This document shows positions 1-64,000 of a DNA stretch of 64,000 nt, one piece after another. Made by a program: the position numbers and the translations under genes. The DNA is from Candidatus Latescibacterota bacterium. Its GTDB lineage: Bacteria; Latescibacterota; UBA2968. Each line of letters opens with the position of its first letter. Position 1 is the first letter of the stretch. Under the pieces are notes generated by a model. The model searched no databases. It was given only the letters and a program-made list of their open reading frames with translations, and was not told the origin of the DNA. The stretch covers positions 4,384,001 through 4,448,000 of the forward strand of contig OZ240241.1 in NCBI GenBank assembly GCA_965198115.1, written 5' to 3'.

Positions 1-138
1 AGGGGCGATCTGGGCTCTGTCCAGGCTGCGGTCGAGGCGGGTTCCAGCGCCGCCGACCGGGTTGGGGAACTGGTCGCGGTCCACATCATTCCTCGCCCAC
101 ACCCCGACTTGCAGATCTACTTCACGTCCGGATCGTGA
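1..138 (+). CDS. BMC hexamer shell protein (BMC-H, PduA/EutM-like), 5'-truncated by window edge
   Basis: Frame 1 reads RGDLGSVQAAVEAGSSAADRVGELVAVHIIPRPH, the BMC-domain C-terminal signature. TGA at 136-138 overlaps the next GTG. Confidence 0.9.
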   Translation, partial: RGDLGSVQAAVEAGSSAADRVGELVAVHIIPRPHPDLQIYFTSGS

Positions 139-1574
139 CGGTCTCCGAACAGAGACGCGTCGTCGCCGGGTTGATCGGCCTCTCCCTGCTGACAGGCGGG
201 TTGTATCACCTGGTTCACTTCGACGACCCCTACATCACGTTTCGATACGCGAAAAATTGGGCGGAAGGCTACGGACTCGTCTTCAACGTGGGCGAGCGGG
301 TGCTCGGGACGACCGCTCCACTCTACGCGATCGCGTTGGGCGCGGGGGCTCTCGCCGGCGCCGACATACCGATTCTCGCGGGCTGCCTGACGATCACGTC
401 GATGGCACTCGTGGGCATCCTGATTTACCGTCTGCTCGACGACGAAGGTCACACGACGGCTGGCGTAATCGCCGGTTTTCTCACGATCACGCATCCGCTG
501 ATCGGCGACACGCAGGGCTTCGAGCTCAATGTCTTCTTCGCGCTCGTCTTCGGTGGCGGCTGGGCCTATCGGCGAAACCGTCCGGCTCTGGCCGGCCTGC
601 TGCTCGCGCTGGCCACCCTCACGCGAGGGGACGGATTCGTTCCGGGGGCTTTGATCGGATGCCACGCGCTCGTCAACGATCGACGGGCAACCGTAGCTTA
701 TGCAATCGCGTTCGCGCTGCCTGTCCTGTTGGGAATGGCTTGGGCTTTATCGTATTACGGACACGCCTTGCCGGGTACGCTCGAGGCCAGGCGTGCCATG
801 GGTCAGAGCGGATTCTGGCGGACCTACCTCTACGGGGGAGCACGGGTCGCCGTTCTCTACACCCTCCTGTCTCCCCTAGTGGCGATCGTACCCGTGCTCG
901 CCATCGTCGGGGTTCGTCAGGTAGCCACATCGAAGCTCGCGATCGGACTCGTCGTATGGGCGATCGTCGTCGCCGGGGCCTACGCGGCCATGGGCATCCC
1001 GTCGGCCTACCACTACTACACACAGTTCGTGCCGTGTCTCGCCGTACTCGCCGGGCTCGGAGCACAGAGCCTTCGCGCCACAGTCGTAAGCTGGCACCGA
1101 CACGCGTTTGTCGCCGGAATCGCTCTACTCGTGGCCGCACAGCTCTGGCCAGCACATCGCGTCATCACCAACCCCGAGCCGCGATACGCCCGCTATCGCG
1201 AGGTCGGCAGAGCGTTGCCCACGATCGTTTCGGAAGGGGCACGGGTCGCCACGGTCGAGATCGGAATCATCGGCTACTTCAGCGGGGTCAACATCCTCGA
1301 CCTCGTCGGACTGACCGAGCCGAGTATCCGACCGAGGCTGGCCGAGGGCGATGCCGCGTGGAGCGTGCGGGAACTCCAACCCGAATACCTGCTGTTCCAC
1401 GACCCGCCGTGGCAGTCGATCGAAACGGGCGTTGTGGCCTCGTCCTGGTTCGAGCAACGATACGAGAGAATCCGAACGTTCGATGGAGAACCACCGTTCC
1501 GACTGGCACTCTATCGTAAACAAACGCACACCCTCGGGCGGGATCATCCGGATCCCGCCCAATCACAGCCTTAA
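135..1574 (+). CDS. Polytopic membrane glycosyltransferase, GT-C fold (AftB/PMT-like)
   Basis: DDPYITFRYAKNWAEGYGLVFNVGERVLGTT loop after TM1, many hydrophobic helices, TRGDG motif, C-terminal soluble domain with IGIIGY..ILDLVGLT. Confidence 0.7.
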   Translation: MTVSEQRRVVAGLIGLSLLTGGLYHLVHFDDPYITFRYAKNWAEGYGLVFNVGERVLGTTAPLYAIALGAGALAGADIPILAGCLTITSMALVGILIYRLLDDEGHTTAGVIAGFLTITHPLIGDTQGFELNVFFALVFGGGWAYRRNRPALAGLLLALATLTRGDGFVPGALIGCHALVNDRRATVAYAIAFALPVLLGMAWALSYYGHALPGTLEARRAMGQSGFWRTYLYGGARVAVLYTLLSPLVAIVPVLAIVGVRQVATSKLAIGLVVWAIVVAGAYAAMGIPSAYHYYTQFVPCLAVLAGLGAQSLRATVVSWHRHAFVAGIALLVAAQLWPAHRVITNPEPRYARYREVGRALPTIVSEGARVATVEIGIIGYFSGVNILDLVGLTEPSIRPRLAEGDAAWSVRELQPEYLLFHDPPWQSIETGVVASSWFEQRYERIRTFDGEPPFRLALYRKQTHTLGRDHPDPAQSQP

Positions 1575-1586
1575 GGAGAAAGAGAC

Positions 1587-1868
1587 ATGGGAGAAGCCCT
1601 AGGGATGATCGAAACGAAAGGGCTCGTTGCCTTGATCGAAGCGTCCGACGCCATGGTCAAGGCGGCAAACGTGAAGCTGATCGGATGGGAGAAGATCGGT
1701 GCAGGCTACGTAACAGCCCTCGTGCGGGGCGACGTGGCTGCCGTCAAAGCAGCCACCGACGCAGGAGCGGCGGCAGCAGGCAAGGTCGGCGAGCTCATCT
1801 CCGTACACGTCATTCCACGTCCCCACAACAGCTTGGAAGACGCTCTGCCCATCGGAAAGGGTGCGTGA
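1587..1868 (+). CDS. eutM: BMC hexamer shell protein (EutM/PduA family)
   Basis: [26 protein letters not shown]...GDVAAVKAA...HVIPRPH; SD AAGGAG upstream. Confidence 0.95.
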
Positions 1869-1891
1869 GGACTGCTTAACGGAAGCCATCT

Positions 1892-2191
1892 ATGATACTC
1901 GGTAAAGTGGTCGGCACGGTCGTCGCCACGCAAAAAGCTCCCGGGCTGGAAGGGTTCAAGCTCCAGATCGTCCAGACCCTGGATCTGACGGCGATGCAGG
2001 AGACGGAGAATTTCGTCGTCGCCGTCGACGCGGTCGGCGCAGGAGAAGGTGAGGTTGTCCTCTATTGCAGCGGCAGCTCTGCGCGCATGACCGAATCGAC
2101 AGAAGAACGCCCTGTCGACGCGGTCATCGTGGCCATCGTCGATTCGACCGAAGTGAACGGTGAGATCGTTTACAACAAGGCCCGTCACTGA
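1892..2191 (+). CDS. BMC pentamer vertex protein (EutN/CcmL)
   Basis: MILGKVVGTVVATQK...VAVDAVGAGEGEVVL..GSSAR...DAVIVAIVD. Confidence 0.93.
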   Translation: MILGKVVGTVVATQKAPGLEGFKLQIVQTLDLTAMQETENFVVAVDAVGAGEGEVVLYCSGSSARMTESTEERPVDAVIVAIVDSTEVNGEIVYNKARH

Positions 2192-2225
2192 CTGCCCCCG
2201 GACTCCCCCAACGTGAGTACAGGCT

Positions 2226-3662
2226 ATGAATCTCGATGAAGCCCAGGTCAGGGCTGTGGTCGAAAACGTCGTCCGCGGTCTCACGGCCAACGGTCAGTCA
2301 CCATCGATCCAGACCCCGTCCCCCCGACCCGCAGGTAGCGGGGACGACGGGATCTTCGAGCGGCTCGACGACGCGATCCGAGCCAGCTGTTTGGCGCAGC
2401 AGGCCCTTGAGTCCCTGTCCCTCGACACCCGACGCCGAATCATTGCCGCCGTCCGGACGACCGCGCTCGAACACGCAAGCGGTCTCGCGGCACAGACGTG
2501 CGACGAGACCGGCATGGGACGCGTTCCCCACAAGATTCGGAAGTTCGAGGTGGTTGCCCAGGAAACACCTGGCGTCGAAGACCTGCAGCAGGTCGCCTGG
2601 TCCGGCGACCACGGCCTCACGGTCGTCGAGATGGCCCCCTTCGGCGTTGTCGCCGCAGTCACGCCGTCGACGCACCCCGTTCCGACCATCCTCAACAACG
2701 CGATCAGCCTGATCGCGGCCGGGAACAGCGCCGTTTTCGCTCCGCACCCCACCGCCAAACGTGTCTCTCAAGCGGGCATCCAGATTTTCAACCGCGGCGT
2801 CGTCGCAGCCGGCGGACCGCCCGATCTGCTCGTCGCGGTACTTGATCCCACGATCGAAACAGCGCAATCGCTCTTCACACACCCGAACATCGACCTGATC
2901 CTCGTGACCGGCGGAGGCGGCGTCGTCCAGGCCGCCATGCAGGCGCCCAAGCGTGCCGTATGCGCAGGGCCCGGGAACCCGCCCGTCGTCGTCGACGAAA
3001 CCGCCGATCTCGCGAAAGCGGCCGCGGACACGGTCGATGGCAGCGGATTCGACAACAACATCCTTTGCATCGGCGAAAAGGAAGTCTTCGTCGTCCAGTC
3101 CATCGCCGATGAATTCATACGCCAGCTGCAGCACCACGCTTGCGTGATGCTCGACTCCGGGCAGGTGGAACAGCTCACACGCATCGCCTTTCCCACCGAC
3201 GCCTCGGGCGACTGGTCAATCAACCGCGAACTCGTCGGACGCAACGCCAGCGTCCTCGCCGACGCGATCGGACTCGACATCACAGACGACGTACCGATGT
3301 TGATCGGCGAAGTCACCGGCGATCATCCCTTCGTGCGCATGGAACAGATGATGCCATTCCTGCCGATCGTTCGCGTCCCCGATGTCGATACCGGCATCGA
3401 CGTGGCGGTCGAGGCCGAGCACGGCTACCGTCACACGGCCGTCATGCATTCCAGGAACGTCGAGCACATGACGACGATGGCGAGGAAGTGTCGCTGTACG
3501 CTGTTCGTCAAAAACGGGCCGTCCACCGCAGGTTTGGGGGCCGGTGGAGAGGGCTACACATCCTTCTCCATCGCTACGCCAACCGGCGAAGGTGCAACCT
3601 CGGCGCGAACGTTCACGCGACAGCGGCGTTGTACACTCGTCGACTACTTCCGGATCGTCTGA
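2226..3662 (+). CDS. eutE: BMC-associated acylating aldehyde dehydrogenase (EutE/PduP family)
   Basis: PFGVVAAVTPSTHP, VTGGGGVV, AGPGNPPVVVDETAD, FDNNILCIGEKE (catalytic Cys), EQMMPFLP, TPTGEG; amphipathic N-terminal peptide plus linker. Confidence 0.93.
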   Translation: MNLDEAQVRAVVENVVRGLTANGQSPSIQTPSPRPAGSGDDGIFERLDDAIRASCLAQQALESLSLDTRRRIIAAVRTTALEHASGLAAQTCDETGMGRVPHKIRKFEVVAQETPGVEDLQQVAWSGDHGLTVVEMAPFGVVAAVTPSTHPVPTILNNAISLIAAGNSAVFAPHPTAKRVSQAGIQIFNRGVVAAGGPPDLLVAVLDPTIETAQSLFTHPNIDLILVTGGGGVVQAAMQAPKRAVCAGPGNPPVVVDETADLAKAAADTVDGSGFDNNILCIGEKEVFVVQSIADEFIRQLQHHACVMLDSGQVEQLTRIAFPTDASGDWSINRELVGRNASVLADAIGLDITDDVPMLIGEVTGDHPFVRMEQMMPFLPIVRVPDVDTGIDVAVEAEHGYRHTAVMHSRNVEHMTTMARKCRCTLFVKNGPSTAGLGAGGEGYTSFSIATPTGEGATSARTFTRQRRCTLVDYFRIV

Positions 3663-3934
3663 TGCAACTCGGTGAGGTCATCGGAAAGGTCGTCGCCACT
3701 CGAAAGGATGGTTCGCTGCACGGCATTCGCCTGCTCGTCATCCAACCCATCGACGAAACGAGGAAACCGATCGGCTTACCGATCGTCGCCGCCGACGTCG
3801 TCAGTGCCGGTCAGGGCGAGACCATTTACTGGGTCAGCGCCAGGGAGGCCCCGAACGCCCTGCCGTCGCGCTACGGCCCGATCGACGCAGCCATCGTCGG
3901 TATAGCCGACCACCTAACGGTCGAGGAGGTCTGA
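3662..3934 (+). CDS. BMC pentamer vertex protein (EutN/CcmL)
   Basis: ATG at 3662 overlaps the eutE stop (TGATG); MQLGEVIGKVVATRK...AADVVSAGQGE...DAAIVGIAD. Confidence 0.9.
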   Translation: MQLGEVIGKVVATRKDGSLHGIRLLVIQPIDETRKPIGLPIVAADVVSAGQGETIYWVSAREAPNALPSRYGPIDAAIVGIADHLTVEEV

Positions 3935-3935
3935 C

Positions 3936-4223
3936 GTGGTCCTCGGTCGTGTCGTGGGCAACGTCGTCTCGACGATCAAACACGCGTCCTACGACGACAC
4001 GAAGATCATGCTCGTGCAACCCACCGACGCCGATGGGAACCCGAACGGTTCGGTCATAGTCTCGATCGACGCCGTCGGTGCCGGTAGCGGTGAACGTGTC
4101 CTCGTGCTCCGCCAGGGCATCGCCGCGGGGCAGGTGCTCGGGGTCGAGCGCCCCCCGATCCGCTCGGTCATCGCCGCGATCGTCGACCACGTCCACCGAT
4201 CGATCGGCACGAGCGGGCCCTGA
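3936..4223 (+). CDS. BMC pentamer vertex protein (EutN/CcmL)
   Basis: MVLGRVVGNVVSTIKH...SIDAVGAGSGERVLV...SVIAAIVD. Confidence 0.9.
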   Translation: MVLGRVVGNVVSTIKHASYDDTKIMLVQPTDADGNPNGSVIVSIDAVGAGSGERVLVLRQGIAAGQVLGVERPPIRSVIAAIVDHVHRSIGTSGP

Positions 4224-4314
4224 TCTCTGTCCGTGCGTGTTGTGCTTCATCAATCTGGGATCCTGCAGTGTTTCGAGAAATCGATCGGGTCAGGGTTTCG
4301 AAGTCAGTGCCTTC

Positions 4315-4359
4315 TTCCGTGTATTCCGTGTATTCCGTGTATTCCGTGTGTTCCGTGGT
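4315..4359. repeat. Tandem 9-mer repeat (TTCCGTGTA x3, TTCCGTGTG, TTCCGTGGT)
   Basis: Five consecutive units read directly in the BMC-P/aldolase spacer. Confidence 0.9.
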
Positions 4360-4396
4360 CCGTTTTTCTGCGGTTTCGTTCTTCAGGATTTAGAAA

Positions 4397-5248
4397 ATGA
4401 ACCTCCACCAGGCCAAACTCGACATCATCGAAACGGGACGACGTGTCTACAACCAGGGATACGTTGCCTCCAACGACGGAAACATCTCCTGTCGAATCGA
4501 CGAAGATCGTATTCTCACTACGCCGACGGGCATGTCCAAGGGTTTCCTCAAGATCGAGGAGCTCGTCGTCACCGACATGGACGGCAAAAAGGTCAGCGGT
4601 GTGAAGAACCCGTCTTCAGAATTGGGCATGCACATTTTTCTCTACAGGGAACGCCCTGACATCCGAGCGGTCGTGCACGCACACCCACCGACTGCGACGG
4701 GTTTTTCCGTCGCCGGGATCCCACTCACCGAATGCGTTCTGCCCGAGGTCGTCATCACGCTGGGTGCCATTCCGATCGCCGAATACGGGACGCCGGGAGG
4801 TTCCGAAATCTCGGAGCCCATCCGAAAGTGGGTCAAGGACTACGACGCCTACCTGCTCGAAAACCACGGAGCCACAACCATCGGTACCAGCGTGATGAAC
4901 GCCTACTACAAGATGGAAACCATGGAACACTTCGCAAAAATCATGCTCGTCGCCCGACAGCTTGGCGGATTCAACACCCTGAACGCCGAGCAAGTCCAGA
5001 AGCTCGTGCAGATTCGCGAGAGGATGGGCATTCGGGGACCCAGTCCCGCGTGCGATGTCGGAAGCGTCGGCACCATTCAGCAGCCTCTTGGCGTGGGTGC
5101 GGCAGCGGCCAGCGGTGGGGGCATCCCGACCCTTCGAACGCGCAGCGCTGGGAATGCTCAGGGCAACGGCGCTCCGGCTCAGCCCGACGCAGCCACGATC
5201 GACGAGATCACGCGACGTGTGATGGACGCTCTCCGCAGCCAGGGGTAG
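4397..5248 (+). CDS. Class II aldolase/adducin family (fuculose-1-phosphate aldolase-like) with C-terminal encapsulation-like peptide
   Basis: DGNISCR, TPTGMSKG, PSSELGMH, VVHAHPP, LLENHG zinc-binding motifs; Gly/Ala linker then AATIDEITRRVMDALR. Confidence 0.9.
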   Translation: MNLHQAKLDIIETGRRVYNQGYVASNDGNISCRIDEDRILTTPTGMSKGFLKIEELVVTDMDGKKVSGVKNPSSELGMHIFLYRERPDIRAVVHAHPPTATGFSVAGIPLTECVLPEVVITLGAIPIAEYGTPGGSEISEPIRKWVKDYDAYLLENHGATTIGTSVMNAYYKMETMEHFAKIMLVARQLGGFNTLNAEQVQKLVQIRERMGIRGPSPACDVGSVGTIQQPLGVGAAAASGGGIPTLRTRSAGNAQGNGAPAQPDAATIDEITRRVMDALRSQG

Positions 5249-5334
5249 ATGTCGTCGAACGCTGATCAGTTCCACGCTTGTCGCCAACGTCGAAGCGCCT
5301 CCCTTCAAGCACGAGCTTTACCCTCAATCGCGTG

Positions 5335-6777
5335 ATGAACCTCCTCGTATTCTTCGCTCTCTTTATCTCTTCCAGCCCCGTCGGCGCCTTCGACGCCACA
5401 CTTTGGCAGACCTACACCAACATGAATTTCGTGACCGATCTCGCCGAGGGAGAGGACGAAATCTACATCGGCACGACCGGCGGTGTCCGACGATACGGCA
5501 GGTTTCGAGATGACTGGCTTCCCTCCCTGACCACGATCGATGGACTGCCCAGCAACCTCGTGGAACGAATGACCTACGAATCGTCCACGGGCGACCTCCA
5601 CATCCAGACCCCGGATGGCACCGCGCGCTGGATGTCCCGGTTGGAGACCGTCATGGCAGGCGGAACACCGCAGTTCTTCGACCGGCCCGCGAGCAGGATC
5701 CCCCCCGACGTGATGATGCCGTTCGGCTACTTCGTCCAGGGCAGTCTGATTCGTGGTCCCCGCCGGGACTATCGTATCACCGATGTACTGCTCGATTCGT
5801 GGAACAACCTTTGGGTCGGCACCGCAGGACTGGGCGTCGGTCGAGCCGATCTTCGATTCAGCTCGCTCGAGTTCTTGCGTCACGGTCCGATTGAACAGAA
5901 CGTGACGGCCCTCGCCGTCGATGGACACGAAGTGTGGCTCGGCGGCCGCGACGACTTCGGGACGTTCGCCCGTGGAATCTCACGCTACAACACCCGGTCC
6001 GACACGTGGGACTACTTCGAAGAAGAAGTGGTTTACGGGCTCGATGATGCCCAGGTTACCGTGATCCTTCCCGAAGGCAAGAATGTCTGGTTTGGGACCG
6101 ACCGAGGTCTGCTGAGATATCGGACCGATCGGGATGCGTGGGTGACCTATCGCTTCAGCCGGTGGACCAACCGGCGAATCGGCCCCACGACGGCCCTCAT
6201 CCAGGACGACACGCGGCTTTGGATTGGGACACCGACCGGCCTGGCGGTGCTCGATCTGGCCGTTGACACGCTTCGCACGGTCTCGGGGAGCGAGCGATTC
6301 GAAATCGAGGGCATGGCGACGGGCAGAACGGCCCTGTGGGCGGCCACAGACAGAGGTCTCTTCCGCTGTCCACGTGGTGACGCCACCTGGGAACCGTCCT
6401 CCGTCTCGACGTCCCCCGTCCGAGACGTCCACGCAAAAGGGGATACCCTCACAGTCGTCTTGGCGGCACCCCCCGCGGTCCTGGTCGTGACGCACCCCGA
6501 CAGCCAGACCATCGAATGGCCGCTCCCGGAATCCGCCGGCAGCCGCACCATCGACGTCCTGCGTGATGGGCTCAGGGCCTGGGTGGCGACTGATCAGGGT
6601 GTACTCGTGACAGATCTTCGAACCGGAAACTGGCGGAAGATTACCCGAGTCGACGGCCTCGTGGACGAAGAGGTGCGATCGGTCGCTCTCGAAGAGGACT
6701 ACATCTGGTTCGGGACTCGGCACGGAGCCAGCCGCTATCACTGGGCCAGAGACGATGCAAACCTCGATTCTGATTAG
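5335..6777 (+). CDS. Secreted beta-propeller protein (two-component regulator propeller-like repeats)
   Basis: Signal peptide MNLLVFFALFISSSPVGA; repeated W(V/F/I)GT.xG motifs and GLPSN/GLDD/GLVD repeats. Confidence 0.7.
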   Translation: MNLLVFFALFISSSPVGAFDATLWQTYTNMNFVTDLAEGEDEIYIGTTGGVRRYGRFRDDWLPSLTTIDGLPSNLVERMTYESSTGDLHIQTPDGTARWMSRLETVMAGGTPQFFDRPASRIPPDVMMPFGYFVQGSLIRGPRRDYRITDVLLDSWNNLWVGTAGLGVGRADLRFSSLEFLRHGPIEQNVTALAVDGHEVWLGGRDDFGTFARGISRYNTRSDTWDYFEEEVVYGLDDAQVTVILPEGKNVWFGTDRGLLRYRTDRDAWVTYRFSRWTNRRIGPTTALIQDDTRLWIGTPTGLAVLDLAVDTLRTVSGSERFEIEGMATGRTALWAATDRGLFRCPRGDATWEPSSVSTSPVRDVHAKGDTLTVVLAAPPAVLVVTHPDSQTIEWPLPESAGSRTIDVLRDGLRAWVATDQGVLVTDLRTGNWRKITRVDGLVDEEVRSVALEEDYIWFGTRHGASRYHWARDDANLDSD

Positions 6778-7033
6778 TGGGCCTAATTCTCCTAACCCAA
6801 TATGGGAGTGAGGGTTATAACTAAAAAAGTGCGTGACAGGGAACGGCGGTTTTGTTATTATTTCTGTAGTTCGCGATCACACGGACCGCAACACCGGATC
6901 CCAAAAGAGTGCATAAGTTTTTATAGAACAAAATGTTGAGCAAAGGCGGCCACCCTTCGCCCACCTCGAGCGCAGGCTGGCCGCTTGACTTTTGTCCGCT
7001 CCTCCCGGAGCGGGCGGTCAACGGAGCCAACCC

Positions 7034-7471
7034 ATGGCATCATCGGCGCTCGGACTCATAGAAATGCGAGGACTCGTCGGCGTCACAGAAGCCGCCGATG
7101 CCGCCGTCAAAGCGGCCTCCGTTTCGCTGACGGGTGTCGAGAGAATCGAAGGTGGGCTCGTCTCCATTCGTATGATGGGCGACGTCGGTGCGGTCCAGGC
7201 CGCCGTCGATGCGGGCGCGCACGCCGGCCAACAGGTCGGTGAGCTGATCTCCAAGCACGTCATACCCAATCCTCACGACGATCTGATCGAAAAATTCGAG
7301 ATCGAAGGCGAGAGGATCAACGGATCCGATCTCGAGGCCCTTTCGGTGACGCAACTCCGCCGACTGGCGCGGGACACCCCGGGGCTGTCGATTCAGGGGC
7401 GCGAAATCTCACACGCGAATAGGGACCAGCTCATCCACGAGCTGCGACAGGCGCAGACAGCACCGACCTGA
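7034..7471 (+). CDS. BMC-H shell protein with C-terminal helical extension
   Basis: ALGLIEMRGLVG...GDVGAVQAAVDAG...HVIPNPH, followed by DLEALSVTQLRRLAR...ISHANRDQLIHELR. Confidence 0.88.
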   Translation: MASSALGLIEMRGLVGVTEAADAAVKAASVSLTGVERIEGGLVSIRMMGDVGAVQAAVDAGAHAGQQVGELISKHVIPNPHDDLIEKFEIEGERINGSDLEALSVTQLRRLARDTPGLSIQGREISHANRDQLIHELRQAQTAPT

Positions 7472-7504
7472 TTGGGCGGCCCAATGTCGAATAGTGGAGA
7501 TGGA

Positions 7505-7855
7505 ATGACGACGGAAACGGCTACGCTCTGGGACAGAATCAAACAGAGCCTCCTCGACAGCGCCACCGTCGCGGCTGAGAAGGCTGAGTATCTCGGCAGG
7601 GTCGGCCGCGCACGGCTCGACATCGCCGAAACACGGAACGCGATCAGAGACGCGTTAGCCGATTTGGGTGGAAACGTCTACGGCGGAATCCAGTCCGGCG
7701 ATGGGAACAGCGTCCTCGAATCCGAGGCCGTTCACACCCTCGTCGCGAAGATCGGCGACCTCGAACAGGAGCTCAAGTCTCGTGAGGACACCCTTAGCGA
7801 TCTTCGAGCGACTGAGGAGGGTGCGCCCGACGAGGCGCCCGATACCGAGGCCTGA
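7505..7855 (+). CDS. Hypothetical coiled-coil protein
   Basis: SD GGAG before ATG; helical LWDRIKQSL...KIGDLEQELKSRE. An alternative start at 7484 is possible. Confidence 0.6.
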   Translation: MTTETATLWDRIKQSLLDSATVAAEKAEYLGRVGRARLDIAETRNAIRDALADLGGNVYGGIQSGDGNSVLESEAVHTLVAKIGDLEQELKSREDTLSDLRATEEGAPDEAPDTEA

Positions 7856-9181
7856 GCGGAGTGCCATCGCGTGGGGTGCCGCGGCGCTGGCTGTTTCGGT
7901 CGCCGCACCCGCCCACGAGATCGACCGCTCGATCGCCGACATCGTCGATCGCGTTCGGCCCAGCGTCGTCAGCATCTCGGTGACCCGATCGCGTGGGAGC
8001 GAATTTGCCTGGGGCCCCGAACGGGGTGGCACCGTTCGGCAAACACCCTCGACACGCGGCTTCGGATCGGGTATTGTCCTCGATGTCGATGGTAGAATCC
8101 TGACCAACCGCCACGTCGTCAACGAAGCGGTCACGATCCAGGTCGGATTCACCGATGGACGACGAGTGAACGGCCGGCTGGTCGGACAGGACTCGGAAAC
8201 CGATCTGGCGGTACTGCAGATCGACCGGGCGGACCTTTCAAACGATCATATCGCCCTACTCGGCGATTCCGATAGCCTCCGTGTCGGCGATTGGGTCATC
8301 GCCTTCGGCAGCCCGTTCGGGTATCATCATACCGTCAGTGTCGGAGTCGTGAGCGCAACGGGGCGGCAACTCGATTCGATCGAACGGGACCACCCAACAC
8401 CGTTTCACAGCTTTATCCAGACTGACGCCGCCATCAACCCCGGAAACAGCGGCGGACCCCTGATCGACACATCAGGGCGCGTCGTGGGCATCAACACCGC
8501 CTACAACCCGGGCGCACCAGGCATCGCGTTCGCCATCCCGATCAACCTGGCCGCGCGGGTCGCTGGCAAACTGACCACAGCGGGGCGTGTTTCCCGAGGC
8601 TATCTCGGGATCGTTCCGCAGGACCTCGACGCCGAACTGGCGGAAGCCCTGAGCCTGGCCGAAATCTCGGGCCTCCTCATCGCCGATGTGAGGCCCGATG
8701 GACCAGAGGATCAGGCGGGGTTGTCCCAAGGCGATGTCCTCGTCAAACTGGGTGCGCGGTCGATTGCCACCGTCGCCGACTACGGCGCCGTGCTCGCAGA
8801 ATTGTCACCAGGTGAGCAGCAACGACCCTCAGAGTCACACCGACCGACAGACCCGACAAGCTTGGAGTGCCCCGCGAAGACGCGCTCAGAGCAGGAGACA
8901 GGCTGGGTCTCGAAGTCGCCAACCGCTGGAGCCTGGAGGCGGGGCGGCTCGGGGCGGCAAAAGCTGGATAGGGCGTCATCGTCAGCTACGTCGCCCCGGG
9001 GAGCACAGCGGACCAAAAGGAACTGAAGAAAGGCGACGCGATTCTTGAGATGGCCGGCGTGGGCATCTGGCGCAAAGACGACTATCGTTCCGCCTTAGAA
9101 AAGATGACCGACAGCCCCGTGCTCGTCCTGATCAGACCCCGGGGCCAGAAGACAACACGATACGTCGCACTCGTGTATTAG
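7821..9181 (+). pseudogene. HtrA/DegP serine protease with PDZ domains; PDZ region disrupted by a frameshift and an in-frame TAG
   Basis: Triad motifs LTNRHVV, TDLAVL, INPGNSGGPL are intact. The second PDZ (RLGLEV...GVIVSYVAPGS.ADQKELKKGDAILE) is in another frame and has TAG at 8969-8971. Start position is uncertain. Confidence 0.75.
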
Positions 9182-9363
9182 TCGTTTCACCGATTTCAAC
9201 CGATAGAGTCACAGGATCCCGGACCCCTTCCGGTCCCACAGGCAAGTCACCGGCGTAACGAGGCACGGTTCCTCGCGGGCCCGCGATATGGCGCAGAGAG
9301 GCGCAAACGATGCGGGGGCACAAGCGCGAGGACGGTCTTCGAAACGTCGCTGACACGCACATC

Positions 9364-9384
9364 AGGAGGTAAGCCTACATGTAA
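9364..9384 (+). promoter_or_regulatory. Strong SD followed by a start-stop mini-ORF (AGGAGGT-N8-ATG-TAA) in the sigma factor leader
   Basis: AGGAGGT at 9364-9370, ATG at 9379, TAA at 9382-9384. Confidence 0.45.
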
Positions 9385-9501
9385 GACTCCCCGACGACGG
9401 TTACAGCCATACTCATCCACCACGCAGTTCTCTCGTCCCGAACCCGCAGGTCTCGGGCCCACAGCGCCATCCCCACGGTGCTAACAAGGAGTGGCTGACG
9501 A

Positions 9502-10359
9502 GTGTCAAAACTGTCGAAGAAGCCTTACGCACGCGAAGATGAATCCCTCGATCAATATCTCCAGGAGATCGGGGAAGTAGACCTCCTCACAGCCGACGAA
9601 GAGGTCACACTGGCAAAACGAATCAAAAAGGGCGATCAGGACGCCCTGGAAAAGCTCACGAAAGCCAACCTCCGGTTCGTCGTGAGTGTTGCCAAGCAGT
9701 ACCAGAATCAGGGCCTCTCTATGGGGGACCTCATCAACGAGGGCAACCTCGGCCTGATCAAAGCCGCCAAGCGATTCGACGAGACGAAAGGCTTCAAATT
9801 CATCTCATACGCCGTCTGGTGGATCCGTCAGGCCATCCTGCAGGCTCTGGCGGAACAATCCCGCATCGTCCGACTGCCTCTCAACAGGGTGGGCGCGCTC
9901 CATAAAATTGGAAAAGCCTCGAGCGGCCTCGAGCAGGAGTTCGGTCGCGAGCCCAGCCCTGGCGAAATAGCCGATGAACTGGACATGACCGACTACGAGG
10001 TCATGGACACACTCAAGATCTCCAGCCGTCATCTTTCGCTCGACGCACCCTTCAACGAGGGCGAAGACAACAGTCTCCTCGATGTCCTGGACGATCCCGA
10101 ACAGCTCGACCCCGACGAACCCCTCCTCGACGATTCTCTCAAGCGCGAAATCGAAAAAGCCCTCGCCACACTCACCCCTCGTGAAGCCGAAGTCATCAGC
10201 CTCTACTTCGGCATCAACCGTGAGCATTCCCTCACGCTCGAGGAAATCGGTGAACGGTTCGGGCTCACGCGCGAAAGGGTTCGCCAGATCAAGGAGAAAG
10301 CGATCTCGAGACTGCGCCACAACTCACGCAGCCGTCCCCTCAAGTCGTATCTCCACTGA
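9502..10359 (+). CDS. rpoD: RNA polymerase sigma-70 factor, RpoD/SigA family lacking region 1.1
   Basis: [65 protein letters not shown]. Confidence 0.9.
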
Positions 10360-10374
10360 TCGACTGAACACCCC

Positions 10375-10418
10375 AACGAAAAAGGCCATCGGGTAAGTCC
10401 GGTGGCCTTTCGTTTTTT
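10375..10418 (+). terminator. Intrinsic terminator after rpoD
   Basis: AAAGGCCATCGG-loop-CCGGTGGCCTTT followed by a T tract. Confidence 0.85.
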
Positions 10419-10660
10419 CGATGCCTATCCACGTGTCATCAGGCCGCGGTTCTACCCCTGAGACAACGCGAGTGCTTGAACCTAATTTTAATTTTTTCAA
10501 TAGTTTATTTTGATTTCGACAAGCCTTTCACTATTGACCATGAGGGCCAAAACCCTTACTTTACGGCGTCTTTCGCCTCGCTCGAGGCCGTGAACCTGGC
10601 GGGACTCTGACGTGTATCATTTGACGACGGAGACCGCCGCAATCCAACTGGAGGATTCGT

Positions 10661-10906
10661 ATGCCCCGGACACGTCTGTCCAACGCCCTGCTCTTCGTCG
10701 TTGCCGTGCTGCTGGCCGCCAACCTGGTGCGCCCCCTGTTCGAGACCACCCCCGCCTACGCAGATTCTCACGAGGGCGGCGACATGGCTTTAACCGGAAG
10801 CGGCGTCAGTGCCTTCTTGGTCAAGAACAATCAGGTCTACTACATCAAGTTCGAGACACAGTTCGAGTCGATCCGGATCTACGGACCTGAAGAAATAGAG
10901 GAATAG
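10661..10906 (+). CDS. Small hypothetical exported/membrane protein
   Basis: SD GGAGG; hydrophobic N-terminal segment ending in AYA. Confidence 0.6.
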   Translation: MPRTRLSNALLFVVAVLLAANLVRPLFETTPAYADSHEGGDMALTGSGVSAFLVKNNQVYYIKFETQFESIRIYGPEEIEE

Positions 10907-10983
10907 GTATTTTTTCGGAACCGAAGCCTAAGCCGTTGCCGGGCAACCTGAGCGTTTCCCGGCAACAGCTGTTACGCACGACC

Positions 10984-12024
10984 GTGAGCGACCGTCCAGA
11001 TTTCGAGTACACCGGCGCAATCCACATCCATTCTCGGTTTTCCGACGGATCGGGGTCGGTCGCGGACATCGTCGCTGCGGCCGCGGGAACGGGCGTCGAC
11101 TTCCTCGCCCTCACCGATCACAACACCGTCGAGGCCAGGGACGAAGGGTGGGAAGGGTGGAATGGAAACGTGCTGCTCCTGGTGGGAGACGAAGTGTCTT
11201 CTCGCCACGGCCACTGCCTTGCGCTGGGAACCGAAACACACGTCGAGCACCGACAGTCGGCATCCGGTGTCCTATCCGATATACGCGCTCAAGGCGGTCT
11301 GTCATTCATCGCCCACCCTCACGGCCGCTATCGGCCTCTTGTCCGGACCCGTGACCACTCCTGGCAAGACTGGTCGGCCGACGATTTCGTCGGACTCGAG
11401 CTATGGTCCTACATGTTCGATTGGGCGAGTTCTTTCCACTACTCACGCTTCGGAAAGCACTACCATAACCCGGACGAGTGCATTACCGGGCCCGAATCCG
11501 AAACGATCGAGCTGTGGGATCACCTCTGTAGCCGTCGCCGTGTCGTCGCCGTCGGCGGGGTCGACGTGCACGCTCGTCGCTTTGCCCCCTTGCCGTTCGT
11601 GGTATTCCCCTACCGCGACTGTTTTCGGACGGTGCGAACGCACGTGCTCACCGATCGTGCCCTCACCAGATCGGATGCGGAGGACATCGACACGATCCTT
11701 CAGCACCTCGGCGCAGGACACGTGTTCATCGCCTACGACCTGCTTGCCGAGGCGGGGGGCACGCGCTTCTGGGCGCCCGACCTCGACGCTGTCCTGGGAG
11801 ACGAGCGGTTGTATACGGGCCCGACGACACTCAAGCTGACTCTGCCTATCGAGGCGGATGTGACCATCCTGCGGGACGGTCGAAGCTGGCAGGTTTCTCA
11901 CGGGAGCAGCTGGGAGGGATCGGCTGACGGTCCGGGCGTCTATCGCGTCGGGGCGCGACTCCGTGGGCGACCGTGGCTCTACACCAACCCCATCTATCTC
12001 CGATCTGGGAACGAACAGACGTGA
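10984..12024 (+). CDS. PHP-domain metallohydrolase (CehA/McbA-like)
   Basis: HIHSRFSDG, LALTDHN, FIAHP, GGVDVH, C-terminal WLYTNPIY. Confidence 0.8.
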   Translation: MSDRPDFEYTGAIHIHSRFSDGSGSVADIVAAAAGTGVDFLALTDHNTVEARDEGWEGWNGNVLLLVGDEVSSRHGHCLALGTETHVEHRQSASGVLSDIRAQGGLSFIAHPHGRYRPLVRTRDHSWQDWSADDFVGLELWSYMFDWASSFHYSRFGKHYHNPDECITGPESETIELWDHLCSRRRVVAVGGVDVHARRFAPLPFVVFPYRDCFRTVRTHVLTDRALTRSDAEDIDTILQHLGAGHVFIAYDLLAEAGGTRFWAPDLDAVLGDERLYTGPTTLKLTLPIEADVTILRDGRSWQVSHGSSWEGSADGPGVYRVGARLRGRPWLYTNPIYLRSGNEQT

Positions 12025-14540
12025 GTTTCACTCAAATCAACCGCATCGTCGGCGGCCTCGTTTTCGCCCTCACCCTGACGATCTACTTTCTGACCGTCGC
12101 CCCGACGGTCGCGTTCTGGGATTGCGGTGAATTCATCACCACGTCCTACATACTAGGCGTCCCACATCCACCCGGCGCCCCCTTCTACACGCTTCTCGGT
12201 CGCATCTTCAGCATGCTCGCCATCCTCGGCGACGAAATTGCACTGCGGGTCAATTTTCTGTCGGTCGCGTCGGGTGCGGTCACGGTCGCCCTCATCTACC
12301 TTTGCGTCGTCCGTCTGCTGGCTCAGTGGCTGGACCGCGACGATCCGACGCATCGTGTCGCCATCATCACGGGGGGTGTGGTATCCGCCCTGTCGGTCGC
12401 TTTCTCGACCTCCTTCTGGGCCAACTCATCCGAGGCCGAAGTCTACGGCCTTTCCATGACGATCACTCTGCTGGCCTACTGGCTCGCCCTTCGGTGGGAC
12501 GACGGGCACAAGAGCCTGGCGAGCGACCGGATGCTCATCCTGATCGCATATCTATTCGGTCTGGGTGCTGGCGTACATCTACAGGTGCTGCTGACGATCC
12601 CGGGCATCCTCATCCTCGTCTTCACCGATCTGATGGAGGACACTTCGGCTCCCCACCAGACGTGGGTTGCGAGCGGGCTCATCGGCTTCCCTCTCATCGC
12701 CATCTTCGCACCCACGTTCGTGACGGCCGTCGTCGCGGCCGGCCTGATCATCGCACTCATGCTGCTCCGCCCCGAGTGGCGGGCGCCGCTGTTCTGGATC
12801 GTCGGCACCGGCCTCGGTGTCTTGGGCGCGTTGGGGGCCGGCGCATCCGTGGACACCGTGATGACCCTCGGTCTGATGCTCGTCCTTTTCGTCCTGGCCT
12901 TTGTCCGCTGGCCCGCGATGCGGTCGACGCTCTCTCCCTTCTGGATCGCCGCACTCGTCACGGCCGGCCTCGGATTCTCGACTTACGTCGCATTGTCCGT
13001 GCGTTCCGGGCTGAACCCCCTGATCGACATGAACAACCCGGAATCGTGGGAAAATTTCAAAGCGTTCCTGGGCCGCCAGCAATACGGCACCCACAGCTCG
13101 TGGCCACGCAGGGGTGATTTTGGGTCCTACCAGCTGAACATCCACATCAAGTACTTCCTGCAACAGTTTCCGTTCTACGACAGCTTCGCCGCGACTTTCC
13201 GGCGGGCGGTGCCGAACTCGCAGACCGCCGAACAGATCCAGGTGTTCTCCATCATTCCCCTCCTGTTCGGTGCTGCGGGCATGGTCTACCATTGGCGGAA
13301 CGATTGGCGTCGGTTTGCTTCCGTTCTCTCCATGTTCACCCTCATGGGACTCGGGCTCGTCCTCTACCTCAACATGCCCGACCCCGAGCCCCGGGAGCGC
13401 GAATACATCTTCGTCGGTGCCTACACATTCTTCGGATTCTGGATGGGCATAGGGGCGGCCTGGCTCATCGTGAGTCTGACAGAATCGGCCACCACGCGGG
13501 CGGCAGTGCTGGGGGCCGCCGTTCTGGCGCTCTTGCTACCGGCCGGCATCCTGCAGAGCAACCTTTTTTCGCACGATCGCCGGGGTAACAAGATTCCCTA
13601 CGACTACGCCTACAACATCCTCCAGACCTGCGCTCCGAACGCAGTCCTCTTCACCAACGGGGACAACGATACCTATCCGCTTTGGTTTCTGCAGCACGTC
13701 GAAGGGGTAAGGACCGACGTCCGACTCGTCAACCTGAGTCTGATAAAAACCGCGTGGTACATCGAACAGCTCCGTGACCTGGAACCCAGAATCCCCGTAG
13801 GCTTGGCCGACTCCGAAATTCGCGAAAAGATGCTGCCCTACCCGTGGGAAGACCCTCGCGATATCGATGTGTCGGGGTTGCAGGTCAAAGCTGAAAACAT
13901 CCCCACGGCCGTGTATCGAACGACCGGGGGCAGACCCGTCGACGTCATCGAAGCACATTCGATCATGATCTGGTGGCTCGTCAGCAAGATCGACTGGCGC
14001 GGCGACAGACCGATCTACTTTGCTGTGACGGTACCGACAAGCAGCCAGGCCGGTCTCCGTCCCTACCTCTCGATGGAAGGGATGGCCTACCGGCTCGTCG
14101 ACAACCACGGGCCGGGGCAGTTCGACATCCTCAAAGCGGCCCAGAACCTCATGTCACAATACCGATACCGCGGCGTCAATGACGAAACCGTTTACAAAGA
14201 TCCCGTGGCGCGGCGCCTCCTCGGGAACTACCTGGTGCTGTTCGAGGGACTCGTGCAGGCTTTCGTGCAGATCGGACAGTATGGCAATGCGATGACCGCG
14301 CTCGCGTTCGCCGAGGCGAATATTCCCCCGCACGCTCTCGATGACGCGAGCATGTGGGTGCCGCTATCCTATCGCTACCGGGACATCGCTCTCGGATTCC
14401 ACGAGGCCGGAAAGACCGACAGTGCGGTGGTCGCGCTCGAACGTTTGATCAATCTCAACCCCAACATCGCGAACGCCGATGAGGTCGGAACCATCATCGA
14501 CGCGTGGCGTTCCGAAGCGGACTCCCTCATCCTGCCGTAG
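12021..14540 (+). CDS. DUF2723/TMEM260-like membrane glycosyltransferase
   Basis: APTVAFWDCGEFI, GVPHPPGAP, EAEVY, EPREREY, FTNGDNDTYPLW; GTGA overlap with the PHP gene. Confidence 0.85.
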   Translation: MSFTQINRIVGGLVFALTLTIYFLTVAPTVAFWDCGEFITTSYILGVPHPPGAPFYTLLGRIFSMLAILGDEIALRVNFLSVASGAVTVALIYLCVVRLLAQWLDRDDPTHRVAIITGGVVSALSVAFSTSFWANSSEAEVYGLSMTITLLAYWLALRWDDGHKSLASDRMLILIAYLFGLGAGVHLQVLLTIPGILILVFTDLMEDTSAPHQTWVASGLIGFPLIAIFAPTFVTAVVAAGLIIALMLLRPEWRAPLFWIVGTGLGVLGALGAGASVDTVMTLGLMLVLFVLAFVRWPAMRSTLSPFWIAALVTAGLGFSTYVALSVRSGLNPLIDMNNPESWENFKAFLGRQQYGTHSSWPRRGDFGSYQLNIHIKYFLQQFPFYDSFAATFRRAVPNSQTAEQIQVFSIIPLLFGAAGMVYHWRNDWRRFASVLSMFTLMGLGLVLYLNMPDPEPREREYIFVGAYTFFGFWMGIGAAWLIVSLTESATTRAAVLGAAVLALLLPAGILQSNLFSHDRRGNKIPYDYAYNILQTCAPNAVLFTNGDNDTYPLWFLQHVEGVRTDVRLVNLSLIKTAWYIEQLRDLEPRIPVGLADSEIREKMLPYPWEDPRDIDVSGLQVKAENIPTAVYRTTGGRPVDVIEAHSIMIWWLVSKIDWRGDRPIYFAVTVPTSSQAGLRPYLSMEGMAYRLVDNHGPGQFDILKAAQNLMSQYRYRGVNDETVYKDPVARRLLGNYLVLFEGLVQAFVQIGQYGNAMTALAFAEANIPPHALDDASMWVPLSYRYRDIALGFHEAGKTDSAVVALERLINLNPNIANADEVGTIIDAWRSEADSLILP

Positions 14541-14565
14541 CCACGTAGCAATCACCCTCAAAGAC

Positions 14566-14600
14566 AAAGGCTGACCACACGCAACGCTGGCCAGCCTTTC
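14566..14600. terminator. Hairpin between convergent genes (probable terminator)
   Basis: AAAGGCTGACCA...TGGCCAGCCTTT. Confidence 0.6.
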
Positions 14601-14705
14601 CTCTTCTGGTCCGTCCCCTTGTTCTCCGCCTTGGCCTTTCTGTCAGCGCGGCCGTGGATCAACCCCGACCACGTCGAAGGGGCTGCTCCTGCGTCTGCGA
14701 TCACA

Positions 14706-15380
14706 TCACGCAACGACGACCGGCAACCGCCGAACACGTCGTCGCATCAGCAGAAACCCCACCACGAACCCGCCGATGTGCGCATACCACGCCACACCCC
14801 CACCACCGACGGAGGCGTTCAAGATTTGACCGATAAACCAGATCCCCAAAACGATAACGGCAGGTATGCGGACAATCTGCACAAAGAAAAAGAGGAAGAT
14901 CAGTGTATGTACGCGAGCACCCGGATAGGCCGCCACGTAGGCCCCGAGGACGCCCGCGATGGCTCCGCTCGCACCAACCAGAGGGATCGTCGAGTCCGGT
15001 CCCGTCACAACGTGGGCAAGTGACGCCGCAACGCCACAGAATAGATAGAAAACCAAAAACCGTACGTGCCCCAGTGCGTCCTCGATGTTGTTCCCAAAGA
15101 TCCACAGATACAGCATATTCCCGGCAAGATGAAGCCACCCCCCGTGCAGAAACAGAGAAGTGATCAACGTCGCATAGAGCGGTATCGGCGTGGGCGAGAC
15201 GGCATCGACCGCACGGGTCACTTCGAACGGCACGGCGCCGAAGCTCGACGTGAACGCGTCGAATCCGGTCGGACCCAGAAGCTTCGCATACACGAAAATC
15301 ACGACATTCGCCAAAAGGATCGTGGTCACGAACAGCGGAACTCGACGGGTCGGATTGTCGTCTCGAATGGGCAGCAGCAT
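14706..15380 (-). CDS. Rhomboid family intramembrane serine protease
   Basis: PIRDDNP, FLHGGWLHLAGNMLYLWIFGNNIED, GASGAIAG, WYAHIGGF. Confidence 0.92.
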   Translation of the reverse strand: MLLPIRDDNPTRRVPLFVTTILLANVVIFVYAKLLGPTGFDAFTSSFGAVPFEVTRAVDAVSPTPIPLYATLITSLFLHGGWLHLAGNMLYLWIFGNNIEDALGHVRFLVFYLFCGVAASLAHVVTGPDSTIPLVGASGAIAGVLGAYVAAYPGARVHTLIFLFFFVQIVRIPAVIVLGIWFIGQILNASVGGGGVAWYAHIGGFVVGFLLMRRRVRRLPVVVA

Positions 15381-15491
15381 GGATCACACTCGTTGCGGGT
15401 GGCGCTTTTCTCCCAGGTTTGATGCTTTAATGGGGCGATCTGTTTCCCGTTTTGCTGGATCCAATCTAGCAGGCCGGCGTGAAGGATCCGC

Positions 15492-17537
15492 TCATTCTCC
15501 CCCCACGATAAACCGTCTTGTCTCCGACGACTCGTTGCCACAGACATCTCGGACCCTGACCGTCCATTCGTGAGGCCCCGCGATGAGCGGAGCGCGAAGA
15601 ATCCCCTTGGCAATCTCCCCTTCGGGGTCGTATTCGAAGATCAGCGTCTGGCCGTCCATCGTCATCGCGATCAGCTCCTCCATCGGGATGCCCGACAGCG
15701 AGTCGTGCAGCGCCACAGAAATCTCGGGCACGGGCTCGACGCGTTCGCCCTCACCCGGCACCAGACGCGCCAGGACAGGAGGCTCGTCATCGCGGACCAC
15801 CGCATACGTGGAGAAGTGCCATACACCCGCCCACACGGTCCCCCGCTCGTGGTCCACATCGTTCCACACGAAGGTCCAGCCCTGGTCCGTCCACTCGTAA
15901 ACACCCAGCTTCTCGGGAGCGGGTGTCGCCTCGGGAATGCGGAAATGTATCTGGACCATCTCGCGGAAGGGGATGGTCGCGGGCTCGAATCGGTAGGCGC
16001 GACTGACCGGCACCACACCGGCCGAGTCGGCAATTACAGTCGAGTCGACCCTCACCTGTGCGAAGAACGGGGCATACACGCTACTCGGCGGCACGATGGT
16101 CCGCGCAATCCCGTCGTCGGAAGCCACTTCGCCGCCATCCCGGCCGATCGCCGTCGGACTCAGCGCGAATCGGCCGGAGGCTTCCGATCCGTCGGAAAGC
16201 GATGCGGTCACGTCCAACGTCAGCGAAGACCCCCAGGCAAGATCGATCGGAATGTGTGCGGTGTGGTCATCGACCAGCACCGCGCGAGGCTGCGTGCTCG
16301 ACTCTCGAAGACCCACGCGTGGGGGCCCGGTCATCGATTTCGAAGTCTCGACGGACATCACGACGTGGCGCGCATAGTGAATCGGTCTTAACGAAAGCGG
16401 AAACCGCGAGTCGGCCGCTCCCGAATCTGCAAAAACGGGCGTCGGGGAACGGCGTTCTACCACGATCGGAATGTGGACGATCGAGCTGTTGCCGTTCGCG
16501 TCCTCCGCGACGACGGCGAGGTCGTGGTCCCCTTCGTTCAATGCCGTGTCCAACCCTCGACCCACGGTTCCGGCCGACAGAATGCCGGCACCGGGTTCCA
16601 TATCGGGATGATCGCCTCCGTAGATCCCGAGGTTGTTTCCGGGCAGCAGATAGAGGTTGTGGAATCCTTTTCGACCGCTTCGCGTCAGGTAAAAGTTTCG
16701 ATCGAGGTCCACTCGTCTGATCTGGGCATAGGTGAAGGCGCTGTAGGTGGTCCGAAAGAGCTCACGACCTCCGGCCACGAGCCTGATTCGGTAGGGCGCA
16801 AGCCTGTTCGTGAGGGCCGAGGCATCGGCACGGTCGAAGATGTTGATCGCCAAGCCGAAACGTCCCCACAGGGACAGGCGTTGCGTCAAAAAACGACCGG
16901 ACCCCTCGTCCCACCTCACGGGCAGAACGCGTGTGTCCGCGCCGGACCCGATGCGCGTGGACACGTCCATCGGAATAAAGGCCACCGACACGGGTGTCGG
17001 CGAAATCGTGTCCGCCACGCCGAATCCGTTGGTCAGGGGATTCAGCGGCTCCTCGCCATACTGCCCGTCCCGGATCTCGAAGTGTAGATGCGGGTATCCC
17101 GATCCGGTCGACCCGCTGAACGCAATCACCTGGCCTCGCTTCACCGGGAGCCGGTCCGCCTGAAGGTAAACGTTGACGCTGTAGGCCCCTCTGCGGTCCT
17201 GTTCTGCTGCAACCACGCGTTCGATCGGCGAGCTGAACCTGGAGAGATGTGCGTAAACGGCGGTCCTACCGTCGGCCAGACGGACGTAGAGCGCCCTGCC
17301 GTAGCCCCACGGCGAAGTCCGAACCCTCCATACGTAGCCGTCAGCTACGGCAACACAGGGGATACCCTCCTTACCCCAGGTTTTGATGTCCAACCCGGCG
17401 TGGAATCTACCGGACCGGTATTCTGCATACGTGGAGGTTAGGGCGGGAGCCAGATCGAGCGGCCAGTCATAACGATCATCCGCCGATACGTGGGCAGGTA
17501 GGACGAGGAGAGCGGCAAGAGTCAGGCAAACAGTCAC
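15492..17537 (-). CDS. M23 family metallopeptidase with long C-terminal domains
   Basis: Signal peptide; EYRSGRFHAGLD (HxxxD), YAHL, PHLHFEIR (HxH). Confidence 0.85.
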   Translation of the reverse strand: MTVCLTLAALLVLPAHVSADDRYDWPLDLAPALTSTYAEYRSGRFHAGLDIKTWGKEGIPCVAVADGYVWRVRTSPWGYGRALYVRLADGRTAVYAHLSRFSSPIERVVAAEQDRRGAYSVNVYLQADRLPVKRGQVIAFSGSTGSGYPHLHFEIRDGQYGEEPLNPLTNGFGVADTISPTPVSVAFIPMDVSTRIGSGADTRVLPVRWDEGSGRFLTQRLSLWGRFGLAINIFDRADASALTNRLAPYRIRLVAGGRELFRTTYSAFTYAQIRRVDLDRNFYLTRSGRKGFHNLYLLPGNNLGIYGGDHPDMEPGAGILSAGTVGRGLDTALNEGDHDLAVVAEDANGNSSIVHIPIVVERRSPTPVFADSGAADSRFPLSLRPIHYARHVVMSVETSKSMTGPPRVGLRESSTQPRAVLVDDHTAHIPIDLAWGSSLTLDVTASLSDGSEASGRFALSPTAIGRDGGEVASDDGIARTIVPPSSVYAPFFAQVRVDSTVIADSAGVVPVSRAYRFEPATIPFREMVQIHFRIPEATPAPEKLGVYEWTDQGWTFVWNDVDHERGTVWAGVWHFSTYAVVRDDEPPVLARLVPGEGERVEPVPEISVALHDSLSGIPMEELIAMTMDGQTLIFEYDPEGEIAKGILRAPLIAGPHEWTVRVRDVCGNESSETRRFIVGGE

Positions 17538-17572
17538 GTAAGTCCTTTGAGAATCCGCTAGTTATTCGAGCG

Positions 17573-17602
17573 AGTATAGGGCCCTTTTCCTTACCGGGTC
17601 AA
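17573..17602 (-). promoter_or_regulatory. Sigma70-type promoter for the M23 gene
   Basis: TTGACC-N18-TATACT on the minus strand. Confidence 0.6.
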
Positions 17603-17643
17603 GCAGCCCGAATCATTCACCCGAGTCGGAAGCCAAAAAAACC

Positions 17644-17689
17644 TTGATCGCCAAAAACCTTCACTATACATTTGAAAATCAACAACTTG
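17644..17689 (+). promoter_or_regulatory. Putative promoter plus IHF-consensus site upstream of the PPIase gene
   Basis: TTGATC-N17-TACATT; AATCAACAACTTG at 17677-17689 matches WATCAANNNNTTR. Confidence 0.45.
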
Positions 17690-17794
17690 AGACTGGTTTT
17701 CTCTGCACGGTTTCCCTTCTCACCCGCTGATCCCGCCGAGCTTCCCCTCCCTGCAGGCAGCTGGGTTATCCCGATCGAAAGGACTCGTAGGAGC

Positions 17795-19612
17795 ATGCTG
17801 TCAACATTTCGCAGTGCAGTTTTTGTCAAAGCCATGATGTGGATCGTTGCGATCGCATTCGTCGGGCTCATCGTCTTCGAGTGGGGTGCCGACTTCAGTA
17901 GCACGGGTGGACGTGGATCGTCCAACCTGGTCGGGATCATCAACGGAAAAGAAGTATCCTACGAGCAGTTCGATCAGCAGCTCCGCAATGCCTATCGCCT
18001 GGAAAAGAACCGAGGCGTCCCCGACCCCGAAATCAGCCGTCTCATCCAGCAGGAATGGGAAGCACTCATCACCCAGACCATTTTTTCAGCGCAGCTAGCC
18101 CACTACCAGATTGAGGCCTCCGACAGAGAAGTCGACTTCCTGAACCGAAACAACCCGCCACAGGAGATTCGGAACATCGACTTCTTCCGAACCGAGGACA
18201 AGTTCGATTTTGCCAAATACCATCAGTTCCTGGATAGTCCGTCGACCTACGCCGACCTGAACAACAAACAGATCGTGCTCTATGCCGAAAACCGGGCACG
18301 AGAGATGGTCCTGACGGGAAAGCTGCAGAATCTCGTAGCCGGCAGCGTCAAGGTGACCGAAACCGAAGTTCGGCGGGCCTGGCTCGACAAAAACGAAAAG
18401 GTCCGCGTCGAATACGCTGGTATAGAGGCGGCGCGATTGGCGGATTCCCTCGTCACCTTCCAGGAATCCGAACTCCTAGACCACTACGAGACGAACAGAC
18501 AGGAGTTCCATCAGAAAGAAGCGATCAGGGCATCCTTCGTCTCCTTCCCCAAGGCGGCGACCAGCCGCGACGAGATCTACGCTCGCAACGAGATTCATCG
18601 CATTCGTGAAGAGCTCGATTCGGGCGGCGACTTCGCTCGGCTGGCCACCGAGTACTCCGATGACCCGGGAAGTGCACGAAAGGGAGGCGACCTGGGCTTC
18701 TTCGGTCGGGGTCGAATGGTCAAGGCGTTCGAGGACACGGCTTTCACCCTCGCCGACGGGATGATGTCCCGACCTTTCCGAACCCAATTCGGCTGGCACA
18801 TCGTCAAAGTCGAGGAAACGCGCGGTGACGGCGACAGCCTCGAGGTCCACGCCCGCCACATCCTTCTACAGGTAGAACCCGGCAGAGACACGGTCGACAG
18901 CCTCCGACTCGTGGCTGAAGAATTCGTTGAAAGGGCCGAAGAATCCGGTTTTGCCAGCGCAGCCAGCAGACTTGGAATCGAACCGAACGACTCCGGCTTC
19001 ATCACGGCCGGCTCTTTCTTCCCACTCCTCGGAAACAAGACCTCGGGACTCGTAAACGGCTTCCTCGAGGCACAGCCGGGTCACGTATCACAGGTATTCG
19101 ACACCGAGCGCGGTCTCTATGCCTTTGCTTTGGCGGACAAACGCAACGCGGGGGTTCGGCCCTTCGATGAAGTGCGAAACCAGATCGCGGGCCGGGTACG
19201 CCGGGAGAAGAAGCTGGCGCTGGCACAGGCCAGAGTCGAACAGTTCAGAAACGAAATCGGACCGGGCGGCGCACTCGCCTCCGACGACGACCTTCGGCAC
19301 GCATCGCCAGAGCCGTTTTCCCGGACGGATTTCGTTCCCGTCGTCGGGAGCAGAAATGCCTTTGTTGGAGCCGCGTTCGAACTGCCCATCGGCGAACTGA
19401 GCGAAGTGGTCGTGACTCAGAACGGGGCCTATGTCCTCAGAGTCCTCGACCGAACAGAGGCCGACACCACATCTTATTCGACCGACCGAACGACGCTCGA
19501 AGGTCAAATGCTCGAGCAAAAGAGAAACGACTTGGCGGAGGCGTGGCTCGGCGATCTCCGGAACAAGGCCGAAGTCACCGATTACCGTCACCGATTCTAT
19601 TCTGAATTCTGA
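17795..19612 (+). CDS. PpiD/SurA-like parvulin peptidyl-prolyl isomerase chaperone
   Basis: N-terminal TM anchor, SurA_N-like domain, FARLATEYSDDPGSARKGGDLGFF, FRTQFGWHIVK, ARHIL. Confidence 0.88.
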   Translation: MLSTFRSAVFVKAMMWIVAIAFVGLIVFEWGADFSSTGGRGSSNLVGIINGKEVSYEQFDQQLRNAYRLEKNRGVPDPEISRLIQQEWEALITQTIFSAQLAHYQIEASDREVDFLNRNNPPQEIRNIDFFRTEDKFDFAKYHQFLDSPSTYADLNNKQIVLYAENRAREMVLTGKLQNLVAGSVKVTETEVRRAWLDKNEKVRVEYAGIEAARLADSLVTFQESELLDHYETNRQEFHQKEAIRASFVSFPKAATSRDEIYARNEIHRIREELDSGGDFARLATEYSDDPGSARKGGDLGFFGRGRMVKAFEDTAFTLADGMMSRPFRTQFGWHIVKVEETRGDGDSLEVHARHILLQVEPGRDTVDSLRLVAEEFVERAEESGFASAASRLGIEPNDSGFITAGSFFPLLGNKTSGLVNGFLEAQPGHVSQVFDTERGLYAFALADKRNAGVRPFDEVRNQIAGRVRREKKLALAQARVEQFRNEIGPGGALASDDDLRHASPEPFSRTDFVPVVGSRNAFVGAAFELPIGELSEVVVTQNGAYVLRVLDRTEADTTSYSTDRTTLEGQMLEQKRNDLAEAWLGDLRNKAEVTDYRHRFYSEF

Positions 19613-19651
19613 GATGTGCGCATCGGACCCGCAAGATGGAGACACGACACC

Positions 19652-20353
19652 ATGGCCGTTGTCACCGTGTCACGTCAACTCGGGAGCGCGGGCGACCTCA
19701 TTGCCGCGGCCGCAGCCAGGGAATTGCGTTACGACCTCGTCGACAAGGATCTCATCACCGAGGTCGCGCGTGAAGCCAACGTTTCCGAAGAGGAAGTCGA
19801 ACGCTTCGACGAACAGGCCACGAGCCCGATCAAACAGTTCCTGCACAGCCTGATCACACCATCCAAAACGGTGCCTGTTCCCCCTGCCATGCTCTGGGGA
19901 CTCGAATACCCGTACGAAGTGTCGGCCTCGCTGCTCGCCGAGGATGGTGCCGATTCCGAAGATCGCCATTTTCTCGACCACCAAAGCTACCTCCAGTTTC
20001 TGCGTGCAACGGTCAATCGGTTGCACGGCCGTGGGAGCGTCGTCATCGTCGGACGTGGCGGGCAAGCCATTCTCAAAGAAGAGGACGACGTCGTTCACAT
20101 CCGAACCGTCGCCCCCATCGACCATCGCGTCAAAACCGTTTGCAGTCGCTACGACGTGGCCGAAGGTGAGGCAAAGGAAATGATTCGGTCGAGCGACAGA
20201 CGACGATCGGCATACGTAAAGAGCAACTACGGACTCGATTGGAGCGACGGCTCCAACTATCACCTGGTCATCAACACGGGCTCGGTACCCGACGACGTAG
20301 CTGCTATCCTCGTCGGGGGCGCTGTTCGAGCATTGGAAGGGAAAAGTGCGTAA
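19652..20353 (+). CDS. Cytidylate kinase-like family protein
   Basis: VTVSRQLGSAG, VIVGRGG, SDRRRSAYVKSNYGLDWSD..YHLVINT. Confidence 0.85.
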   Translation: MAVVTVSRQLGSAGDLIAAAAARELRYDLVDKDLITEVAREANVSEEEVERFDEQATSPIKQFLHSLITPSKTVPVPPAMLWGLEYPYEVSASLLAEDGADSEDRHFLDHQSYLQFLRATVNRLHGRGSVVIVGRGGQAILKEEDDVVHIRTVAPIDHRVKTVCSRYDVAEGEAKEMIRSSDRRRSAYVKSNYGLDWSDGSNYHLVINTGSVPDDVAAILVGGAVRALEGKSA

Positions 20354-22097
20354 CCACCCGTTTCGAATCGCCCTTGCCCAGGCCGATTTCACAGTCGGTG
20401 ACATCGACCGGAACCGAGACCGTATCATCCAGCTGATCTCCCGGGCCCGTGACCGACACGTATCCCTGATCGCCTTCCCGGAGTTGGCCATCACGGGCTA
20501 CCCGCCCGAAGACCTCCTGTTCAAGCCCAAGTTCATCGACGCGAATCTGCGAGCCCTCGAAGCGATCCACAAGGAGACAGCCGGGTTGACGGCGATCGTC
20601 GGATTCGTGGATCGCCAGGACGACATCTACAACGCCGCAGCCATCCTCAGCGACGGCCAGTGTGTGGCTGTCCACCACAAGTGCTTCCTCCCCAACTATG
20701 GGGTGTTCGACGAGGACAGGTATTTTCAAGCCGGAACGGAGAGCAGTGTCTTTCGATTCGACGGAGTCACGTTTGGCGTCAACATCTGCGAGGACATCTG
20801 GTATCCGGGTGGACCGGCGAGAGAGCAGGCACTCCTGGGCGACGCCGAGCTCATCGTCAACATATCCTCTTCACCCTTCCACGACGGCAAAGGCCTGATG
20901 CGCGAGCAGATGCTCGCCACTCGTGCGGCCGACTACGGGGCGATCCTCGCATTCTGTAACCTCGTCGGCGGCCAGGACGAGCTCGTTTTCGACGGGGGCA
21001 GTCTGGTTGTCGACCAGACAGGTTCGGTCATCGCCCGCGCAAACCGGTTCGATGAGCAGTTGCTCGTTGCCGATCTCGATATCGAGGCCGTCTTCAGACA
21101 CCGGCTTCACGACCCGCGGCGCAGGAAAGAGAAACAGATGGCGGAGGGCGGCGTATCATCCATCCTTCTCGGAGGCGTTGCCGCTCGCCCACCCGAAGGG
21201 CCGACCGACAATCTGGTGCCCATTCCTCCATCGTTCGACCCGGAGCAGCGGCTGCCCGATGTCTATCGCGCGCTCGTCGTCGGGACACGAGATTATGTCC
21301 GCAAGAACGGATTTGAAAAGGTGCTCATCGGTCTGTCTGGCGGAATCGATTCGGCCCTCGTCGCCGTCATCGCGATCGACGCGCTCGGTGTGGAGAACGT
21401 GGGCCTGGTCACCATGCCATCCCGGTTTTCGTCGGACGACACCAAATCCGACGCTCAATCCATGGCCGACGGACTCGGCGCAAGCCTGCTGACGATGCCC
21501 ATCCAGAGCATCTTCGAAACGTATCTTGGCGAACTGTCCGACGAATTCGAGGGAAGGCCTTTCGATACCGCAGAAGAGAACCTGCAACCCCGGATTCGCG
21601 GCAACCTGCTGATGGCCCTGTCGAACAAATTCGGATGGCTGGTCCTCACAACCGGCAACAAGAGCGAAATGAGCATGGGCTACGCCACACTATACGGCGA
21701 CATGGCCGGCGGATTCGCCGTCATCAAAGACATCTACAAAACGCTCGTCTACGACCTCGCGCACTACCGAAACAGCCTCGATACGACCCCCGCCATCCCG
21801 CCATCCATCATCGAACGGCCGCCCACAGCGGAACTGCGAGAGAATCAGTTCGACACGGACAGCCTGCCGCCCTACGACGTGCTCGACCCCATTCTCCAGG
21901 CATACGTCGAAGAAGACAAGAGTCAGCAGGAGATCGTCTCCCTCGGCTACGACGAGAAACTCGTGCAGCGCATCATCCGAACCGTCGACCTGAACGAATA
22001 CAAACGCAGGCAGTCTCCCCCAGGCATCAAGATCACCCAGCGAGCGTTCGGGCGAGACCGGCGTCTACCCATCACGAACCGCTGTCGCGAATACTGA
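20346..22097 (+). CDS. nadE: Glutamine-dependent NAD+ synthetase
   Basis: Nitrilase domain (FPELAITGYPPEDL, ICEDIW) plus synthetase domain (GLSGGIDS, ENLQPRIRG, TGNKSE). Confidence 0.95.
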   Translation: MRNHPFRIALAQADFTVGDIDRNRDRIIQLISRARDRHVSLIAFPELAITGYPPEDLLFKPKFIDANLRALEAIHKETAGLTAIVGFVDRQDDIYNAAAILSDGQCVAVHHKCFLPNYGVFDEDRYFQAGTESSVFRFDGVTFGVNICEDIWYPGGPAREQALLGDAELIVNISSSPFHDGKGLMREQMLATRAADYGAILAFCNLVGGQDELVFDGGSLVVDQTGSVIARANRFDEQLLVADLDIEAVFRHRLHDPRRRKEKQMAEGGVSSILLGGVAARPPEGPTDNLVPIPPSFDPEQRLPDVYRALVVGTRDYVRKNGFEKVLIGLSGGIDSALVAVIAIDALGVENVGLVTMPSRFSSDDTKSDAQSMADGLGASLLTMPIQSIFETYLGELSDEFEGRPFDTAEENLQPRIRGNLLMALSNKFGWLVLTTGNKSEMSMGYATLYGDMAGGFAVIKDIYKTLVYDLAHYRNSLDTTPAIPPSIIERPPTAELRENQFDTDSLPPYDVLDPILQAYVEEDKSQQEIVSLGYDEKLVQRIIRTVDLNEYKRRQSPPGIKITQRAFGRDRRLPITNRCREY

Positions 22098-22117
22098 GTT
22101 AGCTCTCGGCTGGACGC

Positions 22118-22153
22118 AAAAGACCCACGCGATCGTTCATCGCGTGGGTCTTT
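22118..22153. terminator. Bidirectional terminator between nadE and atpC
   Basis: AAAGACCCACGCGAT-loop-ATCGCGTGGGTCTTT. Confidence 0.85.
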
Positions 22154-22178
22154 CCTCATTGCCTTCTTCTCGTGGTGC

Positions 22179-22573
22179 CTAAGAAATCCTCAGACGATTG
22201 AGCGCCTTCTCCAAAGCGGCCTCCGCACGTACAACATCGATGTCGGGATTTCTTGGCTTCACGAGCCGCTGTTGAGCCCGTTCCCGCGCTCCCTCCGCCC
22301 GCGCCGATCGATGTCCTCGGACAATTCGGCGGTTTCCGCCAGAATCGTGACCCGGTCTCTCAACACCTCGGCAAACCCCCCGCTGACCGAGGCCAACCGC
22401 TCGTCCCCTCCGTCTTCGCGGAAAATCAACGACCCTGTCCTGAGGGCCGACACCATTGGTTGGTGCCCCGTCAACACACCGAATCCCCCGTCCACACCAG
22501 ATGCCCGAAGACGGCTGATCGTCCCCGTATAGAGCGTGCGCTCCGGTGTCACAATTTCAAGTTCGTATGCCAT
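22179..22573 (-). CDS. atpC: ATP synthase epsilon subunit with an apparent 1-nt frameshift near 22303
   Basis: LEIVTPER, GFGVLTGHQP, VSGGFAEV; the C-terminal helices RAEGARERAQQRL...RAEAALEKALNRL continue in a shifted frame to TAG at 22179. Confidence 0.85.
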
Positions 22574-22624
22574 GGTCTTCGCGAATGCCCAACTATTGTG
22601 CCCAATTCCTATTTCCCAATTTTC

Positions 22625-24168
<1,544 letters not shown>

Positions 24169-25023
24169 CTAGGCGACCGCTTCCGCGCCGCCGATGATGT
24201 CCATCAGCTCGAGCGTGATGGCCGTCTGACGTGCTTTGTTCACGTCCCGGGTCAGCTCTTCGATCAGATCGCCCGCGTTCTTCGTGGCGTTGTCCATGGC
24301 CTGCATGCGGGAGGCTTGTTCACCCGCATTCGATTCCAGCAACGCTCGCCAGACCTGGAAGTTCACGTGTCGGGGTACCAGGCTGTCCATCAGCCGCTCG
24401 GGATCGGGCTCGAAGATGAACTCGCCGGGCTCGTCTTCCCCCGATTCCGACGGAAGGATCGGCAGAAGCTGGTGCGCCACGGGAATCTGTTGGGCAACCG
24501 AACGAAACTCGTTGTAAACGAGGACCACACGATCGACTTCGCCGGTCCTGAATCGCCTCGATAGATCACCGGCGATCGTCATCGCGCTCGAAAACGCGAG
24601 ATCGCGGAACACGTCGATGTAGTCAGCTACGACGTTGTAGTCGCGGTTGGCAAGGAAATTCCGGCCTTTCCTGCCAATCGCGACGAGCAACAGGTCGGCA
24701 CCCCCGAGCTCGCTCGCCTCGGTGGCCAGACGACGGCACGCGCTGGCGTTAAAGCCGCCGCACAGGCCGCGGTCGGAAGTGATCAGCGCGATGGCGACCC
24801 GCTCGACCGGCCGCTCAGCGAACATCGGATTCTGGCTCGTATCTACAGATCCGCTGAGTCGACGGAGGATGCTATCTAGTTTTTCCGCGTAAGGCCGAGC
24901 AGCCAGGATATCCTCCTGAGCCTTGCGCATGCGGGCAGCAGCGACCAGCTGCATCGCATTGGTCACACGCTGAATGTTCTTGATACTCGCAACGCGAGTG
25001 CGAAGCTGCTTCAGAGTCGCCAA
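24169..25023 (-). CDS. atpG: ATP synthase gamma subunit
   Basis: SIKNIQRVTNAMQLVAAA, SDRGLCGGFN, EQASRMQAMDNATKNA, RQTAITLEL; TTG start. Confidence 0.96.
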   Translation of the reverse strand: MATLKQLRTRVASIKNIQRVTNAMQLVAAARMRKAQEDILAARPYAEKLDSILRRLSGSVDTSQNPMFAERPVERVAIALITSDRGLCGGFNASACRRLATEASELGGADLLLVAIGRKGRNFLANRDYNVVADYIDVFRDLAFSSAMTIAGDLSRRFRTGEVDRVVLVYNEFRSVAQQIPVAHQLLPILPSESGEDEPGEFIFEPDPERLMDSLVPRHVNFQVWRALLESNAGEQASRMQAMDNATKNAGDLIEELTRDVNKARQTAITLELMDIIGGAEAVA

Positions 25024-25041
25024 ATCTTCCCCTTCTCTAGG

Positions 25042-25132
25042 CGTCCCTGTGCACAGCACAGGGACGAGCGCGTCGTCTTAATAAGAAGAACACGAGCGGC
25101 GCCCGCTCGCCCTCGTGCTGAGCACGAGGGCG
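25042..25132. repeat. Two related perfect hairpins in the atpA-atpG spacer
   Basis: CGTCCCTGTGC-ACA-GCACAGGGACG (25042-25066) and CGCCCTCGTGCT-G-AGCACGAGGGCG (25108-25132). Confidence 0.75.
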
Positions 25133-26650
25133 TCAGCTTCCTTGGAATCCACCCTTGAAGCTATCGACGGCCGCATCCAGCTTTTCCTTCATCTCGTCGC
25201 TAAGATCGAGCGTCTCATCCACCGACTGAATGATGTCGGGGTGGCCGTCGCGGATGTATTCAAGCAACTCCTTCTCAAACCGCTGGAGATCCTGTGTGGG
25301 GACGTCGTCAACCTTCGACGCCGAGAACAGAACCACGGTCTGCTCACCCAACGACTGAGGCGAAAACTGGTTCTGCTTCAGCAGCTCGGTCAGCTTCTCT
25401 CCGCGGTTCAGGACGTCGCGTGTTGCTTGGTCCAGACCCTCCGTGCCAAACTGTGCGAACGCTTTGACCTCATTGTATTGAGACAGATCCCCCTTCAGCG
25501 TACCGGCAACCGCACGCATCGCGCGACTTCTCGCGGACGACACTCGCGATACCGACGCACCGACGTCCATCGCAGGTCGGATACCCGCGTAAAAGAGTTC
25601 GGGTTTGAGCAGGATCTGACCGTCCGTAATCGAAATCACGTTGGTCGGGACGAACGTCGACACGTCGCCTTCCAAAATCTCGATCACGGGCAGCGCCGTC
25701 AACGATCCTCCACCAAGCTCGTCGTTCATTTTTGTTGCTCGTTCCAGCAGACGGGAGTGGAGATAGAAGACGTCACCCGGATAGGCCTCACGACCGGGAG
25801 GCCTTCGGAGCACCAGCGCCATCTCCCGATACGCCCACGCTTGCTTCGAGAGATCGTCGTAGATGATCAGCGCGTGCTCACCCTTGTCCCGGAAATACTC
25901 GCCCATTGAGCATCCGGCGTACGGGGCAAGAAACTGGAGCGGGGCCGGGTCGCTCGCCGTCGCCGAAACTACGATCGTGTAGTCCATCGCCCCGGCACGT
26001 TCGAGCTCACCCACCACTTTGGCGACCGTCGATGCTTTTTGCCCGATCGCAACGTAGATACACTTGAGACCCGAGTCCTTCTGGTTGATGATCGTATCGA
26101 GCGCGATCGCCGTCTTGCCCGTCTGACGATCCCCGATGATCAGTTCACGCTGTCCTCGCCCGATCGGCACTGTCGAGTCGATCACCTTGATGCCGGTCAT
26201 CATCGGCTCTACAACAGGCTGACGCGCCATCACACCCGGCGCGATACGCTCGACCGGCAACGTCTGATCGGAGGAGACGGGGCCCTTTCCATCGATCGGC
26301 TGCCCGAGTGGATTGACCACGCGTCCAAGCAGTCCTTCGCCAACCGGAACTTCGACAATCCGTTCCGTCCGCTTGACCGTATCGCCTTCGCGAATTTGGG
26401 TATCGTCACCGAACAGGACGCACCCGACGTTGTCAGCTTCAAGGTTCAGGGCCATGCCCATGATGTCGTTCGGGAATTGAACAAGCTCGCTGGCTTGCAC
26501 ATTCCCCAATCCGTGCACGCGAGCGACGCCGTCACCGACCTGGATCACCGTACCGGTCTCGTAGACATCGACTTCGCGTCTGGCCTCGAGAATCTGTTGC
26601 TTCAGGATATCGGAGATTTCGTCGGGTCGTATCTGTAAATTCGTCGCCAT
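25133..26650 (-). CDS. atpA: ATP synthase alpha subunit
   Basis: [42 protein letters not shown]. Confidence 0.97.
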
Positions 26651-26712
26651 TTACAACAATCCTCGGTTTTGTTTTCCGCTGCACTTCACAAGGTCGAAAC
26701 TCGCTCTCCGAA

Positions 26713-27255
26713 TCAAGCTCCCGCCCTCAGCGCGTTGTGAAGCCGATCGACCATCGATTCGAGTGTGCCATCGAAGACCTGGTCACCAAGCCGTGCGATA
26801 AACCCCGCCTTCAGACTGGGATCGACACTCGTTTCGACACGAACATCTTTTCCGGAATACGTCGACAATTTGGCCTCCAGTTGACCGACTTGTTCATCCG
26901 TCAGCTCGATTGCAGAGGTGACTTCGGCAGTCGCCACGCCACGTCGATCTGCCATCAGAGTCACATAATCGCGCAACATCTCCGTGAGCAGGCGTTCCCT
27001 GCGCTTTTCGCAGAGCAACAACAGAAAGTTGAGCGTCAGGTCCTGTAGTTTGCCCTCGAAAAGTCGCGTGAAGGCGTCCCGCTTTTGTTGCGGGAGGATG
27101 AACGGGTCTTCCGTGTAGCTGACAAAATCATTCGACGCATCCAAGAGCTCGATGAGGCCTTCGACATCGGATTGAACCTCGTCGAGCAGGCCGCGTTCTT
27201 CTGCCGCACTGGCCAGGGCCTCTGTGTAACGTTGGGATACGCCAGTCTGACTCAA
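26713..27255 (-). CDS. atpH: ATP synthase delta subunit
   Basis: RYTEAL, AEVTSAIEL, VDPSLKAGFIARLGDQVFDG. Confidence 0.92.
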   Translation of the reverse strand: MSQTGVSQRYTEALASAAEERGLLDEVQSDVEGLIELLDASNDFVSYTEDPFILPQQKRDAFTRLFEGKLQDLTLNFLLLLCEKRRERLLTEMLRDYVTLMADRRGVATAEVTSAIELTDEQVGQLEAKLSTYSGKDVRVETSVDPSLKAGFIARLGDQVFDGTLESMVDRLHNALRAGA

Positions 27256-27406
27256 ACAATCACTCCGATCTTTGTCTTACAACCAACAAGTAGCGGAATC
27301 GCTTTTCACGCCACCCGGCCGTATCTCAAACGCACTCCCGCTTAGGGCCGACCAACTCATCGGTGGTCCCTCTGTGTGCTCCGTGTCCTCAGTGGTTTCT
27401 TCGTTT

Positions 27407-27901
27407 TCAGTTCGGCGACTCCGGCATACGCGAAATCACATCATCCGCGATCTGCCGGCTTCGGTTTTCGTCGATCTGCTCGTCCAATATCTTTCGCGTG
27501 GCCAGGATGGCCATGTCGGCCACCTCATTCCGCAGTTCCTGGACCGCCTGGTTCTTTTCCTGCTCGATCGTGCGTCGCGCTTGCTCGAGCATCTGTGTGG
27601 CCTCGCCCTCTGCGCGCTCACGCACCTCTTGGGCGACGCGTTCGGCCAGCTCGCGGCCCTCCGCGATGGCGGCCCGAGCTTCTACTTGTGCTTGCTCGAG
27701 CGCTGCCCTGTTCTCATCGGCCTGCTGTTCGGCTTCTTCACGAGCTCTGTCGGCCTGGGCAAGCGCATCGGTGATGCGTTGTTCCCGCTCGTCGAGCATG
27801 GTCAGCAGGGGTTTCCACGCGACCGCCCGGAGCACCACCAACAACAGCAGAAACGTGACGATGGTCCAGATGATGAGACCGGGCTCGATATTCAGTAACA
27901 T
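27407..27901 (-). CDS. atpF: ATP synthase b subunit
   Basis: PGLIIWTIVTFLLLLVVL.AVAWKPLL.MLDERE, followed by coiled coil. Confidence 0.93.
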   Translation of the reverse strand: MLLNIEPGLIIWTIVTFLLLLVVLRAVAWKPLLTMLDEREQRITDALAQADRAREEAEQQADENRAALEQAQVEARAAIAEGRELAERVAQEVRERAEGEATQMLEQARRTIEQEKNQAVQELRNEVADMAILATRKILDEQIDENRSRQIADDVISRMPESPN

Positions 27902-27956
27902 GCCGCTCTCCTGTTAATAATGTCTTCTGTCACCCTGAGGTGACTTCCCTCTCGAC

Positions 27957-28208
27957 TCAACCGCCCTTGGTCGCCAGGAGGAAGCAGACAACCTGCCCGA
28001 ACAGTGCGACACTTTCGATAAAGGCTGCCGTGATAATCATCGAGGTACGGATGTCGTTCGCAGCCTCGGGCTGGCGCGCGGTACCTTCGACCGCCATGCC
28101 GGCCAACCGGCCAATACCCAGACCAGCGCCGATCGTGACAAGTCCTGCACCGATGCCGGCTGAAAGATACCCATATGCTTCGGATGCCAATGCTGCTTCA
28201 GCTGCCAC
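27957..28208 (-). CDS. atpE: ATP synthase c subunit
   Basis: GAGLGIG, ARQPEA, FIESVALF; SD GGAGGTG before GTG. Confidence 0.93.
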   Translation of the reverse strand: MAAEAALASEAYGYLSAGIGAGLVTIGAGLGIGRLAGMAVEGTARQPEAANDIRTSMIITAAFIESVALFGQVVCFLLATKGG

Positions 28209-28359
28209 AGAACACCTCCAGAGAAATGACGAGTTGAAATCTGATCCACGAATGTCGTTTCGGTAAGCCCTCGAGTGCCATCCGCAAACACTCAAAGACA
28301 GGGTTTATCTCCCCCTCTCCCCAACCCCTGCTCCCACTAGGGGTGACCGGGTGGAGTGG

Positions 28360-29175
28360 CTAGTGCTCCTGATGCACCGCCATGCCGATAAACACGGCCG
28401 AAAGCATCGTGAAGATGTAGGCCTGGACGAGTGCCACAAATATTTCAAGCAGATAGATGGCCAGCGAAAACGGAACCGCCACCAGGGCAACCGCGTATGC
28501 CTTGAAGAGGAAAATCAGACCCAACAGGGCGAGAATGATCACGTGTCCAGCCGTCATGTTTGCGAAGAGCCGAATACAGAGCGCAAAGGGTTTGGTCAGA
28601 AGACCGATGATCTCTATCGGGACCATTAATACCGTGATCGGCAGCGGTAGTCCGTGGGGGACCAAACCTTTGAAATAGCCGAAGAATCCATTGTGAATGA
28701 TGCCGCCGATCTGAATTGTCAGGAACGCGCAGATGGCGAGTCCCGCCGTCACACTCACGTTGCCCGTAGGGGTGGCCCCGTAGGGAATCAACCCAAGAAG
28801 ATTGCAGGTTAGAATGAAGAAGAAGATCGTGAGCAGGAACGGCATGAACTTACGATACTCCTGGTCTCCGATATTCGGCTTTGCGATCTCGTCGCGAATA
28901 AAGAGAACGATCGCTTCGAGCATGTTGCCGAAACCGCGGGGGACCAGGCCACGCCCACGGGTGGTCACGAAGAAAGCGACCACCAGGAAGAGGGTGGCGA
29001 TCCACATCATCACCACGTGGCGGGTGATTGAAACGTCGATCCCGAATAGCTCCAGGTGTGGCAGATGAATGTGGCCGAACGGAGCGTGGATGTCCGGCCC
29101 ATCCAGCAGGTGCTCCATGATGTAATCGTTGCCCGCACCGTGTTCAGCAGCGGCCTGTCCTTCTGAAGCCATCAT
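28360..29175 (-). CDS. atpB: ATP synthase a subunit
   Basis: NLLGLIP, TGNVSVT, KPFALCIRLFANMTAGH, QAYIFTMLS. Confidence 0.94.
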   Translation of the reverse strand: MMASEGQAAAEHGAGNDYIMEHLLDGPDIHAPFGHIHLPHLELFGIDVSITRHVVMMWIATLFLVVAFFVTTRGRGLVPRGFGNMLEAIVLFIRDEIAKPNIGDQEYRKFMPFLLTIFFFILTCNLLGLIPYGATPTGNVSVTAGLAICAFLTIQIGGIIHNGFFGYFKGLVPHGLPLPITVLMVPIEIIGLLTKPFALCIRLFANMTAGHVIILALLGLIFLFKAYAVALVAVPFSLAIYLLEIFVALVQAYIFTMLSAVFIGMAVHQEH

Positions 29176-29576
29176 CAAACTCCTTCTACCGAACCGGGTT
29201 GACGGCCGGTCAGAAATCGAATCTCCAGCGTCTGGTAGATGATGTAGAACAGGAAAAGCGACAAACCCAACCCGAGAACCGAAACCTCGGTCAATCTTAC
29301 GATCAGAACGAAAGTCACGCAGATGGCGATCATCCGCAGCGCCATCCCCCCCAGCAGCGTCTTCAAAAAGACGGGTTGCGGCTTGTCGAACGCCCACAAA
29401 GCGGAGGCTCCCCCGATCAGGACGTTCACGGTGCTGATGCCGCATCCAATCGCGGCCGCGAGCAGCACCTCCCTACCCCACCTTGCGTAGACCGGATACG
29501 CCAGTAGAACGAACGCGATACCCAGCGTGATGCCGATCTGCTTGAAGAATTTGCCGATATCTCGCGACGCACTCAC
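29175..29576 (-). CDS. ATP synthase-associated membrane protein (AtpI-like)
   Basis: Four hydrophobic segments; position directly upstream of atpB. Confidence 0.65.
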   Translation of the reverse strand: MSASRDIGKFFKQIGITLGIAFVLLAYPVYARWGREVLLAAAIGCGISTVNVLIGGASALWAFDKPQPVFLKTLLGGMALRMIAICVTFVLIVRLTEVSVLGLGLSLFLFYIIYQTLEIRFLTGRQPGSVEGV

Positions 29577-29845
29577 CGGTCTGCCGTCTCGTCCGTGTCC
29601 CGCTCCTCGCGTGCCCGATCACTTAGACGATTGACCGCTCGCAACAGGTGCCAGGTCGCGGCCCCTGTTCCTACTAGGAGACCGACCAGGGCCAGGATCG
29701 GTTCCGTCCCCACCTTTCCGTCCAACCACCGACCCGCAATGAAGCACAGAATCACCGTCGCGGCAAACTCAATCCCCAATCCCATGTAGGGACCGGCCTT
29801 GCGATACGCTTCACCAGGCCCCGATCCCTTCAGCATCTCCGACAC
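29573..29845 (-). CDS. AtpZ/AtpI family protein
   Basis: YMGLGIEFAATV...GRWLDGKVGTEP; first gene of the atp block. Confidence 0.8.
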   Translation of the reverse strand: MSEMLKGSGPGEAYRKAGPYMGLGIEFAATVILCFIAGRWLDGKVGTEPILALVGLLVGTGAATWHLLRAVNRLSDRAREERDTDETADR

Positions 29846-29885
29846 CTCCAGACGCGAGAGCTCCAGGGGCTGTGCACGACCTGAA

Positions 29886-31331
29886 TTAGATCAACGTGGA
29901 AACCGTTTGCTGCGCCATCCTCAGCAGGTTCGTCGGTGCCAGACCGAGGTATAGTGTACCCAGGGATGTCACGATCAGCGCGACTCTGGAGAACGGCGAC
30001 ATCGTGACCTCGTGCGTCTGCCCGACGGGCTGACGCATATACATGCTCACGACCACGCCGAGGTAAAAGTAAACGGAGACCAGGCTGTTGAGGACGCCGA
30101 TGACTGTCAGCCAGATATAGCCCGACTCGACGGCTGCAGAAAAGATCTGAAATTTACCGAAGAAACCGGCCGTCGGGGGAAGTCCCGCCAGCGAGACCAT
30201 AAAGAGCGTCATCGCCAGGCCAAGACCCGGATGACGGAAGCCGAGACCGCTGTAGTTCGTGATCTCGAGGTTCTCGTCACCTTTCCGTCCCAACACCAAA
30301 ACCACCGAAAAAGCCCCGATGTTCATGAGCGTGTACGCGAGGAGGTAGAACAGCCCTCCCGCAACGCCACTCGCACTTGCCGCGACGACTGCCACCAGAA
30401 CGTAGCCGGCGTGCGCGACGCTCGAGTAGGCCAGCATCCGTTTGATGTTTCTCTGGGAGAGGGCGCCCAGGTTGCCCACCGTCATCGTCAGCGCGGCCAG
30501 CATCCAGATCGCCTGTGACCAATCATCGACCAGATCCCCCATCGCGGCGAACAGGACGCGGAAGAAAACGGCGAACGCAGCCGCCTTGGGTCCCGCTGAC
30601 ATGAAAGCCGTGATTGACGTAGGTGCGCCCTGGTAAACGTCGGGCGCCCACATGTGAAACGGAACGGCAGAAACCTTGAAGGCGAAACCGACGATCAACA
30701 GCGCGACGCCGCCGAGCAGCATCAGGTGGCTGTTTACGCGACCTTGTGCGATCGTCAGCTCGATCTCGCGCAGATTCGTCGTCCCCGTTGACCCGTAGAC
30801 GAGGGCGATGCCATAGAGAAGGAATCCCGTCGCAAACGCACCCAGAAGCAGATACTTCAGCGAAGCCTCGTTCGACGACTTCGCCCGCCTGAAGAACCCG
30901 ACGAGGATGTAGAGGGCAAGCGACATCAACTCCAGACCGAGAAAGATCACGACCAGGTCGGCACCGGCCGCCATGAGCATCATCCCCAGGGTCGCCGCCA
31001 GAATCAGGATGTAATACTCGGCCCTGCCTGCCTCTTCACGCGCCAGAAAATCGACGGAAATGAAGATCGTCAGCCCGGTCCCAGCGAGAAACAGCAGGTT
31101 GAAGAAGAGCGCGAAATCGTCCAGAAAAACCATGCCCCCGAATCCAGCAGTCGGGGGCACGTTCCACATACCCAGCGTCACCGCGAAGGCAACGGCCGTC
31201 CCAAGCAGGGCGACATCTCCCGCTCTTTTACCCTTGTTCGCAGGCCAAATGATATCGATGCAGAGAACGAGGAGACAGAGCCCCGCGACGATGAGCATGG
31301 GCGTCAGTACGGTCCAGTTGAAATCAAACAC
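29886..31331 (-). CDS. nuoN: NADH-quinone oxidoreductase subunit N
   Basis: GLELMSLALYIL, SNEASLKYLLLG, FKVSAVPFHMWAPDVYQGAP, KRMLAYSSVAHAGY. Confidence 0.93.
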   Translation of the reverse strand: MFDFNWTVLTPMLIVAGLCLLVLCIDIIWPANKGKRAGDVALLGTAVAFAVTLGMWNVPPTAGFGGMVFLDDFALFFNLLFLAGTGLTIFISVDFLAREEAGRAEYYILILAATLGMMLMAAGADLVVIFLGLELMSLALYILVGFFRRAKSSNEASLKYLLLGAFATGFLLYGIALVYGSTGTTNLREIELTIAQGRVNSHLMLLGGVALLIVGFAFKVSAVPFHMWAPDVYQGAPTSITAFMSAGPKAAAFAVFFRVLFAAMGDLVDDWSQAIWMLAALTMTVGNLGALSQRNIKRMLAYSSVAHAGYVLVAVVAASASGVAGGLFYLLAYTLMNIGAFSVVLVLGRKGDENLEITNYSGLGFRHPGLGLAMTLFMVSLAGLPPTAGFFGKFQIFSAAVESGYIWLTVIGVLNSLVSVYFYLGVVVSMYMRQPVGQTHEVTMSPFSRVALIVTSLGTLYLGLAPTNLLRMAQQTVSTLI

Positions 31332-31352
31332 GGTACTGCTCGAACCGATGGG

Positions 31353-33041
31353 TCACAGGTAGAAAACCAGGTAGGCTACGAGGAAGAGGGTAACAAGCAG
31401 AACAGTCGTCCCCGTCCGCACGGTCCGGGCCAAAACACCCTGCGGACCGTAATGCTGGTGGGCGAATGCGATGATCGAGGCAACCGCTGCCTTGCTGCCT
31501 TTGAAGAAGCCGTCGCTCACGGGTCTACCGACGCTCAGGAACGAGCGAACCGTAGCGGGCAACAGCCGACGATAGGCCCAGTCGACATCGAGGTTCACCG
31601 ATCTCAATTCCGGCGGGTAGATCCCGGAGAGTTTCAAGAAAGCGAAGGCCAAAGCAGAGAAAAAGAGGATCTGCCATTGCTGCACCATATGAGTCAGCGT
31701 GTAGGGCACGTAGTCAACGGGGTAAGGCAACAGCCTGTAAAGGAATTCCGGAAAACAGCCGATCAGGACACAGAGAAGGGCACCCAGCCCCATGGCAACG
31801 CACATGTTGATGGGGGCCTCTTTGCACCGGATGCCAGCGTCGTGAGCGAAGAATGCGAAGAAGGGGATCTTGATACCCGCGTGGTGGAACACACCCGCCG
31901 AGGCGAACAGGAGCATCAGCCAGACGACCACATACCCCTGCTCGGCGGCGATGGTCATCACCATGGATTTGCTCACGAACCCGCTGAAGAAGGGGAAGGC
32001 CGAGATCGATGCGGCCCCCACGATGCAGAACGCGGTCGTCATGGGCATCGACTTGTAAAGCCCGCCTAGGTCGGAGCCGTTGATCCGACCCGTGCGGTGA
32101 AGGACGGCTCCCATGGCCATGAAAAGCAGTCCTTTGAAAAGGACGTCGTTGAAGGCGTGCGCGACGGCCCCGTTTACACCCATGCCCGCACCCAAACCGA
32201 CCCCCGCGACCATGAAACCGATCTGGTTGATCATGCTGTATCCCAGAACACGTCGGAGGTCATTCTCGATCACCGCGAAGAAGATGGGAAACATCGTCAT
32301 CGACGCCCCGATCCAGATCAGTTCTTCTGTCCCCGTAAAACCGCGGGCAAGAGCGTAGACGGCCGTCTTCGTCGTAAATGCGGACAGGAAAACCGTCCCG
32401 GTAGGCGTCGCTTCGGGGTAGGCGTCGACAAGCCACGTATGTAGGACGGGAAAGGCACACTTGATTCCGATGGCCAGAAGAATGAGGCGCGAGGCCCAGC
32501 CTCCCAGTCCCATGTGCTCGAAGGCCAAAGACCCTGTTTCGGAGTAATACAACGCCGTGCCGGCCAACAATAGTAAACCGGAGGTCACGTGTATCAGGAG
32601 ATAACGCATCCCTGCGTCCGCCGATCGCGTGCTTCGGCGAGCCCAGATCTGAAAAACCGACGTGACGGCAAGCAACTCCCAAAAGATAAAGAGGGTGATC
32701 AAGTCTCCCGCGAAAACCGCGCCGACCGCACTCCCGGCGTACATCAACCCCGTTGTGTGCTGGAGACCGTCATTCACGTGTAGGGAATAGATCGCTGCGA
32801 GGAATGCCGCGATGTGGAACAGGTAGCCGAAAAGCAGACTCAGCTTGTCCACGCGCAGGAACTGCAGTTCGTAGCCGGCGAACCACGTCGTCGAGACCGT
32901 GCCGGCCTCGAACCCCAGGAGATTGACGAAGCCGGCTACGGGGAGCACGATGAGCAGGACTTTACGCAGTTGCCCTCGCAAGAGGGGCAGCGCCAGACTG
33001 CCCACGAGCAAAATCGCGGCAGGATGGAGACTACTCGTCAT
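31353..33041 (-). CDS. Na+/H+ antiporter subunit D/A-like (long C-terminal helix)
   Basis: FWELLAVTS, LHTWLVDAYPEAT, LSAFTTKTAVY, RRVLGYS, HAFNDVLFKGLLFM, PPELRSVNLDVDW. Confidence 0.85.
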   Translation of the reverse strand: MTSSLHPAAILLVGSLALPLLRGQLRKVLLIVLPVAGFVNLLGFEAGTVSTTWFAGYELQFLRVDKLSLLFGYLFHIAAFLAAIYSLHVNDGLQHTTGLMYAGSAVGAVFAGDLITLFIFWELLAVTSVFQIWARRSTRSADAGMRYLLIHVTSGLLLLAGTALYYSETGSLAFEHMGLGGWASRLILLAIGIKCAFPVLHTWLVDAYPEATPTGTVFLSAFTTKTAVYALARGFTGTEELIWIGASMTMFPIFFAVIENDLRRVLGYSMINQIGFMVAGVGLGAGMGVNGAVAHAFNDVLFKGLLFMAMGAVLHRTGRINGSDLGGLYKSMPMTTAFCIVGAASISAFPFFSGFVSKSMVMTIAAEQGYVVVWLMLLFASAGVFHHAGIKIPFFAFFAHDAGIRCKEAPINMCVAMGLGALLCVLIGCFPEFLYRLLPYPVDYVPYTLTHMVQQWQILFFSALAFAFLKLSGIYPPELRSVNLDVDWAYRRLLPATVRSFLSVGRPVSDGFFKGSKAAVASIIAFAHQHYGPQGVLARTVRTGTTVLLVTLFLVAYLVFYL

Positions 33042-33339
33042 AATAGTCCTCATCACGCATGAGCACTTTCCGCATCTGCTTGGCCGCAAGCACCAAAATC
33101 ACACAGGCCACCCAACCGTAGACCGCGTAGTAGCCAAACCACGCTTCGGCTGGGAATACACCATCCTTGAAGCTCAAGTGACGGTGGAACACTAGATCCA
33201 ATGCGATCAACACCGCGCAGACGACGAAGAAGATCCGGATCAGTCGTTTCGTATTCTCCGGATCGTCGAAGATGTGCTTCTTCTCCGATTCGTCCGGTTT
33301 TTCCGTACCGGAGGCTGGTTCCATCTCAAGGTTCCCCAA
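33031..33339 (-). CDS. Small two-TM protein of the Mrp cluster
   Basis: IFDDPENTKRL...GYYAVYGWVACVILVLAAK.MRKVLMRDEDYYD; overlaps both neighbours. Start could be 33324. Confidence 0.75.
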   Translation of the reverse strand: MGNLEMEPASGTEKPDESEKKHIFDDPENTKRLIRIFFVVCAVLIALDLVFHRHLSFKDGVFPAEAWFGYYAVYGWVACVILVLAAKQMRKVLMRDEDYYDE

Positions 33340-34786
33340 TGAGGCGGACGAGGCGCAGGAGAGGATCAGAGTAGACGAACAAAGCCAGGCAACCGACGGC
33401 CGTGAACATCAACGGGCCGACGCAGGCCACGGGAGCCTCTTTGATCCCTTTTGGTTCACCCTCTTCTATTGGCAGGAAAAAGGCGTTCACCACGATCGGC
33501 AGCAGGTATGCGATGTTCAGCAAAGAACTGATGACCAACACGATCACCAGAACGAATTGCCCGGCATCCATAGCGCCGAGGAGGAGGTACCATTTGCTCC
33601 ACGCACCGGCGAAAGGCGGCAACCCGATGATACTCAAGGACCCGATCAGAAAGGCGAACATCGTGAACGGCATTTGTCGACCGATGCCCTTCATGTCGCT
33701 GATCTCTGTCTTGTGAGTCGCCACGATGATTGCGCCCGCGCAGAAAAAGAGCGTGATCTTGCCGAACGCGTGCATAGCAATGTGCATGCTTCCACCGACA
33801 ACGCCCCAGCTGTTGGCGAGTGCAGCTCCAAGCACGATGTAGGAAAGCTGGCTGATCGTGGAGTAAGCGAGACGGGCTTTGAGATTGTCCTTCGTGAGCG
33901 CAACAAGCGACGCGATCAGGATCGTCGCCGATGCAGCATACATCAGCCATTCACTCAGACCCGTAGAACTCAGAAGGTCTATGCCGAAGATATACACAAC
34001 GACCTTCATCACCGTAAACACACCGGCCTTCACGACGGCGACCGCGTGTAAGAGAGCGCTCACGGGTGTTGGAGCAACCATGGCCACAGGGAGCCAACGG
34101 TGAAACGGCATCAATGCCGCCTTCCCTGTGCCGAACGCATACAGCGCTAGCAACACGCCGATCACGCCGGTACTGGCCTTGCCCGCCAAAATGCCACCCG
34201 GCATGAAGTCCAGTGTACCGGCCAGGCTCCACGTCCACACGACAGCGAGAAGCAGGAACGTCACCGACGTGCTGATCAGGATTCCCAGGTAGATCCTTCC
34301 GCCCATCCGCGCTTCCTCCGACCGGTGATGCGTGATCAGAGGGTAGGTGGACAGCGTGAGGACCTCGTAAAAGACGAACAACGTCAGCATGTTTCCAGAA
34401 AAGGCGACGCCCAGGGCAGCCGAAATCGCGATCGCAAAAAATACATAGAACCGCGTCTGGTTTTCCTCGTGGTGACCCCTCATATAGCCTATGGAGTAGA
34501 TCGATGTCACGATCCAAAGACCCGAGGCGACAAGGGCGAAGAGCATGCCCAGAGGTTCCACGCGGAATCCGATCGTCAACCCGGGCAAAATGCGAACGAC
34601 TTCAGCGCTCGGCTTTCCTCCCGCGAGCACGTCCGGTACCAGACTTGTCACGATGAGGAACAGGATTCCCCCCGTCACCAGCGTGGCCGCTTCTCTTACG
34701 TTCGGTTGGCGACCGAGCAGGCCGATCACGGGTACGGCCAGCGTGGGCAATGCGATCGCGAGAAGGATCGTGGTGGAGGGACTCAC
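33326..34786 (-). CDS. Monovalent cation/H+ antiporter subunit D family
   Basis: FYEVLTLSTYPL, KAALMPFHRWLPVAMVAPTPVSALLHAVAVVKAG, LKARLAYST. Confidence 0.87.
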   Translation of the reverse strand: MSPSTTILLAIALPTLAVPVIGLLGRQPNVREAATLVTGGILFLIVTSLVPDVLAGGKPSAEVVRILPGLTIGFRVEPLGMLFALVASGLWIVTSIYSIGYMRGHHEENQTRFYVFFAIAISAALGVAFSGNMLTLFVFYEVLTLSTYPLITHHRSEEARMGGRIYLGILISTSVTFLLLAVVWTWSLAGTLDFMPGGILAGKASTGVIGVLLALYAFGTGKAALMPFHRWLPVAMVAPTPVSALLHAVAVVKAGVFTVMKVVVYIFGIDLLSSTGLSEWLMYAASATILIASLVALTKDNLKARLAYSTISQLSYIVLGAALANSWGVVGGSMHIAMHAFGKITLFFCAGAIIVATHKTEISDMKGIGRQMPFTMFAFLIGSLSIIGLPPFAGAWSKWYLLLGAMDAGQFVLVIVLVISSLLNIAYLLPIVVNAFFLPIEEGEPKGIKEAPVACVGPLMFTAVGCLALFVYSDPLLRLVRLIGEP

Positions 34787-36258
34787 GAAGTGACCCCCAT
34801 CAGCGCCTGGGCCGCTTTCCGGGCGACGCCCACCGTCACTGAAGTCGATACACCGAAGTAGATCGTCGCCGCGACGAGCGCCCACGTGGCGAGCTGCATC
34901 ATCATCGGGGCATCCTTCGTTTCAGCTCCCTCAGGCGCTTCCTGGAAATACGCCACCTCCACCACGCGCCAGACGTAGGCGACGGCCAGCAGCGAGGCCA
35001 GGAGGATCAACACGGCCACGGGCCACATTCCGTGTTCCAGCGCCGCCAGCACGAGATACCATTTACTGACGAAGCCCACGGTCAGGGGAACACCGATCAG
35101 ACTCAGCCCGGCCAGTACGAATGCAGCCATCGTCAGCGGCATACGCCGGCCAAGCCCCTTGAAATCTTCCAGGTTCGCCGCGCCCACCTGCAACACGATC
35201 GACCCCACGCAGAGGAAGAGCGCCCCTTTCATCACCCCGTGGTTGAACAGATGCACGATGCCGCCGGTCAACCCCGTCACCGACAGGAAACTAATCCCCA
35301 GCATCATATACCCGATCTGGGCGACGCTCGAATACGCCAGCATGCGCTTAATGTTCGTTTGAAAGATGGCCACGATCGAGCCCACAAAGATCCCGATTAG
35401 GGCCAGCGGAAGCAGCACCGTATCCAGGTGCATCTCGCCGAACGAAAAGTCCGTCCCGAAAATCGTGAACACAAAGCGAAGAAAAACGTAAATCGAAACT
35501 TTGGTCGCCGTCGACGCAATGAATGCGGTCACGACCGAAGGGGCATAGCTGTATGCGTTGGGAAGCCACACGTGGAGCGGAAATAGGGCCAGCTTGAGAC
35601 TCATCCCCACAGTCAAGAACGCGAAGGCGACAATCACCGTCCGATTGATCCCCGCCGTGGCCAGCCGGCCCTGCAGATCGGCCATGTTCAGCGTGCCCGT
35701 CACCGCGTAGATCAGTCCAATACCGATCACAATGAACGTCGCGCCCAGGGTGCCCATCACCAGATACTGGTAGGCAGCGGTCAATGCACGCCTGCCGATC
35801 CCCAGACTGATCAGAACGTATGAGGAAAGAGCCGATATCTCCAGGAAGACGAAGAGATTGAACACATCACCGGTGATGGCCACACCCAGCAGCCCCGTCA
35901 GACACAGGAGATAGGCCGTGTAGAACATGTAGTGCTTCTCGAGCGGAATCTCCTTGGCCAGACTCGCCGGTGCGTAAAACAGCACCACCGTTCCGATGAT
36001 CGAAACCAACAGAATGACGAAACTGTTGATCGTATCGATCCGATACTCGATACCCCACGGCGGCGCCCAGCCACCCAGCTCGTAGGAAATCGTGCCGGTG
36101 GTGAGGACGCGCGACAGCAGTCCCAGAGCCATGTAGAGGACGGTCGCGCTCACGATCAGGGCAAAGCCCCACGACAGAGATCGCCGACGCAGTAGCAGGC
36201 AGACGGGCGCGGAAATCAACGGAATCACGATCTGGAGAATGGGCAGGTGTTCGGACAT
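34783..36258 (-). CDS. mrpD: Monovalent cation/H+ antiporter subunit D
   Basis: GWAPPWGIEYRID, DVFNLFVFLEISALSSY, KLALFPLHVWLPNAY, KRMLAYSSVAQIGY. Confidence 0.88.
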   Translation of the reverse strand: MSEHLPILQIVIPLISAPVCLLLRRRSLSWGFALIVSATVLYMALGLLSRVLTTGTISYELGGWAPPWGIEYRIDTINSFVILLVSIIGTVVLFYAPASLAKEIPLEKHYMFYTAYLLCLTGLLGVAITGDVFNLFVFLEISALSSYVLISLGIGRRALTAAYQYLVMGTLGATFIVIGIGLIYAVTGTLNMADLQGRLATAGINRTVIVAFAFLTVGMSLKLALFPLHVWLPNAYSYAPSVVTAFIASTATKVSIYVFLRFVFTIFGTDFSFGEMHLDTVLLPLALIGIFVGSIVAIFQTNIKRMLAYSSVAQIGYMMLGISFLSVTGLTGGIVHLFNHGVMKGALFLCVGSIVLQVGAANLEDFKGLGRRMPLTMAAFVLAGLSLIGVPLTVGFVSKWYLVLAALEHGMWPVAVLILLASLLAVAYVWRVVEVAYFQEAPEGAETKDAPMMMQLATWALVAATIYFGVSTSVTVGVARKAAQALMGVTS

Positions 36259-36611
36259 CAGACCTCTTCGTCCTGAGCGGCGATCTCGTCTTCTTCGATC
36301 GTCCCGTAGGATTCTCGAATTCGCACGACGAGCGCCAGACCGAGAGCGGTCGTTGCGGCACCCACGACGATTGCTGTAAGGATCAGCACGTGCGGAAGCG
36401 GGTTCGAATACGTCGCGCCGCCATCGACGATGATCGGAGCGGTGCCACCGCGGACTTTGCCGAGCGAGATGTAGAGGAGAAATACAGAACTCTGGAAGAT
36501 GTTCAACCCAATTAGCTTCTTGATTAGATTTCCTCGTGCGATGGCGGTGTAGAATCCCGTCATCATCAAGACGATCACGATCCAGTAGTTATAGAGTCCC
36601 GGCCACTCCAT
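36258..36611 (-). CDS. mrpC: Na+/H+ antiporter subunit C
   Basis: NLIKKLIGL, NPLPHVLILTAIVVG, YGTIEEDEI. Confidence 0.92.
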   Translation of the reverse strand: MEWPGLYNYWIVIVLMMTGFYTAIARGNLIKKLIGLNIFQSSVFLLYISLGKVRGGTAPIIVDGGATYSNPLPHVLILTAIVVGAATTALGLALVVRIRESYGTIEEDEIAAQDEEV

Positions 36612-37030
36612 CAGGTTCGTCCTCGCCCTGCGAAACAGTAGAATATCGAAAGCATCACCGAGGCCACCGTGATGCCGACCCCGAGCTCGACGATCAATAT
36701 CCCCAGATGCTGTCCGTGGACCGGGTCGTGCCCGAGGACGTTGTAGTCGAGGTAGGCCCCCCCATTGATCAGTCCTGCGACACCCGTCCCCGCGTAAATC
36801 AGCACGCCGATTGCGACCAGCGCTTCCACAATCGACGGCTTCGCCACCTTCTGCGTAGCCTCCAGGCCGTAGATGAGCGCGTGAAGGATGAATCCGGCGG
36901 CGAAAATCACGCCTGCCTGGAAGCCGCCGCCCGGCCCGAAGTCGCCGTGGAACTGCACGTAGAGCCCGAACATCAGGATGAATGGGATAAAGACCTTCGC
37001 GACGACGCGGAGGATCGGATTCGAGCTCAC
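36611..37030 (-). CDS. mrpB: Na+/H+ antiporter subunit B
   Basis: HGDFGPGGGFQAG, ELGVGITV. Confidence 0.9.
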   Translation of the reverse strand: MSSNPILRVVAKVFIPFILMFGLYVQFHGDFGPGGGFQAGVIFAAGFILHALIYGLEATQKVAKPSIVEALVAIGVLIYAGTGVAGLINGGAYLDYNVLGHDPVHGQHLGILIVELGVGITVASVMLSIFYCFAGRGRT

Positions 37031-37557
37031 GTCTCCTCCTTCCGTCCGCGCAGCAGAAGAATCACACCCACACCCGCAGTAAAGATCACCACCGTCTCAC
37101 CGAGCGTATCGTATCCCCTGTAGCTCGCCAAAACCGCAGTCACAATGTTGGGAACGCCGATTTCTTCGGGCGAAACGTTGAGGTAATGTGGAGCCACGTG
37201 TTGATGGACGGGTGCGGATGCATCGCCGTAGAGGGGAAGGTCCATCGTGCCGTAGACCAGAACCGCACCGGTCACGATCACGATTAGGAGAGGCAGAATG
37301 GAACGACGCGAAGGCGCTTTCTCATCGCGCGTGGTCAGCCCCAGCGTTCCAAGAAAGAGCACGGTCGACATGCCGGCGCCGACGGCGGCCTCGGTGAACG
37401 CCACGTCGACCGCGTCCAGCACGGTAAAGATGCCTGCTGCCAGGAGACTGAAGATGCCCGCCAACATCACCGATGCGAGTAGGCTTCTTGACCTCGAAAC
37501 GGCGATCGCAATACACACCATCACTGCCAGCAGGACTATGTTGACGACCTCTACCAT
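37027..37557 (-). CDS. Mrp subunit, DUF4040/MnhB-like (MrpA C-terminal equivalent)
   Basis: DAVDVAFTEAAVGAG, PNIVTAVLASYRGYDTLGE. Confidence 0.85.
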   Translation of the reverse strand: MVEVVNIVLLAVMVCIAIAVSRSRSLLASVMLAGIFSLLAAGIFTVLDAVDVAFTEAAVGAGMSTVLFLGTLGLTTRDEKAPSRRSILPLLIVIVTGAVLVYGTMDLPLYGDASAPVHQHVAPHYLNVSPEEIGVPNIVTAVLASYRGYDTLGETVVIFTAGVGVILLLRGRKEET

Positions 37558-37874
37558 TACGCGTCTTTCGTCTCCGAAGTCAGAGGTTGCAACCCCGAGC
37601 GGAAGGCGGCCTTGGCAACGGCGTGCGTGGACGTCGGCGAGGCCAGCAGGGCGATCACGAGAATCGTGATCAGTTTCACCGACACAAGCGATAGACCGCC
37701 CTGCAGCATCAAGCCGATCAGCACGAGGGCAAGACCCAGCGTATCCGTGATGCCGCCCCCGTGCGTGCGGCTGTAGAAATCGGGCAATCGAAGCAGACCG
37801 AGCCCGCCAATCAGACAGAAGAGGGAGCCCAGAACGAGACAGGCCCAGCTGGCGCCGTGAATGAGAGCTTCCAT
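37557..37874 (-). CDS. mrpG: Na+/H+ antiporter subunit G
   Basis: GLLRLPDFYSRTHGGGITDTLG, SPTSTHAVAKAA. Confidence 0.92.
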   Translation of the reverse strand: MEALIHGASWACLVLGSLFCLIGGLGLLRLPDFYSRTHGGGITDTLGLALVLIGLMLQGGLSLVSVKLITILVIALLASPTSTHAVAKAAFRSGLQPLTSETKDA

Positions 37875-38158
37875 CAGGCCGAAGCCTCCGACTCGTCTGC
37901 GACACCGAGATCGCCGCGTTCGATCAACTTGAGGACCGCGATCGTCCCGATGAAGTTCAGCAGGACGTAAATCAGGGCCAGATCCAGGAATTCGGGCCGG
38001 TCCGTCAAAAACCCGAGCACCGCGATCAGCAGGACGGTCTTCGTCCCGAACATGTTGACGGCCAGGATCCGATCGTAGACCGTCGGACCCAGAAGCGCCC
38101 GAGCCAGGGCAAGAATCATCGTGACCAGAACGGCCACCATCGCGACCACGAACATCAT
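37874..38158 (-). CDS. mrpF: Na+/H+ antiporter subunit F
   Basis: RALLGPTVYDRILAVN, LDLALIYVLLNFIGT. Confidence 0.92.
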   Translation of the reverse strand: MMFVVAMVAVLVTMILALARALLGPTVYDRILAVNMFGTKTVLLIAVLGFLTDRPEFLDLALIYVLLNFIGTIAVLKLIERGDLGVADESEASA

Positions 38159-38625
38159 CCGCCGCCCTCCAGACGCGTCACCCGCCGGTCCATGTCGCCT
38201 GTTTCGACGTCGTCAGCCGCCTCCTGCGTCAAGGCGTGAACCACGATCTTGTTTTCATCCATCTCCAAAGACACGGTCCCAGGCGTGAGCGTAATGGAAT
38301 TAGCATAGATCACGCGGCCCAGATCGCTCTTCTGACCGGGTGTTACGTCGATGAGCCTTGGGCTGATGGGCATCCCTGGATTCAGAATCCGGCGGGCCAC
38401 GTCGATGTTCGCCTTGACGATCGCCCACAGCAGCCAGGGCCCATAGGTGAGGAGCCTCAATACCAGATGAATCGGGTGGCCCTCGCGATCGACGATCCCC
38501 ATCCGAGCAGCAATCAGGGCTACGCCCAGGCACGAAATGACCCCGAACCCGATCGTCAGCGACAGGTAAATCCCGGACCAGAGCAACCAGATCGCGAAGA
38601 GCAGAATGGCCAGAGTGATTTTCAC
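38155..38625 (-). CDS. mrpE: Na+/H+ antiporter subunit E
   Basis: WLLWSG, IVKANIDVA, YANSITLTPGT, VHAL. Confidence 0.92.
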   Translation of the reverse strand: MKITLAILLFAIWLLWSGIYLSLTIGFGVISCLGVALIAARMGIVDREGHPIHLVLRLLTYGPWLLWAIVKANIDVARRILNPGMPISPRLIDVTPGQKSDLGRVIYANSITLTPGTVSLEMDENKIVVHALTQEAADDVETGDMDRRVTRLEGGG

Positions 38626-38677
38626 ACAAGTCCCACTACTTGAAGTCCAAAAAATGCGTCAACTTCAGTTAGATCAG

Positions 38678-40255
38678 TCAATTGCGAAAAAAGAATTGCC
38701 GGGGCGCCCCGTCTTTTGTCAAGAGAAAAGGCTCCTCGGACCTCATCGTCACAGCGCGTCCCGCAGCTTTCATCTGTTTGGATTCCACGACCTCGATCAG
38801 GTGACGGCTCGAAACCTCTGTTCGCGACGTGAACGTCTCGGAATGGACACCGATCCAAATCATCAGCACGATCAGAGGGGCAACGACAACCCATTCCCGT
38901 AGCGAAAGATCTGTCAGCTTCGCGTTCGCATCATCCACCTCGCCCCACACCACCCTCTGAAACATCCACAGCATGTAGACGGCCGCCAGGACCACCCCCG
39001 ATGTCGCGATGACACCCATCAGGACGTTGCTCTGGTAGGCACCCAACAGGATCAGGAATTCACCCACGAACCCGTTCAGGCCGGGCAGCCCGATCGAGGA
39101 AAGGATCGTAATCAGAAACACAGCTGAAAACGCCGGCACGACCTGGGCCAATCCCCCGAAATCCTCGATCTCCCGCGTATGCCGCCGCTCGTAGATCATC
39201 CCCACGATCAGGAAGAGCGCGCCCGTCGAGATCCCGTGATTCACCATCTGAATGATCCCGCCCTGCATGCCCTGTTCGTTCATGGCAAAGATACCGAGCA
39301 CGATGAAGCCGAGGTGGCTCACGCTCGAATAGGCCACGAGTTTCTTCACATCAGTCTGGACCATCGCCACGAGTGCGCCATAGACGATCCCGACGACCGA
39401 GAGGACCATGATCGGGTATGTAAACTCGGCCGTGGCCAACGGAAACAGGGGAAGGCAGAACCGAAGGATCCCGTAGGTCCCCATCTTCAACAGAACACCG
39501 GCCAGAATCACACTGCCGGCGGTCGGTGCCTCGACGTGAGCATCTGGCAGCCACGTGTGCAGCGGGAACAACGGCACCTTGATCGCGAAACTCAGGAAAA
39601 ACGCGAGGAAGAGCAGGGACTGGGCTTCGGGATCGACCGTGTACTGGTAGAGCGTCAACAGATCGAACGTATAGACACCCGTCGACGAACCGTGTTGGAA
39701 GTACAGGAAGATGATCGCAACCAACATCAAAAGGCTGCCGGCCAGCGTGAAGAGCACAAACTTGACGGCCGCATAGATCCTGCGTTCCCCACCCCACACC
39801 CCGATCAGCAGATACATCGGGATCAACATCGCTTCCCAGAACACGTAGAACAGGAACAGATCGAGCGAACAGAAAACACCCAGCATGCCCGTCTCGAGCA
39901 ACAGCATCGAAGCCATATACTCGCGAACCCGGGTCGTGACCGACGTCCACGACGCCAGGATGGACAGCACGGTCAAAAGCGTCGTGATCAGGATCAGCAG
40001 CAAGCTGATGCCATCGACGCCCACGGCATAGCTGATCCCCAAATCTTCGACCCACTCGACGCGGTGCACGAACTGCATGTCGGCCGTCGTGGAGTCGAAC
40101 CTCGTGAACAGCGGAATCGTCAACACGAAATTGACGAACGAGACTCCGAGGGCCAGCCAGCGAGATAGGCTGTCGCGCCCCTTGCCGACAAGTACGACCA
40201 GCACCGCGCCCACAAGGGGCACGAAAATCAAATATGTGAGAAGGTGTGAACTCAT
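38678..40255 (-). CDS. nuoM: NADH-quinone oxidoreductase subunit M
   Basis: GVDGIS, FYVFWEAMLIPMY, KVPLFPLHTWLPDAHVEAPT, LKMGTYG, KKLVAYSSVSH. Confidence 0.95.
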   Translation of the reverse strand: MSSHLLTYLIFVPLVGAVLVVLVGKGRDSLSRWLALGVSFVNFVLTIPLFTRFDSTTADMQFVHRVEWVEDLGISYAVGVDGISLLLILITTLLTVLSILASWTSVTTRVREYMASMLLLETGMLGVFCSLDLFLFYVFWEAMLIPMYLLIGVWGGERRIYAAVKFVLFTLAGSLLMLVAIIFLYFQHGSSTGVYTFDLLTLYQYTVDPEAQSLLFLAFFLSFAIKVPLFPLHTWLPDAHVEAPTAGSVILAGVLLKMGTYGILRFCLPLFPLATAEFTYPIMVLSVVGIVYGALVAMVQTDVKKLVAYSSVSHLGFIVLGIFAMNEQGMQGGIIQMVNHGISTGALFLIVGMIYERRHTREIEDFGGLAQVVPAFSAVFLITILSSIGLPGLNGFVGEFLILLGAYQSNVLMGVIATSGVVLAAVYMLWMFQRVVWGEVDDANAKLTDLSLREWVVVAPLIVLMIWIGVHSETFTSRTEVSSRHLIEVVESKQMKAAGRAVTMRSEEPFLLTKDGAPRQFFFRN

Positions 40256-40309
40256 CTGTGGTGTAGTCGCTGTCTCAATTCTCGATACTCGATATCCACA
40301 TATTCGATA

Positions 40310-42193
40310 TCAGGGCAGGGTCACCGCGTAGATCGTGGCGATCGTGCCGAACAGCATCCAGAGGGCATACGTGGGCGTGCGTCCCGTCTGGAATCTGCCC
40401 GACACCCAGCTGATACCTTTCACGGTATATCCCAACCCATTCGCGACCCCGTCCACGACGATCGTATCGAAGATCGTCCACAACCCCATCGAAAACCGGT
40501 GGATGGGCTGCACAATCGACGCGTGATAGGCTTCGTCCACATACCACTTGTTCCACAGGATCTGGTGCATCGGCTGATCGGACGCGCCACCCAGCTTTCC
40601 GGATCGATGCATCACCAACGCGATCACGAATCCGGCTACGCCCGCCACGATCGAGATCCCGATCAGCACGGACTCGGGCAGGCCGTGCCCCGTTCCGTGT
40701 TCGGGCGCGCCCAGCACGGGTTGCAGGAAATGGTTGATCCATCCGTGCTCGAGTGGATAGCCGGTGATGAAGCCCGCCACCAGGGCACCCGCGGCCAGAA
40801 CGACCAACGGAACCGTCATACTCGATGGCGACTCGTGAGCGTGATCGTGAAGATGCTCGTCGCGTGGCTGTCCGAAGAACGTCATCAGAATCAGTCGGAA
40901 CATGTAGAAGGACGTCATCACCGCTCCGATGACCCCGAGTGCCCACAGCGCCGTATGACCGGGCACTTGTGAATGGTAGGCTCCTGCAAGAATCTGATCC
41001 TTGCTCCAGAAGCCGCTCAGCGGCGGGATCCCGGCGATCGCAACCGTCCCGATGATGAACGTGATGCCCGTAATCTTCATCTTCGAAAGCAACCCGCCGT
41101 ACTTCCGCATATCCAGCTCGTTCGACATGGCGTGCATCACGCTTCCCGCGGCCAGGAACATCAACCCCTTGAAGAATGCGTGCGTGAAGAGATGGAAAAT
41201 TCCCGCCGTATAAGCGCCAACACCCGCACCGATGAACATGTAGCCTAACTGGGAAACCGTCGAATAGGCCAGCACTCGCTTGATGTCGGTGTTCACGAGC
41301 GCGATCGAAGCCGCAAGCAGAGCCGTGAAGACACCGACCCACGCGACGACGGCACCGGCCGTGGGCGACAGCGTGTAAAGAACATTCGAGCGGGCGACGA
41401 CATACACGCCGGCCGTCACCATCGTGGCCGCGTGAATCAGGGCGGAAACCGGTGTGGGCCCTTCCATCGCATCGGGTAGCCACACATAGAGCGGAAACTG
41501 GGCAGATTTCCCACACGCCCCCAGAAAGAGCAGCAGCGCGATCGTCGTGGCCGCCCCGGGGAAGGCCGAGGGGTTGAGGGCTGTTGGCGCTTCGGCGAAG
41601 ACCTCCGTGAACTGGACGGTTCCGACATAGCCGAACAGCATGAAGATCCCGATCAGAAAACCGAAATCCCCGATCCGGTTGACGATAAAGGCCTTCTTGC
41701 CCGCATCCGAAGCAGATCGTCGCTCGAACCAGAACCCGATCAGCAAATAGGAACAGACACCCACACCCTCCCAGCCCACGAACATCAACAGATAGTTGTT
41801 CGCCAGGATCAGAACGAGCATCGAAAACACAAACAGGTTCAGATACGCAAAGAACCTGGCGAATCCCGCGTCGTGGTGCATGTAGCCAAACGAGTAGACG
41901 TGAACGAAAAAGGAAACGGTCGTCACCGTCACCAGCATGATCGCCGACAGCGGATCGACGAGGAACCCCACGGAGGCACTGAACGATCCGGCAGCCACCC
42001 ACGTGTAAACGTTCTCATCGATCCCCGCTCCACTCCTCACATCCATCAGCGTCTTCAACCCGAGCAGCCACGACCCCCCCACGCACCCCGTCGCGATGTA
42101 GCCCGCCGTCTTCTTCAACCAATGGCCGAAGACACCGCAAACGATCGCCCCCAACAGCGGCAGTAGAATAATGATTTCAACAGTCGTGGTCAT
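40310..42193 (-). CDS. nuoL: NADH-quinone oxidoreductase subunit L
   Basis: GWEGVGVCSY, NRIGDFG, KSAQFPLYVWLPDAMEGPTPVSALIHAATMVTAG, HAFFK. Confidence 0.95.
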   Translation of the reverse strand: MTTTVEIIILLPLLGAIVCGVFGHWLKKTAGYIATGCVGGSWLLGLKTLMDVRSGAGIDENVYTWVAAGSFSASVGFLVDPLSAIMLVTVTTVSFFVHVYSFGYMHHDAGFARFFAYLNLFVFSMLVLILANNYLLMFVGWEGVGVCSYLLIGFWFERRSASDAGKKAFIVNRIGDFGFLIGIFMLFGYVGTVQFTEVFAEAPTALNPSAFPGAATTIALLLFLGACGKSAQFPLYVWLPDAMEGPTPVSALIHAATMVTAGVYVVARSNVLYTLSPTAGAVVAWVGVFTALLAASIALVNTDIKRVLAYSTVSQLGYMFIGAGVGAYTAGIFHLFTHAFFKGLMFLAAGSVMHAMSNELDMRKYGGLLSKMKITGITFIIGTVAIAGIPPLSGFWSKDQILAGAYHSQVPGHTALWALGVIGAVMTSFYMFRLILMTFFGQPRDEHLHDHAHESPSSMTVPLVVLAAGALVAGFITGYPLEHGWINHFLQPVLGAPEHGTGHGLPESVLIGISIVAGVAGFVIALVMHRSGKLGGASDQPMHQILWNKWYVDEAYHASIVQPIHRFSMGLWTIFDTIVVDGVANGLGYTVKGISWVSGRFQTGRTPTYALWMLFGTIATIYAVTLP

Positions 42194-42293
42194 AGATCAA
42201 CCAAATGCTATTCACCGGTCTTCCACCAGAGTTCCGATCCACACCCCATCTTCTCCCGAGTCGGGCATCCTACGCCCAGATCCACCTCTAATT

Positions 42294-42367
42294 CTCCGTG
42301 TCCTCAGCCTGCCCTGAGTAGCCTGCGAAGCAGGCGTATCGAAGGGTGTCCTCAGTGGTTCGTCTTG
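42294..42367. repeat. Composite repeat: REP-like hairpin flanked by a 10-bp direct repeat GTGTCCTCAG
   Basis: GTGTCCTCAG at 42298-42307 and 42346-42355 brackets CCTGCCCTGAGTAGCCTGCGAAGCAGGCGTATCGAAGG. Confidence 0.7.
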
Positions 42368-42369
42368 CT

Positions 42370-42675
42370 TTACCATTTCAACAAATTGACCTCCGCCACA
42401 TCCACCGTCTCGCTGTTGCGGAAGAGCGCAATAATGATGGCCAGACCGACAGCCACCTCAGCCGCGGCGACGGCCATTACGAAGAACACGAACACCTGAC
42501 CATCTGCCTGACCCAAGTGCCTCGCGAACGCCACGAAAGCCAGGTTGACGGCGTTCAACATCAGCTCGATGCACATGAAAATGACGATCGCATTCCGACG
42601 CGTCAGAACCCCTGCGACGCCGATCGAAAACAGGATCGCGCTCAGTATCAGGTAGTTGGAAGTCGCGACTCCCAT
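42370..42675 (-). CDS. nuoK: NADH-quinone oxidoreductase subunit K
   Basis: [27 protein letters not shown]. Confidence 0.95.
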
Positions 42676-42678
42676 CGG

Positions 42679-43188
42679 TCAGGACACCTGTGTGGCTTCG
42701 CGTTTGACCAGCACAACGACGCCGATCAGCGCGACGAGCAGGATGAGCGAAGCGACCTCGAACGGGAACAGGAAATCCGTGTAGAGCAGTTTACCGATAG
42801 TCGGGACGTTCTCTGTCAACAGAGCTTCATTCTCGGCCGGGGGTCCGAGTTGTCGTGCGCCCATCGCGCCGAGATGGGCGACAAGGAGCGCACACAGAAA
42901 GAGGATGGCCGTTCCACGATATCGACTCGTCATAGGCTCGAGTGTTTCAGGGTGACCCAGGTTCAGGAGCATGATGACGAACAGGAAGAGCACCATCACG
43001 GCGCCCGCGTAGACGATGATCTGCACGGCCGCGAGAAAATAGGCGTTCAGCAACACAAAAAGCCCTGCCACCGCGAAGAGCGTCGCGACAAGAGACAGGG
43101 CGCTGTAGACCGGATTTCGGAATAGGACGAGGAGCACGGCGGACGCAACCGCAACGGTTGCGAGCACGTAAAAGGCCGCAGTCTCCAT
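42679..43188 (-). CDS. nuoJ: NADH-quinone oxidoreductase subunit J
   Basis: NPVYSALSL, QIIVYAGAVMVLFLFVIMLL, PFEVASLILL. Confidence 0.94.
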   Translation of the reverse strand: METAAFYVLATVAVASAVLLVLFRNPVYSALSLVATLFAVAGLFVLLNAYFLAAVQIIVYAGAVMVLFLFVIMLLNLGHPETLEPMTSRYRGTAILFLCALLVAHLGAMGARQLGPPAENEALLTENVPTIGKLLYTDFLFPFEVASLILLVALIGVVVLVKREATQVS

Positions 43189-43224
43189 CTCCCCCCCTTA
43201 GGAATCGACGGCGTCGTCGAAAAG

Positions 43225-44262
43225 CTACCGGTTCAGCGTCAGATAAAGACCGGTCAGGAACACGTTCAACAAGGCAAGCGGCAGCAGATACTTCCACCCC
43301 AGACGCATGACTTGATCATACCGGAAGCGTGGTACCGTCCACCTTACCCAAATGAACAGGAACAGGAAGAAAGCTGTCTTCGCCGCGAAAACCAGCACCT
43401 TCAAAAGGCTCAGGGCGAAGGAAGCGTCCTTCGGGTCGACACCCGGCAAATGCCACCCGCCGAAGAACAACGTTGCGATCAAGGCCGATGCCGTAATCAT
43501 GTGGGCGTATTCGGCCATGAAGAACATCGCGAATTTCATGCTGCTGTATTCGGCGTGATAGCCGGCGACGAGCTCTTGCTCGGCCTCGGGCAGGTCGAAC
43601 GGAAGCCGGTTCGTCTCGGCAAACACAGAAACCATGAACACCAGACAGGCAATCGGTTGCGTAAACACGAACCAGGCGGGCAGAACACCCAGAATCGTTC
43701 CGTTCGCCTGCAGGTTCACCACGTCCGAAAGCTTAAGCGATCCTGCGACCATCAGAACGCCGATCAGGGAGAGACCGAGCGAAAGTTCGTAGCTGATCAT
43801 CTGCGCCGACGCCCGAACGGCGCCCATCAGGGCGTACTTGTTGTTCGAGGCCCAGCCACCCAGCACCACACCGTAGACACCGAGTGAACTCACGGCTAGG
43901 ACGTAGAGAATTCCGATATCCGCGTCCGAAATGATCAGTTGGACTTCGTGCCCGAGCACCATCAGCGTGTCGCCGAACGGCACTACGGCGAACCCCATCA
44001 ACGCCGGAACCAGAATCACCGCCGGCGCGATCAGGTAGATCGCCTTGTTCACGTGGTTGGGGATGACGTCTTCTTTGAGGATGAACTTGAGGCCGTCGGC
44101 CAGCGGTTGTAGGAGACCCCACGGTCCGACGCGATTCGGACCCAAACGATTCTGGATGTAGGCGCTTACCTTGCGTTCGGCCAGAACCACATACGCGACC
44201 GTCGTAATGATGACACCCAGGACGATCGCGATCTTGATCAGACTCTCGAGCGCGTAATCCAT
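43225..44262 (-). CDS. nuoH: NADH-quinone oxidoreductase subunit H
   Basis: [52 protein letters not shown]. Confidence 0.96.
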
Positions 44263-44264
44263 CT

Positions 44265-45869
44265 TCAGTCTGCCGCCTCGATCTGGAGTCCTTCCGAGCC
44301 GATCGTTTCGCGGCTGACCTCGCTGTAGGACTCCACCGAACGGGCGACCTCGGCCACGACGCCGTCTACATCCTCCATCGTGAACTCACACCCCATCGCA
44401 TTGCTCAAATCTCGAAGGATCTCCCAATCGCCTCGCGCATCTCCGGGCGGTTCCAGCCCCGAGTTCAATCCCTGAACCCGTCCAGCATAATTTGTGAACG
44501 TGCCCGACTTTTCGATGAATGCGGCCCCGGGCAACACGACGTGCGCGGCTCGGCTGACGTCGGATTCGAGGATGTCCTGAACGACGAGTAGATCGAGACC
44601 CGCCAAGGCGTCGAGCTCGGCATCACCGTACGTGGCGATCGGATTCCCCCCGAGCAAAATCAGCGCCTTAATGCTTCCGTCTCGAATTCCCTGCCAAATG
44701 TCATCGGTCGGCGCCAGCGACAGACCCACCGCAGCCAGGATTTCCTTCGCGCCCCGAGCATTCGGAGCCTTGTCCGCGTGAATTGTGAACCCGCTCTTGA
44801 AAACCACGTCCCCTTCCGAGGCCGTCGCGTCCTGAAGGGCGACCGTTCCGCCACCGATTCCGTCCGTGAACAGTTTACCGAACAGGAACTGCTCCTCGTT
44901 CGTAAGGTGTGGCGACGCCAGACCGGCGATTGCTTCGACTCCGTGCTCCGATTTGATGGACTCGAGCTTCTCGCGTATGTGCTCGATCGCCACGTTCCAT
45001 AGAACGAGATTCTGGTCGTCATCTTTCCCGATCGTCGGGAACAAGAGTCGTTCGTCCGCGTGGACGTATCCCCAACCGTGACGGCCGTCGTCGCACATCC
45101 AGTAGTCATTCACACCCGAGTTCTCGCGAGGAACGAGCCGGTAAATGCGCTCCTTGTTCACATCCGCCCTGATGTTGCAACCCGTGCTGCAGCCGGGGCA
45201 GATCGTATCCGCACTCTGCAAGAGCCACACACGCTGCTTGAACAGAAACTCCTTGTCGAGCAACGCGCCCACGGGACAGATATCGACCGTATTGCCCGAC
45301 AGACGGTTGTCCATCGGCGCGCCCGGAAAAATGTCGATCTCGTTGTGGACACCACGGTTGAAATAGCCCAGTTCGCTCGTGCCCGAGATTTCGTCGCAGA
45401 AGCGCACGCACCTCGTACAACGAATACATCGATCGGAGTAAAGGAGAACGTGCTCGCCGATGTCCTTCTTCGGCTGAATGTGTTTATGCTCGTGATACCG
45501 GCTATGGTCGGCGCCGTATGTGTAGCTGTAGTCCTGAAGCTCACACTCCCCTGCCTGGTCACACACCGGACAATCGAGCGGATGATTGATGAGAAGGAAT
45601 TCCATCGTGGCGTTCTGGTTTTCCTTCACCGCATCCGACTGCGTGTCGACCACCATGCCCTCTGCGGGCATGGCCGTGCAAGACGGCAGCATGCCGCGGC
45701 GTCCACCCACCTCGATTTCGACCAGGCACATGCGGCAATTCGCCGGCGCGCTCAGCCCGGGGTGATAGCAATAGTGTGGTATCGTCACGCCGTAATCGGC
45801 GGCGATCTGGAGAACGTTTTTGCCCTGCTCGATCTCGATTTCTTGTCCGTCTATCGTGAACGTCGGCAT
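44265..45869 (-). CDS. nuoG: NADH-quinone oxidoreductase subunit G (short form)
   Basis: PHYCYH, CRMCLVE, NHPLDCPVCDQAGECELQ, RCIRCTRCVRFC, CPGCSTGC. Confidence 0.92.
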   Translation of the reverse strand: MPTFTIDGQEIEIEQGKNVLQIAADYGVTIPHYCYHPGLSAPANCRMCLVEIEVGGRRGMLPSCTAMPAEGMVVDTQSDAVKENQNATMEFLLINHPLDCPVCDQAGECELQDYSYTYGADHSRYHEHKHIQPKKDIGEHVLLYSDRCIRCTRCVRFCDEISGTSELGYFNRGVHNEIDIFPGAPMDNRLSGNTVDICPVGALLDKEFLFKQRVWLLQSADTICPGCSTGCNIRADVNKERIYRLVPRENSGVNDYWMCDDGRHGWGYVHADERLLFPTIGKDDDQNLVLWNVAIEHIREKLESIKSEHGVEAIAGLASPHLTNEEQFLFGKLFTDGIGGGTVALQDATASEGDVVFKSGFTIHADKAPNARGAKEILAAVGLSLAPTDDIWQGIRDGSIKALILLGGNPIATYGDAELDALAGLDLLVVQDILESDVSRAAHVVLPGAAFIEKSGTFTNYAGRVQGLNSGLEPPGDARGDWEILRDLSNAMGCEFTMEDVDGVVAEVARSVESYSEVSRETIGSEGLQIEAAD

Positions 45870-45875
45870 CGGAGG

Positions 45876-47189
45876 TCAGGCGGCGGTAACGGCCGCTCCC
45901 TTCTGAATGTGCGTCTCGAACTCGTTCCGGAAGGCCTTTATGAACCCGAGCATCGGCCAGGACCAGGACGGGCCGAACAGACAGATCGTAGACATGGCAG
46001 GCGTGAGCAGGGGCGACACGTTGTTGCAAATACTCTCGAGCGTGTCCAGGTCGTCGGGACGGCCCTGGCCGTGTGCAATCCGCCACACGATGTCACGGAC
46101 CCACGGGATACCCTCGCGACAGGGTGTGCACTGCCCGCAGGATTCGTGGGCGTAGAAATTCATCAAGTTGAGACACGCATCGACCATATCGGTCGTATCA
46201 TCCATCACAATGATCCCGCCCGTCCCGAACATACCCTGGAATTCTCCCCGGCCCGGAATCGCCCACAGCTCGGGGTTCATCTCTATGTCCAGCTCATCCG
46301 GTGTCAAAACGGGCGTAGACGATCCTCCGGGAATCACTGCCTTGATCTCGTTGTCATCCCGAATACCACCCGCACATTCGTAGATAATCTCCCTCAGCGT
46401 ACACCCGCCGATCTCCAACTCGAACATCCCGGGATTCTTGACGTGTCCACTCACGCAGTAGATGAAACTGCCCGGGTAGCGTTCACTGCCTATTTCCTTG
46501 AACCACGCAGCCCCGTTCTGGATGATGTGAGGAACGTAGCAGATCGTCTGAACGTTGTTGATCGTCGTCGGACGATCGAAGATGCCCTTCTGAGCGGGGA
46601 ACGGAGGCTTTACGCGAGGCTCGGCACGCTTGCCCTCGAGCGATTGCATCAGCCCCGTCTCCTCACCACAGATATAGGCGCCGGCGCCCGGATGCGTGTA
46701 GACCTCGATGTCGGAACCCGACCCAAGGACGTTCTCGCCAAGATAACCTGCGTCTCGTGCCTGTTGAATGACCTGGTCCATCTGCTCGAGTTCCTCCCAC
46801 ATCTCGCCGCGAATGTAGATGTAGGCGGCCCGGGCACGAATGGCATAGCACGTGATGATCACACCTTCGAGCAACTGATGGGGGTTTCTGTTCACCAGTT
46901 GGCGGTCCTTGAACGTCCCCGGTTCGCTCTCGTCGCAGTTCACGCAGAGATAGGACGGGCCATCCGGCTCCTTGGGCATAAAACTCCACTTCATACCCGT
47001 ACTGAACCAAGCACCGCCACGCCCTGCAAGAGCCGACTCCTGGATTTCAGTGATCACCTCGTCAGGCGTCATCGACTTGAAGGCTTTCTCGAGCGCCTCG
47101 TAGCCACCGTGCCGCTTGTAGACGTTTATGTCACCCAAACCGTCGACTTCTTGTAACTTGGTCAGGATCTTGCACTCTTTAATGGGCAT
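45876..47189 (-). CDS. nuoF: NADH-quinone oxidoreductase subunit F
   Basis: GRGGAWF, DESEPGTFKDR, GAGAYICGEET, ESCGQCTPCREG. Confidence 0.93.
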   Translation of the reverse strand: MPIKECKILTKLQEVDGLGDINVYKRHGGYEALEKAFKSMTPDEVITEIQESALAGRGGAWFSTGMKWSFMPKEPDGPSYLCVNCDESEPGTFKDRQLVNRNPHQLLEGVIITCYAIRARAAYIYIRGEMWEELEQMDQVIQQARDAGYLGENVLGSGSDIEVYTHPGAGAYICGEETGLMQSLEGKRAEPRVKPPFPAQKGIFDRPTTINNVQTICYVPHIIQNGAAWFKEIGSERYPGSFIYCVSGHVKNPGMFELEIGGCTLREIIYECAGGIRDDNEIKAVIPGGSSTPVLTPDELDIEMNPELWAIPGRGEFQGMFGTGGIIVMDDTTDMVDACLNLMNFYAHESCGQCTPCREGIPWVRDIVWRIAHGQGRPDDLDTLESICNNVSPLLTPAMSTICLFGPSWSWPMLGFIKAFRNEFETHIQKGAAVTAA

Positions 47190-47192
47190 TGG

Positions 47193-47672
47193 TCAGTCCA
47201 GCTCCGCCATCAGTTCGTCCAATCGATCGGGCGAAAGGTTTCGATACAGCTTGTCATCGACTCGAATCGCCGGAGCACCTTCGCACGCGGCGATGCACTC
47301 AGCCTTGGCCAGCGTCCATTTTCCATCCGCCGACGTGCCTTCGACATCGACCTGAAGCTTCTCCTTGAGATGCTCGACCAGGCTCTTCGCTCCACAGAGC
47401 GCACACGAAAGCGTGCTGCACACCTGAATGACGTGCTGCCCGACGGGGGCCTTGAAAAACATCGGATAAAAACTCATCACGCCTGCTGCACGCGCGGGAG
47501 GCATATCCAGCATCTCGGCAACGATCTTGAGCCCGTCCATCGGGACATAGCCCCACTCCCTCTGGACGGCGTGCAACACCGGAAGGATCGCAGCCTCCTT
47601 CCAATCGTCCGGATACCGGCCGATGATTTCTTCGCACTTCGCACGCGTCTCGTCTGTCAACTCAATCGCCAT
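47193..47672 (-). CDS. nuoE: NADH-quinone oxidoreductase subunit E
   Basis: VCSTLSCALCG, ECIAACEGAP 2Fe-2S ligands. Confidence 0.93.
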   Translation of the reverse strand: MAIELTDETRAKCEEIIGRYPDDWKEAAILPVLHAVQREWGYVPMDGLKIVAEMLDMPPARAAGVMSFYPMFFKAPVGQHVIQVCSTLSCALCGAKSLVEHLKEKLQVDVEGTSADGKWTLAKAECIAACEGAPAIRVDDKLYRNLSPDRLDELMAELD

Positions 47673-47721
47673 ACATTCTCATCTCGTCTCATCTGCGCGA
47701 CAAACATCGCGCGAGGACCGA

Positions 47722-47741
47722 CACTTCGACTCCGCTCAGTG
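47722..47741 (-). repeat. REP-like element (CACTGAGCGGAGTCGAAGTG)
   Basis: Shares the 16-nt core CTGAGCGGAGTCGAAG with 58201-58216. Confidence 0.7.
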
Positions 47742-47860
47742 CGATGGTACGTTGCTGGCTATCAAGAGCGGAGCCATGCAAGCGCCTATGCGTCCCGGGT
47801 GTACCGCCGGGCCCGTTCCTTGAATAGGCCACCTGGGCTCCGGCTCCCCAGTGGCTGCTT

Positions 47861-49647
47861 TTATCTGTCGAGCTCACCCGCGATTACATTGATGCTCCCG
47901 AGGACGGCGATCGCGTCTGAAATCATGTGGCCGTCTATCATCTCCGGATAGGCCTGGTAGTTCATAAAGGAAGGCGCCCGGACGCGCATCCGATAGGCAT
48001 AGCCCGTGCCATCGCTCACCACGTAGAACCCGAGTTCCCCGTTCGGAGCTTCGGTCGGGACATACGCTTCACCCGGTTCGGGCGTCAGTCCGTGCCCGTC
48101 CATCAGAACCTTGAAGTGGTGAATCAGTGACTCCATGCCGAAATCGACCTGGCCTTTTTCCGGCAGAATGACTTTGGCGTCTTCGACCTTGACGGGTCCC
48201 TTGGGCATTTTATCGAGCGCTTGCTCGATGATGCTCTGAGACTGCCTCAGCTCTTCCATTCGGACCAGGTAGCGGTCGTACGTATCCCCGTTTTCCCCGA
48301 TGGGAATGTCGAAGTCGAGATCGGGAAACACCAGAAAAGGCTCCTGCTTCCGAATATCGTAGTCCACACCCGAACCGCGCAACATCGGCCCGGTCATATT
48401 CCAGTTGATCGCATCCTCGCCGGAGATGACACCGATGTCCTTCGTTCGGTCGATCCAAATGCGGTTCCGCGTCAACAGACGCTCCACTTCTTCCATCGCG
48501 GCGGGAAACTGCGCGACGAAATCGAGTACGACTTCGCGGAAGTTGTCCGGCACATCCCATCCCAAACCACCAATACGGGTGTAACTCGTCGTCAGTCGAG
48601 CACCCGTCACCAGTTCGAAGATGTTGTAACAGCGCTCACGTTGCTCGAATGTATAGAGGAACACCGTAAAAGCACCGATGTCGAGCGCGTGTGTACCCAG
48701 CCAGACCATGTGGTCGGCGATGCGCGACAGCTCCCAAAGAATCGTCCGGATGTACAGGGCCCGCTCAGGAACGTCGAGCTCCATCAGCCGCTCGACGGCA
48801 GCGGAGTACGCGATGTTGTTGCACAGGGGCGAGAGATAATTCATCCGGTCGGTGACCGTCACGTACTGATTGTATGTATGATGCTCGCCCAGCTTCTCGA
48901 AACCCGTATGGAGGTAGCCGATGTCGGGTATGCACCGGACGATTCGCTCGCCGTCCAACTCCAGCGTCAGCCTCAGTGTCCCGTGCGTCGCCGGATGCTG
49001 CGGGCCCAGGTTGAGAACCATACGCTCCGACAAGAGCGCGTCGTCGACCTCTTCTTCTTCCTCTCCAGCGTAGGGATTGCCGAGAAAGCCGGGATCCTCG
49101 GGCGCTATGACGTCTCGCTCCCCAACCCCTTGGACAGGATAGTCCTTCCGCAGGGGAAAGTGCTCGAAGTTGACGGGCATCAGAATCCGACGAAGGTCAG
49201 GGTGTCCCTCGAATCGAATCCCGAACATATCGAAGACTTCGCGCTCGGGCCACTCAGCCCCTCTGTGGATGGAAGCGACCGAGGGGATGGTGCAGCCATC
49301 CTCCGAAACCTGAGCGCGTAACCGGAGACGTCGATTGTGTGGATGGGAATAAAGGTGGTAAACGACATTGAAGCGTGGACCATCGGGCGGGTGCCCGGGG
49401 TAGGTGCTATAGTCCACCGCGCTCACGTCGCTGAGCCGATCGAATGACAGCTCGGGATCGTCCTTTAGGAAGGACAGAATGTCTCGAATTCGAGATTTGG
49501 TGCAGACGACCGTCGTTTCGCCGTAGGATTCGGAGACTTCGATGATCTCATCGCTGAAGCGATCCTGAAGCGCCCGAGCCGCGGGATCATCGACCTCCGG
49601 CACGACCGCTTCTGTTTCGACCGTCTCCGTCGCGTTTTCCTCGGCCA

Positions 49648-49648
<1 letters not shown>
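47861..49648 (-). CDS. nuoCD: Fused NADH-quinone oxidoreductase subunit C/D
   Basis: NuoC motifs EREVFDMFGI.FEGHPDLRRIL and PLRKDYP; NuoD motifs NLGPQHPATHG, GYLHTGFEK and terminal GELDR. Confidence 0.95.
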
Positions 49649-50132
<484 letters not shown>

Positions 50133-50142
<10 letters not shown>

Positions 50143-50498
50143 TCGAGCCCTCCCTTTCGCCACACATAGGCAAATCCCAGAATCAGGACCCCTAGGAAAA
50201 CCACCATCTCCGTAAAAACGAAAGACCCCTGAGCCAGCAGATCCTTGAAGACGACGGCCCAGGGGTAGAGAAATACCACTTCGATGTCGAAGATGATAAA
50301 AAGCATCGCAACGAGGTAGAACTTGACGCTGAATCGCAAACGGGCGTCGCCGATGTTGGGAACGCCCGACTCGTAGGGAGAGAGCTTGACGGGATTGGGC
50401 TTGCGAGGACCGACCAGGTGGGTGATACCGAGGTTGACGGCGGCGAACCCTGCCGCGACGAACAGCAGCAGAACAATCGGGAGGTAATCGCTCAGCAT
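50133..50498 (-). CDS. nuoA: NADH-quinone oxidoreductase subunit A
   Basis: [39 protein letters not shown]. Confidence 0.95.
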
Positions 50499-50613
50499 AA
50501 CTCTCGTGGTTGACCCCAGGGGCAAAGCAGAGAGGCGAGCACCTAACTTATTGAACAGCATAAGGATACAAGCAGCGAGGTCGCTCACGGTAGTGCCGCC
50601 AAAAACCGCGATA

Positions 50614-50642
50614 ATTATATCACGCAGCCTACTTGATGTCAA
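50614..50642 (-). promoter_or_regulatory. Consensus sigma70 promoter of the nuo operon
   Basis: Perfect TTGACA-N17-TATAAT on the minus strand. Confidence 0.85.
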
Positions 50643-50794
50643 GCCAAATTGAAACGAACATTTAACTCTGACGAGCGCCAAAAAGACGCACGATTCGTGC
50701 CTCTCAGCATCGAAATCGGAGCGCATCCAACCTTTACGGTCAGGGCCAGCAGCCCTATTCTCTACAGGATGAACGAACCTCTGGAAGCACCATC

Positions 50795-51817
50795 GTGAGC
50801 GCGCCGACGGTATCGGTGCTCCTGCCGGTCTACAACGGAGAGCCAACGCTCCCGGAAGCCCTCGAGACTCTCCATTCCCAATCATTCGAGCCTTTCGAAG
50901 TGATTGCTGTCGACGATGGATCGACCGATGGAACAGCGCGGATCCTTCAGACGGCAGCTCGGAGAGACGCGCGAATTCGGGTCGTCACACGCCCTCACGC
51001 TGGTCTGATCGACACGCTGAACGCCGGAATCGCCGAATGCAGGGCGCCGTTGATCGCCCGTTTTGACGCCGACGACCGGGCCCTACCCCATCGACTCGAG
51101 CGACAGGTCGCTTTCCTTAGCGACCATCCAGAAATCGCCGCGGTGGGATCTCAGGTGCGGTGCTTTTCAGAAAGCGGGGTGGCGGAAGGATTCAGGGTCT
51201 ACGAGAGATGGATCAACACCCTCATCACGCACGAGGACATCGCGCGTGAAATCTACATCGAGAGCCCACTCGTTCATCCATCCGTCACTCTGAGACGTGC
51301 GGTCCTGGATGAAGTTGAAGGGTACCAAGAACGCGGCTGGGCCGAGGACTACGATCTCTGGCTGCGAATCCACTCAGCGGGTTATGCTATGGGCAAGATC
51401 CCAGAAGTTCTGCACGAGTGGCGCGAGGGCGAGACTCGCCTCACGAGAACCGACGCGCGATACTCGGTCGAAAACTTCCTCAGAGCAAAGGCTCACTATC
51501 TTGGACTCGGCCCCCTCTCCAACCACAAAGCCTGCATCGTGTGGGGCGCCGGCCAAATGGGAAGACGGCTTTCCAAACATCTGCAGAGAGAGAACATACG
51601 GATCCACGCTTTCGTCGACATCGACCCCAAGAAGATCGGCAACACGCGCAGAGGGGCACCGATCATCGCACCTGGTGACCTGAACACGGCTCGTCGAGAG
51701 GCCGGCAACCCGATGGTTCTCGCTGCTGTACCTTCACGAGGCGCCCGCGACCTCATTCGCGGAAACCTGAACGATCTGGGTTTGGTCGAAACCGTAGACT
51801 ACGTTTGCGTCGCCTAA
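50795..51817 (+). CDS. Glycosyltransferase family 2 with C-terminal Rossmann-like domain
   Basis: VSVLLPVYN, VDDGSTD, ARFDADD, EDYDLWLR; C-terminal VWGAGQMG. Confidence 0.9.
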   Translation: MSAPTVSVLLPVYNGEPTLPEALETLHSQSFEPFEVIAVDDGSTDGTARILQTAARRDARIRVVTRPHAGLIDTLNAGIAECRAPLIARFDADDRALPHRLERQVAFLSDHPEIAAVGSQVRCFSESGVAEGFRVYERWINTLITHEDIAREIYIESPLVHPSVTLRRAVLDEVEGYQERGWAEDYDLWLRIHSAGYAMGKIPEVLHEWREGETRLTRTDARYSVENFLRAKAHYLGLGPLSNHKACIVWGAGQMGRRLSKHLQRENIRIHAFVDIDPKKIGNTRRGAPIIAPGDLNTARREAGNPMVLAAVPSRGARDLIRGNLNDLGLVETVDYVCVA

Positions 51818-51838
51818 CCGGAATGTGAGATCCACATC

Positions 51839-52423
51839 ATGCTCGAATGGCTCAAATCGATCTTTACCGGAGACAGCCCCCCCGTCGACGAGCCTCTGCC
51901 ACAGCTCGAGATGTTGCGCGATCACCTCAACGACCTGCCAGCCATCGTCATCCCCAATGGCTACGAATTGCGCACCTATCGAGACGGGGACGAACAGGCT
52001 TGGTGCGACATCATGGAAAACAACGTCGGTCAGAACTGGACGCGGGAGCGGTGCCGTATGCGCCTGATCGACGATCCGCGTTTCGACGGAGAAAATCTGT
52101 TCTTCGCGGTCCACGATGGGAAACCCGTTGCCAGCGCGTGCGCGTGGAAGGCCACGGTCGAAGAATCCGTCATGGGCGAGGTCCATATGGTCGCCGCCCT
52201 CGAATCCTACCGTGGCAAAGGTCTCGGACATCTCGTCAACACAGCCGTTCTCCACAGACTCCAAGAGCTCGGTTTCCAAAAGAGCCATCTGAAGACCGAC
52301 GACTACCGGCTGGCTGCCATTAACTCCTACCTCAAGGCCGGATTCGAACCCCTCAACACGCATATCAGCCACGCTGAGCGATGGGAAGCGATTATGGAAC
52401 GCCTGGAAGAAGGGCGAGCTTAA
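51839..52423 (+). CDS. GNAT family N-acetyltransferase
   Basis: VHMVAALESYRGKGLG acetyl-CoA motif; AINSYLKAGF. Confidence 0.85.
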   Translation: MLEWLKSIFTGDSPPVDEPLPQLEMLRDHLNDLPAIVIPNGYELRTYRDGDEQAWCDIMENNVGQNWTRERCRMRLIDDPRFDGENLFFAVHDGKPVASACAWKATVEESVMGEVHMVAALESYRGKGLGHLVNTAVLHRLQELGFQKSHLKTDDYRLAAINSYLKAGFEPLNTHISHAERWEAIMERLEEGRA

Positions 52424-52516
52424 TGGCACAGAGGTTATTGTCACCCCGACACGCCTCTTTGCGCCAACCAGCTGAGAATCACCTCCTTCCCGAATGCTCG
52501 ATTCTCGATCATCAAT

Positions 52517-53185
52517 TCAATAGTTCATCCCCATCGCAGCCTTGACACGCTCCAACGTCTGCTGACCCCGTATTCGTGCCTGCGACCCACCGAGGTTCAA
52601 CACGTCATTCACGAACGTAGGAACATACGTCTTCACTGCCTCTACAACAGTGTCACCGTCTTCACAGAAGTAAGGGGTCGGAATCGGAAAGACCTCCTCG
52701 TAGGCATCGTTGAACCGGCACGCAACGGCCTGCGCGAGCTCGATGTTCTCCCTTTGACTTTCAAAGACCAGCACGTAACGCGCTCCGAACATGAGAATGT
52801 CGGCGACTTGTGAAACCGGATAGCCCACGACGCTGAGGGACGTTCGTTTGGGCATTTCTCCCTGTTTCCGAATGTGCTTGCTCAGAAGATCCGTCAGCGT
52901 CACGAGGTTTCCCAAGATCATTGTCAGCTCCGACAGTTGTGGTACGGCCGACTGTAGAAAGCAGACCGATTGCTCGGGATCGAACCCGGCTACGAGGAAT
53001 CGTTCGACCGTCGCCTGGATCGCCCGATTCATCTTGATCCCGTGCTGACCCTTCCTCGTCAACGCCTGGTAATCTGCGATCATAAAGTGGCACTGGAACG
53101 TTTCCTGATAACCGAACAGCGGAGCGAGCCTCTCTGTTTTGCCTTCGAGCGCGGGTAGCACACCCGTAATCGCTACATCTCTCAT
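52517..53185 (-). CDS. Truncated tryptophanyl-tRNA synthetase paralog lacking HIGH, KMSKS and anticodon-binding domain
   Basis: IADYQALT, AGFDPEQS..FLQSAVPQLSELT, GYPVSQVADIL, RFNDAY..VFPIP and terminal TLERVKAAMGMNY are TrpRS-like; the ORF is uninterrupted (222 aa). Confidence 0.75.
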   Translation of the reverse strand: MRDVAITGVLPALEGKTERLAPLFGYQETFQCHFMIADYQALTRKGQHGIKMNRAIQATVERFLVAGFDPEQSVCFLQSAVPQLSELTMILGNLVTLTDLLSKHIRKQGEMPKRTSLSVVGYPVSQVADILMFGARYVLVFESQRENIELAQAVACRFNDAYEEVFPIPTPYFCEDGDTVVEAVKTYVPTFVNDVLNLGGSQARIRGQQTLERVKAAMGMNY

Positions 53186-53421
53186 CTCGAGCCATCCCTT
53201 CGTCTTTCTTGGAGTCTTGGTGTTTTGGTGGTTTGCTTGTCTAAACGAAAAAAGGCCGCGCACCCCCCGAAGGGACACGCGGCCTTGAGCCAGCATCGAT
53301 CGCGTCCGTCATCCGGTGGTGGGCGTACCTCTCCATCCAGCCACCACCACCAGCCACGAACGCTCGTGTCAGACACCATCGACAGTCTGCTGACACCGTT
53401 CTGCATTCCGTGCACGATCAT
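53182..53421 (-). CDS. Putative Trp leader ORF (RGWWWWL)
   Basis: Four tandem TGG codons at 53341-53352; ATGA overlaps with both the sigma stop and the TrpRS-like start; alternative ATG at 53379. Confidence 0.6.
   Translation of the reverse strand: MIVHGMQNGVSRLSMVSDTSVRGWWWWLDGEVRPPPDDGRDRCWLKAACPFGGCAAFFRLDKQTTKTPRLQERRRDGSR
53248..53286 (-). terminator. Intrinsic terminator/attenuator upstream of the TrpRS-like gene
   Basis: AAGGCCGCGTGTCCC-TTCG-GGGGGTGCGCGGCCTTTTTT on the minus strand. Confidence 0.85.
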
Positions 53422-55427
53422 TTTTCGACTCTCAGTCCCACCTTCACTTCTTCGACGAACTGACCCACTCTCCAAACCGCCTCCCCGATCTCGGTGAACG
53501 AATAGACCCCGTTTTCTCTGTTCATCAGGCTGTGCCGACCTTCCATCACCATCTGTCGTCGTGTCGTGGAATAGTCCCCGCACACCGACGCGACGATCCG
53601 GGTCAGCTCCTCTTCCTCGTAGTCTCGGATCTCTGGCAGCGTCCGAAGCCCCAGAATGGGATCGATATGCATCTCCTTGCCTCTGCTGGCTCCCTCATCC
53701 AGATACGCGGCTCCACGGATCCGTTCGATACGACGCAGTTCAAGCTCGGTCCGTTGCCGCGGTCCTTCGCCGACGTAAAGCGCGCGGGCGGCGACCTTCA
53801 TCAGTCTTCGATCACCTGATTTGGCGATCCGCGAGAGACAGGCACGCTTCTCGTCATCCGTAGCGACCTTTTTGTAGGCTCTCACTGCCGTCTCACGAAC
53901 GGATGGGTCTTCGTCTTCCTCCAGCCGCTCGAGTATGACGTCCTTGGCATCCACGTTGGCCCGCTTTCCCATCTCGTTCAGCACGCGCACACGTTCCGAG
54001 GGATCTTGATCGGTCACCTTCTCGATCAGTTCCTCCACGGTCTCCCGCACTTTGACACCCGGCACGTTGTACATCCGGCACGCGTCGAGAGCTCGGAGCC
54101 GGATGACCTCGTCATCTGATTCTGCAAGCGCCTTCAGCGAAGGGTGAATCCGGGCCGGCAGGAAGTGAACTTTCTCTCTGAAGAAGGATGTGTTGCGATG
54201 GAACGGCACCAGCATCAGTTCGTCCAGCATCCGGAAAGTGCGCTTGGAATCGCCCTCCTTGAAGACGCCGATCGCTGCGTCGCACAGCGGCTCGACGAGA
54301 TGAGCCAACGCCTTTCTCACGCCATACTCGACTTCATCATTCTCATCCAGCTCCCAGAACGCATCCCACAGCACCGGAAAGGCTTCCTCCGGATATCCGA
54401 GCAGGACCCGTGACAGCTCGAACATCTCTTTGTGAGTCTGTCCGGGTTGGCCGGAGTCTTTGATCGTCTGAATCAGCCGGACCAGCAGGCGAACCTTTTT
54501 CGCTTCCGTTGCGGGCGAGGCAATCACACCATCCAGCAGCAGGTTCACACCCCTCACGCCGTACCAGGATCTCAGAATCCAGCGTTCGGCCACCCGTGCC
54601 GCACGTTCCGCCAGTTCTTCGTCTTCCGACAGGCAGCAAGTGGCGAGAACCGGCATCGCCGGGACCAGCGAAAACCTCACGACGTGCGCGATGTGCACGA
54701 GACGCTCGTCGGTATCCGCCACTTTGAGCAGGTCGACCAGGCGAGCCGAATCGGCCTCGATCACCTGTCTCAACCGAACCATCGGCTCGCTATGGCCTTT
54801 GACCCTATCCACACCGTTCGCCGCCTCGACCTCCTCTTTCAGCGCGTCGAGCAGCTCGAGCTCGAGCCTGAAGCGAATCGCAAGATCTGTCTCTTCCATT
54901 GTGTAATCCTCTAAGCCTGAGATGGCTTTCCGCAAAGCGTTCTTGGCGCGGTGAATCCGACTCATCACCGTGCCGATCGGCATACCCAAATCATCGGCGA
55001 TCTCCTGGTAGGAGAGTCCAATCCGATAGCACAGATCCAGGATCTGTTGATGGTCCGAATTCAGCAGAGCGATGCCGTGAGCCACGCGATCGTATTCCTG
55101 GGCATCATCCTCGCGCTGTATCGTCTCGACCAGGATCTCCGGATCGGGAATCGCCTTCTGCACACGATACCAGGACCGACAGAGGTTCCGTGTGATCGTG
55201 CGAAGCCACGCCGCGAAGAACTCGGGGTTACGCAACTGATCGAGTTTGAGATAGGCTTCGACGAATGACTCGAGGACGAGATCTTCCGCATCATCCTCAT
55301 CCCGCGTGAACTTCCGACAGATGGCGCGAACGTCGGCCTCGAAGGCCTGCATCAAGGTCCCAAACGCATCCCGATCGCCGTCCCTCGCCTTTAGAACTAG
55401 GTGCGTGTAAGAGGTCTGGGTCTTCAT
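53418..55427 (-). CDS. ECF sigma-70 factor with ~500-aa C-terminal extension (HEAT-like repeats, DUF2087-like tail)
   Basis: DAEDLVLESFVEAY, FAAWLRTITRNLC, LSYQEIADDLGMPIGTVMSRIHRAK; repeats DEVIRLRAL, DPSERVRVL, DPSVRETAV; tail YEEEELTRIV..DYSTTRRQMV. Confidence 0.8.
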   Translation of the reverse strand: MKTQTSYTHLVLKARDGDRDAFGTLMQAFEADVRAICRKFTRDEDDAEDLVLESFVEAYLKLDQLRNPEFFAAWLRTITRNLCRSWYRVQKAIPDPEILVETIQREDDAQEYDRVAHGIALLNSDHQQILDLCYRIGLSYQEIADDLGMPIGTVMSRIHRAKNALRKAISGLEDYTMEETDLAIRFRLELELLDALKEEVEAANGVDRVKGHSEPMVRLRQVIEADSARLVDLLKVADTDERLVHIAHVVRFSLVPAMPVLATCCLSEDEELAERAARVAERWILRSWYGVRGVNLLLDGVIASPATEAKKVRLLVRLIQTIKDSGQPGQTHKEMFELSRVLLGYPEEAFPVLWDAFWELDENDEVEYGVRKALAHLVEPLCDAAIGVFKEGDSKRTFRMLDELMLVPFHRNTSFFREKVHFLPARIHPSLKALAESDDEVIRLRALDACRMYNVPGVKVRETVEELIEKVTDQDPSERVRVLNEMGKRANVDAKDVILERLEEDEDPSVRETAVRAYKKVATDDEKRACLSRIAKSGDRRLMKVAARALYVGEGPRQRTELELRRIERIRGAAYLDEGASRGKEMHIDPILGLRTLPEIRDYEEEELTRIVASVCGDYSTTRRQMVMEGRHSLMNRENGVYSFTEIGEAVWRVGQFVEEVKVGLRVEK

Positions 55428-55428
55428 C

Positions 55429-56359
55429 TCACTCGAAGGTGGCGAGCAGTGACTTGATCCTGTCCAGAAATGCCGGACCCTTCTTCTCGTTGGCGTAACT
55501 GTAGAACAACCGCTCGAAGATCAGGATCGCCAGCGTGTAGAACCTGTAGAGCGGCGCATCCCGGTCCAGACGCAGGCCATATCCCGACAGAAGCCGTTCG
55601 ACGTCGAACGGTAGCCGAGGGTTGTCGATGTGGCGTTCGATGATCGCGATCTCGAGGAGCGGGTCCCCGGCCATCGCCTCGGCATAGTCCAGGATACCGA
55701 CAATACGCCTGCCCTCTTTCGACAGGATCAGGTTGCCATTGTAGAAGTAGTCCATATGGAGAAGCCGCTTTTCGACCTGCTCCAGTTGTGGATGAAGACG
55801 CGATGGCAGCGAGCAAAGGATGTCGGCTTCATCGCGTGTGAGCAGCCCCTGGTCGTAGTAGTCCTTCGATGCCACCTCGCAGGGGAACATCTCCCCCCAG
55901 TGATCCGAAGCGGGTCCGAACCAACGCTCGGGAGGATCGTCCCCGAGGAAGCAGAAGGGCCCATCAAACGTGAGGTCGTGGATTCGGCGCAGTTGTTCGC
56001 CACACTCACCTTCATCCAACAGAAACGAATCATCCTGCCAATGGGCCTGCACACCGTCGATGTACTCCCAGATGCTCGCCCCACGGCCGTCTCGGTCTTC
56101 GCCCCGGTCCAGACCTATGAGTTCGGGCACGGGCAGTCCGGCTTCTTGTAGCCTCTGATGGAAGTAGACCCCGACCGGCTCAGCTTGAACGTTTCGCTGG
56201 ACCTTGAGGAACATCATCTCCTGTCCCTTCCGGACGCGGTAGCAGTAGTTCGCACGCCCCGAGGGGTGGGCGCACACGTTCGACCGCATCCGGCGCATAG
56301 CCCAGAAGGTTCTCCGCCCTAGCGAGGGCATCGGAATCGATATCTGTGGCCTTGTTCAT
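55429..56359 (-). CDS. Aminoglycoside phosphotransferase/choline kinase-like protein (possible frameshift near 56280)
   Basis: FLKV, AGLPVPEL, LLHMDYFYNGNLIL, ILDYAEAMAGDP. A plausible N-terminus MNKATDIDSDALARAENLLG from ATG 56359 is out of frame with the ORF at 55429-56331. Confidence 0.72.
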
Positions 56360-56407
56360 TGGTTACACCCTATCGACGCGATCTCTATCCATTTATTCCA
56401 GCAAGAA

Positions 56408-56442
56408 CGAAAAAACCCGCATCCGATTGTCCGGAGCGGGTT
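56408..56442 (-). terminator. Attenuator terminator
   Basis: AACCCGCTCCGGA-CAA-TCGGATGCGGGTTTTTT on the minus strand. Confidence 0.85.
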
Positions 56443-56469
56443 CAAGGCGATTCTCAGTGGAACTCGAAT

Positions 56470-56568
56470 TCAGCGCAATCGACACGACCCTCCGGACACG
56501 AGTAGACCTGTCCAGCCCCACCATAGGCCGGTTGTACTGAGGGTCGAAAGAGGAGATCGGGTCGCCAT
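56470..56568 (-). CDS. Trp attenuator leader peptide MATRSPLSTLSTTGLWWGWTGLLVSGGSCRLR
   Basis: TGG TGG GGC TGG at 56512-56523; lies between a promoter and a terminator; mutually exclusive stems are present. Confidence 0.75.
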   Translation of the reverse strand: MATRSPLSTLSTTGLWWGWTGLLVSGGSCRLR

Positions 56569-56578
56569 CACAGCAAAA

Positions 56579-56607
56579 AGGATAGACGGAACCTCATTTC
56601 GTGTCAA
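56579..56607 (-). promoter_or_regulatory. Sigma70 promoter of the Trp-leader unit
   Basis: TTGACA-N17-TATCCT on the minus strand; the predicted TSS falls at the leader start. Confidence 0.75.
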
Positions 56608-56694
56608 GCCGCAAGACCTTATCATACCGCTCGAATCGCTGGAACATCGCCTGTTCTCTCCTGACGACTGACAACTGACGGCTGGAAACTGCCT

Positions 56695-58146
56695 ATGGGC
56701 CCCAACCTCCTTTACATCCACTCCGACCAGCACAGCCCTTTTGTCGCCGGCTGCTACGGCGATGAAGCCATCGAAACACCCCATCTCGATCGACTGGCCG
56801 CTCGCGGGGTCACGCTGGACAACGTCTACTGCCCATCGCCGATCTGCGTGCCGTCGCGAATGGCAATGCTGACCGGTCGCTACCCACACGAAAACGAAGT
56901 CTGGACCAACAACCACATCCTCGACTCCGCCATACCCACGTTCGCTCACGCGATGGGAGCGGCGGGTTACGATCCGATCCTTGTCGGCCGAATGCACTCG
57001 AACGGGCCTGACCAGCTTCACGGCTATGCCGAGCGGTTCGTAGGCGACCACGGCCCGAACCTGCCGAACGGTCGCCCCGTCAATCACGGTATGCTGCAAG
57101 GAACGGCCGGGCCCAGTCGTGTGAGTATTCGAAAGTCAGGTATCGGCCAGAGCGCCTACCAGGTTCACGACGAGGACGTGACAGCTGCGACCGTTGCCTG
57201 TCTCGACCGTCTTGGTGTTCAGTCCAGAGCGGGAACACTCTCGAAGCCCTTCAGCCTCTCCGTTGGCTTTATGCTCCCACACCAACCGTTTGTGGCCCGT
57301 CGCGAGGATTTTGAACGATTCGCCGGGCGTGTGCCTCCACCTCGATCACCGGTCCCATACTCTGAGGATCTACATCCACACTTCCAAAAATGGCGACAGG
57401 AATGTGGCATCGCGACGGAGATTCCTGCCCATCAAGTGGACAGTGCACGCACCGCCTATTGGGCCCTCGTCTACCGAAAGGACGCGATGATCGGTCAGAT
57501 CCTCGACGCGTTGAAGGAGAATGGCTTCGAAGACGACACGATCGTCGTCTACTCGTCGGATCACGGCGAGCAGGTCGGTGAACACGGTCTCTGGTGGAAG
57601 CAAACGTTCTACGACGATTCGGCCAAGGTCCCTGGTATCATCGCCTGGCCGGGAGAGATCCCGGAAGGGACCCGAATCGATCGCGTCGTCAGCGCGCTCG
57701 ACATCAACGCCACGATGATCGACGCTCTGGAAGGCCCACCCCTTCCAACGAGCCGTGGACGATCCCTGTTACCTCTCTGGGGCGACCCGAGCTCGGAGTG
57801 GGAAGATATCGCATTCAGCGAGTACTGCACCGAGGACGGCTGCCTCCATCGGATGATCAGGCGTGGTCCTTGGAAACTCTGTTATTACCACGGTCAGCCC
57901 TCCCAGCTGTTCAATGTGGAAAAAGACCCGCGAGAGATGACTGACCGGATCGACGACCCCGAGTGCACAGACATCGCATCCGAGCTGACCAGTCGGGTTC
58001 TGGACGGCTGGGATCCGGATCTGATCTGGGAGAGGATTCAGACAAAGACGGAGGAATGGAATCTGCTGGCGCGATGGGGACGCAGCGTGCAGCCCGAAGA
58101 CACTCATCGATGGGATCTTCGCCCCGAGATGGACTACCTCGAGTGA
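56695..58146 (+). CDS. Cys-type sulfatase (choline-sulfatase-like)
   Basis: PNLLYIHSDQH, CPSPICVPSRMAMLTG (CxPxR), GRMH, SSDHGE, WWKQTFY. Confidence 0.9.
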   Translation: MGPNLLYIHSDQHSPFVAGCYGDEAIETPHLDRLAARGVTLDNVYCPSPICVPSRMAMLTGRYPHENEVWTNNHILDSAIPTFAHAMGAAGYDPILVGRMHSNGPDQLHGYAERFVGDHGPNLPNGRPVNHGMLQGTAGPSRVSIRKSGIGQSAYQVHDEDVTAATVACLDRLGVQSRAGTLSKPFSLSVGFMLPHQPFVARREDFERFAGRVPPPRSPVPYSEDLHPHFQKWRQECGIATEIPAHQVDSARTAYWALVYRKDAMIGQILDALKENGFEDDTIVVYSSDHGEQVGEHGLWWKQTFYDDSAKVPGIIAWPGEIPEGTRIDRVVSALDINATMIDALEGPPLPTSRGRSLLPLWGDPSSEWEDIAFSEYCTEDGCLHRMIRRGPWKLCYYHGQPSQLFNVEKDPREMTDRIDDPECTDIASELTSRVLDGWDPDLIWERIQTKTEEWNLLARWGRSVQPEDTHRWDLRPEMDYLE

Positions 58147-58193
58147 TCGAGTATCGAACATTGAACAATGGCTGATTGCTCCGCACAGAGACT

Positions 58194-58223
58194 GGTGACC
58201 CTGAGCGGAGTCGAAGGGCGACC
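58194..58223 (+). repeat. REP-like hairpin GGTGACCCTGAGCGGAGTCGAAGGGCGACC
   Basis: Core shared with 47722-47741; variants at 42308 and 62188. Confidence 0.7.
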
Positions 58224-58327
58224 ATATCAGCGTCACCACCGAGTTCACTCCGAAAGTCAAAGTAGACCACGGCCAAGAAGCGTACCGGGGTGACAACTCC
58301 CTACACAGTTACTTTCAGGAGTAAACT

Positions 58328-58744
58328 ATGGGAAATAATCAGACAATCGGAGGCGGGGGCTTTCATCACGTAGCCATCCGCGCGCACGATTTCGATGCGT
58401 CCGTCAAGTTTTACACCGAGGCGCTCGGATTCACCGAGAAGATCGCGTGGGGGGAGGGAGACGGACGTGCAATTATGCTCGATACGGGCGATGGCAACTA
58501 TCTCGAGATCTTCGCCAACGCGAAGCCGGGAGAGAAGCCGGAGGGATCGATCATCCACTTTGCCCTTCGCACGTCCGACGCCGACGGCGCGATCGAACGG
58601 GCACGAACGGCTGGAGCGAACGTAACGGTAGAGCCGAAGGATGTCGAGATCCAGAGCCGACCTCAACCCACACCGGTCCGCCTCGCTTTTTTCGAGGGAC
58701 CCGACGGGGAAACCATCGAGCTATTCCAGAACGAAACGACGTAG
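58328..58744 (+). CDS. VOC/glyoxalase family protein
   Basis: FHHVAIR, FYTEALGF, YLEIF, IHFALR, FFEGPDGETIELF. Confidence 0.88.
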   Translation: MGNNQTIGGGGFHHVAIRAHDFDASVKFYTEALGFTEKIAWGEGDGRAIMLDTGDGNYLEIFANAKPGEKPEGSIIHFALRTSDADGAIERARTAGANVTVEPKDVEIQSRPQPTPVRLAFFEGPDGETIELFQNETT

Positions 58745-58745
58745 A

Positions 58746-58828
58746 CATCGAATATCGAGGACTGAACATCGAGAAATGGAGAGACCGCCTTACCAATTCT
58801 CGATTTTCGATCCTCGATCCTCGATTCC
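58746..58828. repeat. Facing (inverted) arrays of 7-mer TCGA-core repeats
   Basis: atcgaat atcgagg actgaac atcgaga ... ttctcga ttttcga tcctcga tcctcga. Confidence 0.75.
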
Positions 58829-58840
58829 AGGAGGTTGCCT

Positions 58841-59810
58841 TTGTACCCAGCCTACCAGATAGATGACTGTTCGGACGACAACCTCAAATTTGTCGTCCAA
58901 ACCGGGGTTAACCACATCGTGCACGCCACGCACAAGCCCTTTATGATCGAAGGGAAGGGTTACTGGTCGAAGGATGCGCTGGTCGAGTTCAAAGAGCATT
59001 TAGAGTCATACGGAATCAGCATTGAAGTGATGGCGCCTCCGTTGCACGCCAACTTCATCGAAGACGCCGATAACCCGAGCATTATGCTCGGAAAGGACGG
59101 ACGCGATAAGGAGATCGACGACGTCATCGAGTGCGTCAAAGCCGGGGGTGAAGTTGGGATTGGATCCCTTGCCTGAAGTACAATATGACCCTCCTCGGTG
59201 TCGGCTCGACTTACTATTTCAACTTCGAGGAGAAGAGAGAGACGGACAAAGAACTGACCTCGGCAGGGATGGTCGATGCCGATGCGATGTGGGAGCGCAT
59301 CAGCTACTTCCTCGAGCGTGTCATTCCTGTGGCCGAGGAATACAAGGTCAAGATGGCGTGCCATCCCCACGACCCGGGGATGCCATCCTCGGGATACCGC
59401 GGGATCGATCGCGTTTTGGGCACCGTCGAGGGCGCCAAGAAATTCGCCGACCTCGTCGACAGCCCGTATCACGGCTTCAACTTTTGTCAGGGCACTTTTG
59501 CAGAAATGCTCGAGAACCCGGGGAAAGAGATTTTCGACGTTATCCGATACTTTGGGGAGCGGAAGAAGATCTTATGGTCCACTTCCGGAACATCCGAGGC
59601 AAACGGCTCGAATTCGAGGAAACCTACATCGACGAAGGGGATGTCGACATGTGGGAGGCAATGAAGGTTTACAAGGGGGTCGACTACGACGGTGTTTTCT
59701 GTCCCGATCACGTTGCGGAGTCGGATCGGGACTCAGCCTGGGGCCATCGTCAGCGCGCATACACCGCCGGCTACATCAAAGCGCTGATCAAAGCGGCGCA
59801 GAACCCTTGA
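58841..59810 (+). pseudogene. Mannonate dehydratase (UxuA)-like gene with multiple lesions
   Basis: [48 protein letters not shown] and PDH are spread over three ORF segments; frameshifts near 59162 and 59572. Confidence 0.8.
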
Positions 59811-59995
59811 AATCGAGAATGTGGTGATCGAGAATCGAGAACGACCAATGTTTGGCGTAACAGAGTTCGGATCTCTCTTGTCTATCCATCCAGATAGCGG
59901 AGGATGGTCGTTCCAGAGGATAGAAGGCAGAGGACAGCACAACGAGCTACGCCCGATTCCCAAGTCTCGATCTTCGATTCTCGATGCTCGATGCT
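59810..59995. repeat. Facing arrays of 7-mer TCGA-core repeats
   Basis: aatcgagaat..gatcgagaatcgagaa ... tctcgat cttcgat tctcgat gctcgat. Confidence 0.7.
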
Positions 59996-61089
59996 AGACC
60001 GTCTTCCCAAAGCTGTCGCCGTACTCGACGAGGAGCGCGCGCGGGGTCATCACCTGGGCGCACAGCTGTATATCCGCTACGGCGACGACGTGGTCGTAGA
60101 CGATGGCTGGGGTGAAACCAGACCCGGAATCCCGCTGACGTCAGACGCCATCATTCTCTGGCTATCAGCCACGAAGCCCATTGTCGCGACAGCACTTGCA
60201 CAACTATGGGAGCGAGGGATCGTCGACATCGACGATCCCGTGGTCGATGTCATTCCCGATTTCGGGCAGAGCGGAAAAGCTCAGATCACGTTTCGTCACA
60301 TCCTCACGCACACGGGCGGCTTTAGAAACGCTGACGTGCAATGGGATGAAGACACGTGGGAGACCATCATCCCAAAAATCTGTGCCGCTCCTCTGGAGTC
60401 GGACTGGCACCCCGGTCAGAAAGCGGGCTACCACGTGGCGACCGGCTGGTACATCCTGGGTGAAGCCATTCAGACTGTCCGGCCAATCCCTCCCGGATTT
60501 CCTGAGGACCTCGATTTTCGATCCCCTCTCGATGGATGACTCGTGGCTCGGAATCCCGTCCGCAAGCTTTCACTCCTACGGTGACAGAATCGCGCTCTCC
60601 TACGACGCAACAAAACAGCCGCTCGAGTCTCACACTTTTTTCAACAGTGCGGAGGGTGCAGCGATCGTCAGGCCGGGAGGGAATGGTCGAGGGCCCGTTC
60701 GCGAACTCGCCCGATTCTATCGTGCGCTGCTCGGGGGAGGTGAGCTCGACGGGCACCGCATTCTTTCACAGGACACCGTGGCCACGTTGACCTCACGGCA
60801 TCGTGTCGCCCTGCACGATCACACCTTCCGTCACAAGATGGACTGGGGTCTCGGATTCATCATCAACTCCGCCCACTATGGTGAAGCCACCGTGCCCTAT
60901 GGCTACGGGCCCCACGCTTCGCCCGAGACCTTCGGCCATAGCGGGTGGCAATCAGCCTGTGCCTTCGCCGATCCCGAGCACCATCTCGCCGTCGCGTGGG
61001 TGTGCAACGGCACTCCGGGCGAACCCCGCCATCACAAGCGCCAGCGGGCCCTGAATGCTGCCATTTACGAGGATCTCGGGCTCTCCTAG
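59991..61089 (+). pseudogene. Serine hydrolase, beta-lactamase class C family, with a frameshift near 60474
   Basis: WLSATKP (SxxK), LTHTGGF and PGQKAGYH in one frame; LSGQSL..FL...IFDPLSMDD and FGHSG in another. Confidence 0.78.
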
Positions 61090-61263
61090 CAGCTACAGAG
61101 GCCCTCCGACGAGCACTCGCTCATAAAAGTGGCCCCGGGGCCACAATCTTCCCCGAATGGCAAAAGCGCCCGATGGACTTCCCACCAGGCGCTTTCATAT
61201 CTGAAACCCATTGCCGTCCCCCGCTCCCCGCTCCCCCCTGCTCCCTGTCTCCCCCTCAGCTTT

Positions 61264-62016
61264 CTATGTCGTCAAAGCCGCCCGCAAATAATCCCGCTTC
61301 ATACTCGCGATCGTCGAAATGGAGATCTGCTTGGGGCAAACGGCTTCGCACTCGGCGTGGTTGGAGCAGTTGCCGAATCCTTCTTCGTCCATCTGACCAA
61401 CCATCCGCAGCGCGCGCTCCTTCCTCTCCGGTTGACCCTGTGGAAGACGCGCAAACTGAGCGATTTTGGCTGCCGTAAACAACGATGCCGACGCATTCGG
61501 ACACGCAGCCACGCAGGCACCACAACCGATGCACGCGGCAGCGTCCATCGCCAGATCGGCATCGACCTTGGAGACAGGTAGCGCATTCGCTTCGGGTGCG
61601 TTACCTGTGCTGACGGAAATGTAGCCGCCCGCCTGTACGATGCGGTCGAACGATGTGCGATCGACCACCAGGTCTCTCACCACGGGAAAAGCTTTGGATC
61701 GCCAGGGCTCGATCGTGATCGTGTCACCGTCCCGATAATGACGCATATGCAGTTGGCAGGTCGCGGTTCCGTGTAGAGGTCCGTGGGGCACGCCGTTGAT
61801 GACAAGACTGCACATCCCACAGATTCCCTCGCGGCAGTCGCTGTCGAACTCGATCGGCTCCTCTCCCCGCTTGATCAGGTCCTGATTCACCACGTCGAGC
61901 ATTTCGAGAAAGGACATATCCGGATTCACATCGTCGGCCTTGTAGGGCACGAGCTTACCCGGCCGATCGGGCCCTTCCTGCCGCCAGATATGGAGATTCA
62001 GTGTCATCCCTGCCAT
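61264..62016 (-). CDS. sdhB: Succinate dehydrogenase/fumarate reductase iron-sulfur subunit
   Basis: [36 protein letters not shown]. Confidence 0.94.
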
Positions 62017-62176
62017 CGCGATCCTGCTTTCAAGTTTCTCTCCGCTGACGTCATGCTAAAACCCGAATTCAACAGATACCAGTCTACGCCACGCACCACT
62101 CGGTGATTCCACTCAACTAAGAACCGACGCCTCAGCTCCTCCCCAAATCGGGCCTCGATCCCGTCGAGTCCTCCCC

Positions 62177-62236
62177 CTCCGTGTCCAGAGCCTGTCCCGA
62201 GCGCAGTCGAGGGGTTGTTCTCAGTGGTTCGTCTTG
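62177..62236. repeat. Composite repeat related to 42294-42367
   Basis: CTCCGTGTCC..GCCTGTCCCGAGCGCAGTCGAGGGG..CTCAGTGGTTCGTCTTG. Confidence 0.65.
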
Positions 62237-62242
62237 TTTTGA

Positions 62243-64000
62243 TCATTTATAGCTTCGCTGTGTGAGTTTCACGTGCTGAAACTCGAGCGGCTCCTGGTGA
62301 AGCGTGGGAGTCTCGCCCACCCCGTTGAACTCCCACGCCGAGACGAACGAAAATTCATCATCCTTGCGCAAGGCCTCGCCCTCCTCCGTCTGGCTTTCCG
62401 CTCGGAAATGTCCTCCGCACGATTCAGATCGATCGCGGGCGTCGATGGCCATCAACTCGCCCAATTCCAAAAAGTCCGCCACGCGACCGGCCATCTCGAG
62501 GTTTTTGTTGAAGTGGCCGTTGCTTCCAGGGACCTTGACGTTCTGCCAGAAGTCGTCGCGCAGCTTCGGAATCTCTTCCACCGCCCTGGCCAGCCCATCC
62601 TCCGTGCGTTCCATCCCGACGTATTCCCACATCAGCAGGCCGAGCTCACGGTGGTACTCGCCGACCGTCTTGTTGCCGCCCACGTCCAAGAGCACGTCGA
62701 GACGCGATTGAACGTCACCGTGGGCCTGTTCGAACGCATCGGCCTGGGTATCGAGTTCCGAAAAGGTCTCACCAGCCAGGTAATCACCGATGGTATAGGG
62801 AATCACAAAATACCCGTCGCACAGCCCCTGCATCAGGGCGCTCGCCCCGAGTCGGTTGGCGCCGTGATCCGAAAAGTTCGCCTCCCCCAGAACGAACAAT
62901 CCGGGGATCGAGCTCATCAGATCGTAATCGACCCACAGTCCGCCCATCGTGTAATGAACGGCGGGATAGATTCGCATTGGAACGCTGTATGGATTCTCGC
63001 CCGTAATGCGCTCGTACATCTCGAACAGATTCCCGTAGCGCTCACGAATGACCTGCTCGCCCAACCGCTCGATCGAATCCGCAAAGTCGAGATAGACGGA
63101 AAGCCCCGTCGGCCCGACGCCCCGTCCTTCGTCACACACGGCTTTCGCGTTTCTCGACGCGACATCGCGTGGCACGAGGTTGCCGAAGCTCGGATAGCGG
63201 CGCTCCAAATAGTAGTCCCGTTCGTCCTCTGGGATCTGATCGGGCGGCCGCTTGTCCCCTTCCTCCTTTGGGACCCAAACGCGTCCATCGTTGCGCAGAC
63301 TTTCGCTCATTAACGTGAGCTTGGATTGGTGATCGCCCGACACGGGGATACACGTCGGGTGAATCTGCGTATAACAGGGATTCCCGAAGTAGGCCCCACG
63401 CTTGTGACATCGCCAGGCCGCGGTCACGTTGCTGTTTATCGCGTTCGTCGACAGGTAGAAAACAGCCCCATACCCACCCGTCGCCAGAATGACTGCGTCG
63501 CCTGCATATCGCTCGATCTCACCCGTCACCAGATTCCGGCCCACGATGCCTCGCGCCTGACCGTCAGCCACGACGAGATCCAGCATTTCAAACCTCGGAT
63601 GCAGGTCCACGCGCCCCGCATCTACCTGCCGCATCAATGCGCTGTAGGCGCCCAGCAGGAGCTGTTGTCCCGTCTGGCCACGTGCGTAGAACGTCCGCGA
63701 AACCTGCGCCCCACCAAAAGACCGATTCGCAAGTAGACCTCCGTAATCGCGTGCGAACGGAACACCCTGCGCCACACACTGGTCGATGATGTTGCTGCTC
63801 AGCTGGGCAAGACGGTAAACGTTCGCTTCACGTGACCGGTAGTCCCCTCCCTTGACGGTGTCGTAAAAGAGACGCCACACACTATCGCCGTCGTTCGGGT
63901 AGTTCTTCGCCGCGTTGATTCCGCCCTGCGCTGCGATGCTGTGCGCACGCCTGGGGCTGTCCTGGATACAAAAGTTCTGGACGTTGTAACCCATCTCTGC
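62243..64000 (-). CDS. sdhA: Succinate dehydrogenase/fumarate reductase flavoprotein subunit, 5'-truncated by window edge
   Basis: [57 protein letters not shown]. Confidence 0.95.

Follow-up and report, generated by a model that had tools for sequence, protein, structure and literature searches.

A complete Mrp antiporter block in an exchangeable slot between nuoM and nuoN of a Latescibacterota respiratory operon

In the stretch of DNA analysed here (the window, 64,000 nt), the complex I genes nuoM and nuoN are separated by ten mrp genes. We consider it probable (roughly 0.8) that these genes encode a complete, self-contained group 3 Mrp with three pump subunits, placed in an exchangeable nuoM-nuoN slot, and that this Mrp likely assembles apart from complex I and is transcribed with complex I and a predicted H+-type ATP synthase. 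The observations behind this reading are the gene content, the conserved position of the block, the mutually exclusive occupants of the slot and clamp helices that are not extended. Since this spot is empty or taken by a one-gene transporter in sister lineages, the Mrp is most likely separate from complex I.

Organization of the operon

The genes form a run with the order nuo-mrp-atp. Features are given in the direction of transcription:

50614..50642, minus: perfect sigma-70-type promoter site (12/12, 17-nt spacer), 116 nt ahead of nuoA
40310..50498, minus: nuoA, B, CD, E, F, G, H, J, K, L (without nuoI); the clamp helix of NuoL has three-pump length
38678..40255, minus: nuoM, 525 aa, 5' flank of the slot (TIGR01972, 652 bits, passes the NCBIfam cut-off)
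38155..38625, minus: mrpE (PF01899)
37874..38158, minus: mrpF (PF04066); retains the first conserved Asp and has Asn where solved MrpF/MbhB have the second
37557..37874, minus: mrpG (PF03334)
37027..37557, minus: DUF4040 protein (PF13244, PF20501), equivalent to MbhD plus MbhE and to the detached C-terminal domain of MrpA; three essential carboxylates kept
36611..37030, minus: mrpB (PF04039; NF009162 above cut-off)
36258..36611, minus: mrpC, NuoK homologue (NF005624 above cut-off)
34783..36258, minus: mrpD1, antiporter-like subunit, 491 aa
33326..34786, minus: mrpD2, antiporter-like subunit, 486 aa
33031..33324, minus: small gene for a protein with two transmembrane segments (2-TM), no known family
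31353..33041, minus: mrpD3, MrpA-N/NuoL-like, 562 aa, own clamp helix of three-pump length (NF009310 above cut-off)
29886..31331, minus: nuoN, 481 aa, 3' flank of the slot (TIGR01770, 464 bits, passes the NCBIfam cut-off)
22625..29836, minus: atp genes (atpZ/I-like, atpI, B, E, F, H, A, G, D); c subunit predicted to be H+-type

A sequence-only reading of this DNA had described a ten-gene Mrp block splitting nuoM and nuoN with gaps of 52 nt (nuoM-mrpE) and 21 nt (mrpD3-nuoN), and this description holds: all ten genes are intact and on the minus strand, with intergenic spacing of -11 to +1 nt. The range then given to the block, 29886-40255, was too wide in that it also takes in nuoN and nuoM; the insert proper is 31353-38625. 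The F1Fo atp genes start 49 nt past nuoN, and nuoI, absent from the nuo operon, is found at G000:C1:1656205-1656705.

The promoter ahead of nuoA is the sole minus-strand sigma-70-type site in 21500-52000, with none internal to the run, and it recurs as a 12/12 match in G001, where the spacer has diverged. Terminator-like sites in 28500-48000 number 26, compared with 19.0 +/- 5.0 in shuffled sequence, and neither junction gap holds one, a comparison that carries little information; Rfam gave 0 matches in the window. A single long transcript from this promoter would serve three machines. We infer such co-transcription, as we do separate assembly and the ion and direction of the antiporter.

Misassembly is ruled out by contigs of public runs X1 and X2 (one sample, which may be the source sample) that span both junctions with 0 differences and by 16 other genomes with the same gene order. 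A recent foreign insertion is likewise ruled out, given that GC3 is 0.755 in the mrp block and 0.751 in the nuo genes and that the front half of the Mrp clusters with Mrps of its own family (support 93/95). The earlier concern that the block might be a recent insertion specific to one lineage was not borne out either, as both families of the order have the arrangement and its GC3 matches that of the nuo genes.

Subunits and conserved residues

Homologues of MrpB, C, D, E, F and G and of the MrpA C-terminal domain are all present. Group 3 Mrp systems, as summarised in PMC8415708, have no full-length mrpA and one or more mrpD genes; here, there are three MrpD-like genes (486-562 aa) and the MrpA C-domain is on a separate gene. 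The operon was previously proposed to encode six antiporter-like subunits and we can add that all six retain the key pump residues (TM5 Glu, TM7 Lys, TM8 Lys/His, TM12 Lys/Glu). Cation-path residues outlined in PMC7419157 are, in Anoxybacillus numbering, MrpA-C E706/D792/E796, MrpF D29/D35 and MrpC H37/H40. In the window, the three MrpA-C carboxylates and MrpF D29 are kept; Asn replaces D35 and MrpC has neither His. Relatives show the same departures from solved Mrps, and these departures count against our reading. Na+ (K+)/H+ antiport is the predicted activity of the ten-gene Mrp.

The block resembles described group 3 systems, for example Pyrococcus mrpEFGBB'CD and Aphanothece mrpCD1D2EFGAB (outlined in PMC8415708 and PMC5703873), in its order E F G B B' C D, detached MrpA C-domain, several MrpD copies and conserved pump residues. 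It differs in having three pumps plus a small 2-TM protein, a clamp helix of NuoL length, Asn at MrpF Asp35 and a location inside nuo. The best PDB matches of D3, MrpC and the DUF4040 protein are MBS/MBH subunits, and there is no solved Mrp with three pumps among the PDB matches. The small 2-TM protein accompanies D2-D3 in Mrp clusters that stand alone as well as in complex I operons of the green type and, therefore, is not a linker specific to the nuo-mrp operon.

Occupancy of the slot across the class

We surveyed 132 genomes of the class (Ca. Latescibacterota), 28 of which have this nuoN. Among the 28, 17 from two families have Mrp in the nuoM-nuoN slot and seven have a single CitMHS_2 (PF16980) gene there; the remaining four leave it empty, which makes the slot dispensable. 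Mrp and CitMHS_2 occur together in 0 genomes, and none of the CitMHS_2 genomes (7/132) has MrpD2 or MrpD1. On a tree of NuoHJKLMN, three sister pairs differ in slot occupant and a clade of Mrp-slot genomes is rejected (p-AU 7e-71); the in-slot Mrps do not form a clade either (p-AU 0.009 and 3e-67). The D2-D3 pair of the window groups with a free-standing Mrp from an Nqr genome. Derivation of the whole cassette from family f4 was considered and rejected; it is true for D2-D3 alone. In Nqr genomes, the same Mrp is encoded independently of this complex I, and in some Nqr lineages it adjoins nqr and atp. The nqrF gene itself is present in 90/132 genomes and in 0/28 of those with this nuoN. MrpD1 found a match outside the class in 1/36 genomes of the phylum, in a different gene order. 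In G013 and G023, nhaA has landed inside the mrp cluster.

CitMHS_2 is annotated as a Na+/H+ antiporter (sodium:proton antiporter or NhaD-like in NCBI and JGI names), and the Pfam label of PF16980 is putative citrate transporter. Its alignment-based predicted fold (pLDDT 90.6) is that of a single-chain IT-superfamily protein, with structure matches to Pho90, NaDC/NaCT, VcINDY and ArsB. It did not match the NhaD model TIGR00775, and a sequence search of the PDB returned no match. Antiport by CitMHS_2 is taken from annotation, and the protein may belong to the NhaE family.

It could be argued that the position is a by-product, with antiporter cassettes landing in a strongly expressed operon and being swapped by recombination between the conserved nuoM and nuoN flanks, free of any selection for co-regulation. 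The empty slots, the many relatives in which the same Mrp is free-standing and the similar placement of nhaA would fit this scenario. We nevertheless think it very unlikely, as both occupants are annotated as cation/H+ antiporters, no unrelated gene occupies the slot in the 28 genomes and CitMHS_2 genes also follow nuoN in 5/75 loci of other lineages.

There is precedent for an antiporter gene at this position. According to work attributed to Melo et al. 2005, the nqoB operon of Rhodothermus marinus reportedly contains an nhaD/NhaE Na+/H+ antiporter gene between nqo13 (nuoM) and nqo14 (nuoN) and co-transcribed with them. In both organisms a Na+/H+ antiporter gene would lie within the complex I membrane-arm genes, and the Rhodothermus protein is of the IT superfamily like the CitMHS_2 occupant. 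NhaE activity is summarised in PMC9408914. In contrast to Rhodothermus, the occupant here is a ten-gene Mrp that alternates with a single gene among sisters, and atp genes directly follow. Literature searches turned up no paper that describes Mrp between nuoM and nuoN, and a mention in print may exist.

Clamp helices and the relation to complex I

A hydrophobicity ruler applied to the last 40 residues gave clamp helices of 56 residues for NuoL and 60 for MrpD3 in the window operon, both of three-pump length. Comparable values were obtained for NuoL in 18 Mrp-slot, 6 CitMHS_2 and 4 empty-slot genomes (55-56) and for MrpD3 in 17 in-slot (58-60) and 26 free-standing clusters (55-67). The helix measured 82 in 2/2 green-type MrpD-complex I fusions of the same class. 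The ruler is imperfect, given that the second NuoL of the source genome has the long form (82) in an operon with only L, M and N.

These measurements bear on whether the operon encodes a single, lengthened complex I-Mrp hybrid in which four to six pumps are lined up or, as in Mbh/Mbs, a Nuo redox arm drives an Mrp Na+ module. True hybrids do exist (green complex I and Manganitrophaceae Complex_I_3, PMC9040806), the mrp genes displace nuoN to their far side and the second NuoL has a four-pump-length helix with no fourth pump gene. We regard a hybrid as extremely unlikely because: (i) neither NuoL nor D3 of the nuo-mrp operon is extended; (ii) the operon has the full set of NuoA/J/K/H and MrpB/C/DUF4040, which would contend for a single site; and (iii) the long second NuoL is also found in 4/4 examined CitMHS_2 genomes that have no Mrp. 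Both homologous small-subunit sets are encoded, MrpC being homologous to NuoK and MrpA-C to NuoJ (as outlined in PMC7419157).

Green complex I, 2M complex I and Complex_I_3 (PMC9040806) also have MrpD2/D3-type subunits beside nuoM/nuoN and extra antiporter-like genes, but they replace NuoL or add a NuoM, their operons are without mrpE/F/G/B/C/D1, and the clamp helix in 2M, Complex_I_3 and the green-type operons measured is about 26 residues longer. Here there are one nuoM, an intact NuoL and a full Na+ module, with no helix extended. In Pyrococcus MBH and MBS, too, an Mrp-type Na+ module is encoded together with a redox module (outlined in PMC7419157 and PMC8415708), but theirs is one membrane arm without NuoA/J/K, whereas two complete arms are encoded here (nuoA, H, J, K, L, M, N and mrpB, C, DUF4040, E, F, G).

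It is also conceivable that complex I and Mrp associate physically without longer arms, either as a side-by-side supercomplex or through chimeric three-pump arms (D3 replacing NuoL, for example, or NuoL sitting on D2-D1-MrpC); NADH oxidation would then be coupled to Na+ export locally or directly. Such interfaces can form, as D2/D3-type subunits are combined with NuoM/N in the green-type operons found in this class; in those of G056, G057 and G116, D2-small TM-D3 takes NuoL's place. Retention of the position among membrane-arm genes in 17 genomes of two families and the near-equal helices (56 vs 60) point the same way. On the other hand, the same slot is empty in some genomes and taken by an unrelated single-chain transporter in others, D2-D3 group with the D2-D3 of a free-standing Mrp, and convergent Nuo columns in the three Mrp lineages numbered 0/2206 (controls 0, 1, 0; low power). 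We consider such association quite unlikely. In its most developed form, the nuo-mrp-atp transcript would specify a physical respiratory module in which complex I docks beside a three-pump Mrp whose clamp helix equals its own in length, or the two swap pump subunits. NADH oxidation would then drive Na+ export, and the pair would stand in for Nqr, which it would exclude across the class. We consider this proposal unlikely.

A working model for separate, co-expressed machines

The sequence-only reading had offered two options, and the evidence favors co-regulated separate complexes (the slot is also filled by the unrelated CitMHS_2 or is empty, the helices are unextended and the same Mrp is free-standing in Nqr genomes) over a hybrid of the Mbh/Mbs kind. 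Its proposed conversion of proton motive force to sodium motive force is plausible, by way of the membrane gradient and not within one fused machine; the antiporter likely converts proton motive force into Na+ export. Under our model of separate machines, complex I (an L-M-N arm, with nuoI from elsewhere) would pump H+, the ATP synthase would use H+, and Mrp, with a predicted arm D3-D2-D1-C-DUF4040-B-F-G-E, would take H+ in and move Na+ (or K+) out at a predicted ratio of up to 3 H+ per cation, if the model of one proton per pump subunit is extended. Antiport capacity would track respiration, as would follow from co-transcription of complex I, ATP synthase and Mrp. Low cytoplasmic Na+ would thereby be maintained and Na+/solute symporters, for which G000 has 11 genes, would be powered. 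Nqr lineages, which pump Na+, keep the same Mrp, and there it may run in reverse.

In favor of this model, no match to CPA, NhaA, NhaB, NhaD, Nqr or Rnf was found in G000; against it, this genome has other Na+ routes, namely a membrane pyrophosphatase, a decarboxylase beta subunit and two NhaC-family genes. Na+-binding c subunits carry Gln, Thr and Tyr. A Na+-type ATP synthase as partner was rejected, as the c subunit has Ile in place of Gln and is without the Thr and Tyr.

Significance

The alternation of a ten-gene Mrp and a one-gene CitMHS_2 at one position in sister lineages amounts to a natural swap experiment, and it suggests that PF16980 proteins function in Na+/H+ antiport. A three-pump Mrp is an unsolved architecture that would test whether H+/Na+ stoichiometry rises in step with pump-subunit number. 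As a caution, additional nuoL/M/N-like genes in a nuo operon are not enough to infer a longer complex I. The swap speaks for a pairing of complex I with 'an antiporter' through co-expression, and this bears on the effects of Na+ on some complex I enzymes, which a co-expressed antiporter may explain with no need for a Na+-pumping complex I.

The Mrp block within the nuo operon

On the minus strand of the window the genes run nuoA, B, CD, E, F, G, H, J, K, L and M, then mrpE, F and G, a DUF4040 gene, mrpB, C, D1 and D2, a small two-helix gene and mrpD3, followed by nuoN and the F1Fo atp genes. The gaps measure 52 nt (nuoM-mrpE), 21 nt (mrpD3-nuoN) and 49 nt (nuoN-atp), spacings within the Mrp block range from -11 to +1 nt, and key charged residues are kept in all six pump subunits of the operon. 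The sequence-only reading had proposed that an Mrp block splits nuoM from nuoN, giving six antiporter-like subunits, and this was borne out, with the same filling of the nuoM-nuoN interval (the slot) in other class genomes. It had also suggested checks of the junctions and of synteny, and both came out in its favor: contigs from two public runs (X1 and X2, one sample and possibly the source sample) span both junctions with no differences, a third run (X3) yielding only fragments, and a full Mrp occupies the slot in 17 of the 28 class genomes with this nuoN. The Mrp block in the nuo operon is therefore real and conserved. In members of the genus g7 (loci L023-L026, L074-L084), mrpD3 and nuoN lie 184-190 nt apart, a constant distance that could leave room for a regulatory element, versus 21 nt in the window.

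A sigma-70 site with 12 of 12 matches is found 116 nt upstream of nuoA and is also kept in G001, a genome of the same genus; BLAST did not detect it in four other relatives. As we found no further minus-strand sigma-70 site in window positions 21500-52000, nuo, mrp and atp are likely to form one transcript. Other genes of the window include:

53418-55427, minus strand, fusion of an ECF-type sigma factor with HEAT repeats and DUF2087
59904-61089, plus strand, PF00144 beta-lactamase/serine-hydrolase family gene, spread over two ORFs that overlap and differ in frame
61264-63994, minus strand, sdhA/sdhB, about 11 kb upstream of nuoA and on the same strand

Slot occupants across the class

The nuoN of this operon was found (E <= 1e-120) in 28 of 132 class genomes, all of which were inspected; these genomes are related rather than independent, so the slot and nqr counts are patterns and not statistics. 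A full Mrp fills the slot in the window genome (G000), G029 and 15 genomes of g7. In seven others (G001, G007, G026, G036, G044, G045 and G046, the last with only the junction to nuoN on its contig) the slot holds just one gene, roughly 490 codons long; G001 belongs to the window's own genus. The slot is empty in G010 and G041-G043. In G049 and G005 nuoM-mrpE is visible before the contig ends.

The single gene matches the family CitMHS_2 (PF16980), which is present in 7/132 class genomes and sits in the slot in every one. MrpD2, found in 104/132 genomes, and MrpD1 are both absent from all seven (G007 and G046 being only 80-84% complete). Homologues are named sodium:proton antiporter (NCBI) or NhaD/arsenite permease-like (JGI), and the predicted model (pLDDT 90.6) resembles IT-superfamily elevator transporters, which settles the fold and not the substrate. 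Of 80 CitMHS_2 loci that were fetched, 5 belong to these relatives; among the remaining 75, a nuoN gene precedes CitMHS_2 by no more than about 2 kb in 5. The Rhodothermus marinus NhaE gene was reportedly located, in work by Melo from 2005, between nqo13 and nqo14. NhaE is described as an IT-family antiporter with assayed activity in PMC9408914. Our literature search found no published account of Mrp between nuoM and nuoN, though one may exist in print. PMC8415708 and PMC5703873 give the definition of group 3 Mrp.

History of the slot

In a tree of NuoHJKLMN (17 rows, LG+G4, omitting 11 of 15 g7 genomes, G046 and G005) the occupant differs within three sister pairs (G000/G001, G029+G049/G044 and g7/G045), and five unpolarised occupant changes are required. 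On this tree a single Mrp-slot clade (p-AU 7e-71) and a single CitMHS_2-slot clade (p-AU 3e-8) were rejected. In Mrp trees (19 rows, 4 of 15 g7 genomes, long-branch G010 taken out) a clade of in-slot Mrps was likewise rejected, both for E-F-G-B-C-D1 (p-AU 0.009) and for D2-D3 (p-AU 3e-67). The front half of the window Mrp clusters with Mrps of its own family (93/95, not starred) and D2-D3 with the free-standing Mrp of G065 (100/99).

nqrF, which occurs in 90/132 class genomes, is absent from all 28 that have window-type nuoN. G009 (L027) has nqrA-F, apbE, mrp and atp in that order, so that nqrA-F and apbE occupy the window's nuo position, and nqr also lies near mrp in G008, G015, G018 and G023. 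Of 20 further mrp loci (19 from the family f4), 17 have no nuo, nqr or atp within the fetched stretch. Two mrp clusters carry nhaA between mrpG and the DUF4040 gene (L196, G013:C2:680987-682228; L197, G023:C1:4577504-4578745).

Separate complexes or a hybrid

According to PMC9040806, added pumps accompany an insertion of about 26 residues in the clamp helix HL, and we used the length of this helix, counted from the conserved Asp up to the last helix, as a ruler for pump number. As a control within the class, green-type operons of the Latescibacterota family f4 (G056, L198; G057, L108; G116, L107) read nuoK-mrpD2-smallTM-mrpD3-nuoM-nuoN with no nuoL, and their D3 helix is extended (82 residues in 2/2 measured). 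In the window the helices of NuoL and D3 comprise 56 and 60 residues; NuoL has 55-56 in 28/28 measured, regardless of slot content, and the D3 helix spans 58-60 in the 17 in-slot clusters and 55-67 in the 26 free ones. Since both lack the green-type extension, each arm is sized for three pumps. The operon also differs from MBH/MBS in encoding both the MrpC/MrpA-C and the NuoK/NuoJ sets, MrpC and NuoK being homologues, as are the MrpA C-domain and NuoJ (PMC7419157). The sequence-only reading had offered two options, co-regulated separate complexes or a complex I-Mrp hybrid converting proton to sodium motive force; we favor the former over the hybrid, as neither arm is lengthened and both small-subunit sets are encoded. 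Physical association without longer arms, as three-pump chimeras or a side-by-side supercomplex, seems improbable to us; a weak test for convergent Nuo columns in the three Mrp lineages gave 0/2206 (controls 0, 1, 0). The Mrp in the slot and complex I are most likely separate, co-expressed complexes (probability roughly 0.8).

The helix rule holds one way only: a long helix without an extra pump gene exists in a second complex I of G000 (11 subunits with its own nuoI, at 3.42-3.43 Mb). Its NuoL (G000:C1:3423036-3425111; L202:9037-11112) has a clamp helix of 82 residues, about 26 longer, and the operon encodes only L, M and N as pumps, with one nuoM. This NuoL is long (81-82) in 12/12 relatives examined, is also long in G041, and is equally long in four CitMHS_2 genomes without Mrp, and therefore gives no pointer to borrowed Mrp subunits; it may reflect two NuoM copies or a surplus brace. 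The window operon lacks nuoI, whose isolated copy occupies G000:C1:1656205-1656705, flanked by RNase Y on one side and queG/miaB/lipA on the other. An additional nuoB with 90% identity (G000:C1:3437145-3437693) is part of the suf cluster, following an Rrf2 regulator, and the nuo operons of G036, G044, G041 and G042 have no nuoB.

The ion circuit

In the c subunit of the window (27957-28187) the essential Glu is followed by Ser. Of 28 aligned relatives, 27 have Gly at this position, the exception being the swapped gene of G040 (L201/L083); there, distant versions (30-43% identity; c subunit with Gln) stand in for the Fo genes atpB, E and F after nuoN, and atpH, A, G and D are native. Because the window's c subunit lacks the Na+-binding residues, the circuit is predicted to be H+-driven. 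The genome G000 encodes 11 Na+/solute symporters, two NhaC-family proteins, a membrane pyrophosphatase and a decarboxylase beta subunit; models for CPA, NhaA, NhaB, NhaD, Nqr and Rnf gave no hits in it. The CitMHS_2 genome G036 (97% complete) has no CPA, NhaA, NhaD, NhaC or Mrp match; CPA genes are present in three other CitMHS_2 genomes.

In the window Mrp the three essential MrpA-C carboxylates are kept (their motifs occur in 41 and in 42 of the 44 sequences), as is D29 of MrpF. MrpF has Asn instead of D35, and MrpC lacks the His pair. Given this mixture of kept and lost residues, the cation moved by Mrp is likely Na+ but may be K+, and, extrapolating from the two-pump model set out in PMC7419157, three H+ would be used per cation.

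What the first reader, a model, noticed from the sequence alone, without database searches (positions are those of the whole stretch)
52517..56607. Candidate tryptophan-responsive module: two Trp attenuators controlling a kinase, a giant ECF sigma factor and an apparently inactive TrpRS paralog
Seen, on the minus strand in order: promoter (TTGACA-N17-TATCCT), leader with WWGW, terminator, APH-like kinase, 669-aa ECF sigma (1-nt gap from the kinase), leader with WWWW, terminator, 222-aa TrpRS-like ORF. Established: Trp-codon leaders with terminators normally control trp biosynthesis, transport or trpS. None of these genes is a biosynthetic enzyme or an intact synthetase. Inference: a signalling circuit gated by Trp-tRNA availability, in which the TrpRS shell binds Trp or an analog and the sigma and kinase act as outputs. 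I do not know of a described system with this layout. A more mundane reading is that the kinase and sigma were inserted into a former trp/trpS locus.
Basis: partly seen in the sequence, partly recalled or inferred. Interest (0 to 1): 0.88.

Follow-up and report, generated by a model that had tools for sequence, protein, structure and literature searches.

The report
Tryptophan-gated dead synthetase, repeatedly trimmed
Two tryptophan-codon leaders with terminators, predicted to act as attenuators, belong to an old spare tryptophanyl-tRNA synthetase locus whose gene has lost its tRNA-binding domain again and again in these bacteria yet stays conserved, likely as a non-catalytic partner protein, while the kinase and sigma factor between the leaders look like passengers rather than parts of a conserved signalling circuit.

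Summary
The layout is real, with three corrections: the kinase is frameshifted, the kinase-sigma pair has its own ECF-type promoter motif behind the first terminator, and the second leader has no stop codon before its terminator. The proposed circuit is not supported. Both leaders belong to an auxiliary TrpRS-II locus found in 38 of 132 genomes of this Ca. Latescibacterota class. The slot between the leaders holds nothing, a tautomerase, a DUF2087 gene, the housekeeping trpS, or sigma with or without kinase. Only 2 of 22 genomes with the shortened TrpRS have the sigma beside it. What is unusual: the auxiliary TrpRS has lost its anticodon/Fe-S domain by in-frame deletion at 8 or more different junctions, then its ATP motifs, yet stays under purifying selection (dN/dS 0.12-0.40), keeping the dimer-interface strand and C-terminal helix best. 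I found no such TrpRS paralog in print. Best guess (untested): a starvation-induced dead subunit that pairs with the housekeeping TrpRS. Also new: leader B reads Pro-Pro-Pro-Asp exactly where homologous classical trpE leaders have their stop, suggesting a polyproline pause replaces the stop codon.

The parts
56579..56607 (-). sigma-70-type promoter, TTGACA-N17-TATCCT (predicted)
   Evidence: 10 of 12; chance-level alone; same position in relatives
56470..56568 (-). leader A, 32 codons, WWGW at 56523-56512, own stop codon: classical attenuator leader
   Evidence: Trp codons kept in G001 (WW) and G010 (WW)
56488..56499 (-). antiterminator segment of leader A, complementary to the 5' arm of terminator A
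   Evidence: constrained folds; complementarity kept in G001 and G010
56405..56443 (-). intrinsic terminator A
   Evidence: folds (z -2.4); near-identical stem in G001, G010
56373..56400 (-). ECF-type promoter motif TGGAATAA-N15-GTC(G/T)A, downstream of terminator A; likely autoregulatory promoter of the kinase-sigma cassette
   Evidence: same motif 8-10 nt before the sigma start in G010, G049, G050, two of them with no Trp leader
55429..56359 (-). APH/choline-kinase-like gene, frameshifted near 56250 (true start 56359; long frame 56331-55429; internal ATG 56217)
   Evidence: PF01636 E 9e-18; N-terminus matches intact P0097 up to the break
53418..55427 (-). ECF sigma factor, 669 aa, sigma2+sigma4, C-terminal extension with HEAT repeats and DUF2087
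   Evidence: 29 relatives of the extension; dN/dS 0.10 vs G001
53182..53421 (-). leader B ORF, 79 codons: ATG overlaps the sigma stop, WWWW 53352-53341, PPPD 53322-53311, no stop before the terminator, TGA overlaps the ATG of the TrpRS-like gene
   Evidence: covariance model
53246..53286 (-). intrinsic terminator B, 16-bp stem and U tract
52517..53185 (-). 222-aa TrpRS-II-derived shell: Rossmann core and C-terminal helix, no HIGH, no KMSKS, no anticodon/Fe-S domain (about 96 residues gone)
   Evidence: dN/dS 0.18 (0.10-0.26)
51839..52423 (+). convergent GNAT gene; marks the orthologous locus in relatives, not part of the operon

Best explanation
This is an auxiliary tryptophanyl-tRNA synthetase (TrpRS II-type) locus with two Trp-codon leaders and terminators, predicted to work as tandem attenuators, in which the synthetase has lost its tRNA-binding domain and ATP motifs but is kept by selection, likely as a dead partner subunit, while a kinase-sigma cassette with its own predicted promoter rides in the gap between the leaders. 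Shown by sequence: tandem leaders travel with trpS2; the gap has variable cargo; the anticodon/Fe-S domain was cut out in frame many times; the remainder is under purifying selection (about 0.85 that this history is right). Inferred from established attenuation: when charged tRNA-Trp is short, ribosomes stall on the Trp codons, both terminators are read through, and cargo and shell are made (0.75). Inferred, untested: in leader B a polyproline pause does the work of the missing stop codon, holding the ribosome on the antiterminator segment so that the terminator can form (0.4). Inferred, untested: the shell pairs with the housekeeping TrpRS; since TrpRS binds tRNA across the dimer, such a pair could not charge tRNA-Trp, so the shell would park or damp the enzyme during starvation (0.4). 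The sigma would be primed by read-through of terminator A and then sustain itself from its own promoter, but this wiring is local to two genera and is decaying.
For: trpS2 in 38 of 132 class genomes, 16 full-length and 22 internally deleted. Best solved relative of the full form is Deinococcus TrpRS II, E 2e-88. Leader-B model: 40 strong hits (E<1e-17), one per genome, 38 at trpS2 and 2 where the gene has been deleted; 24 of the 40 were in the training set. Gap content: no gene in 12 of 15 loci, DUF2087 in G003, tautomerase in G006, sigma pair in G010; trpS1 in 9 genomes of family f2. At least 8 different in-frame junctions, all keeping the C-terminal helix; all 16 full forms have C-x20-C-x6-C-x2-C, none of 22 shells does. 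dN/dS of six shell pairs 0.12-0.40, upper 95% limits 0.26-0.63; 0 stops where about 60 are expected under neutrality in five pairs. CFLQS.VPQL is kept in all shells aligned (one has a Gln-to-Lys change, G001 a stop) even where Tyr125, Asp132 or GxDQ are lost. Cross-subunit tRNA binding and a monomer-dimer exchange of apo TrpRS: passages of PMC2954223, PMC10201369; heterodimers of duplicated synthetases exist: passages of PMC4787780. Leader B: no stop between Trp codons and PPP in any of 36 loci, none before the U tract in 32 of 35; Trp-to-Pro spacing changes only by whole codons while the spacing after PPP changes freely; four homologous leaders in family f3 read the same bases in another frame and stop there; polyproline before an intrinsic terminator raises termination in E. 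coli (passages of PMC5021804).
Against: No binding, expression or activity data. The interface segment of the shell differs from that of TrpRS1 (CFLQSAVPQL versus IYLQSAVHAV), so it may only self-pair. Damping TrpRS during starvation is not obviously useful. Shells evolve faster than trpS1 (0.35-0.40 versus 0.05-0.09 in genus g7) and are dispensable: 9 of 15 g7 genomes lack the gene, G001 has three stops, G007 only a remnant. In genus g4 the deleted allele is interleaved with full alleles on trees, so its low dN/dS (0.105) may be inherited by recombination. The CCACCACC bases also pair with the Trp codons and the terminator, which alone could explain PPP; 3 loci have PQP, LPP or PTP; in wild-type E. 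coli the polyproline effect was under 2-fold, and this genome has efp. Homology of leader A to the f2 trpS1 leader was judged by position and look, not tested with a model.
Confidence: 0.45

Rival explanations
1. Same history, but the shell is a slow stage of gene loss. Selection removed the Fe-S-bearing anticodon domain, and what is left is constrained only to stay folded and harmless until the whole gene is deleted; it has no useful function.
For: Loss series in genus g7: 6 genomes with shell, 3 with leader B but no gene, 6 with neither. Pseudogenes in G001 and G007, frameshift in P0007. Raised dN/dS. Best-kept residues are largely core-fold residues.
Against: Shells persisted open over saturating synonymous distance (G050-G051 dS above 3; G000 branch), with 0 stops against about 60 expected; leader B is kept in front of them; patterned conservation, 0.82-0.90 identity in pocket helix, AD-Q strand and C-helix against 0.24-0.45 in junction and HIGH region.
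Confidence: 0.22
2. The shell is a starvation- or inhibitor-induced binder of tryptophan or an indole analogue (buffer, decoy or sensor), independent of the sigma factor.
For: Tyr125, Gln129 and Asp132 equivalents kept in the window protein and its closest relatives; pocket helix is the best-conserved block in that lineage (0.90). Ancestor is TrpRS II-type, a type reported to handle modified Trp (review passage).
Against: Gln147-equivalent is His or Arg in 4 of the 4 closest relatives tabulated; Tyr125 or Asp132 are lost in several other shells. High-affinity indolmycin binding needs Mg-ATP (passages of bioRxiv 10.64898/2026.03.23.713518) and the ATP motifs are gone.
Confidence: 0.2
3. One reading: Trp-tRNA shortage opens both attenuators, the shell senses Trp and controls the ECF sigma through its HEAT/DUF2087 extension, and the kinase is an output or second input.
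For: Sigma family is physically linked to the locus in three genera of the family (inside the gap in G000, G001, G010; directly upstream in G009); a free DUF2087 gene sits in the gap in G003. Five further contigs carry both sigma and shell, judged by equal contig lengths. All three genes had low dN/dS between G000 and G001 (0.10, 0.12, 0.18). Leader B start overlaps the sigma stop.
Against: 20 of 22 shells have no adjacent sigma and 17 of 22 no such sigma found at all; sigma is beside a full-length trpS2 in G009 and G010 and leaderless in G049, G050; kinase in 3 of 53 genomes and broken in all 3; all three genes intact in 0 of 7 genus-level genomes or contigs; cassette has its own promoter motif behind terminator A.
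Confidence: 0.1

Closest known systems
Auxiliary TrpRS genes under ribosome-mediated attenuation (trpS2 of Streptomyces avermitilis, passage of PMC1262725; indolmycin-resistant TrpRS1 of S. coelicolor, review PMC9437257; its attenuator, Vecchione and Sello 2010, recalled, not read)
   Same: Second trpS beside a housekeeping copy, behind a Trp-codon leader with terminator.
   Different: Here two leaders in tandem with a cargo gap; one leader has no stop codon; the enzyme is dead by sequence in 22 of 38 genomes.
Deinococcus radiodurans TrpRS II (PDB 2a4m, 1yi8) and the [4Fe-4S] TrpRS of Thermotoga maritima (2g36, PMC2954223)
   Same: Best solved matches of the full-length ancestor (E 2e-88, 8e-81); shared TGDRPTG and AD.QALT; four-Cys motif in the anticodon domain.
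   Different: Those are active synthetases; first Cys spacing is 20 here against 21-24 reported; the window protein has lost the whole domain.
Synthetase paralogs lacking the anticodon domain (Glu-Q-RS/YadB, PoxA/EpmA, CysRS*, MshC, cyclodipeptide synthases; review PMC9437257)
   Same: Catalytic-domain-only derivative of an aaRS kept by selection.
   Different: Those keep a catalytic activity; this shell has lost HIGH and KMSKS. The review's table lists no paralog function for TrpRS. It arose repeatedly and recently by in-frame deletion, not once.
ThrRS T1-T2 heterodimer of Anabaena (PMC4787780) and HisZ
   Same: A non-charging synthetase subunit with a role through oligomerisation under stress; model for the proposed mechanism.
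ECF sigma factors with C-terminal extensions (ECF41, 42, 56 etc.) and kinase-associated groups (ECF43, 59-62, 217, 283; PMC7826278)
   Same: sigma2-sigma4 core, long fused extension, no anti-sigma gene, autoregulatory-type promoter, kinase neighbour.
   Different: Extension is HEAT + DUF2087 (neither term found in the main text of that paper; its supplements not seen); neighbour is an APH-family, not a Ser/Thr protein kinase.

Membership tests
Tryptophanyl-tRNA synthetase (class Ic) | Rossmann catalytic fold | tested here: met
   PF00579; model pLDDT 75.9, top natural Foldseek hits are TrpRS, TM 0.8
Tryptophanyl-tRNA synthetase (class Ic) | HIGH and KMSKS ATP motifs | tested here: not met
   both absent; TIGR00233 86 bits against cut-off 176.75
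Tryptophanyl-tRNA synthetase (class Ic) | anticodon-binding domain | tested here: not met
   about 96 residues (185-286 of the full form) missing
Tryptophanyl-tRNA synthetase (class Ic) | Trp pocket (Tyr125, Asp132, GxDQ with Gln147) | tested here: inconclusive
   Tyr, Asp, Gln kept in the window protein but GxDQ reads FESQ; Gln is His/Arg in closest relatives. Tyr125 numbering recalled
TrpRS II-type auxiliary synthetase (ancestry) | second copy, TGDRPTG / AD.Q signature, closest to Deinococcus TrpRS II | tested here: met
   intact housekeeping trpS elsewhere, without leader
TrpRS II-type auxiliary synthetase (ancestry) | resistance to indolmycin | not testable with these tools
   Gln at the His43 position; that this confers resistance is recalled, the primary papers were not held
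Classical ribosome-mediated attenuator (leader A) | short ORF with Trp codons, own stop, alternative antiterminator and terminator hairpins, U tract | tested here: met
Classical ribosome-mediated attenuator (leader B) | Trp codons and mutually exclusive hairpins | tested here: met
   masking the Trp codons replaces the terminator in full-length folds of G000, G001, G010, G052 but not of 7 other loci folded; covariation in the terminator stem
Classical ribosome-mediated attenuator (leader B) | leader stop codon upstream of the terminator | tested here: not met
   no stop before the U tract in 32 of 35 loci
Classical ribosome-mediated attenuator (both) | read-through responds to Trp-tRNA | not testable with these tools
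   no RNA holder listed; needs a reporter
ECF sigma factor with C-terminal extension | sigma2 + sigma4, no sigma3, extension over 50 aa, no anti-sigma gene | tested here: met
ECF sigma factor with C-terminal extension | assignment to a numbered ECF group | not tested
   no group HMMs available; supplements of PMC7826278 not read
Kinase-activated ECF (ECF43 type) | co-encoded Ser/Thr protein kinase | tested here: not met
   only PF01636 APH matches; gene frameshifted
APH(3') aminoglycoside phosphotransferase | NCBIfam NF033068 cut-off | tested here: not met
   20.1 bits against 205

The most novel reading that the evidence does not exclude
Latescibacterota have repeatedly evolved, by clean excision of the Fe-S anticodon domain, an anti-synthetase: a dead TrpRS subunit made only when tRNA-Trp is uncharged, which captures housekeeping TrpRS monomers and so holds all Trp attenuators open; it is gated by a new kind of attenuator in which a polyproline pause replaces the stop codon, and in this genus the same signal also fires a self-amplifying ECF sigma factor.
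Probability: 0.2. Interest if true: 0.88.

Novelty: new variant of a known kind. Interest (0 to 1): 0.62.

Why it matters
If the shell has a function it would be, as far as my searches reach, the first non-catalytic TrpRS paralog in bacteria, and a case where the birth of a synthetase-like protein can be watched many times over in close relatives, with full-length, freshly deleted, eroded and lost states all present. A dead subunit acting through the obligate dimer would be a new way to regulate a class Ic synthetase. The stop-less leader, with a classical homologue that differs by a frame shift, makes a direct test of whether polyproline pausing can time attenuation. The cargo gap shows how a sigma factor can be wired to amino-acid starvation simply by landing between two attenuators.

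Tried and rejected
Rfam: no family at gathering score; two chance hairpin hits. First genome-wide leader scan missed both target leaders because of an ORF-length filter; redone with them as controls. Assembly error as cause of the kinase frameshift: not supported by same-sample contigs. TAG recoding in G001: considered; its stops fall at Gln and other codons and come with frameshifts in kinase and sigma, so pseudogene was preferred. Trp auxotrophy as explanation: trpA found in 52 of 53 genomes of the order, trpE in G000 with its own aromatic leader. Metagenome scan with the sigma alignment returned only generic ECF cores, useless for synteny. A regulon for the ECF motif: 4 matches in G000 against 3.9 expected; across the class 5 of 29 matches precede a sigma-like gene. 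ESM Atlas for the sigma extension: best score 0.78, no lead. No RNA holder listed. Complex prediction of shell with sigma extension: tool not available, no result. Structure prediction of the sigma was submitted and had not finished. Amino-acid tree timed out; in the DNA tree the deep shells group together with support 57-96, which may be long-branch attraction, so junctions rather than the tree were used to count events. Recurrent deletion at a repeat in genus g4: no repeat longer than a few bases at that junction. Earlier findings of the scan: none bearing on this locus. Not-in-print claim rests on searches of an open-access library only.

Full report
OBSERVATION. On the minus strand: a TTGACA-N17-TATCCT promoter (56607-56579), a 32-codon leader A with WWGW and its own stop, terminator A, an APH-family gene, a 1-nt gap, a 669-aa ECF sigma with HEAT repeats and DUF2087, WWWW, a 16-bp terminator B, and a 222-aa TrpRS-like ORF. 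The promoter alone is at chance level. The leaders are not: 19 of 1376 WW sites in the genome have a terminator-like hairpin behind them and both leaders are among the four with three or more Trp codons. Three corrections. The kinase is frameshifted near 56250: the frame from ATG 56359 matches the intact 310-aa homologue P0097 up to that point and stops after 59 codons; contigs of the same sample show no difference (not independent). An ECF-type promoter motif lies between terminator A and the kinase. The WWWW frame has no stop before terminator B; it starts on the sigma stop and ends on the start of the TrpRS-like gene.

ORGANISM AND BACKGROUND. Titles of the closest related records name Ca. 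Latescibacterota. The genome has an intact housekeeping trpS without a leader, trpA and trpE, and a separate aromatic leader with terminator before trpE, so attenuation-like control is in use and the organism likely makes Trp.

THE LEADERS BELONG TO trpS2. A second TrpRS sits beside the same convergent GNAT gene in most relatives checked; it was found in 38 of 132 genomes of the class, 16 full-length and 22 internally deleted. The full form has HLGH/HVGH and KMGKS-type motifs and is closest to Deinococcus TrpRS II among solved structures. A covariance model of leader B (24 training loci) gave 40 strong hits in 132 genomes, one per genome: 38 before trpS2 and 2 where the gene has been deleted. 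In 12 of 15 loci read, leader A and its terminator are followed by leader B with no gene between. The gap holds a DUF2087 gene in G003, a tautomerase in G006, a sigma and a sigma-less paralog in G010, kinase plus sigma in G000 and G001, and in 9 genomes of the sister family the housekeeping trpS lies between a Trp leader and leader B (homology of that leader to leader A was not tested with a model). So the tandem-leader operon is old and the cargo varies.

KINASE AND SIGMA. The kinase family occurs in 3 of 53 genomes of the order, each time directly before the sigma, and is broken in all three (two different frameshifts, one insertion-sequence truncation). The sigma extension has 29 relatives in the large collection and matches in 9 of 61 genomes, two of them weak. 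In G049 and G050 it stands elsewhere without a Trp leader but with the same TGGAATAA-N15-GTCTA motif 9-10 nt before its start; G010 has it too. ECFs usually autoregulate (passage of PMC7826278), so the cassette likely has a promoter that bypasses terminator A. Of 22 genomes with a shortened TrpRS, 2 have the sigma adjacent and 5 have it at all. Five more contigs of this genus-level lineage carry these genes, judged by equal contig lengths, adjacency unseen: over 7 genomes or contigs the shell is open in 5, the sigma in 5, a full kinase was seen in 1 of the 4 where it was found, and all three together in none; indel errors in those assemblies cannot be excluded. In favour of some link: the sigma family touches this locus in three genera, and all three genes show low dN/dS between G000 and G001. 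I rate the integrated circuit at 0.1.

THE SHELL. The 222-aa protein folds as a TrpRS core (pLDDT 75.9). It lacks HIGH, KMSKS and about 96 residues of the anticodon domain, yet keeps the C-terminal helix. The same loss happened repeatedly: at least 8 different junctions among genomes and collection proteins, three of them inside one genus, all in frame. One protein (P0044) ends near the usual break without the helix; its cause was not seen. All 16 full forms carry C-x20-C-x6-C-x2-C in the lost domain and none of the 22 shells does; a similar motif binds [4Fe-4S] in Thermotoga TrpRS (passages of PMC2954223). After deletion the ATP motifs erode. Selection remains: dN/dS 0.18 for G000-G001, 0.12-0.40 for five other pairs, with no stop where about 60 are expected. 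Among five shells of this lineage identity is 0.90 in the pocket helix, 0.86 in the AD-Q strand, 0.82 in the C-helix, 0.75 in the dimer segment, but 0.45 in the HIGH region and 0.24 at the junction. Across all shells the most constant string is CFLQS.VPQL, while Tyr125, Asp132 and GxDQ are lost in several. Against a strong function: dN/dS is 4-7 times that of trpS1 in genus g7, 9 of 15 g7 genomes lack the gene, G001 and G007 hold pseudogenes, and in genus g4 one deletion allele is interleaved with full alleles, which points to recombination and weakens its dN/dS of 0.105 as evidence.

MECHANISM. Established knowledge says Trp-codon leaders open when charged tRNA-Trp is short; constrained folds give the expected switch for both leaders of the window, though in 7 of 11 leader-B loci the terminator survives masking in the full-length fold and yields only in shortened nascent RNA. 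TrpRS binds tRNA across its dimer and apo E. coli TrpRS is partly monomeric (passages); duplicated synthetases can form mixed dimers (passages of PMC4787780). A shell that keeps the dimer segment but has no anticodon domain would, if it pairs with TrpRS1, give a dimer unable to charge tRNA. I therefore commit to a starvation-induced dead subunit that parks or damps TrpRS1. This step is inferred only; ligand binding and slow decay are close rivals.

LEADER B. In 36 of 38 loci where the pattern was matched, the Trp run is followed in frame, 10 or 11 codons later (13 in one), by PPP (PQP, LPP in two; PTP in a further locus read); no stop lies between, and 32 of 35 have none before the U tract; after PPP the spacing changes by non-triplets. 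Weak model hits in a third family are classical leaders before anthranilate synthase (4 read, 2 scanned): they contain the same GGTGCGTCCA(C/T)C bases in another frame and stop right there. So PPPD occupies the place of the stop. Polyproline before an intrinsic terminator favours termination in E. coli, strongly without EF-P and under 2-fold with it (passages of PMC5021804); this genome has efp. The same bases also pair with the Trp codons and the terminator, so RNA pairing alone may explain them. Probability 0.4.

COMPARISON AND NOVELTY. Attenuated auxiliary trpS genes are known (passage of PMC1262725; Vecchione and Sello 2010 recalled only). Synthetase paralogs without a tRNA-binding domain are known, but the review table seen lists none for TrpRS (passages of PMC9437257; PMC5388404 passages add none). 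Ten searches of an open-access library found no such shell, no stop-less Trp attenuator and no HEAT/DUF2087 ECF; subscription papers and supplements were not seen. Verdict: new variant of known kinds; circuit unsupported; shell and leader B worth testing. Interest 0.62.

Noticed in passing
window 58835-59810 and 59904-61089 (+): A dehydratase-like gene and a beta-lactamase-family gene are each split over several frames; both are single ORFs (332 and 365 aa) in G001, and same-sample contigs agree with the window up to 60600, so this genome likely carries real pseudogenes here.
   Followed up: partly
G000 C1 about 5579490-5579340 (-): The trpE operon has a 30-codon leader with FYWF and a terminator, and the operon includes a class Ic synthetase-like gene between trp genes: a leader that may sense all three aromatic amino acids.
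   Followed up: partly
L018, L008, L003 and other genus g4 loci: One identical 84-codon deletion allele of trpS2 occurs in 9 species interleaved with 8 full-length ones on gene and flank trees, with no linked fixed differences: a shared polymorphism spread by recombination or kept by balancing selection.
   Followed up: partly
L247, L248, L249 (G036, G031, G045): Orphan leader B (partial in G045) after trpS1 with the downstream gene deleted; it may now act as a plain terminator.
   Followed up: partly
L066:9485-10987: A 500-aa paralog of the sigma's C-terminal extension (HEAT + DUF2087) without sigma domains follows the sigma in G010; could be an anti-sigma-like partner or a duplication remnant.
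   Followed up: no
L090:3813-5557, L003:2675-3193: Tandem arrays of short genes with coiled-coil-like repeats (REIAESRAETK, DRVETSLKS) lie just upstream of leader A in several g4 genomes.
   Followed up: no
G000 C1 2870558-2872531: An array of about 20 tRNA genes in 2 kb, including one with anticodon TAT.
   Followed up: no
G000 C1 3839954, 4113945, 4717648, 7906047, 8307508: Five other sigma-like genes with long open frames after the core (about 390-780 aa): C-terminally extended ECFs are common in this genome.
   Followed up: no
window 43225-50885 (-) and 61264-63994 (-): NADH dehydrogenase (nuo) and succinate dehydrogenase genes flank the region, recognised by eye from their translations.
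   Followed up: no

Follow-up and report, generated by a model that had tools for sequence, protein, structure and literature searches.

A second, accessory tryptophanyl-tRNA synthetase (TrpRS) beside the housekeeping enzyme has been described in bacteria. D. radiodurans TrpRS II (2a4m, 1yi8) and T. maritima TrpRS (2g36) are of this kind, and both are full-length and active. In Streptomyces the auxiliary gene can be under attenuator control. The trpS2 gene of S. avermitilis, which encodes an active enzyme, lies behind a leader with Trp codons and an intrinsic terminator (PMC1262725), and the indolmycin-resistant TrpRS1 is reported to be attenuator-controlled as well (PMC4787780, PMC9437257).

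Other synthetase paralogs no longer aminoacylate. In animal mitochondria, SLIMP forms a heterodimer with SerRS2: its active site is ablated, and it is kept as a dimer partner that retains its tRNA-binding domain and is needed for charging (PMC10570016). HisZ, CysRS* and the cyclodipeptide synthases are catalytic-domain paralogs without aminoacylation or anticodon domain, and among the last, AlbC shares the TyrRS/TrpRS fold (PMC5388404, PMC9437257). In Anabaena, a stress-induced ThrRS paralog has been proposed to mix with the housekeeping synthetase, as trans-oligomerisation of T1 and T2 (PMC4787780, PMC9437257). HisZ and SLIMP show that dead paralogs exist for other amino acids. For bacterial TrpRS we found no such remnant described in the full-text literature, a scope that leaves most subscription papers outside, and supplements (e.g. 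that of PMC5388404) may list such paralogs.

The locus presented here comes from an uncultured lineage of the Latescibacterota. The window, that is, the whole stretch of 64,000 nucleotides that was analysed, carries on its minus strand an uninterrupted reading frame of 222 codons plus stop (52517 to 53185), which we call short trpS-B. In Pfam (E up to 0.1) it matches only PF00579, at profile positions 29-183 of 292, in the profile alignment that the first-pass annotation had proposed as a check. Against TIGR00233 (trpS) it scores 86 bits, below the cut-off of 176.75, compared to 318.6 bits for the housekeeping gene (trpS-A) of the same genome and 278.4 bits for a full-length relative of the short gene (trpS-B). 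Two motifs of class Ic TrpRSs are missing: in place of HIGH stands a shorter, different segment, and KMSKS is absent. The GxDQ position reads FESQ. Hence, the protein does not belong to the TrpRS enzyme family, and judging from these motifs it is almost certainly catalytically dead.

Aligned to E. coli TrpRS, the protein covers residues 30 to about 185 and then 301-329. Residues 184-298 of TrpRS form the anticodon-binding helical domain and residues 299-334 are part of the catalytic domain (PMC12135181). Thus the anticodon domain is gone, and the helix that completes the catalytic domain is kept, joined to FPIP by a linker of about 20 residues. The first-pass annotation had read an open frame, a replaced HIGH and the loss of KMSKS and anticodon domain from the letters, and frame, profile and alignments agree with it. 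What remains is the Rossmann core, the CP1 dimer helix, the indole pocket and the C-terminal helix. An AlphaFold model (pLDDT 86, pTM 0.85) and a fold search with it (TM about 0.85 to bacterial TrpRSs) predict a stable TrpRS-like fold. In model and fold search the Rossmann fold with CP1 and the indole-binding Asp are present, and by alignment this Asp, D129, corresponds to E. coli D135.

Three other readings of the frame were discarded. A gene call of 259 amino acids (ATG at 53296) starts inside the upstream regulatory element described below, and it was rejected because relatives begin at the same Met as the 222-codon frame. A putative purine-rich ribosome-binding site (53192 to 53200, minus strand) precedes this Met. 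An assembly error is contradicted by a separately built short-read contig (run X1, possibly the same sample) with 0 differences over 5164 bases and by the sharing of the deletion among relatives; a further read run (X3) yielded only short pieces, without variants. Finally, a cyclodipeptide synthase was rejected since PF00579 is the only Pfam match and the 40 listed fold matches are TrpRSs or a designed protein.

The short gene is not the only trpS-like gene of its genome. PF00579 has three matches: a TyrRS-like gene, an intact trpS-A with HLGH and KMSKS (C1:551680), and the short frame. There is one tRNA-Trp gene, with G73, which rejects the idea of a dedicated tRNA for the short protein. The genome also carries a full trp operon (C1:5563000-5579700), in the order trpE-G-D-C-F, a tyrS-like gene, an unknown gene and trpB-A, followed by genes resembling DAHP synthase, prephenate dehydrogenase, aroA and aroE (some of these labels are readings of the sequence). 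In front of the operon stand a terminator and a leader of 30 codons in which Tyr, Phe and Trp are abundant. This arrangement looks like a mixed attenuator for aromatic amino acids, and the operon behind it includes a synthetase. Two further features are a selenocysteine tRNA (C1:3585303-3585400) and, in the window (53418-55427, minus strand), a 669-residue ECF sigma factor fused to HEAT repeats and DUF2087, which in a neighbouring genus (genome G010) is adjoined by a second related frame.

Identity of the short protein is 33% to trpS-A and about 50% to the second family, trpS-B. Full-length trpS-B encodes about 332 amino acids with HLGH, KMGKS and a four-Cys motif. Its closest PDB matches are the D. 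radiodurans and T. maritima accessory enzymes introduced above (E 4e-89 and 1e-80). By these comparisons the short gene descends from a TrpRS-II-like gene of the Latescibacterota. We found trpS-B in 38 of 168 genomes of the phylum, with 16 copies full-length (one of them cut by a contig end) and 22 internally deleted. It occurs in 28 of 31 genomes of the window genome's family, 9 of 22 of a sister family and one of three of a third; one named database record with a copy is Latescibacteria bacterium UBA2968. All 22 genomes with short copies have a second TrpRS match, and from 15 of them a type-A sequence was extracted. The four-Cys motif, which lies in the anticodon domain, is present in 16/16 full-length copies (e.g. 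L018:1426-2421) and in 0/22 short ones. It resembles the iron-sulfur motif of T. maritima TrpRS.

The surroundings of the gene differ between families. In the sister family trpS-B follows directly behind trpS-A in 9/9 cases. In the window genome's family trpS-A is unlinked to trpS-B and has moved behind an HNH-like gene (named from its motif), without a Trp leader. At one such locus (L001:2233-6733), acetyl-CoA-carboxylase-like and HNH-like genes (labels read from the sequence) separate trpS-A from efp, which is encoded on the same strand about 3 kb upstream. G010 carries a full-length trpS-B between the same flanking genes as the window copy. In that genus (L023 of G010, P0121, P0122) Thr replaces the second Lys of KMSKS, giving KMSTS, so this full-length protein may already be impaired.

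Short forms have been made repeatedly. Within a single genus, where 10 copies are full-length, 11 are short and identity is high, three in-frame deletions differ from one another (252, 261 and 261 nt); one of them sits on a short direct repeat. Further breakpoints are seen in database proteins: KMGKS is kept at lengths of 273 and 258 aa, and part of the Cys motif at 236 aa. Protein databases are biased towards in-frame products; our genome searches, which read through stops, found one broken copy in 38. Across genomes and database proteins, every deletion spares the terminal helix in frame. Together these proteins form a size series under the same Trp switch, from the full enzyme of 332 aa through 273, 258, 248 and 245 aa to the motif-less core of 222 aa. 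KMSKS is kept in 0/22 short copies and HLGH in 9/22, while QSxVPxLxE and the terminal-helix motif are kept in 22/22. The youngest deletions remove the anticodon domain first and are those that keep HLGH. An AU test does not reject a single clade of window-clade and sister-family short forms (p 0.18). The suggestion of separate origins for the deeply eroded forms in the two families rests instead on synteny with the full-length copy of G010 and on differing breakpoints.

The switch common to these genes lies upstream. On the minus strand, a leader frame with a likely ATG at 53379 (the start is inferred) runs to 53182 without a stop before the terminator. It contains four tandem Trp codons (TGG, 53341 to 53352), followed by Pro-Pro-Pro-Asp codons (53311-53322), which with the bases after them (53301 to 53322) are predicted to pair either with the Trp codons or, as an antiterminator, with the terminator arms. 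The intrinsic terminator (53248 to 53286), conserved in relatives, has a 16-bp stem, a 3-nt loop and a U tract. In folding, this upstream region beats all 200 shuffled versions (z -3.4). The leader stop overlaps the trpS-B start codon (53182-53185), an arrangement that would allow translational coupling; the position of this stop is not conserved in relatives. An Rfam search for a T-box or other RNA gave only two chance-level matches.

A leader of this kind precedes 38/38 trpS-B copies, with the Pro run 10-11 codons after the Trp codons. The run is Pro-Pro-Pro in 35 of them; PQP, PTP and LPPG occur once each. We modelled nascent folds for 20 leaders. With the Trp codons blocked, the antiterminator reaches -13 to -28 kcal/mol; with the block extending through the Pro run, only -3 to -15 kcal/mol are left. 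Equilibrium folds of the whole leader show a clear switch in only three of the nine leaders folded. On these models it is highly probable that the element is an attenuator responding to charged tRNA-Trp. It is predicted to be read through when the ribosome stalls on the Trp codons, that is, to be on when charged tRNA-Trp is low, the usual direction for such switches. The first-pass annotation did not include this attenuator, the chief indication of when the protein is produced.

A classical attenuator has a leader stop codon, and only 4 of the 38 leaders have an in-frame stop before the U tract. The Pro run lies at the point where a translating ribosome would need to stop, and our hypothesis is that a pause at Pro-Pro-Pro replaces the missing codon. 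Ribosomes stalled on polyproline can become uncoupled, which lets an intrinsic terminator form (PMC5021804). Since this effect is described mainly without EF-P, which the genome encodes, we put the pause forward only as a hypothesis. No indel separates Trp and Pro codons in 20 aligned leaders. Because the Pro codons also complement the Trp codons, a conserved frame on its own is no proof of a translated pause. Sister-family trpS-A has another, conventional Trp leader in front of it, one that contains a stop, and trpS-B there thus follows two attenuators. Loci of the group labelled f1 (L018, L007, L016, L024 and more) carry two Trp attenuators in tandem directly before trpS-B, at a distance of 150-300 nt; one of them has a stop codon and the other does not, as if trpS-A had moved out from between them.

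Is the short gene under selection? Between the window genome (G000) and a genome of the same genus (G001), 146 of 218 residues are identical (67%, dN 0.22). Silent sites are saturated: 32 of 77 four-fold sites are identical (0.42), within the 0.37-0.47 of six neighbouring genes and trpS-A. A pairwise test rejects dN/dS (w) of 1 with p 5e-34 and w=0.1 with p 0.008, a result for the window copy that rests on G000 and G001. The closest intact relatives of this copy are P0003 and P0004 (79% and 75%). For selection we rely on this test and on the four-fold sites, because the branch-model w of the G000 tip (0.002) is unreliable, with dS saturated and the fit stopped at its iteration limit. A comparison of w between segments is circular since the segments were chosen by conservation. 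Other short lineages agree: w is 0.043 in the pair G051/G052, 0.31 in six g7 copies (p 1e-27) and 0.083 in four g4 copies of 248 aa. Two sets of full-length trpS-B give 0.11 and 0.04, and trpS-A in the same pairs gives 0.02-0.16. Thus the constraint on short trpS-B is real but weaker than that on trpS-A.

Selection of this kind does not make the gene indispensable. The short protein evolves faster than its neighbours, whose identity is 73-95%, in part because the G001 copy has recently decayed. That copy contains three TAG stop codons. An alternative genetic code was rejected as their explanation: TAG ends the frame of the neighbouring GNAT gene, and two of the three fall on Gln positions. One cluster has a split copy (P0078/P0080), two products look frameshifted (P0008, P0161; sequencing errors may account for these), and in the sister family trpS-B is absent from 13 of 22 genomes, which have no remnant near their trpS. 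For these reasons short trpS-B is dispensable.

Could the short gene then be a redundant enzyme in slow decay? After trpS-A took over, trpS-B would have drifted, with only folding alleles tolerated until they too were lost in time. The long branches of the tree, the w of 0.26-0.45 in g7 pairs compared to 0.03-0.05 for trpS-A, the deletion on a direct repeat, the recent pseudogene in the same genus and the frequent clean loss all fit such a drift. However, a frame of 222 codons has stayed open at dN 0.22 while silent sites saturated, the window copy retains every site invariant in the family, and its leader is intact, as the comparison with shuffles above shows. Moreover, losing the gene is evidently easy, so that tolerance alone would not keep it. 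We therefore regard decay as quite unlikely, and the short gene is very probably kept by selection in the window lineage.

This outcome bears on the proposal of the first-pass annotation that the gene was repurposed rather than decaying at random. Four results favour it: a canonical trpS (the type-A gene) elsewhere in the genome, 22 deleted copies rather than a singleton, w far below 1 in the window pair and other short lineages, and a protein predicted to fold. A full-length trpS at this locus in a close relative, combined with a singleton short form at dN/dS near 1, had been named as the pattern that would speak against it. The full-length gene exists, in G010, but the rest of the pattern is absent.

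To ask what is kept, we took sites conserved in the 16 full-length copies and counted how many survive in seven members of the window clade and in ten short proteins of the sister group. Retention is highest in the CP1 helix (0.84 in the window clade, 0.81 in the sister group) and the terminal helix (0.79 and 0.86). It drops to 0.15 and 0.34 in the HIGH segment, to 0.07 and 0.23 in the KMSKS region and to 0.00 and 0.13 in the anticodon domain. CP1 is the part of TrpRS from which dimer interface, Trp pocket and contacts to the acceptor arm are made (PMC12135181), and in bacterial TrpRS the C-terminus reaches the other subunit (PMC2831299); CP1 and C-terminus together make up the dimer interface (PMC12135181, PMC2831299). 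By alignment, the best-kept parts of all short forms are thus the segments that form the dimer, not the Trp pocket. The same segments belong to the structural core, and the need for a stable fold could by itself account for some of this retention.

The first-pass annotation had seen the amino-acid pocket as what is retained. The indole pocket of E. coli TrpRS consists of G9, V42, H45, Y128, M132, D135, I136 and V144 (PMC10201369). The window-clade equivalents, G8, A37, Q40, Y122, Q126, D129, I130 and V138, are indeed kept in six to seven of seven members, including D129, the equivalent of the Asp bonded to the indole nitrogen. As for GxDQ, its Gln, which had been listed alongside the pocket motif, is present in the window copy and not kept in the clade (Q in one of seven, H or R in five, a stop codon in one), and hence it is no evidence of selection. 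The equivalent of the acceptor-stem Arg106 is kept in 0/7. In the sister group the pocket itself erodes: Y122 is lost in 5/10 short forms, Q40 in 7/10 and D129 in 2/10, and the dimer segments stay. These counts do not support the view that the pocket is what selection keeps.

A kept pocket could serve a protein that dimerises with itself and acts as a sink for Trp analogues or TrpRS inhibitors. A blocked TrpRS would leave less charged tRNA-Trp, the attenuator would open, and the dead protein would bind the indole compound; without an anticodon domain it could bind an analogue and no longer charge it onto tRNA. The window clade is compatible with such a role, since D129 is a buried polar residue, and the position after V138-L139, which is A, G or S in 6/7 (A in 5/10 of the sister group), could widen the pocket. 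So are the youngest deletions, which take the anticodon domain before HLGH, and the ancestor, closest to D. radiodurans TrpRS II, given that auxiliary indolmycin-resistant TrpRSs are known (PMC9437257). The eroded pockets of the sister family and the lost Gln do not fit, and binding Trp itself during starvation would do harm. From the alignments we consider a sink unlikely.

The retained interface is also particular to trpS-B. Its residues match the TrpRS-A consensus at only 0.33 and 0.35, and so it fits a homodimer of trpS-B proteins or a third partner equally well. The positions corresponding to the E. coli two-fold pocket (A89, G92, W93, N96, L131) vary among short forms. By analogy to HisZ, which serves ATP phosphoribosyltransferase, and to TrpRS II, which serves nitric oxide synthase (PMC5388404, PMC9437257), the short protein might be a regulatory or scaffold subunit of a different protein: full-length trpS-B would already have had a second job through its own surface, and only that job would still be selected. 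This surface is just as invariant in full-length copies, including that of G049, a genome in which the other TrpRS has a much lower score than type A with the same query, and the trp operon could supply a target. Yet no candidate partner travels with trpS-B; the flanking GNAT and glycosyltransferase genes stay when it is lost (G029, G036). A scaffold role of this sort seems improbable to us.

To explain switch, fold and retained segments together, we propose that short trpS-B is a starvation-induced dead subunit that pairs with the housekeeping TrpRS-A through its retained dimer surface, a reading from sequence comparison to which we give a probability of roughly 0.4. The Trp-codon attenuator would switch the gene on when charged tRNA-Trp is scarce, and a folded, dimer-competent pseudoenzyme would be made during the shortage. 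In TrpRS one tRNA is bound by both subunits of the dimer, and the apo form of the E. coli enzyme is partly dissociated (PMC12135181, PMC10201369). The anticodon rests on one subunit and the acceptor end on its partner, so that in a mixed dimer the single live site would face no anticodon domain. It could form the adenylate but would charge tRNA poorly, throttling charging during Trp shortage. Alternatively, mixed dimers may keep apo-TrpRS subunits folded and in store throughout the Trp shortage.

Two further points count against pairing with TrpRS-A. An inhibitor induced by uncharged tRNA would create a positive feedback loop, which is hard to justify, and in the window genome's family trpS-A is neither linked to the short gene nor preceded by a leader. 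An extended form of the pairing proposal is an anti-synthetase born several times: an accessory TrpRS would lose in turn the anticodon domain, KMSKS and HIGH, and its dead remnant would poison or park the housekeeping enzyme during tryptophan stress, under an attenuator with a polyproline pause in place of a stop codon. This we offer as a doubtful but conceivable history.

If the leader works as predicted, it would be a Trp attenuator with a Pro-Pro-Pro pause for a stop, tying Trp sensing to EF-P. The natural series from full enzyme to 222-aa core makes the turn of an essential enzyme's copy into a regulator directly testable. The same series is suited to asking how cross-subunit tRNA binding and half-of-the-sites catalysis change when one TrpRS subunit has no anticodon domain.

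How does the locus compare to the systems introduced above? Like the D. radiodurans and T. maritima enzymes, trpS-B is a second, accessory TrpRS, but the window copy has no HIGH, KMSKS or anticodon domain. Like trpS2 of Streptomyces, it is a second trpS behind a Trp-codon leader and terminator, but its product is dead and its leader usually has Pro-Pro-Pro and no stop before the terminator. T2 of Anabaena is an active enzyme induced by zinc lack (PMC4787780, PMC9437257), whereas short trpS-B is dead. HisZ, CysRS* and AlbC are old families with known partners or chemistry, whereas the window gene is recent and arises repeatedly, with no new catalytic residues identified. SLIMP retains its tRNA-binding domain and is needed for charging, whereas the window protein has lost both functions, is dispensable, and its pairing is putative. 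The window gene does combine ablated active-site motifs with purifying selection, as required of a dead subunit of the SLIMP or HisZ type. By analogy, short trpS-B would thus work most like the dead synthetase paralogs SLIMP and HisZ, and it appears to be regulated like trpS2 of Streptomyces.

Follow-up and report, generated by a model that had tools for sequence, protein, structure and literature searches.

We identified a tryptophan-codon leader in the window (the whole 64,000-nucleotide stretch analyzed here) that is very likely a classical ribosome-mediated Trp attenuator. The leader, which we call att1, is the first of a tandem pair, and in relatives the pair precedes trpS2, a second gene for tryptophanyl-tRNA synthetase. 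In the genome of the window (G000), the second Trp leader, att2, is found ~3 kb downstream and trpS2 lies 3.2 kb downstream of att1, behind unrelated genes. Our overall reading, which we regard as probable, is that att1 is a working attenuator that has been split from att2 by intervening genes, for a kinase and an ECF sigma factor, that have their own predicted promoter. The original prediction described the attenuator as standing in front of a non-trp gene. This is misleading: although a frameshifted APH-fold kinase gene comes next, att2 and a trpS paralog close the unit, and a predicted ECF promoter directly follows the att1 terminator; none of these three was part of the original prediction.

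The att1 leader is composed of the following features.

56579 to 56607, minus strand: sigma-70-type promoter TTGACA-17-TATCCT, with boxes at 56607-56602 and 56584-56579, a 17-nt spacer and a 10/12 match.
56470 to 56571, minus strand: leader ORF, with GTG at 56571 or ATG at 56568, 32 codons from the ATG and stop codon TGA at 56472-56470; the start is predicted to be leaderless or near-leaderless.
56539 to 56546, minus strand: CGACCCTC, an extension of the 1:2 pairing and the exact complement of GAGGGTCG at 56492-56485; partly kept in the related genome G001.
56512 to 56523, minus strand: Trp codons TGG TGG GGC TGG, of which the WW doublet is conserved and the third Trp is not.
56509 to 56515, minus strand: segment 1, CTGGACA, which overlaps the third Trp codon and has the 5′ part of segment 2 as its pairing partner; genus specific.
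56488 to 56498, minus strand: segment 2, TGTCCGGAG-GG, the 5′ strand of the antiterminator, within the leader ORF.
56410 to 56440, minus strand: intrinsic terminator, with segment 3 at 56440-56428, segment 4 at 56425-56416 and T6 at 56415-56410.

The predicted leader peptide is (V)MATRSPLSTLSTTGLWWGWTGLLVSGGSCRLR*. The TGTCCGGAG portion of segment 2 (56498-56490) is the exact 9-nt complement of CTCCGGACA (56436-56428) in the 5′ arm of the terminator. Local energies (in kcal/mol) were −29.1 for the 1:2 pairing with its extension, −12.4 for the inner 1:2 pairing, −24.8 for 2:3 and −19.3 for 3:4. All elements named in the original prediction were found in the window: the overlap of segment 1 with the last Trp codon and its pairing with segment 2, the perfect 9-bp match to the terminator arm and the 1:2 extension, along with a GTG and an ATG 7 and 10 nt past the −10 box with no Shine-Dalgarno (SD) sequence between. 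TTGACA-17-TATCCT was the sole promoter-like site in a scan of 52300 to 56700. An upstream ORF, MRFRLSFLL*, that would couple into the leader ATG was rejected, as it overlies the promoter and is not retained in G001 or G010. Upstream of the −35 box, at 56629-56612, is the sequence TATGATAA, which is kept in G001 and whose reverse complement reads TATCAT on the plus strand; it is likely the −10 box of a sulfatase gene at 56695 that runs in the opposite direction, so that the two promoters would stand back to back.

The 8.4-Mb G000 genome contains 914 hairpins that satisfy our terminator rule. A 9-nt Watson-Crick complement within 100 nt upstream was found for only 5 of these, and a WW-containing frame with a start codon was found for 9; att1 alone had both. 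For the remaining 7 matches to WW plus terminator, examined by translation only, no obvious leader was seen. The 2:3 duplex of att1 (−20.2) was equalled by 1 of 300 shuffled sequences. We considered the possibility that att1 is an ordinary terminator or divergent-promoter region that contains a Trp-bearing frame by accident. The total folding energy of the leader is unremarkable (z score of −0.74), and a search of the whole 64-kb window against 4,227 Rfam families at the gathering score, Trp_leader and T-box included, gave 0 matches; the region has a GC content of 59% and contains the probable sulfatase promoter as well. A simple terminator scan also overlooks the att1 hairpin, probably because of a bulged U. 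The genome background (1 in 914) argues against coincidence, as do the 38 homologous loci, the covariation and the synteny with att2 and trpS2 described below; the idea is contradicted by the retention of the WW position, segment 2 and the terminator across three families. We regard chance as extremely improbable.

Searching 168 genomes of the phylum for trpS2 yielded 38 loci, the window included. The gene was present in 27 of the 30 other genomes of the family, 9/22 genomes of a sister family and 1/3 genomes of a third family; one homolog clusters with a protein labeled Ca. Handelsmanbacteria. An att1 homolog was found at 38/38 trpS2 loci, 37 of them by rule. The rule-based scan covered 39 loci and missed two, G006, whose att1 was found separately, and G027, which has no trpS2; at the latter locus (L026, sister family), where only the main trpS is present, no att1 was found by rule. 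Outside the phylum, 6 TrpRS loci (37 to 47% identity) had no WW frame in the upstream 219 to 460 nt. Further homologs of the window clade were few: a class-wide pattern search matched 3 of 132 genomes, and a metagenome scan returned 4 contigs, all from the G001 or G010 species. One additional contig, from X2, matches att1 from the promoter to the Trp codons and again at the terminator, with a diverged middle; as a single contig of depth 2, it was left out of the counts.

A WW or W-x-W motif is present in the leader at 38/38 loci, in a peptide that is otherwise variable. In the comparison of G000 with G001, the leader has a dS of 0.33 and a dN of 0.41 (a rough estimate from 32 codons), while seven other gene stretches have dS values of 1.47 to 2.03, indicating that the nucleotides of the leader are kept and the peptide is not. 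A Trp-induced stalling peptide of the TnaC type, which combines a conserved peptide with Rho-dependent termination, was considered and rejected, since the att1 peptide is not conserved and an intrinsic terminator is present.

The pairings that define the switch co-vary among homologous leaders. For the terminator, aligned at 18 of the 38 loci, 89.9% of cells were paired and two-sided changes occurred in 7/11 pairs; none of 500 shuffles reached this level of pairing, and slid controls gave ≤55.6%. Part of the unpaired cells is accounted for by the bulged hairpins of the window clade. Because MAFFT failed to align segment 2 across clades, antiterminator pairs were counted by anchoring on the terminator arm. 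Of six core pairs, all six were formed at 25 loci, five at 11 and four at 1 (37 loci; G006 not included), with a shifted register in G003 and G009. In the window clade (G000 and G001), the segment 3 core CTCCGG occurs with CCGGAG in segment 2, while in genus g4 the segment 3 core CGTCGG occurs with CTGACG in segment 2, and segment 4 alters in step. For segment 2 of the window clade, the pairing energy is −19.5 with the segment 3 of that clade and −12.2 to −16.7 with those of other clades; own-clade preference was absent in 3 of 6 clades (B, D and F), which pair equally or better with another clade's segment 3. Measured against shuffles, the 2:3 duplex was equalled or exceeded by ≤15 of 300 at 26/38 loci, close kin among these not being independent; the other 12 failed, with G001 at 16/300.

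Within the original scheme of ribosome-mediated attenuation by alternative 1:2, 2:3 and 3:4 pairings, the 2:3 antiterminator and the 3:4 terminator are borne out by conservation and covariation over the 38 loci; the 1:2 helix is the weak element. It is present in the window, but segment 1 reads CCGGACA in G001 and is absent in G010, and the CGACCCTC extension has one mismatch and one G-U pair in G001. The third Trp codon encodes Arg in G001. The 1:2 helix and the third Trp are lineage specific.

In the proposed mechanism, transcription would begin at or near the GTG/ATG. With charged tRNA-Trp in short supply, the ribosome would stall on the WW codons and mask segment 1; segment 2, left unoccupied, could then pair with segment 3 ahead of the synthesis of segment 4, and polymerase would read through into the broken kinase gene, the sigma gene and att2. 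With Trp plentiful, the ribosome would cross segment 2 and reach the stop codon; the 1:2 pairing would re-form behind it, and 3:4 would terminate transcription at T6. We modeled switching by folding the transcript to the terminator loop with the ribosome footprint masked and segment 4 not yet made. P(2:3) was ~0.9 when the A site held any of the Trp codons and fell to 0.00 to 0.01 at codon +64 to +94, which is the geometry of a classical attenuator. For a ribosome at the stop codon, the outcome varied with the 5′ cover assumed. With covers of 12, 15, 18 and 21 nt, P(2:3) was 0.11, 0.60, 0 and 0 in G000 and 0.91, 0.97, 0.34 and 0 in G001. P(2:3) was 0.78 in G000 with no ribosome, and ribosomes upstream of the Trp codons also yielded high values, suggesting that the off state may leak and that shut-off would depend on timing and on re-formation of 1:2. 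The complete transcript, when folded at equilibrium, adopts the terminator in every case (P of 0.98 to 1.00), so switching would rest on the order of folding, as it does in other attenuators.

Initiation at the att1 leader start codon without a 5′ UTR is somewhat favored by the available evidence. An in-frame ATG lies 10, 9 and 10 nt past the −10 box in G000, G001 and G010, respectively, with promoter spacing kept and no SD; both promoter boxes are retained in G001 and G010, where the leader is also 32 codons long. Predicted ECF promoters in G082, G083, G010 and G113 likewise end 6 to 10 nt before an ATG, which counts toward leaderless initiation. Counting against it, among 6,920 candidate ATGs of long ORFs genome-wide, no TAnnnT peak was seen 6 to 10 nt before the ATG in a scan that was crude and used no gene caller, and that recovered a strong SD peak at 5 to 6 nt. 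TTGAC-N16-18-TAnnnY occurs upstream at most genus g4 loci and in G005 and G009. In the other clades read (genus g4, G005 and G079), the leader has a longer 5′ UTR and an SD-led start; compared with these, att1 of the window has apparently lost its SD-bearing 5′ UTR.

The stretch between att1 and att2 takes several forms. Nothing lies between the two leaders at 24 of the 38 loci; 9 carry the main trpS, 1 carries a DUF2087 gene (G003), 1 carries a 127-amino-acid gene (G006) and 3 carry the sigma cassette (G000, G001 and G010), which includes the kinase in G000 and G001 only. The pair in the window is thus 3 kb apart, with the kinase, the ECF sigma gene and the predicted ECF promoter in between, in contrast to the adjacent att1-att2 pairs of relatives. 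The features downstream of the att1 terminator are listed below.

56373 to 56400, minus strand: predicted autoregulatory promoter of the ECF sigma factor, TGGAATAA at 56400-56393 and CGTCGA at 56378-56373.
55429 to 56359, minus strand: APH-fold phosphotransferase (kinase) gene, frameshifted near 56250, with a 59-amino-acid frame from ATG 56359 and the body in another frame (PF01636, E value of 9e-18).
53418 to 55427, minus strand: ECF sigma, HEAT repeat and DUF2087 fusion of 669 amino acids in an open frame that starts 1 nt after the kinase stop.
53248 to 53421, minus strand: att2, whose leader ATG at 53421 overlaps the sigma stop codon as ATGA, with four Trp codons at 53352-53341, CCACCACC at 53322-53315 and a terminator of 16 pairs at 53286-53248.
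52517 to 53185, minus strand: trpS2, a degenerate trpS paralog of 222 amino acids without HIGH, KMSKS and most of the anticodon-binding domain.

The kinase break is probably real, since a separately assembled contig from run X1, possibly the source sample, is identical over 52300 to 56736, the frameshift included; an assembly error was rejected for the same reason. In G001, the 5′ part of the kinase is in frame and the gene is broken at a different place than in G000, and the G001 breaks recur in 3 metagenome contigs. The presence of an APH-fold gene behind the leader raises the alternative that the leader senses general ribosome slowing or a drug, rather than tRNA-Trp specifically, with the kinase as a resistance output; leaders that control resistance genes are known. 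We consider this very unlikely. The kinase is present at 2 of the 38 att1 loci and broken in both, and it scores 20 bits against the APH(3′) equivalog NF033068, far below the cutoff of 205, so that it is not an APH(3′) equivalog. The leader peptide is not conserved outside its Trp codons, and a trpS paralog is present at all 38 loci.

The sigma gene has a sigma-2/sigma-4 core, and no anti-sigma gene was seen beside it. ESM Atlas matches to its extension were all under 0.8. An ECF-type motif, GGAATA-N15-CGTC, lies 10 nt past the att1 U-run, and TGGAATAA-N14-CGTC is retained after the terminator in G000, G001 and G010. The pattern GGAAT[AC]-N15/16-[CG][GA]TC[TG], which was written from its own instances, had a single match in 10 of 14 genomes with sigma homologs, placed shortly before the sigma gene or the kinase that precedes it, and no match at 13 control loci. 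A narrower pattern gave 10 matches in G000 versus 3 to 14 at other spacings; in the absence of a clear genome-wide excess, no regulon is evident. In G082 and G083, which have the closest sigma homologs (54% identity), the motif is present and no Trp leader occurs in the 1,500 nt upstream, suggesting that the cassette likely came with its own promoter. Active sigma would then be able to transcribe the cassette from the promoter past the terminator, without att1, and read-through at att1 would contribute an input that depends on Trp.

In four genera, the att1-att2-trpS2 locus contains or adjoins DUF2087 genes, which either stand alone or form fusions with sigma-HEAT or HEAT proteins: at L068 (G009), L066 (G003), L067 (G006, where the upstream gene was judged by eye) and L023 (G010). 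The link may predate a single insertion, since genes with DUF2087 are found at the locus or next to it in G000, G001, G010, G009 and G003, the sigma of G009 being a more distant paralog upstream of att1. G080 has the same kinase-sigma pair at a site apart from trpS (L078, G080:C1:2465846-2469580), where the 5′ end of the kinase is apparently cut by a transposase-like element.

Omega values in comparison with G001 were 0.10 for the kinase, 0.09 to 0.12 for sigma and 0.16 for trpS2, versus 0.03 to 0.09 for three flanking genes, indicating that the kinase, sigma and trpS2 have been under purifying selection for most of the time. Breaks were nonetheless found in the kinase (G000 and G001), in sigma (G001 and G010) and in trpS2 (three TAG stops in G001), and since the cargo is broken in sister genomes, it may be a passenger. 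These observations bear on an alternative in which att1 is a relic: once a true trpS2 attenuator, it would, since the arrival of the sigma cassette and its promoter behind the terminator, be mainly an insulating terminator, and the cassette would be expressed from the ECF promoter regardless of Trp. The position of the ECF motif 10 nt past the U-run fits such a history, as do its presence in G082 and G083 without a Trp leader, the broken cargo and trpS2 of sister genomes and the kinase-sigma pair away from trpS in G080; the gene losses could also be too recent to have marked the leader. The −35 and −10 boxes, the ATG, the WW doublet, the frame length and segment 2, however, are all kept despite near-saturated synonymous sites, and segment 2 followed the clade-specific change in segment 3, which an insulator would not need. 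We judge the relic unlikely and favor a working attenuator.

A bolder version of the working attenuator is that it has been rewired to trigger a positive-feedback loop. A Trp shortage would allow the first sigma to be made, and sigma would then activate the promoter that it has past the terminator; att2, tied by coupling to the stop codon of sigma, would release a noncatalytic TrpRS-like protein kept by purifying selection after the loss of HIGH, KMSKS and the anticodon domain. If true, amino acid attenuation would latch a stress regulon and a pseudo-synthetase. We put this forward as a tentative and rather doubtful proposal.

For the att2 leader, translational coupling to the stop codon of sigma is predicted, and att2 would act as a second Trp check before the degenerate trpS2. 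By rule, att2 was found at 36 of the 38 loci, and the two misses (G022 and G082) show it by eye. An overlap of the ATG with the upstream stop like that in G000 is visible in G001 and G080. The design of att2 is unlike that of att1: here it is the Trp codons that form a consensus helix with CCACCACC, a stretch coding for Pro-Pro-Pro. The att2 terminator covaries, with four two-sided changes, and the att2 frame usually runs through the terminator. At 53323-53313 and in homologs, CCACCACCG lies in frame as Pro-Pro-Pro (PQP or PTP at two loci) at a fixed distance past the Trp codons; a polyproline pause may replace the stop codon in att2, holding the ribosome on segment 2.

Against TIGR00233, trpS2 of the window scores 86 bits (cutoff of 176.75), while the G079 homolog passes at 250. 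Because G001 shares the lost motifs, trpS2 was apparently selected in an already degenerate form. G000 has a complete main trpS elsewhere, and no Trp leader was seen in the 470 nt read upstream of it. In 11 of 21 g4 genomes (L029-L038 and L040), trpS2 lacks KMSKS and the anticodon-binding domain through an in-frame internal deletion. These deletions have at least 3 different junctions, are intermixed with full-length forms in a quick tree and always retain the C-terminal helix. Comparable short forms occur in the sister family, and the observation also takes in L057 and the window at 52517-53185; the TrpRS tree is a quick version in which the long branch of the window is not placeable.

Outside the window, G000 carries another leader (L113; G000:C1:5579489-5579340, minus strand) before a trpE-aro cluster, with TTGACA-17-TACTGT, the leader peptide MKTQNTRYDRYFSRRAFYWFAIPLSVCPFV*, a hairpin (−17.0) and T7. 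A second promoter-like site lies downstream of its terminator. Leaders rich in Phe, Tyr and Trp with a similar terminator precede trpE in G000 and in 5/5 relatives checked, and most have an SD. The trpE leader is a candidate attenuator that would sense the full set of three aromatic amino acids, and the presence of such leaders in the lineage counts in favor of the att1 account.

As a switch, att1 is textbook. E. coli trpL is the classical leader-peptide attenuator. In Corynebacterium and Streptomyces, attenuators have been predicted for trp and trpS2 (PMC1262725). Leaders of the trpL and actinobacterial types share with att1 a short ORF with double or triple UGG, a GC-rich terminator with a U tract and an overlapping antiterminator, and the actinobacterial trpS2 attenuators also share an aminoacyl-tRNA synthetase paralog as the target. 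Unlike them, att1 is unrelated in sequence, has no gGCC-rGCy-GGCC triple and carries segment 2 inside the ORF, and its unit places two different attenuators in series with unrelated genes between. Leaderless Trp leaders before trpS are likewise already known in Streptomyces: in Streptomyces lividans, trpL1 (trpE) and trpL2 (trpS) are leaderless with mapped transcription start sites (PMC8079986). Like trpL2, att1 is a Trp leader predicted to lie at or near the 5′ end of the transcript, before a trpS gene; the start site is mapped in S. lividans and predicted for att1, whose genome shows no leaderless peak and whose counterparts in other clades use an SD. In S. coelicolor, an auxiliary antibiotic-resistant TrpRS is reportedly under ribosome-mediated attenuation (Vecchione and Sello, 2010). 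Unlike the synthetases of S. lividans and S. coelicolor, trpS2 of the window lacks HIGH and KMSKS.

In the B. subtilis pyr operon, genes lie between attenuators that are controlled by the PyrR protein; in Salmonella mgtCBR, the ORFs occupy a single leader and respond to other signals. The mgtCBR attenuators are in tandem (PMC3641672). These systems and att1/att2 are alike in having serial attenuators on one transcript; att1 and att2 are both Trp-codon leaders. ECF sigma factors usually autoregulate, and some have C-terminal extensions (PMC7826278). The sigma gene of the window resembles them in its sigma-2/sigma-4 core, its fused extension and the bipartite motif just upstream, and it differs in its HEAT plus DUF2087 extension and in its placement behind an amino acid attenuator. 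Attenuators that change genes have been discussed (PMC2965389). A literature search, mostly without subscription papers, found no paper dealing with attenuators of this lineage and none in which a Trp leader stands before an ECF sigma. The layout is new: an ECF cassette that carries a predicted promoter separates att1, itself probably leaderless, from att2, and the unit ends in a pseudo-synthetase.

Given the decay of the cargo in sister genomes, the expected payoff is limited. The locus offers a promoter consensus for the uncharacterized sigma-HEAT-DUF2087 family and possible Trp control of that sigma, and the role of the repeatedly shortened TrpRS paralogs is worth asking about. The att1 clades indicate that an SD-led leader can apparently turn leaderless. 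With one attenuator pair in five layouts over 38 loci, the family provides a natural experiment, in which the layouts show genes gaining amino acid control by landing behind a terminator.
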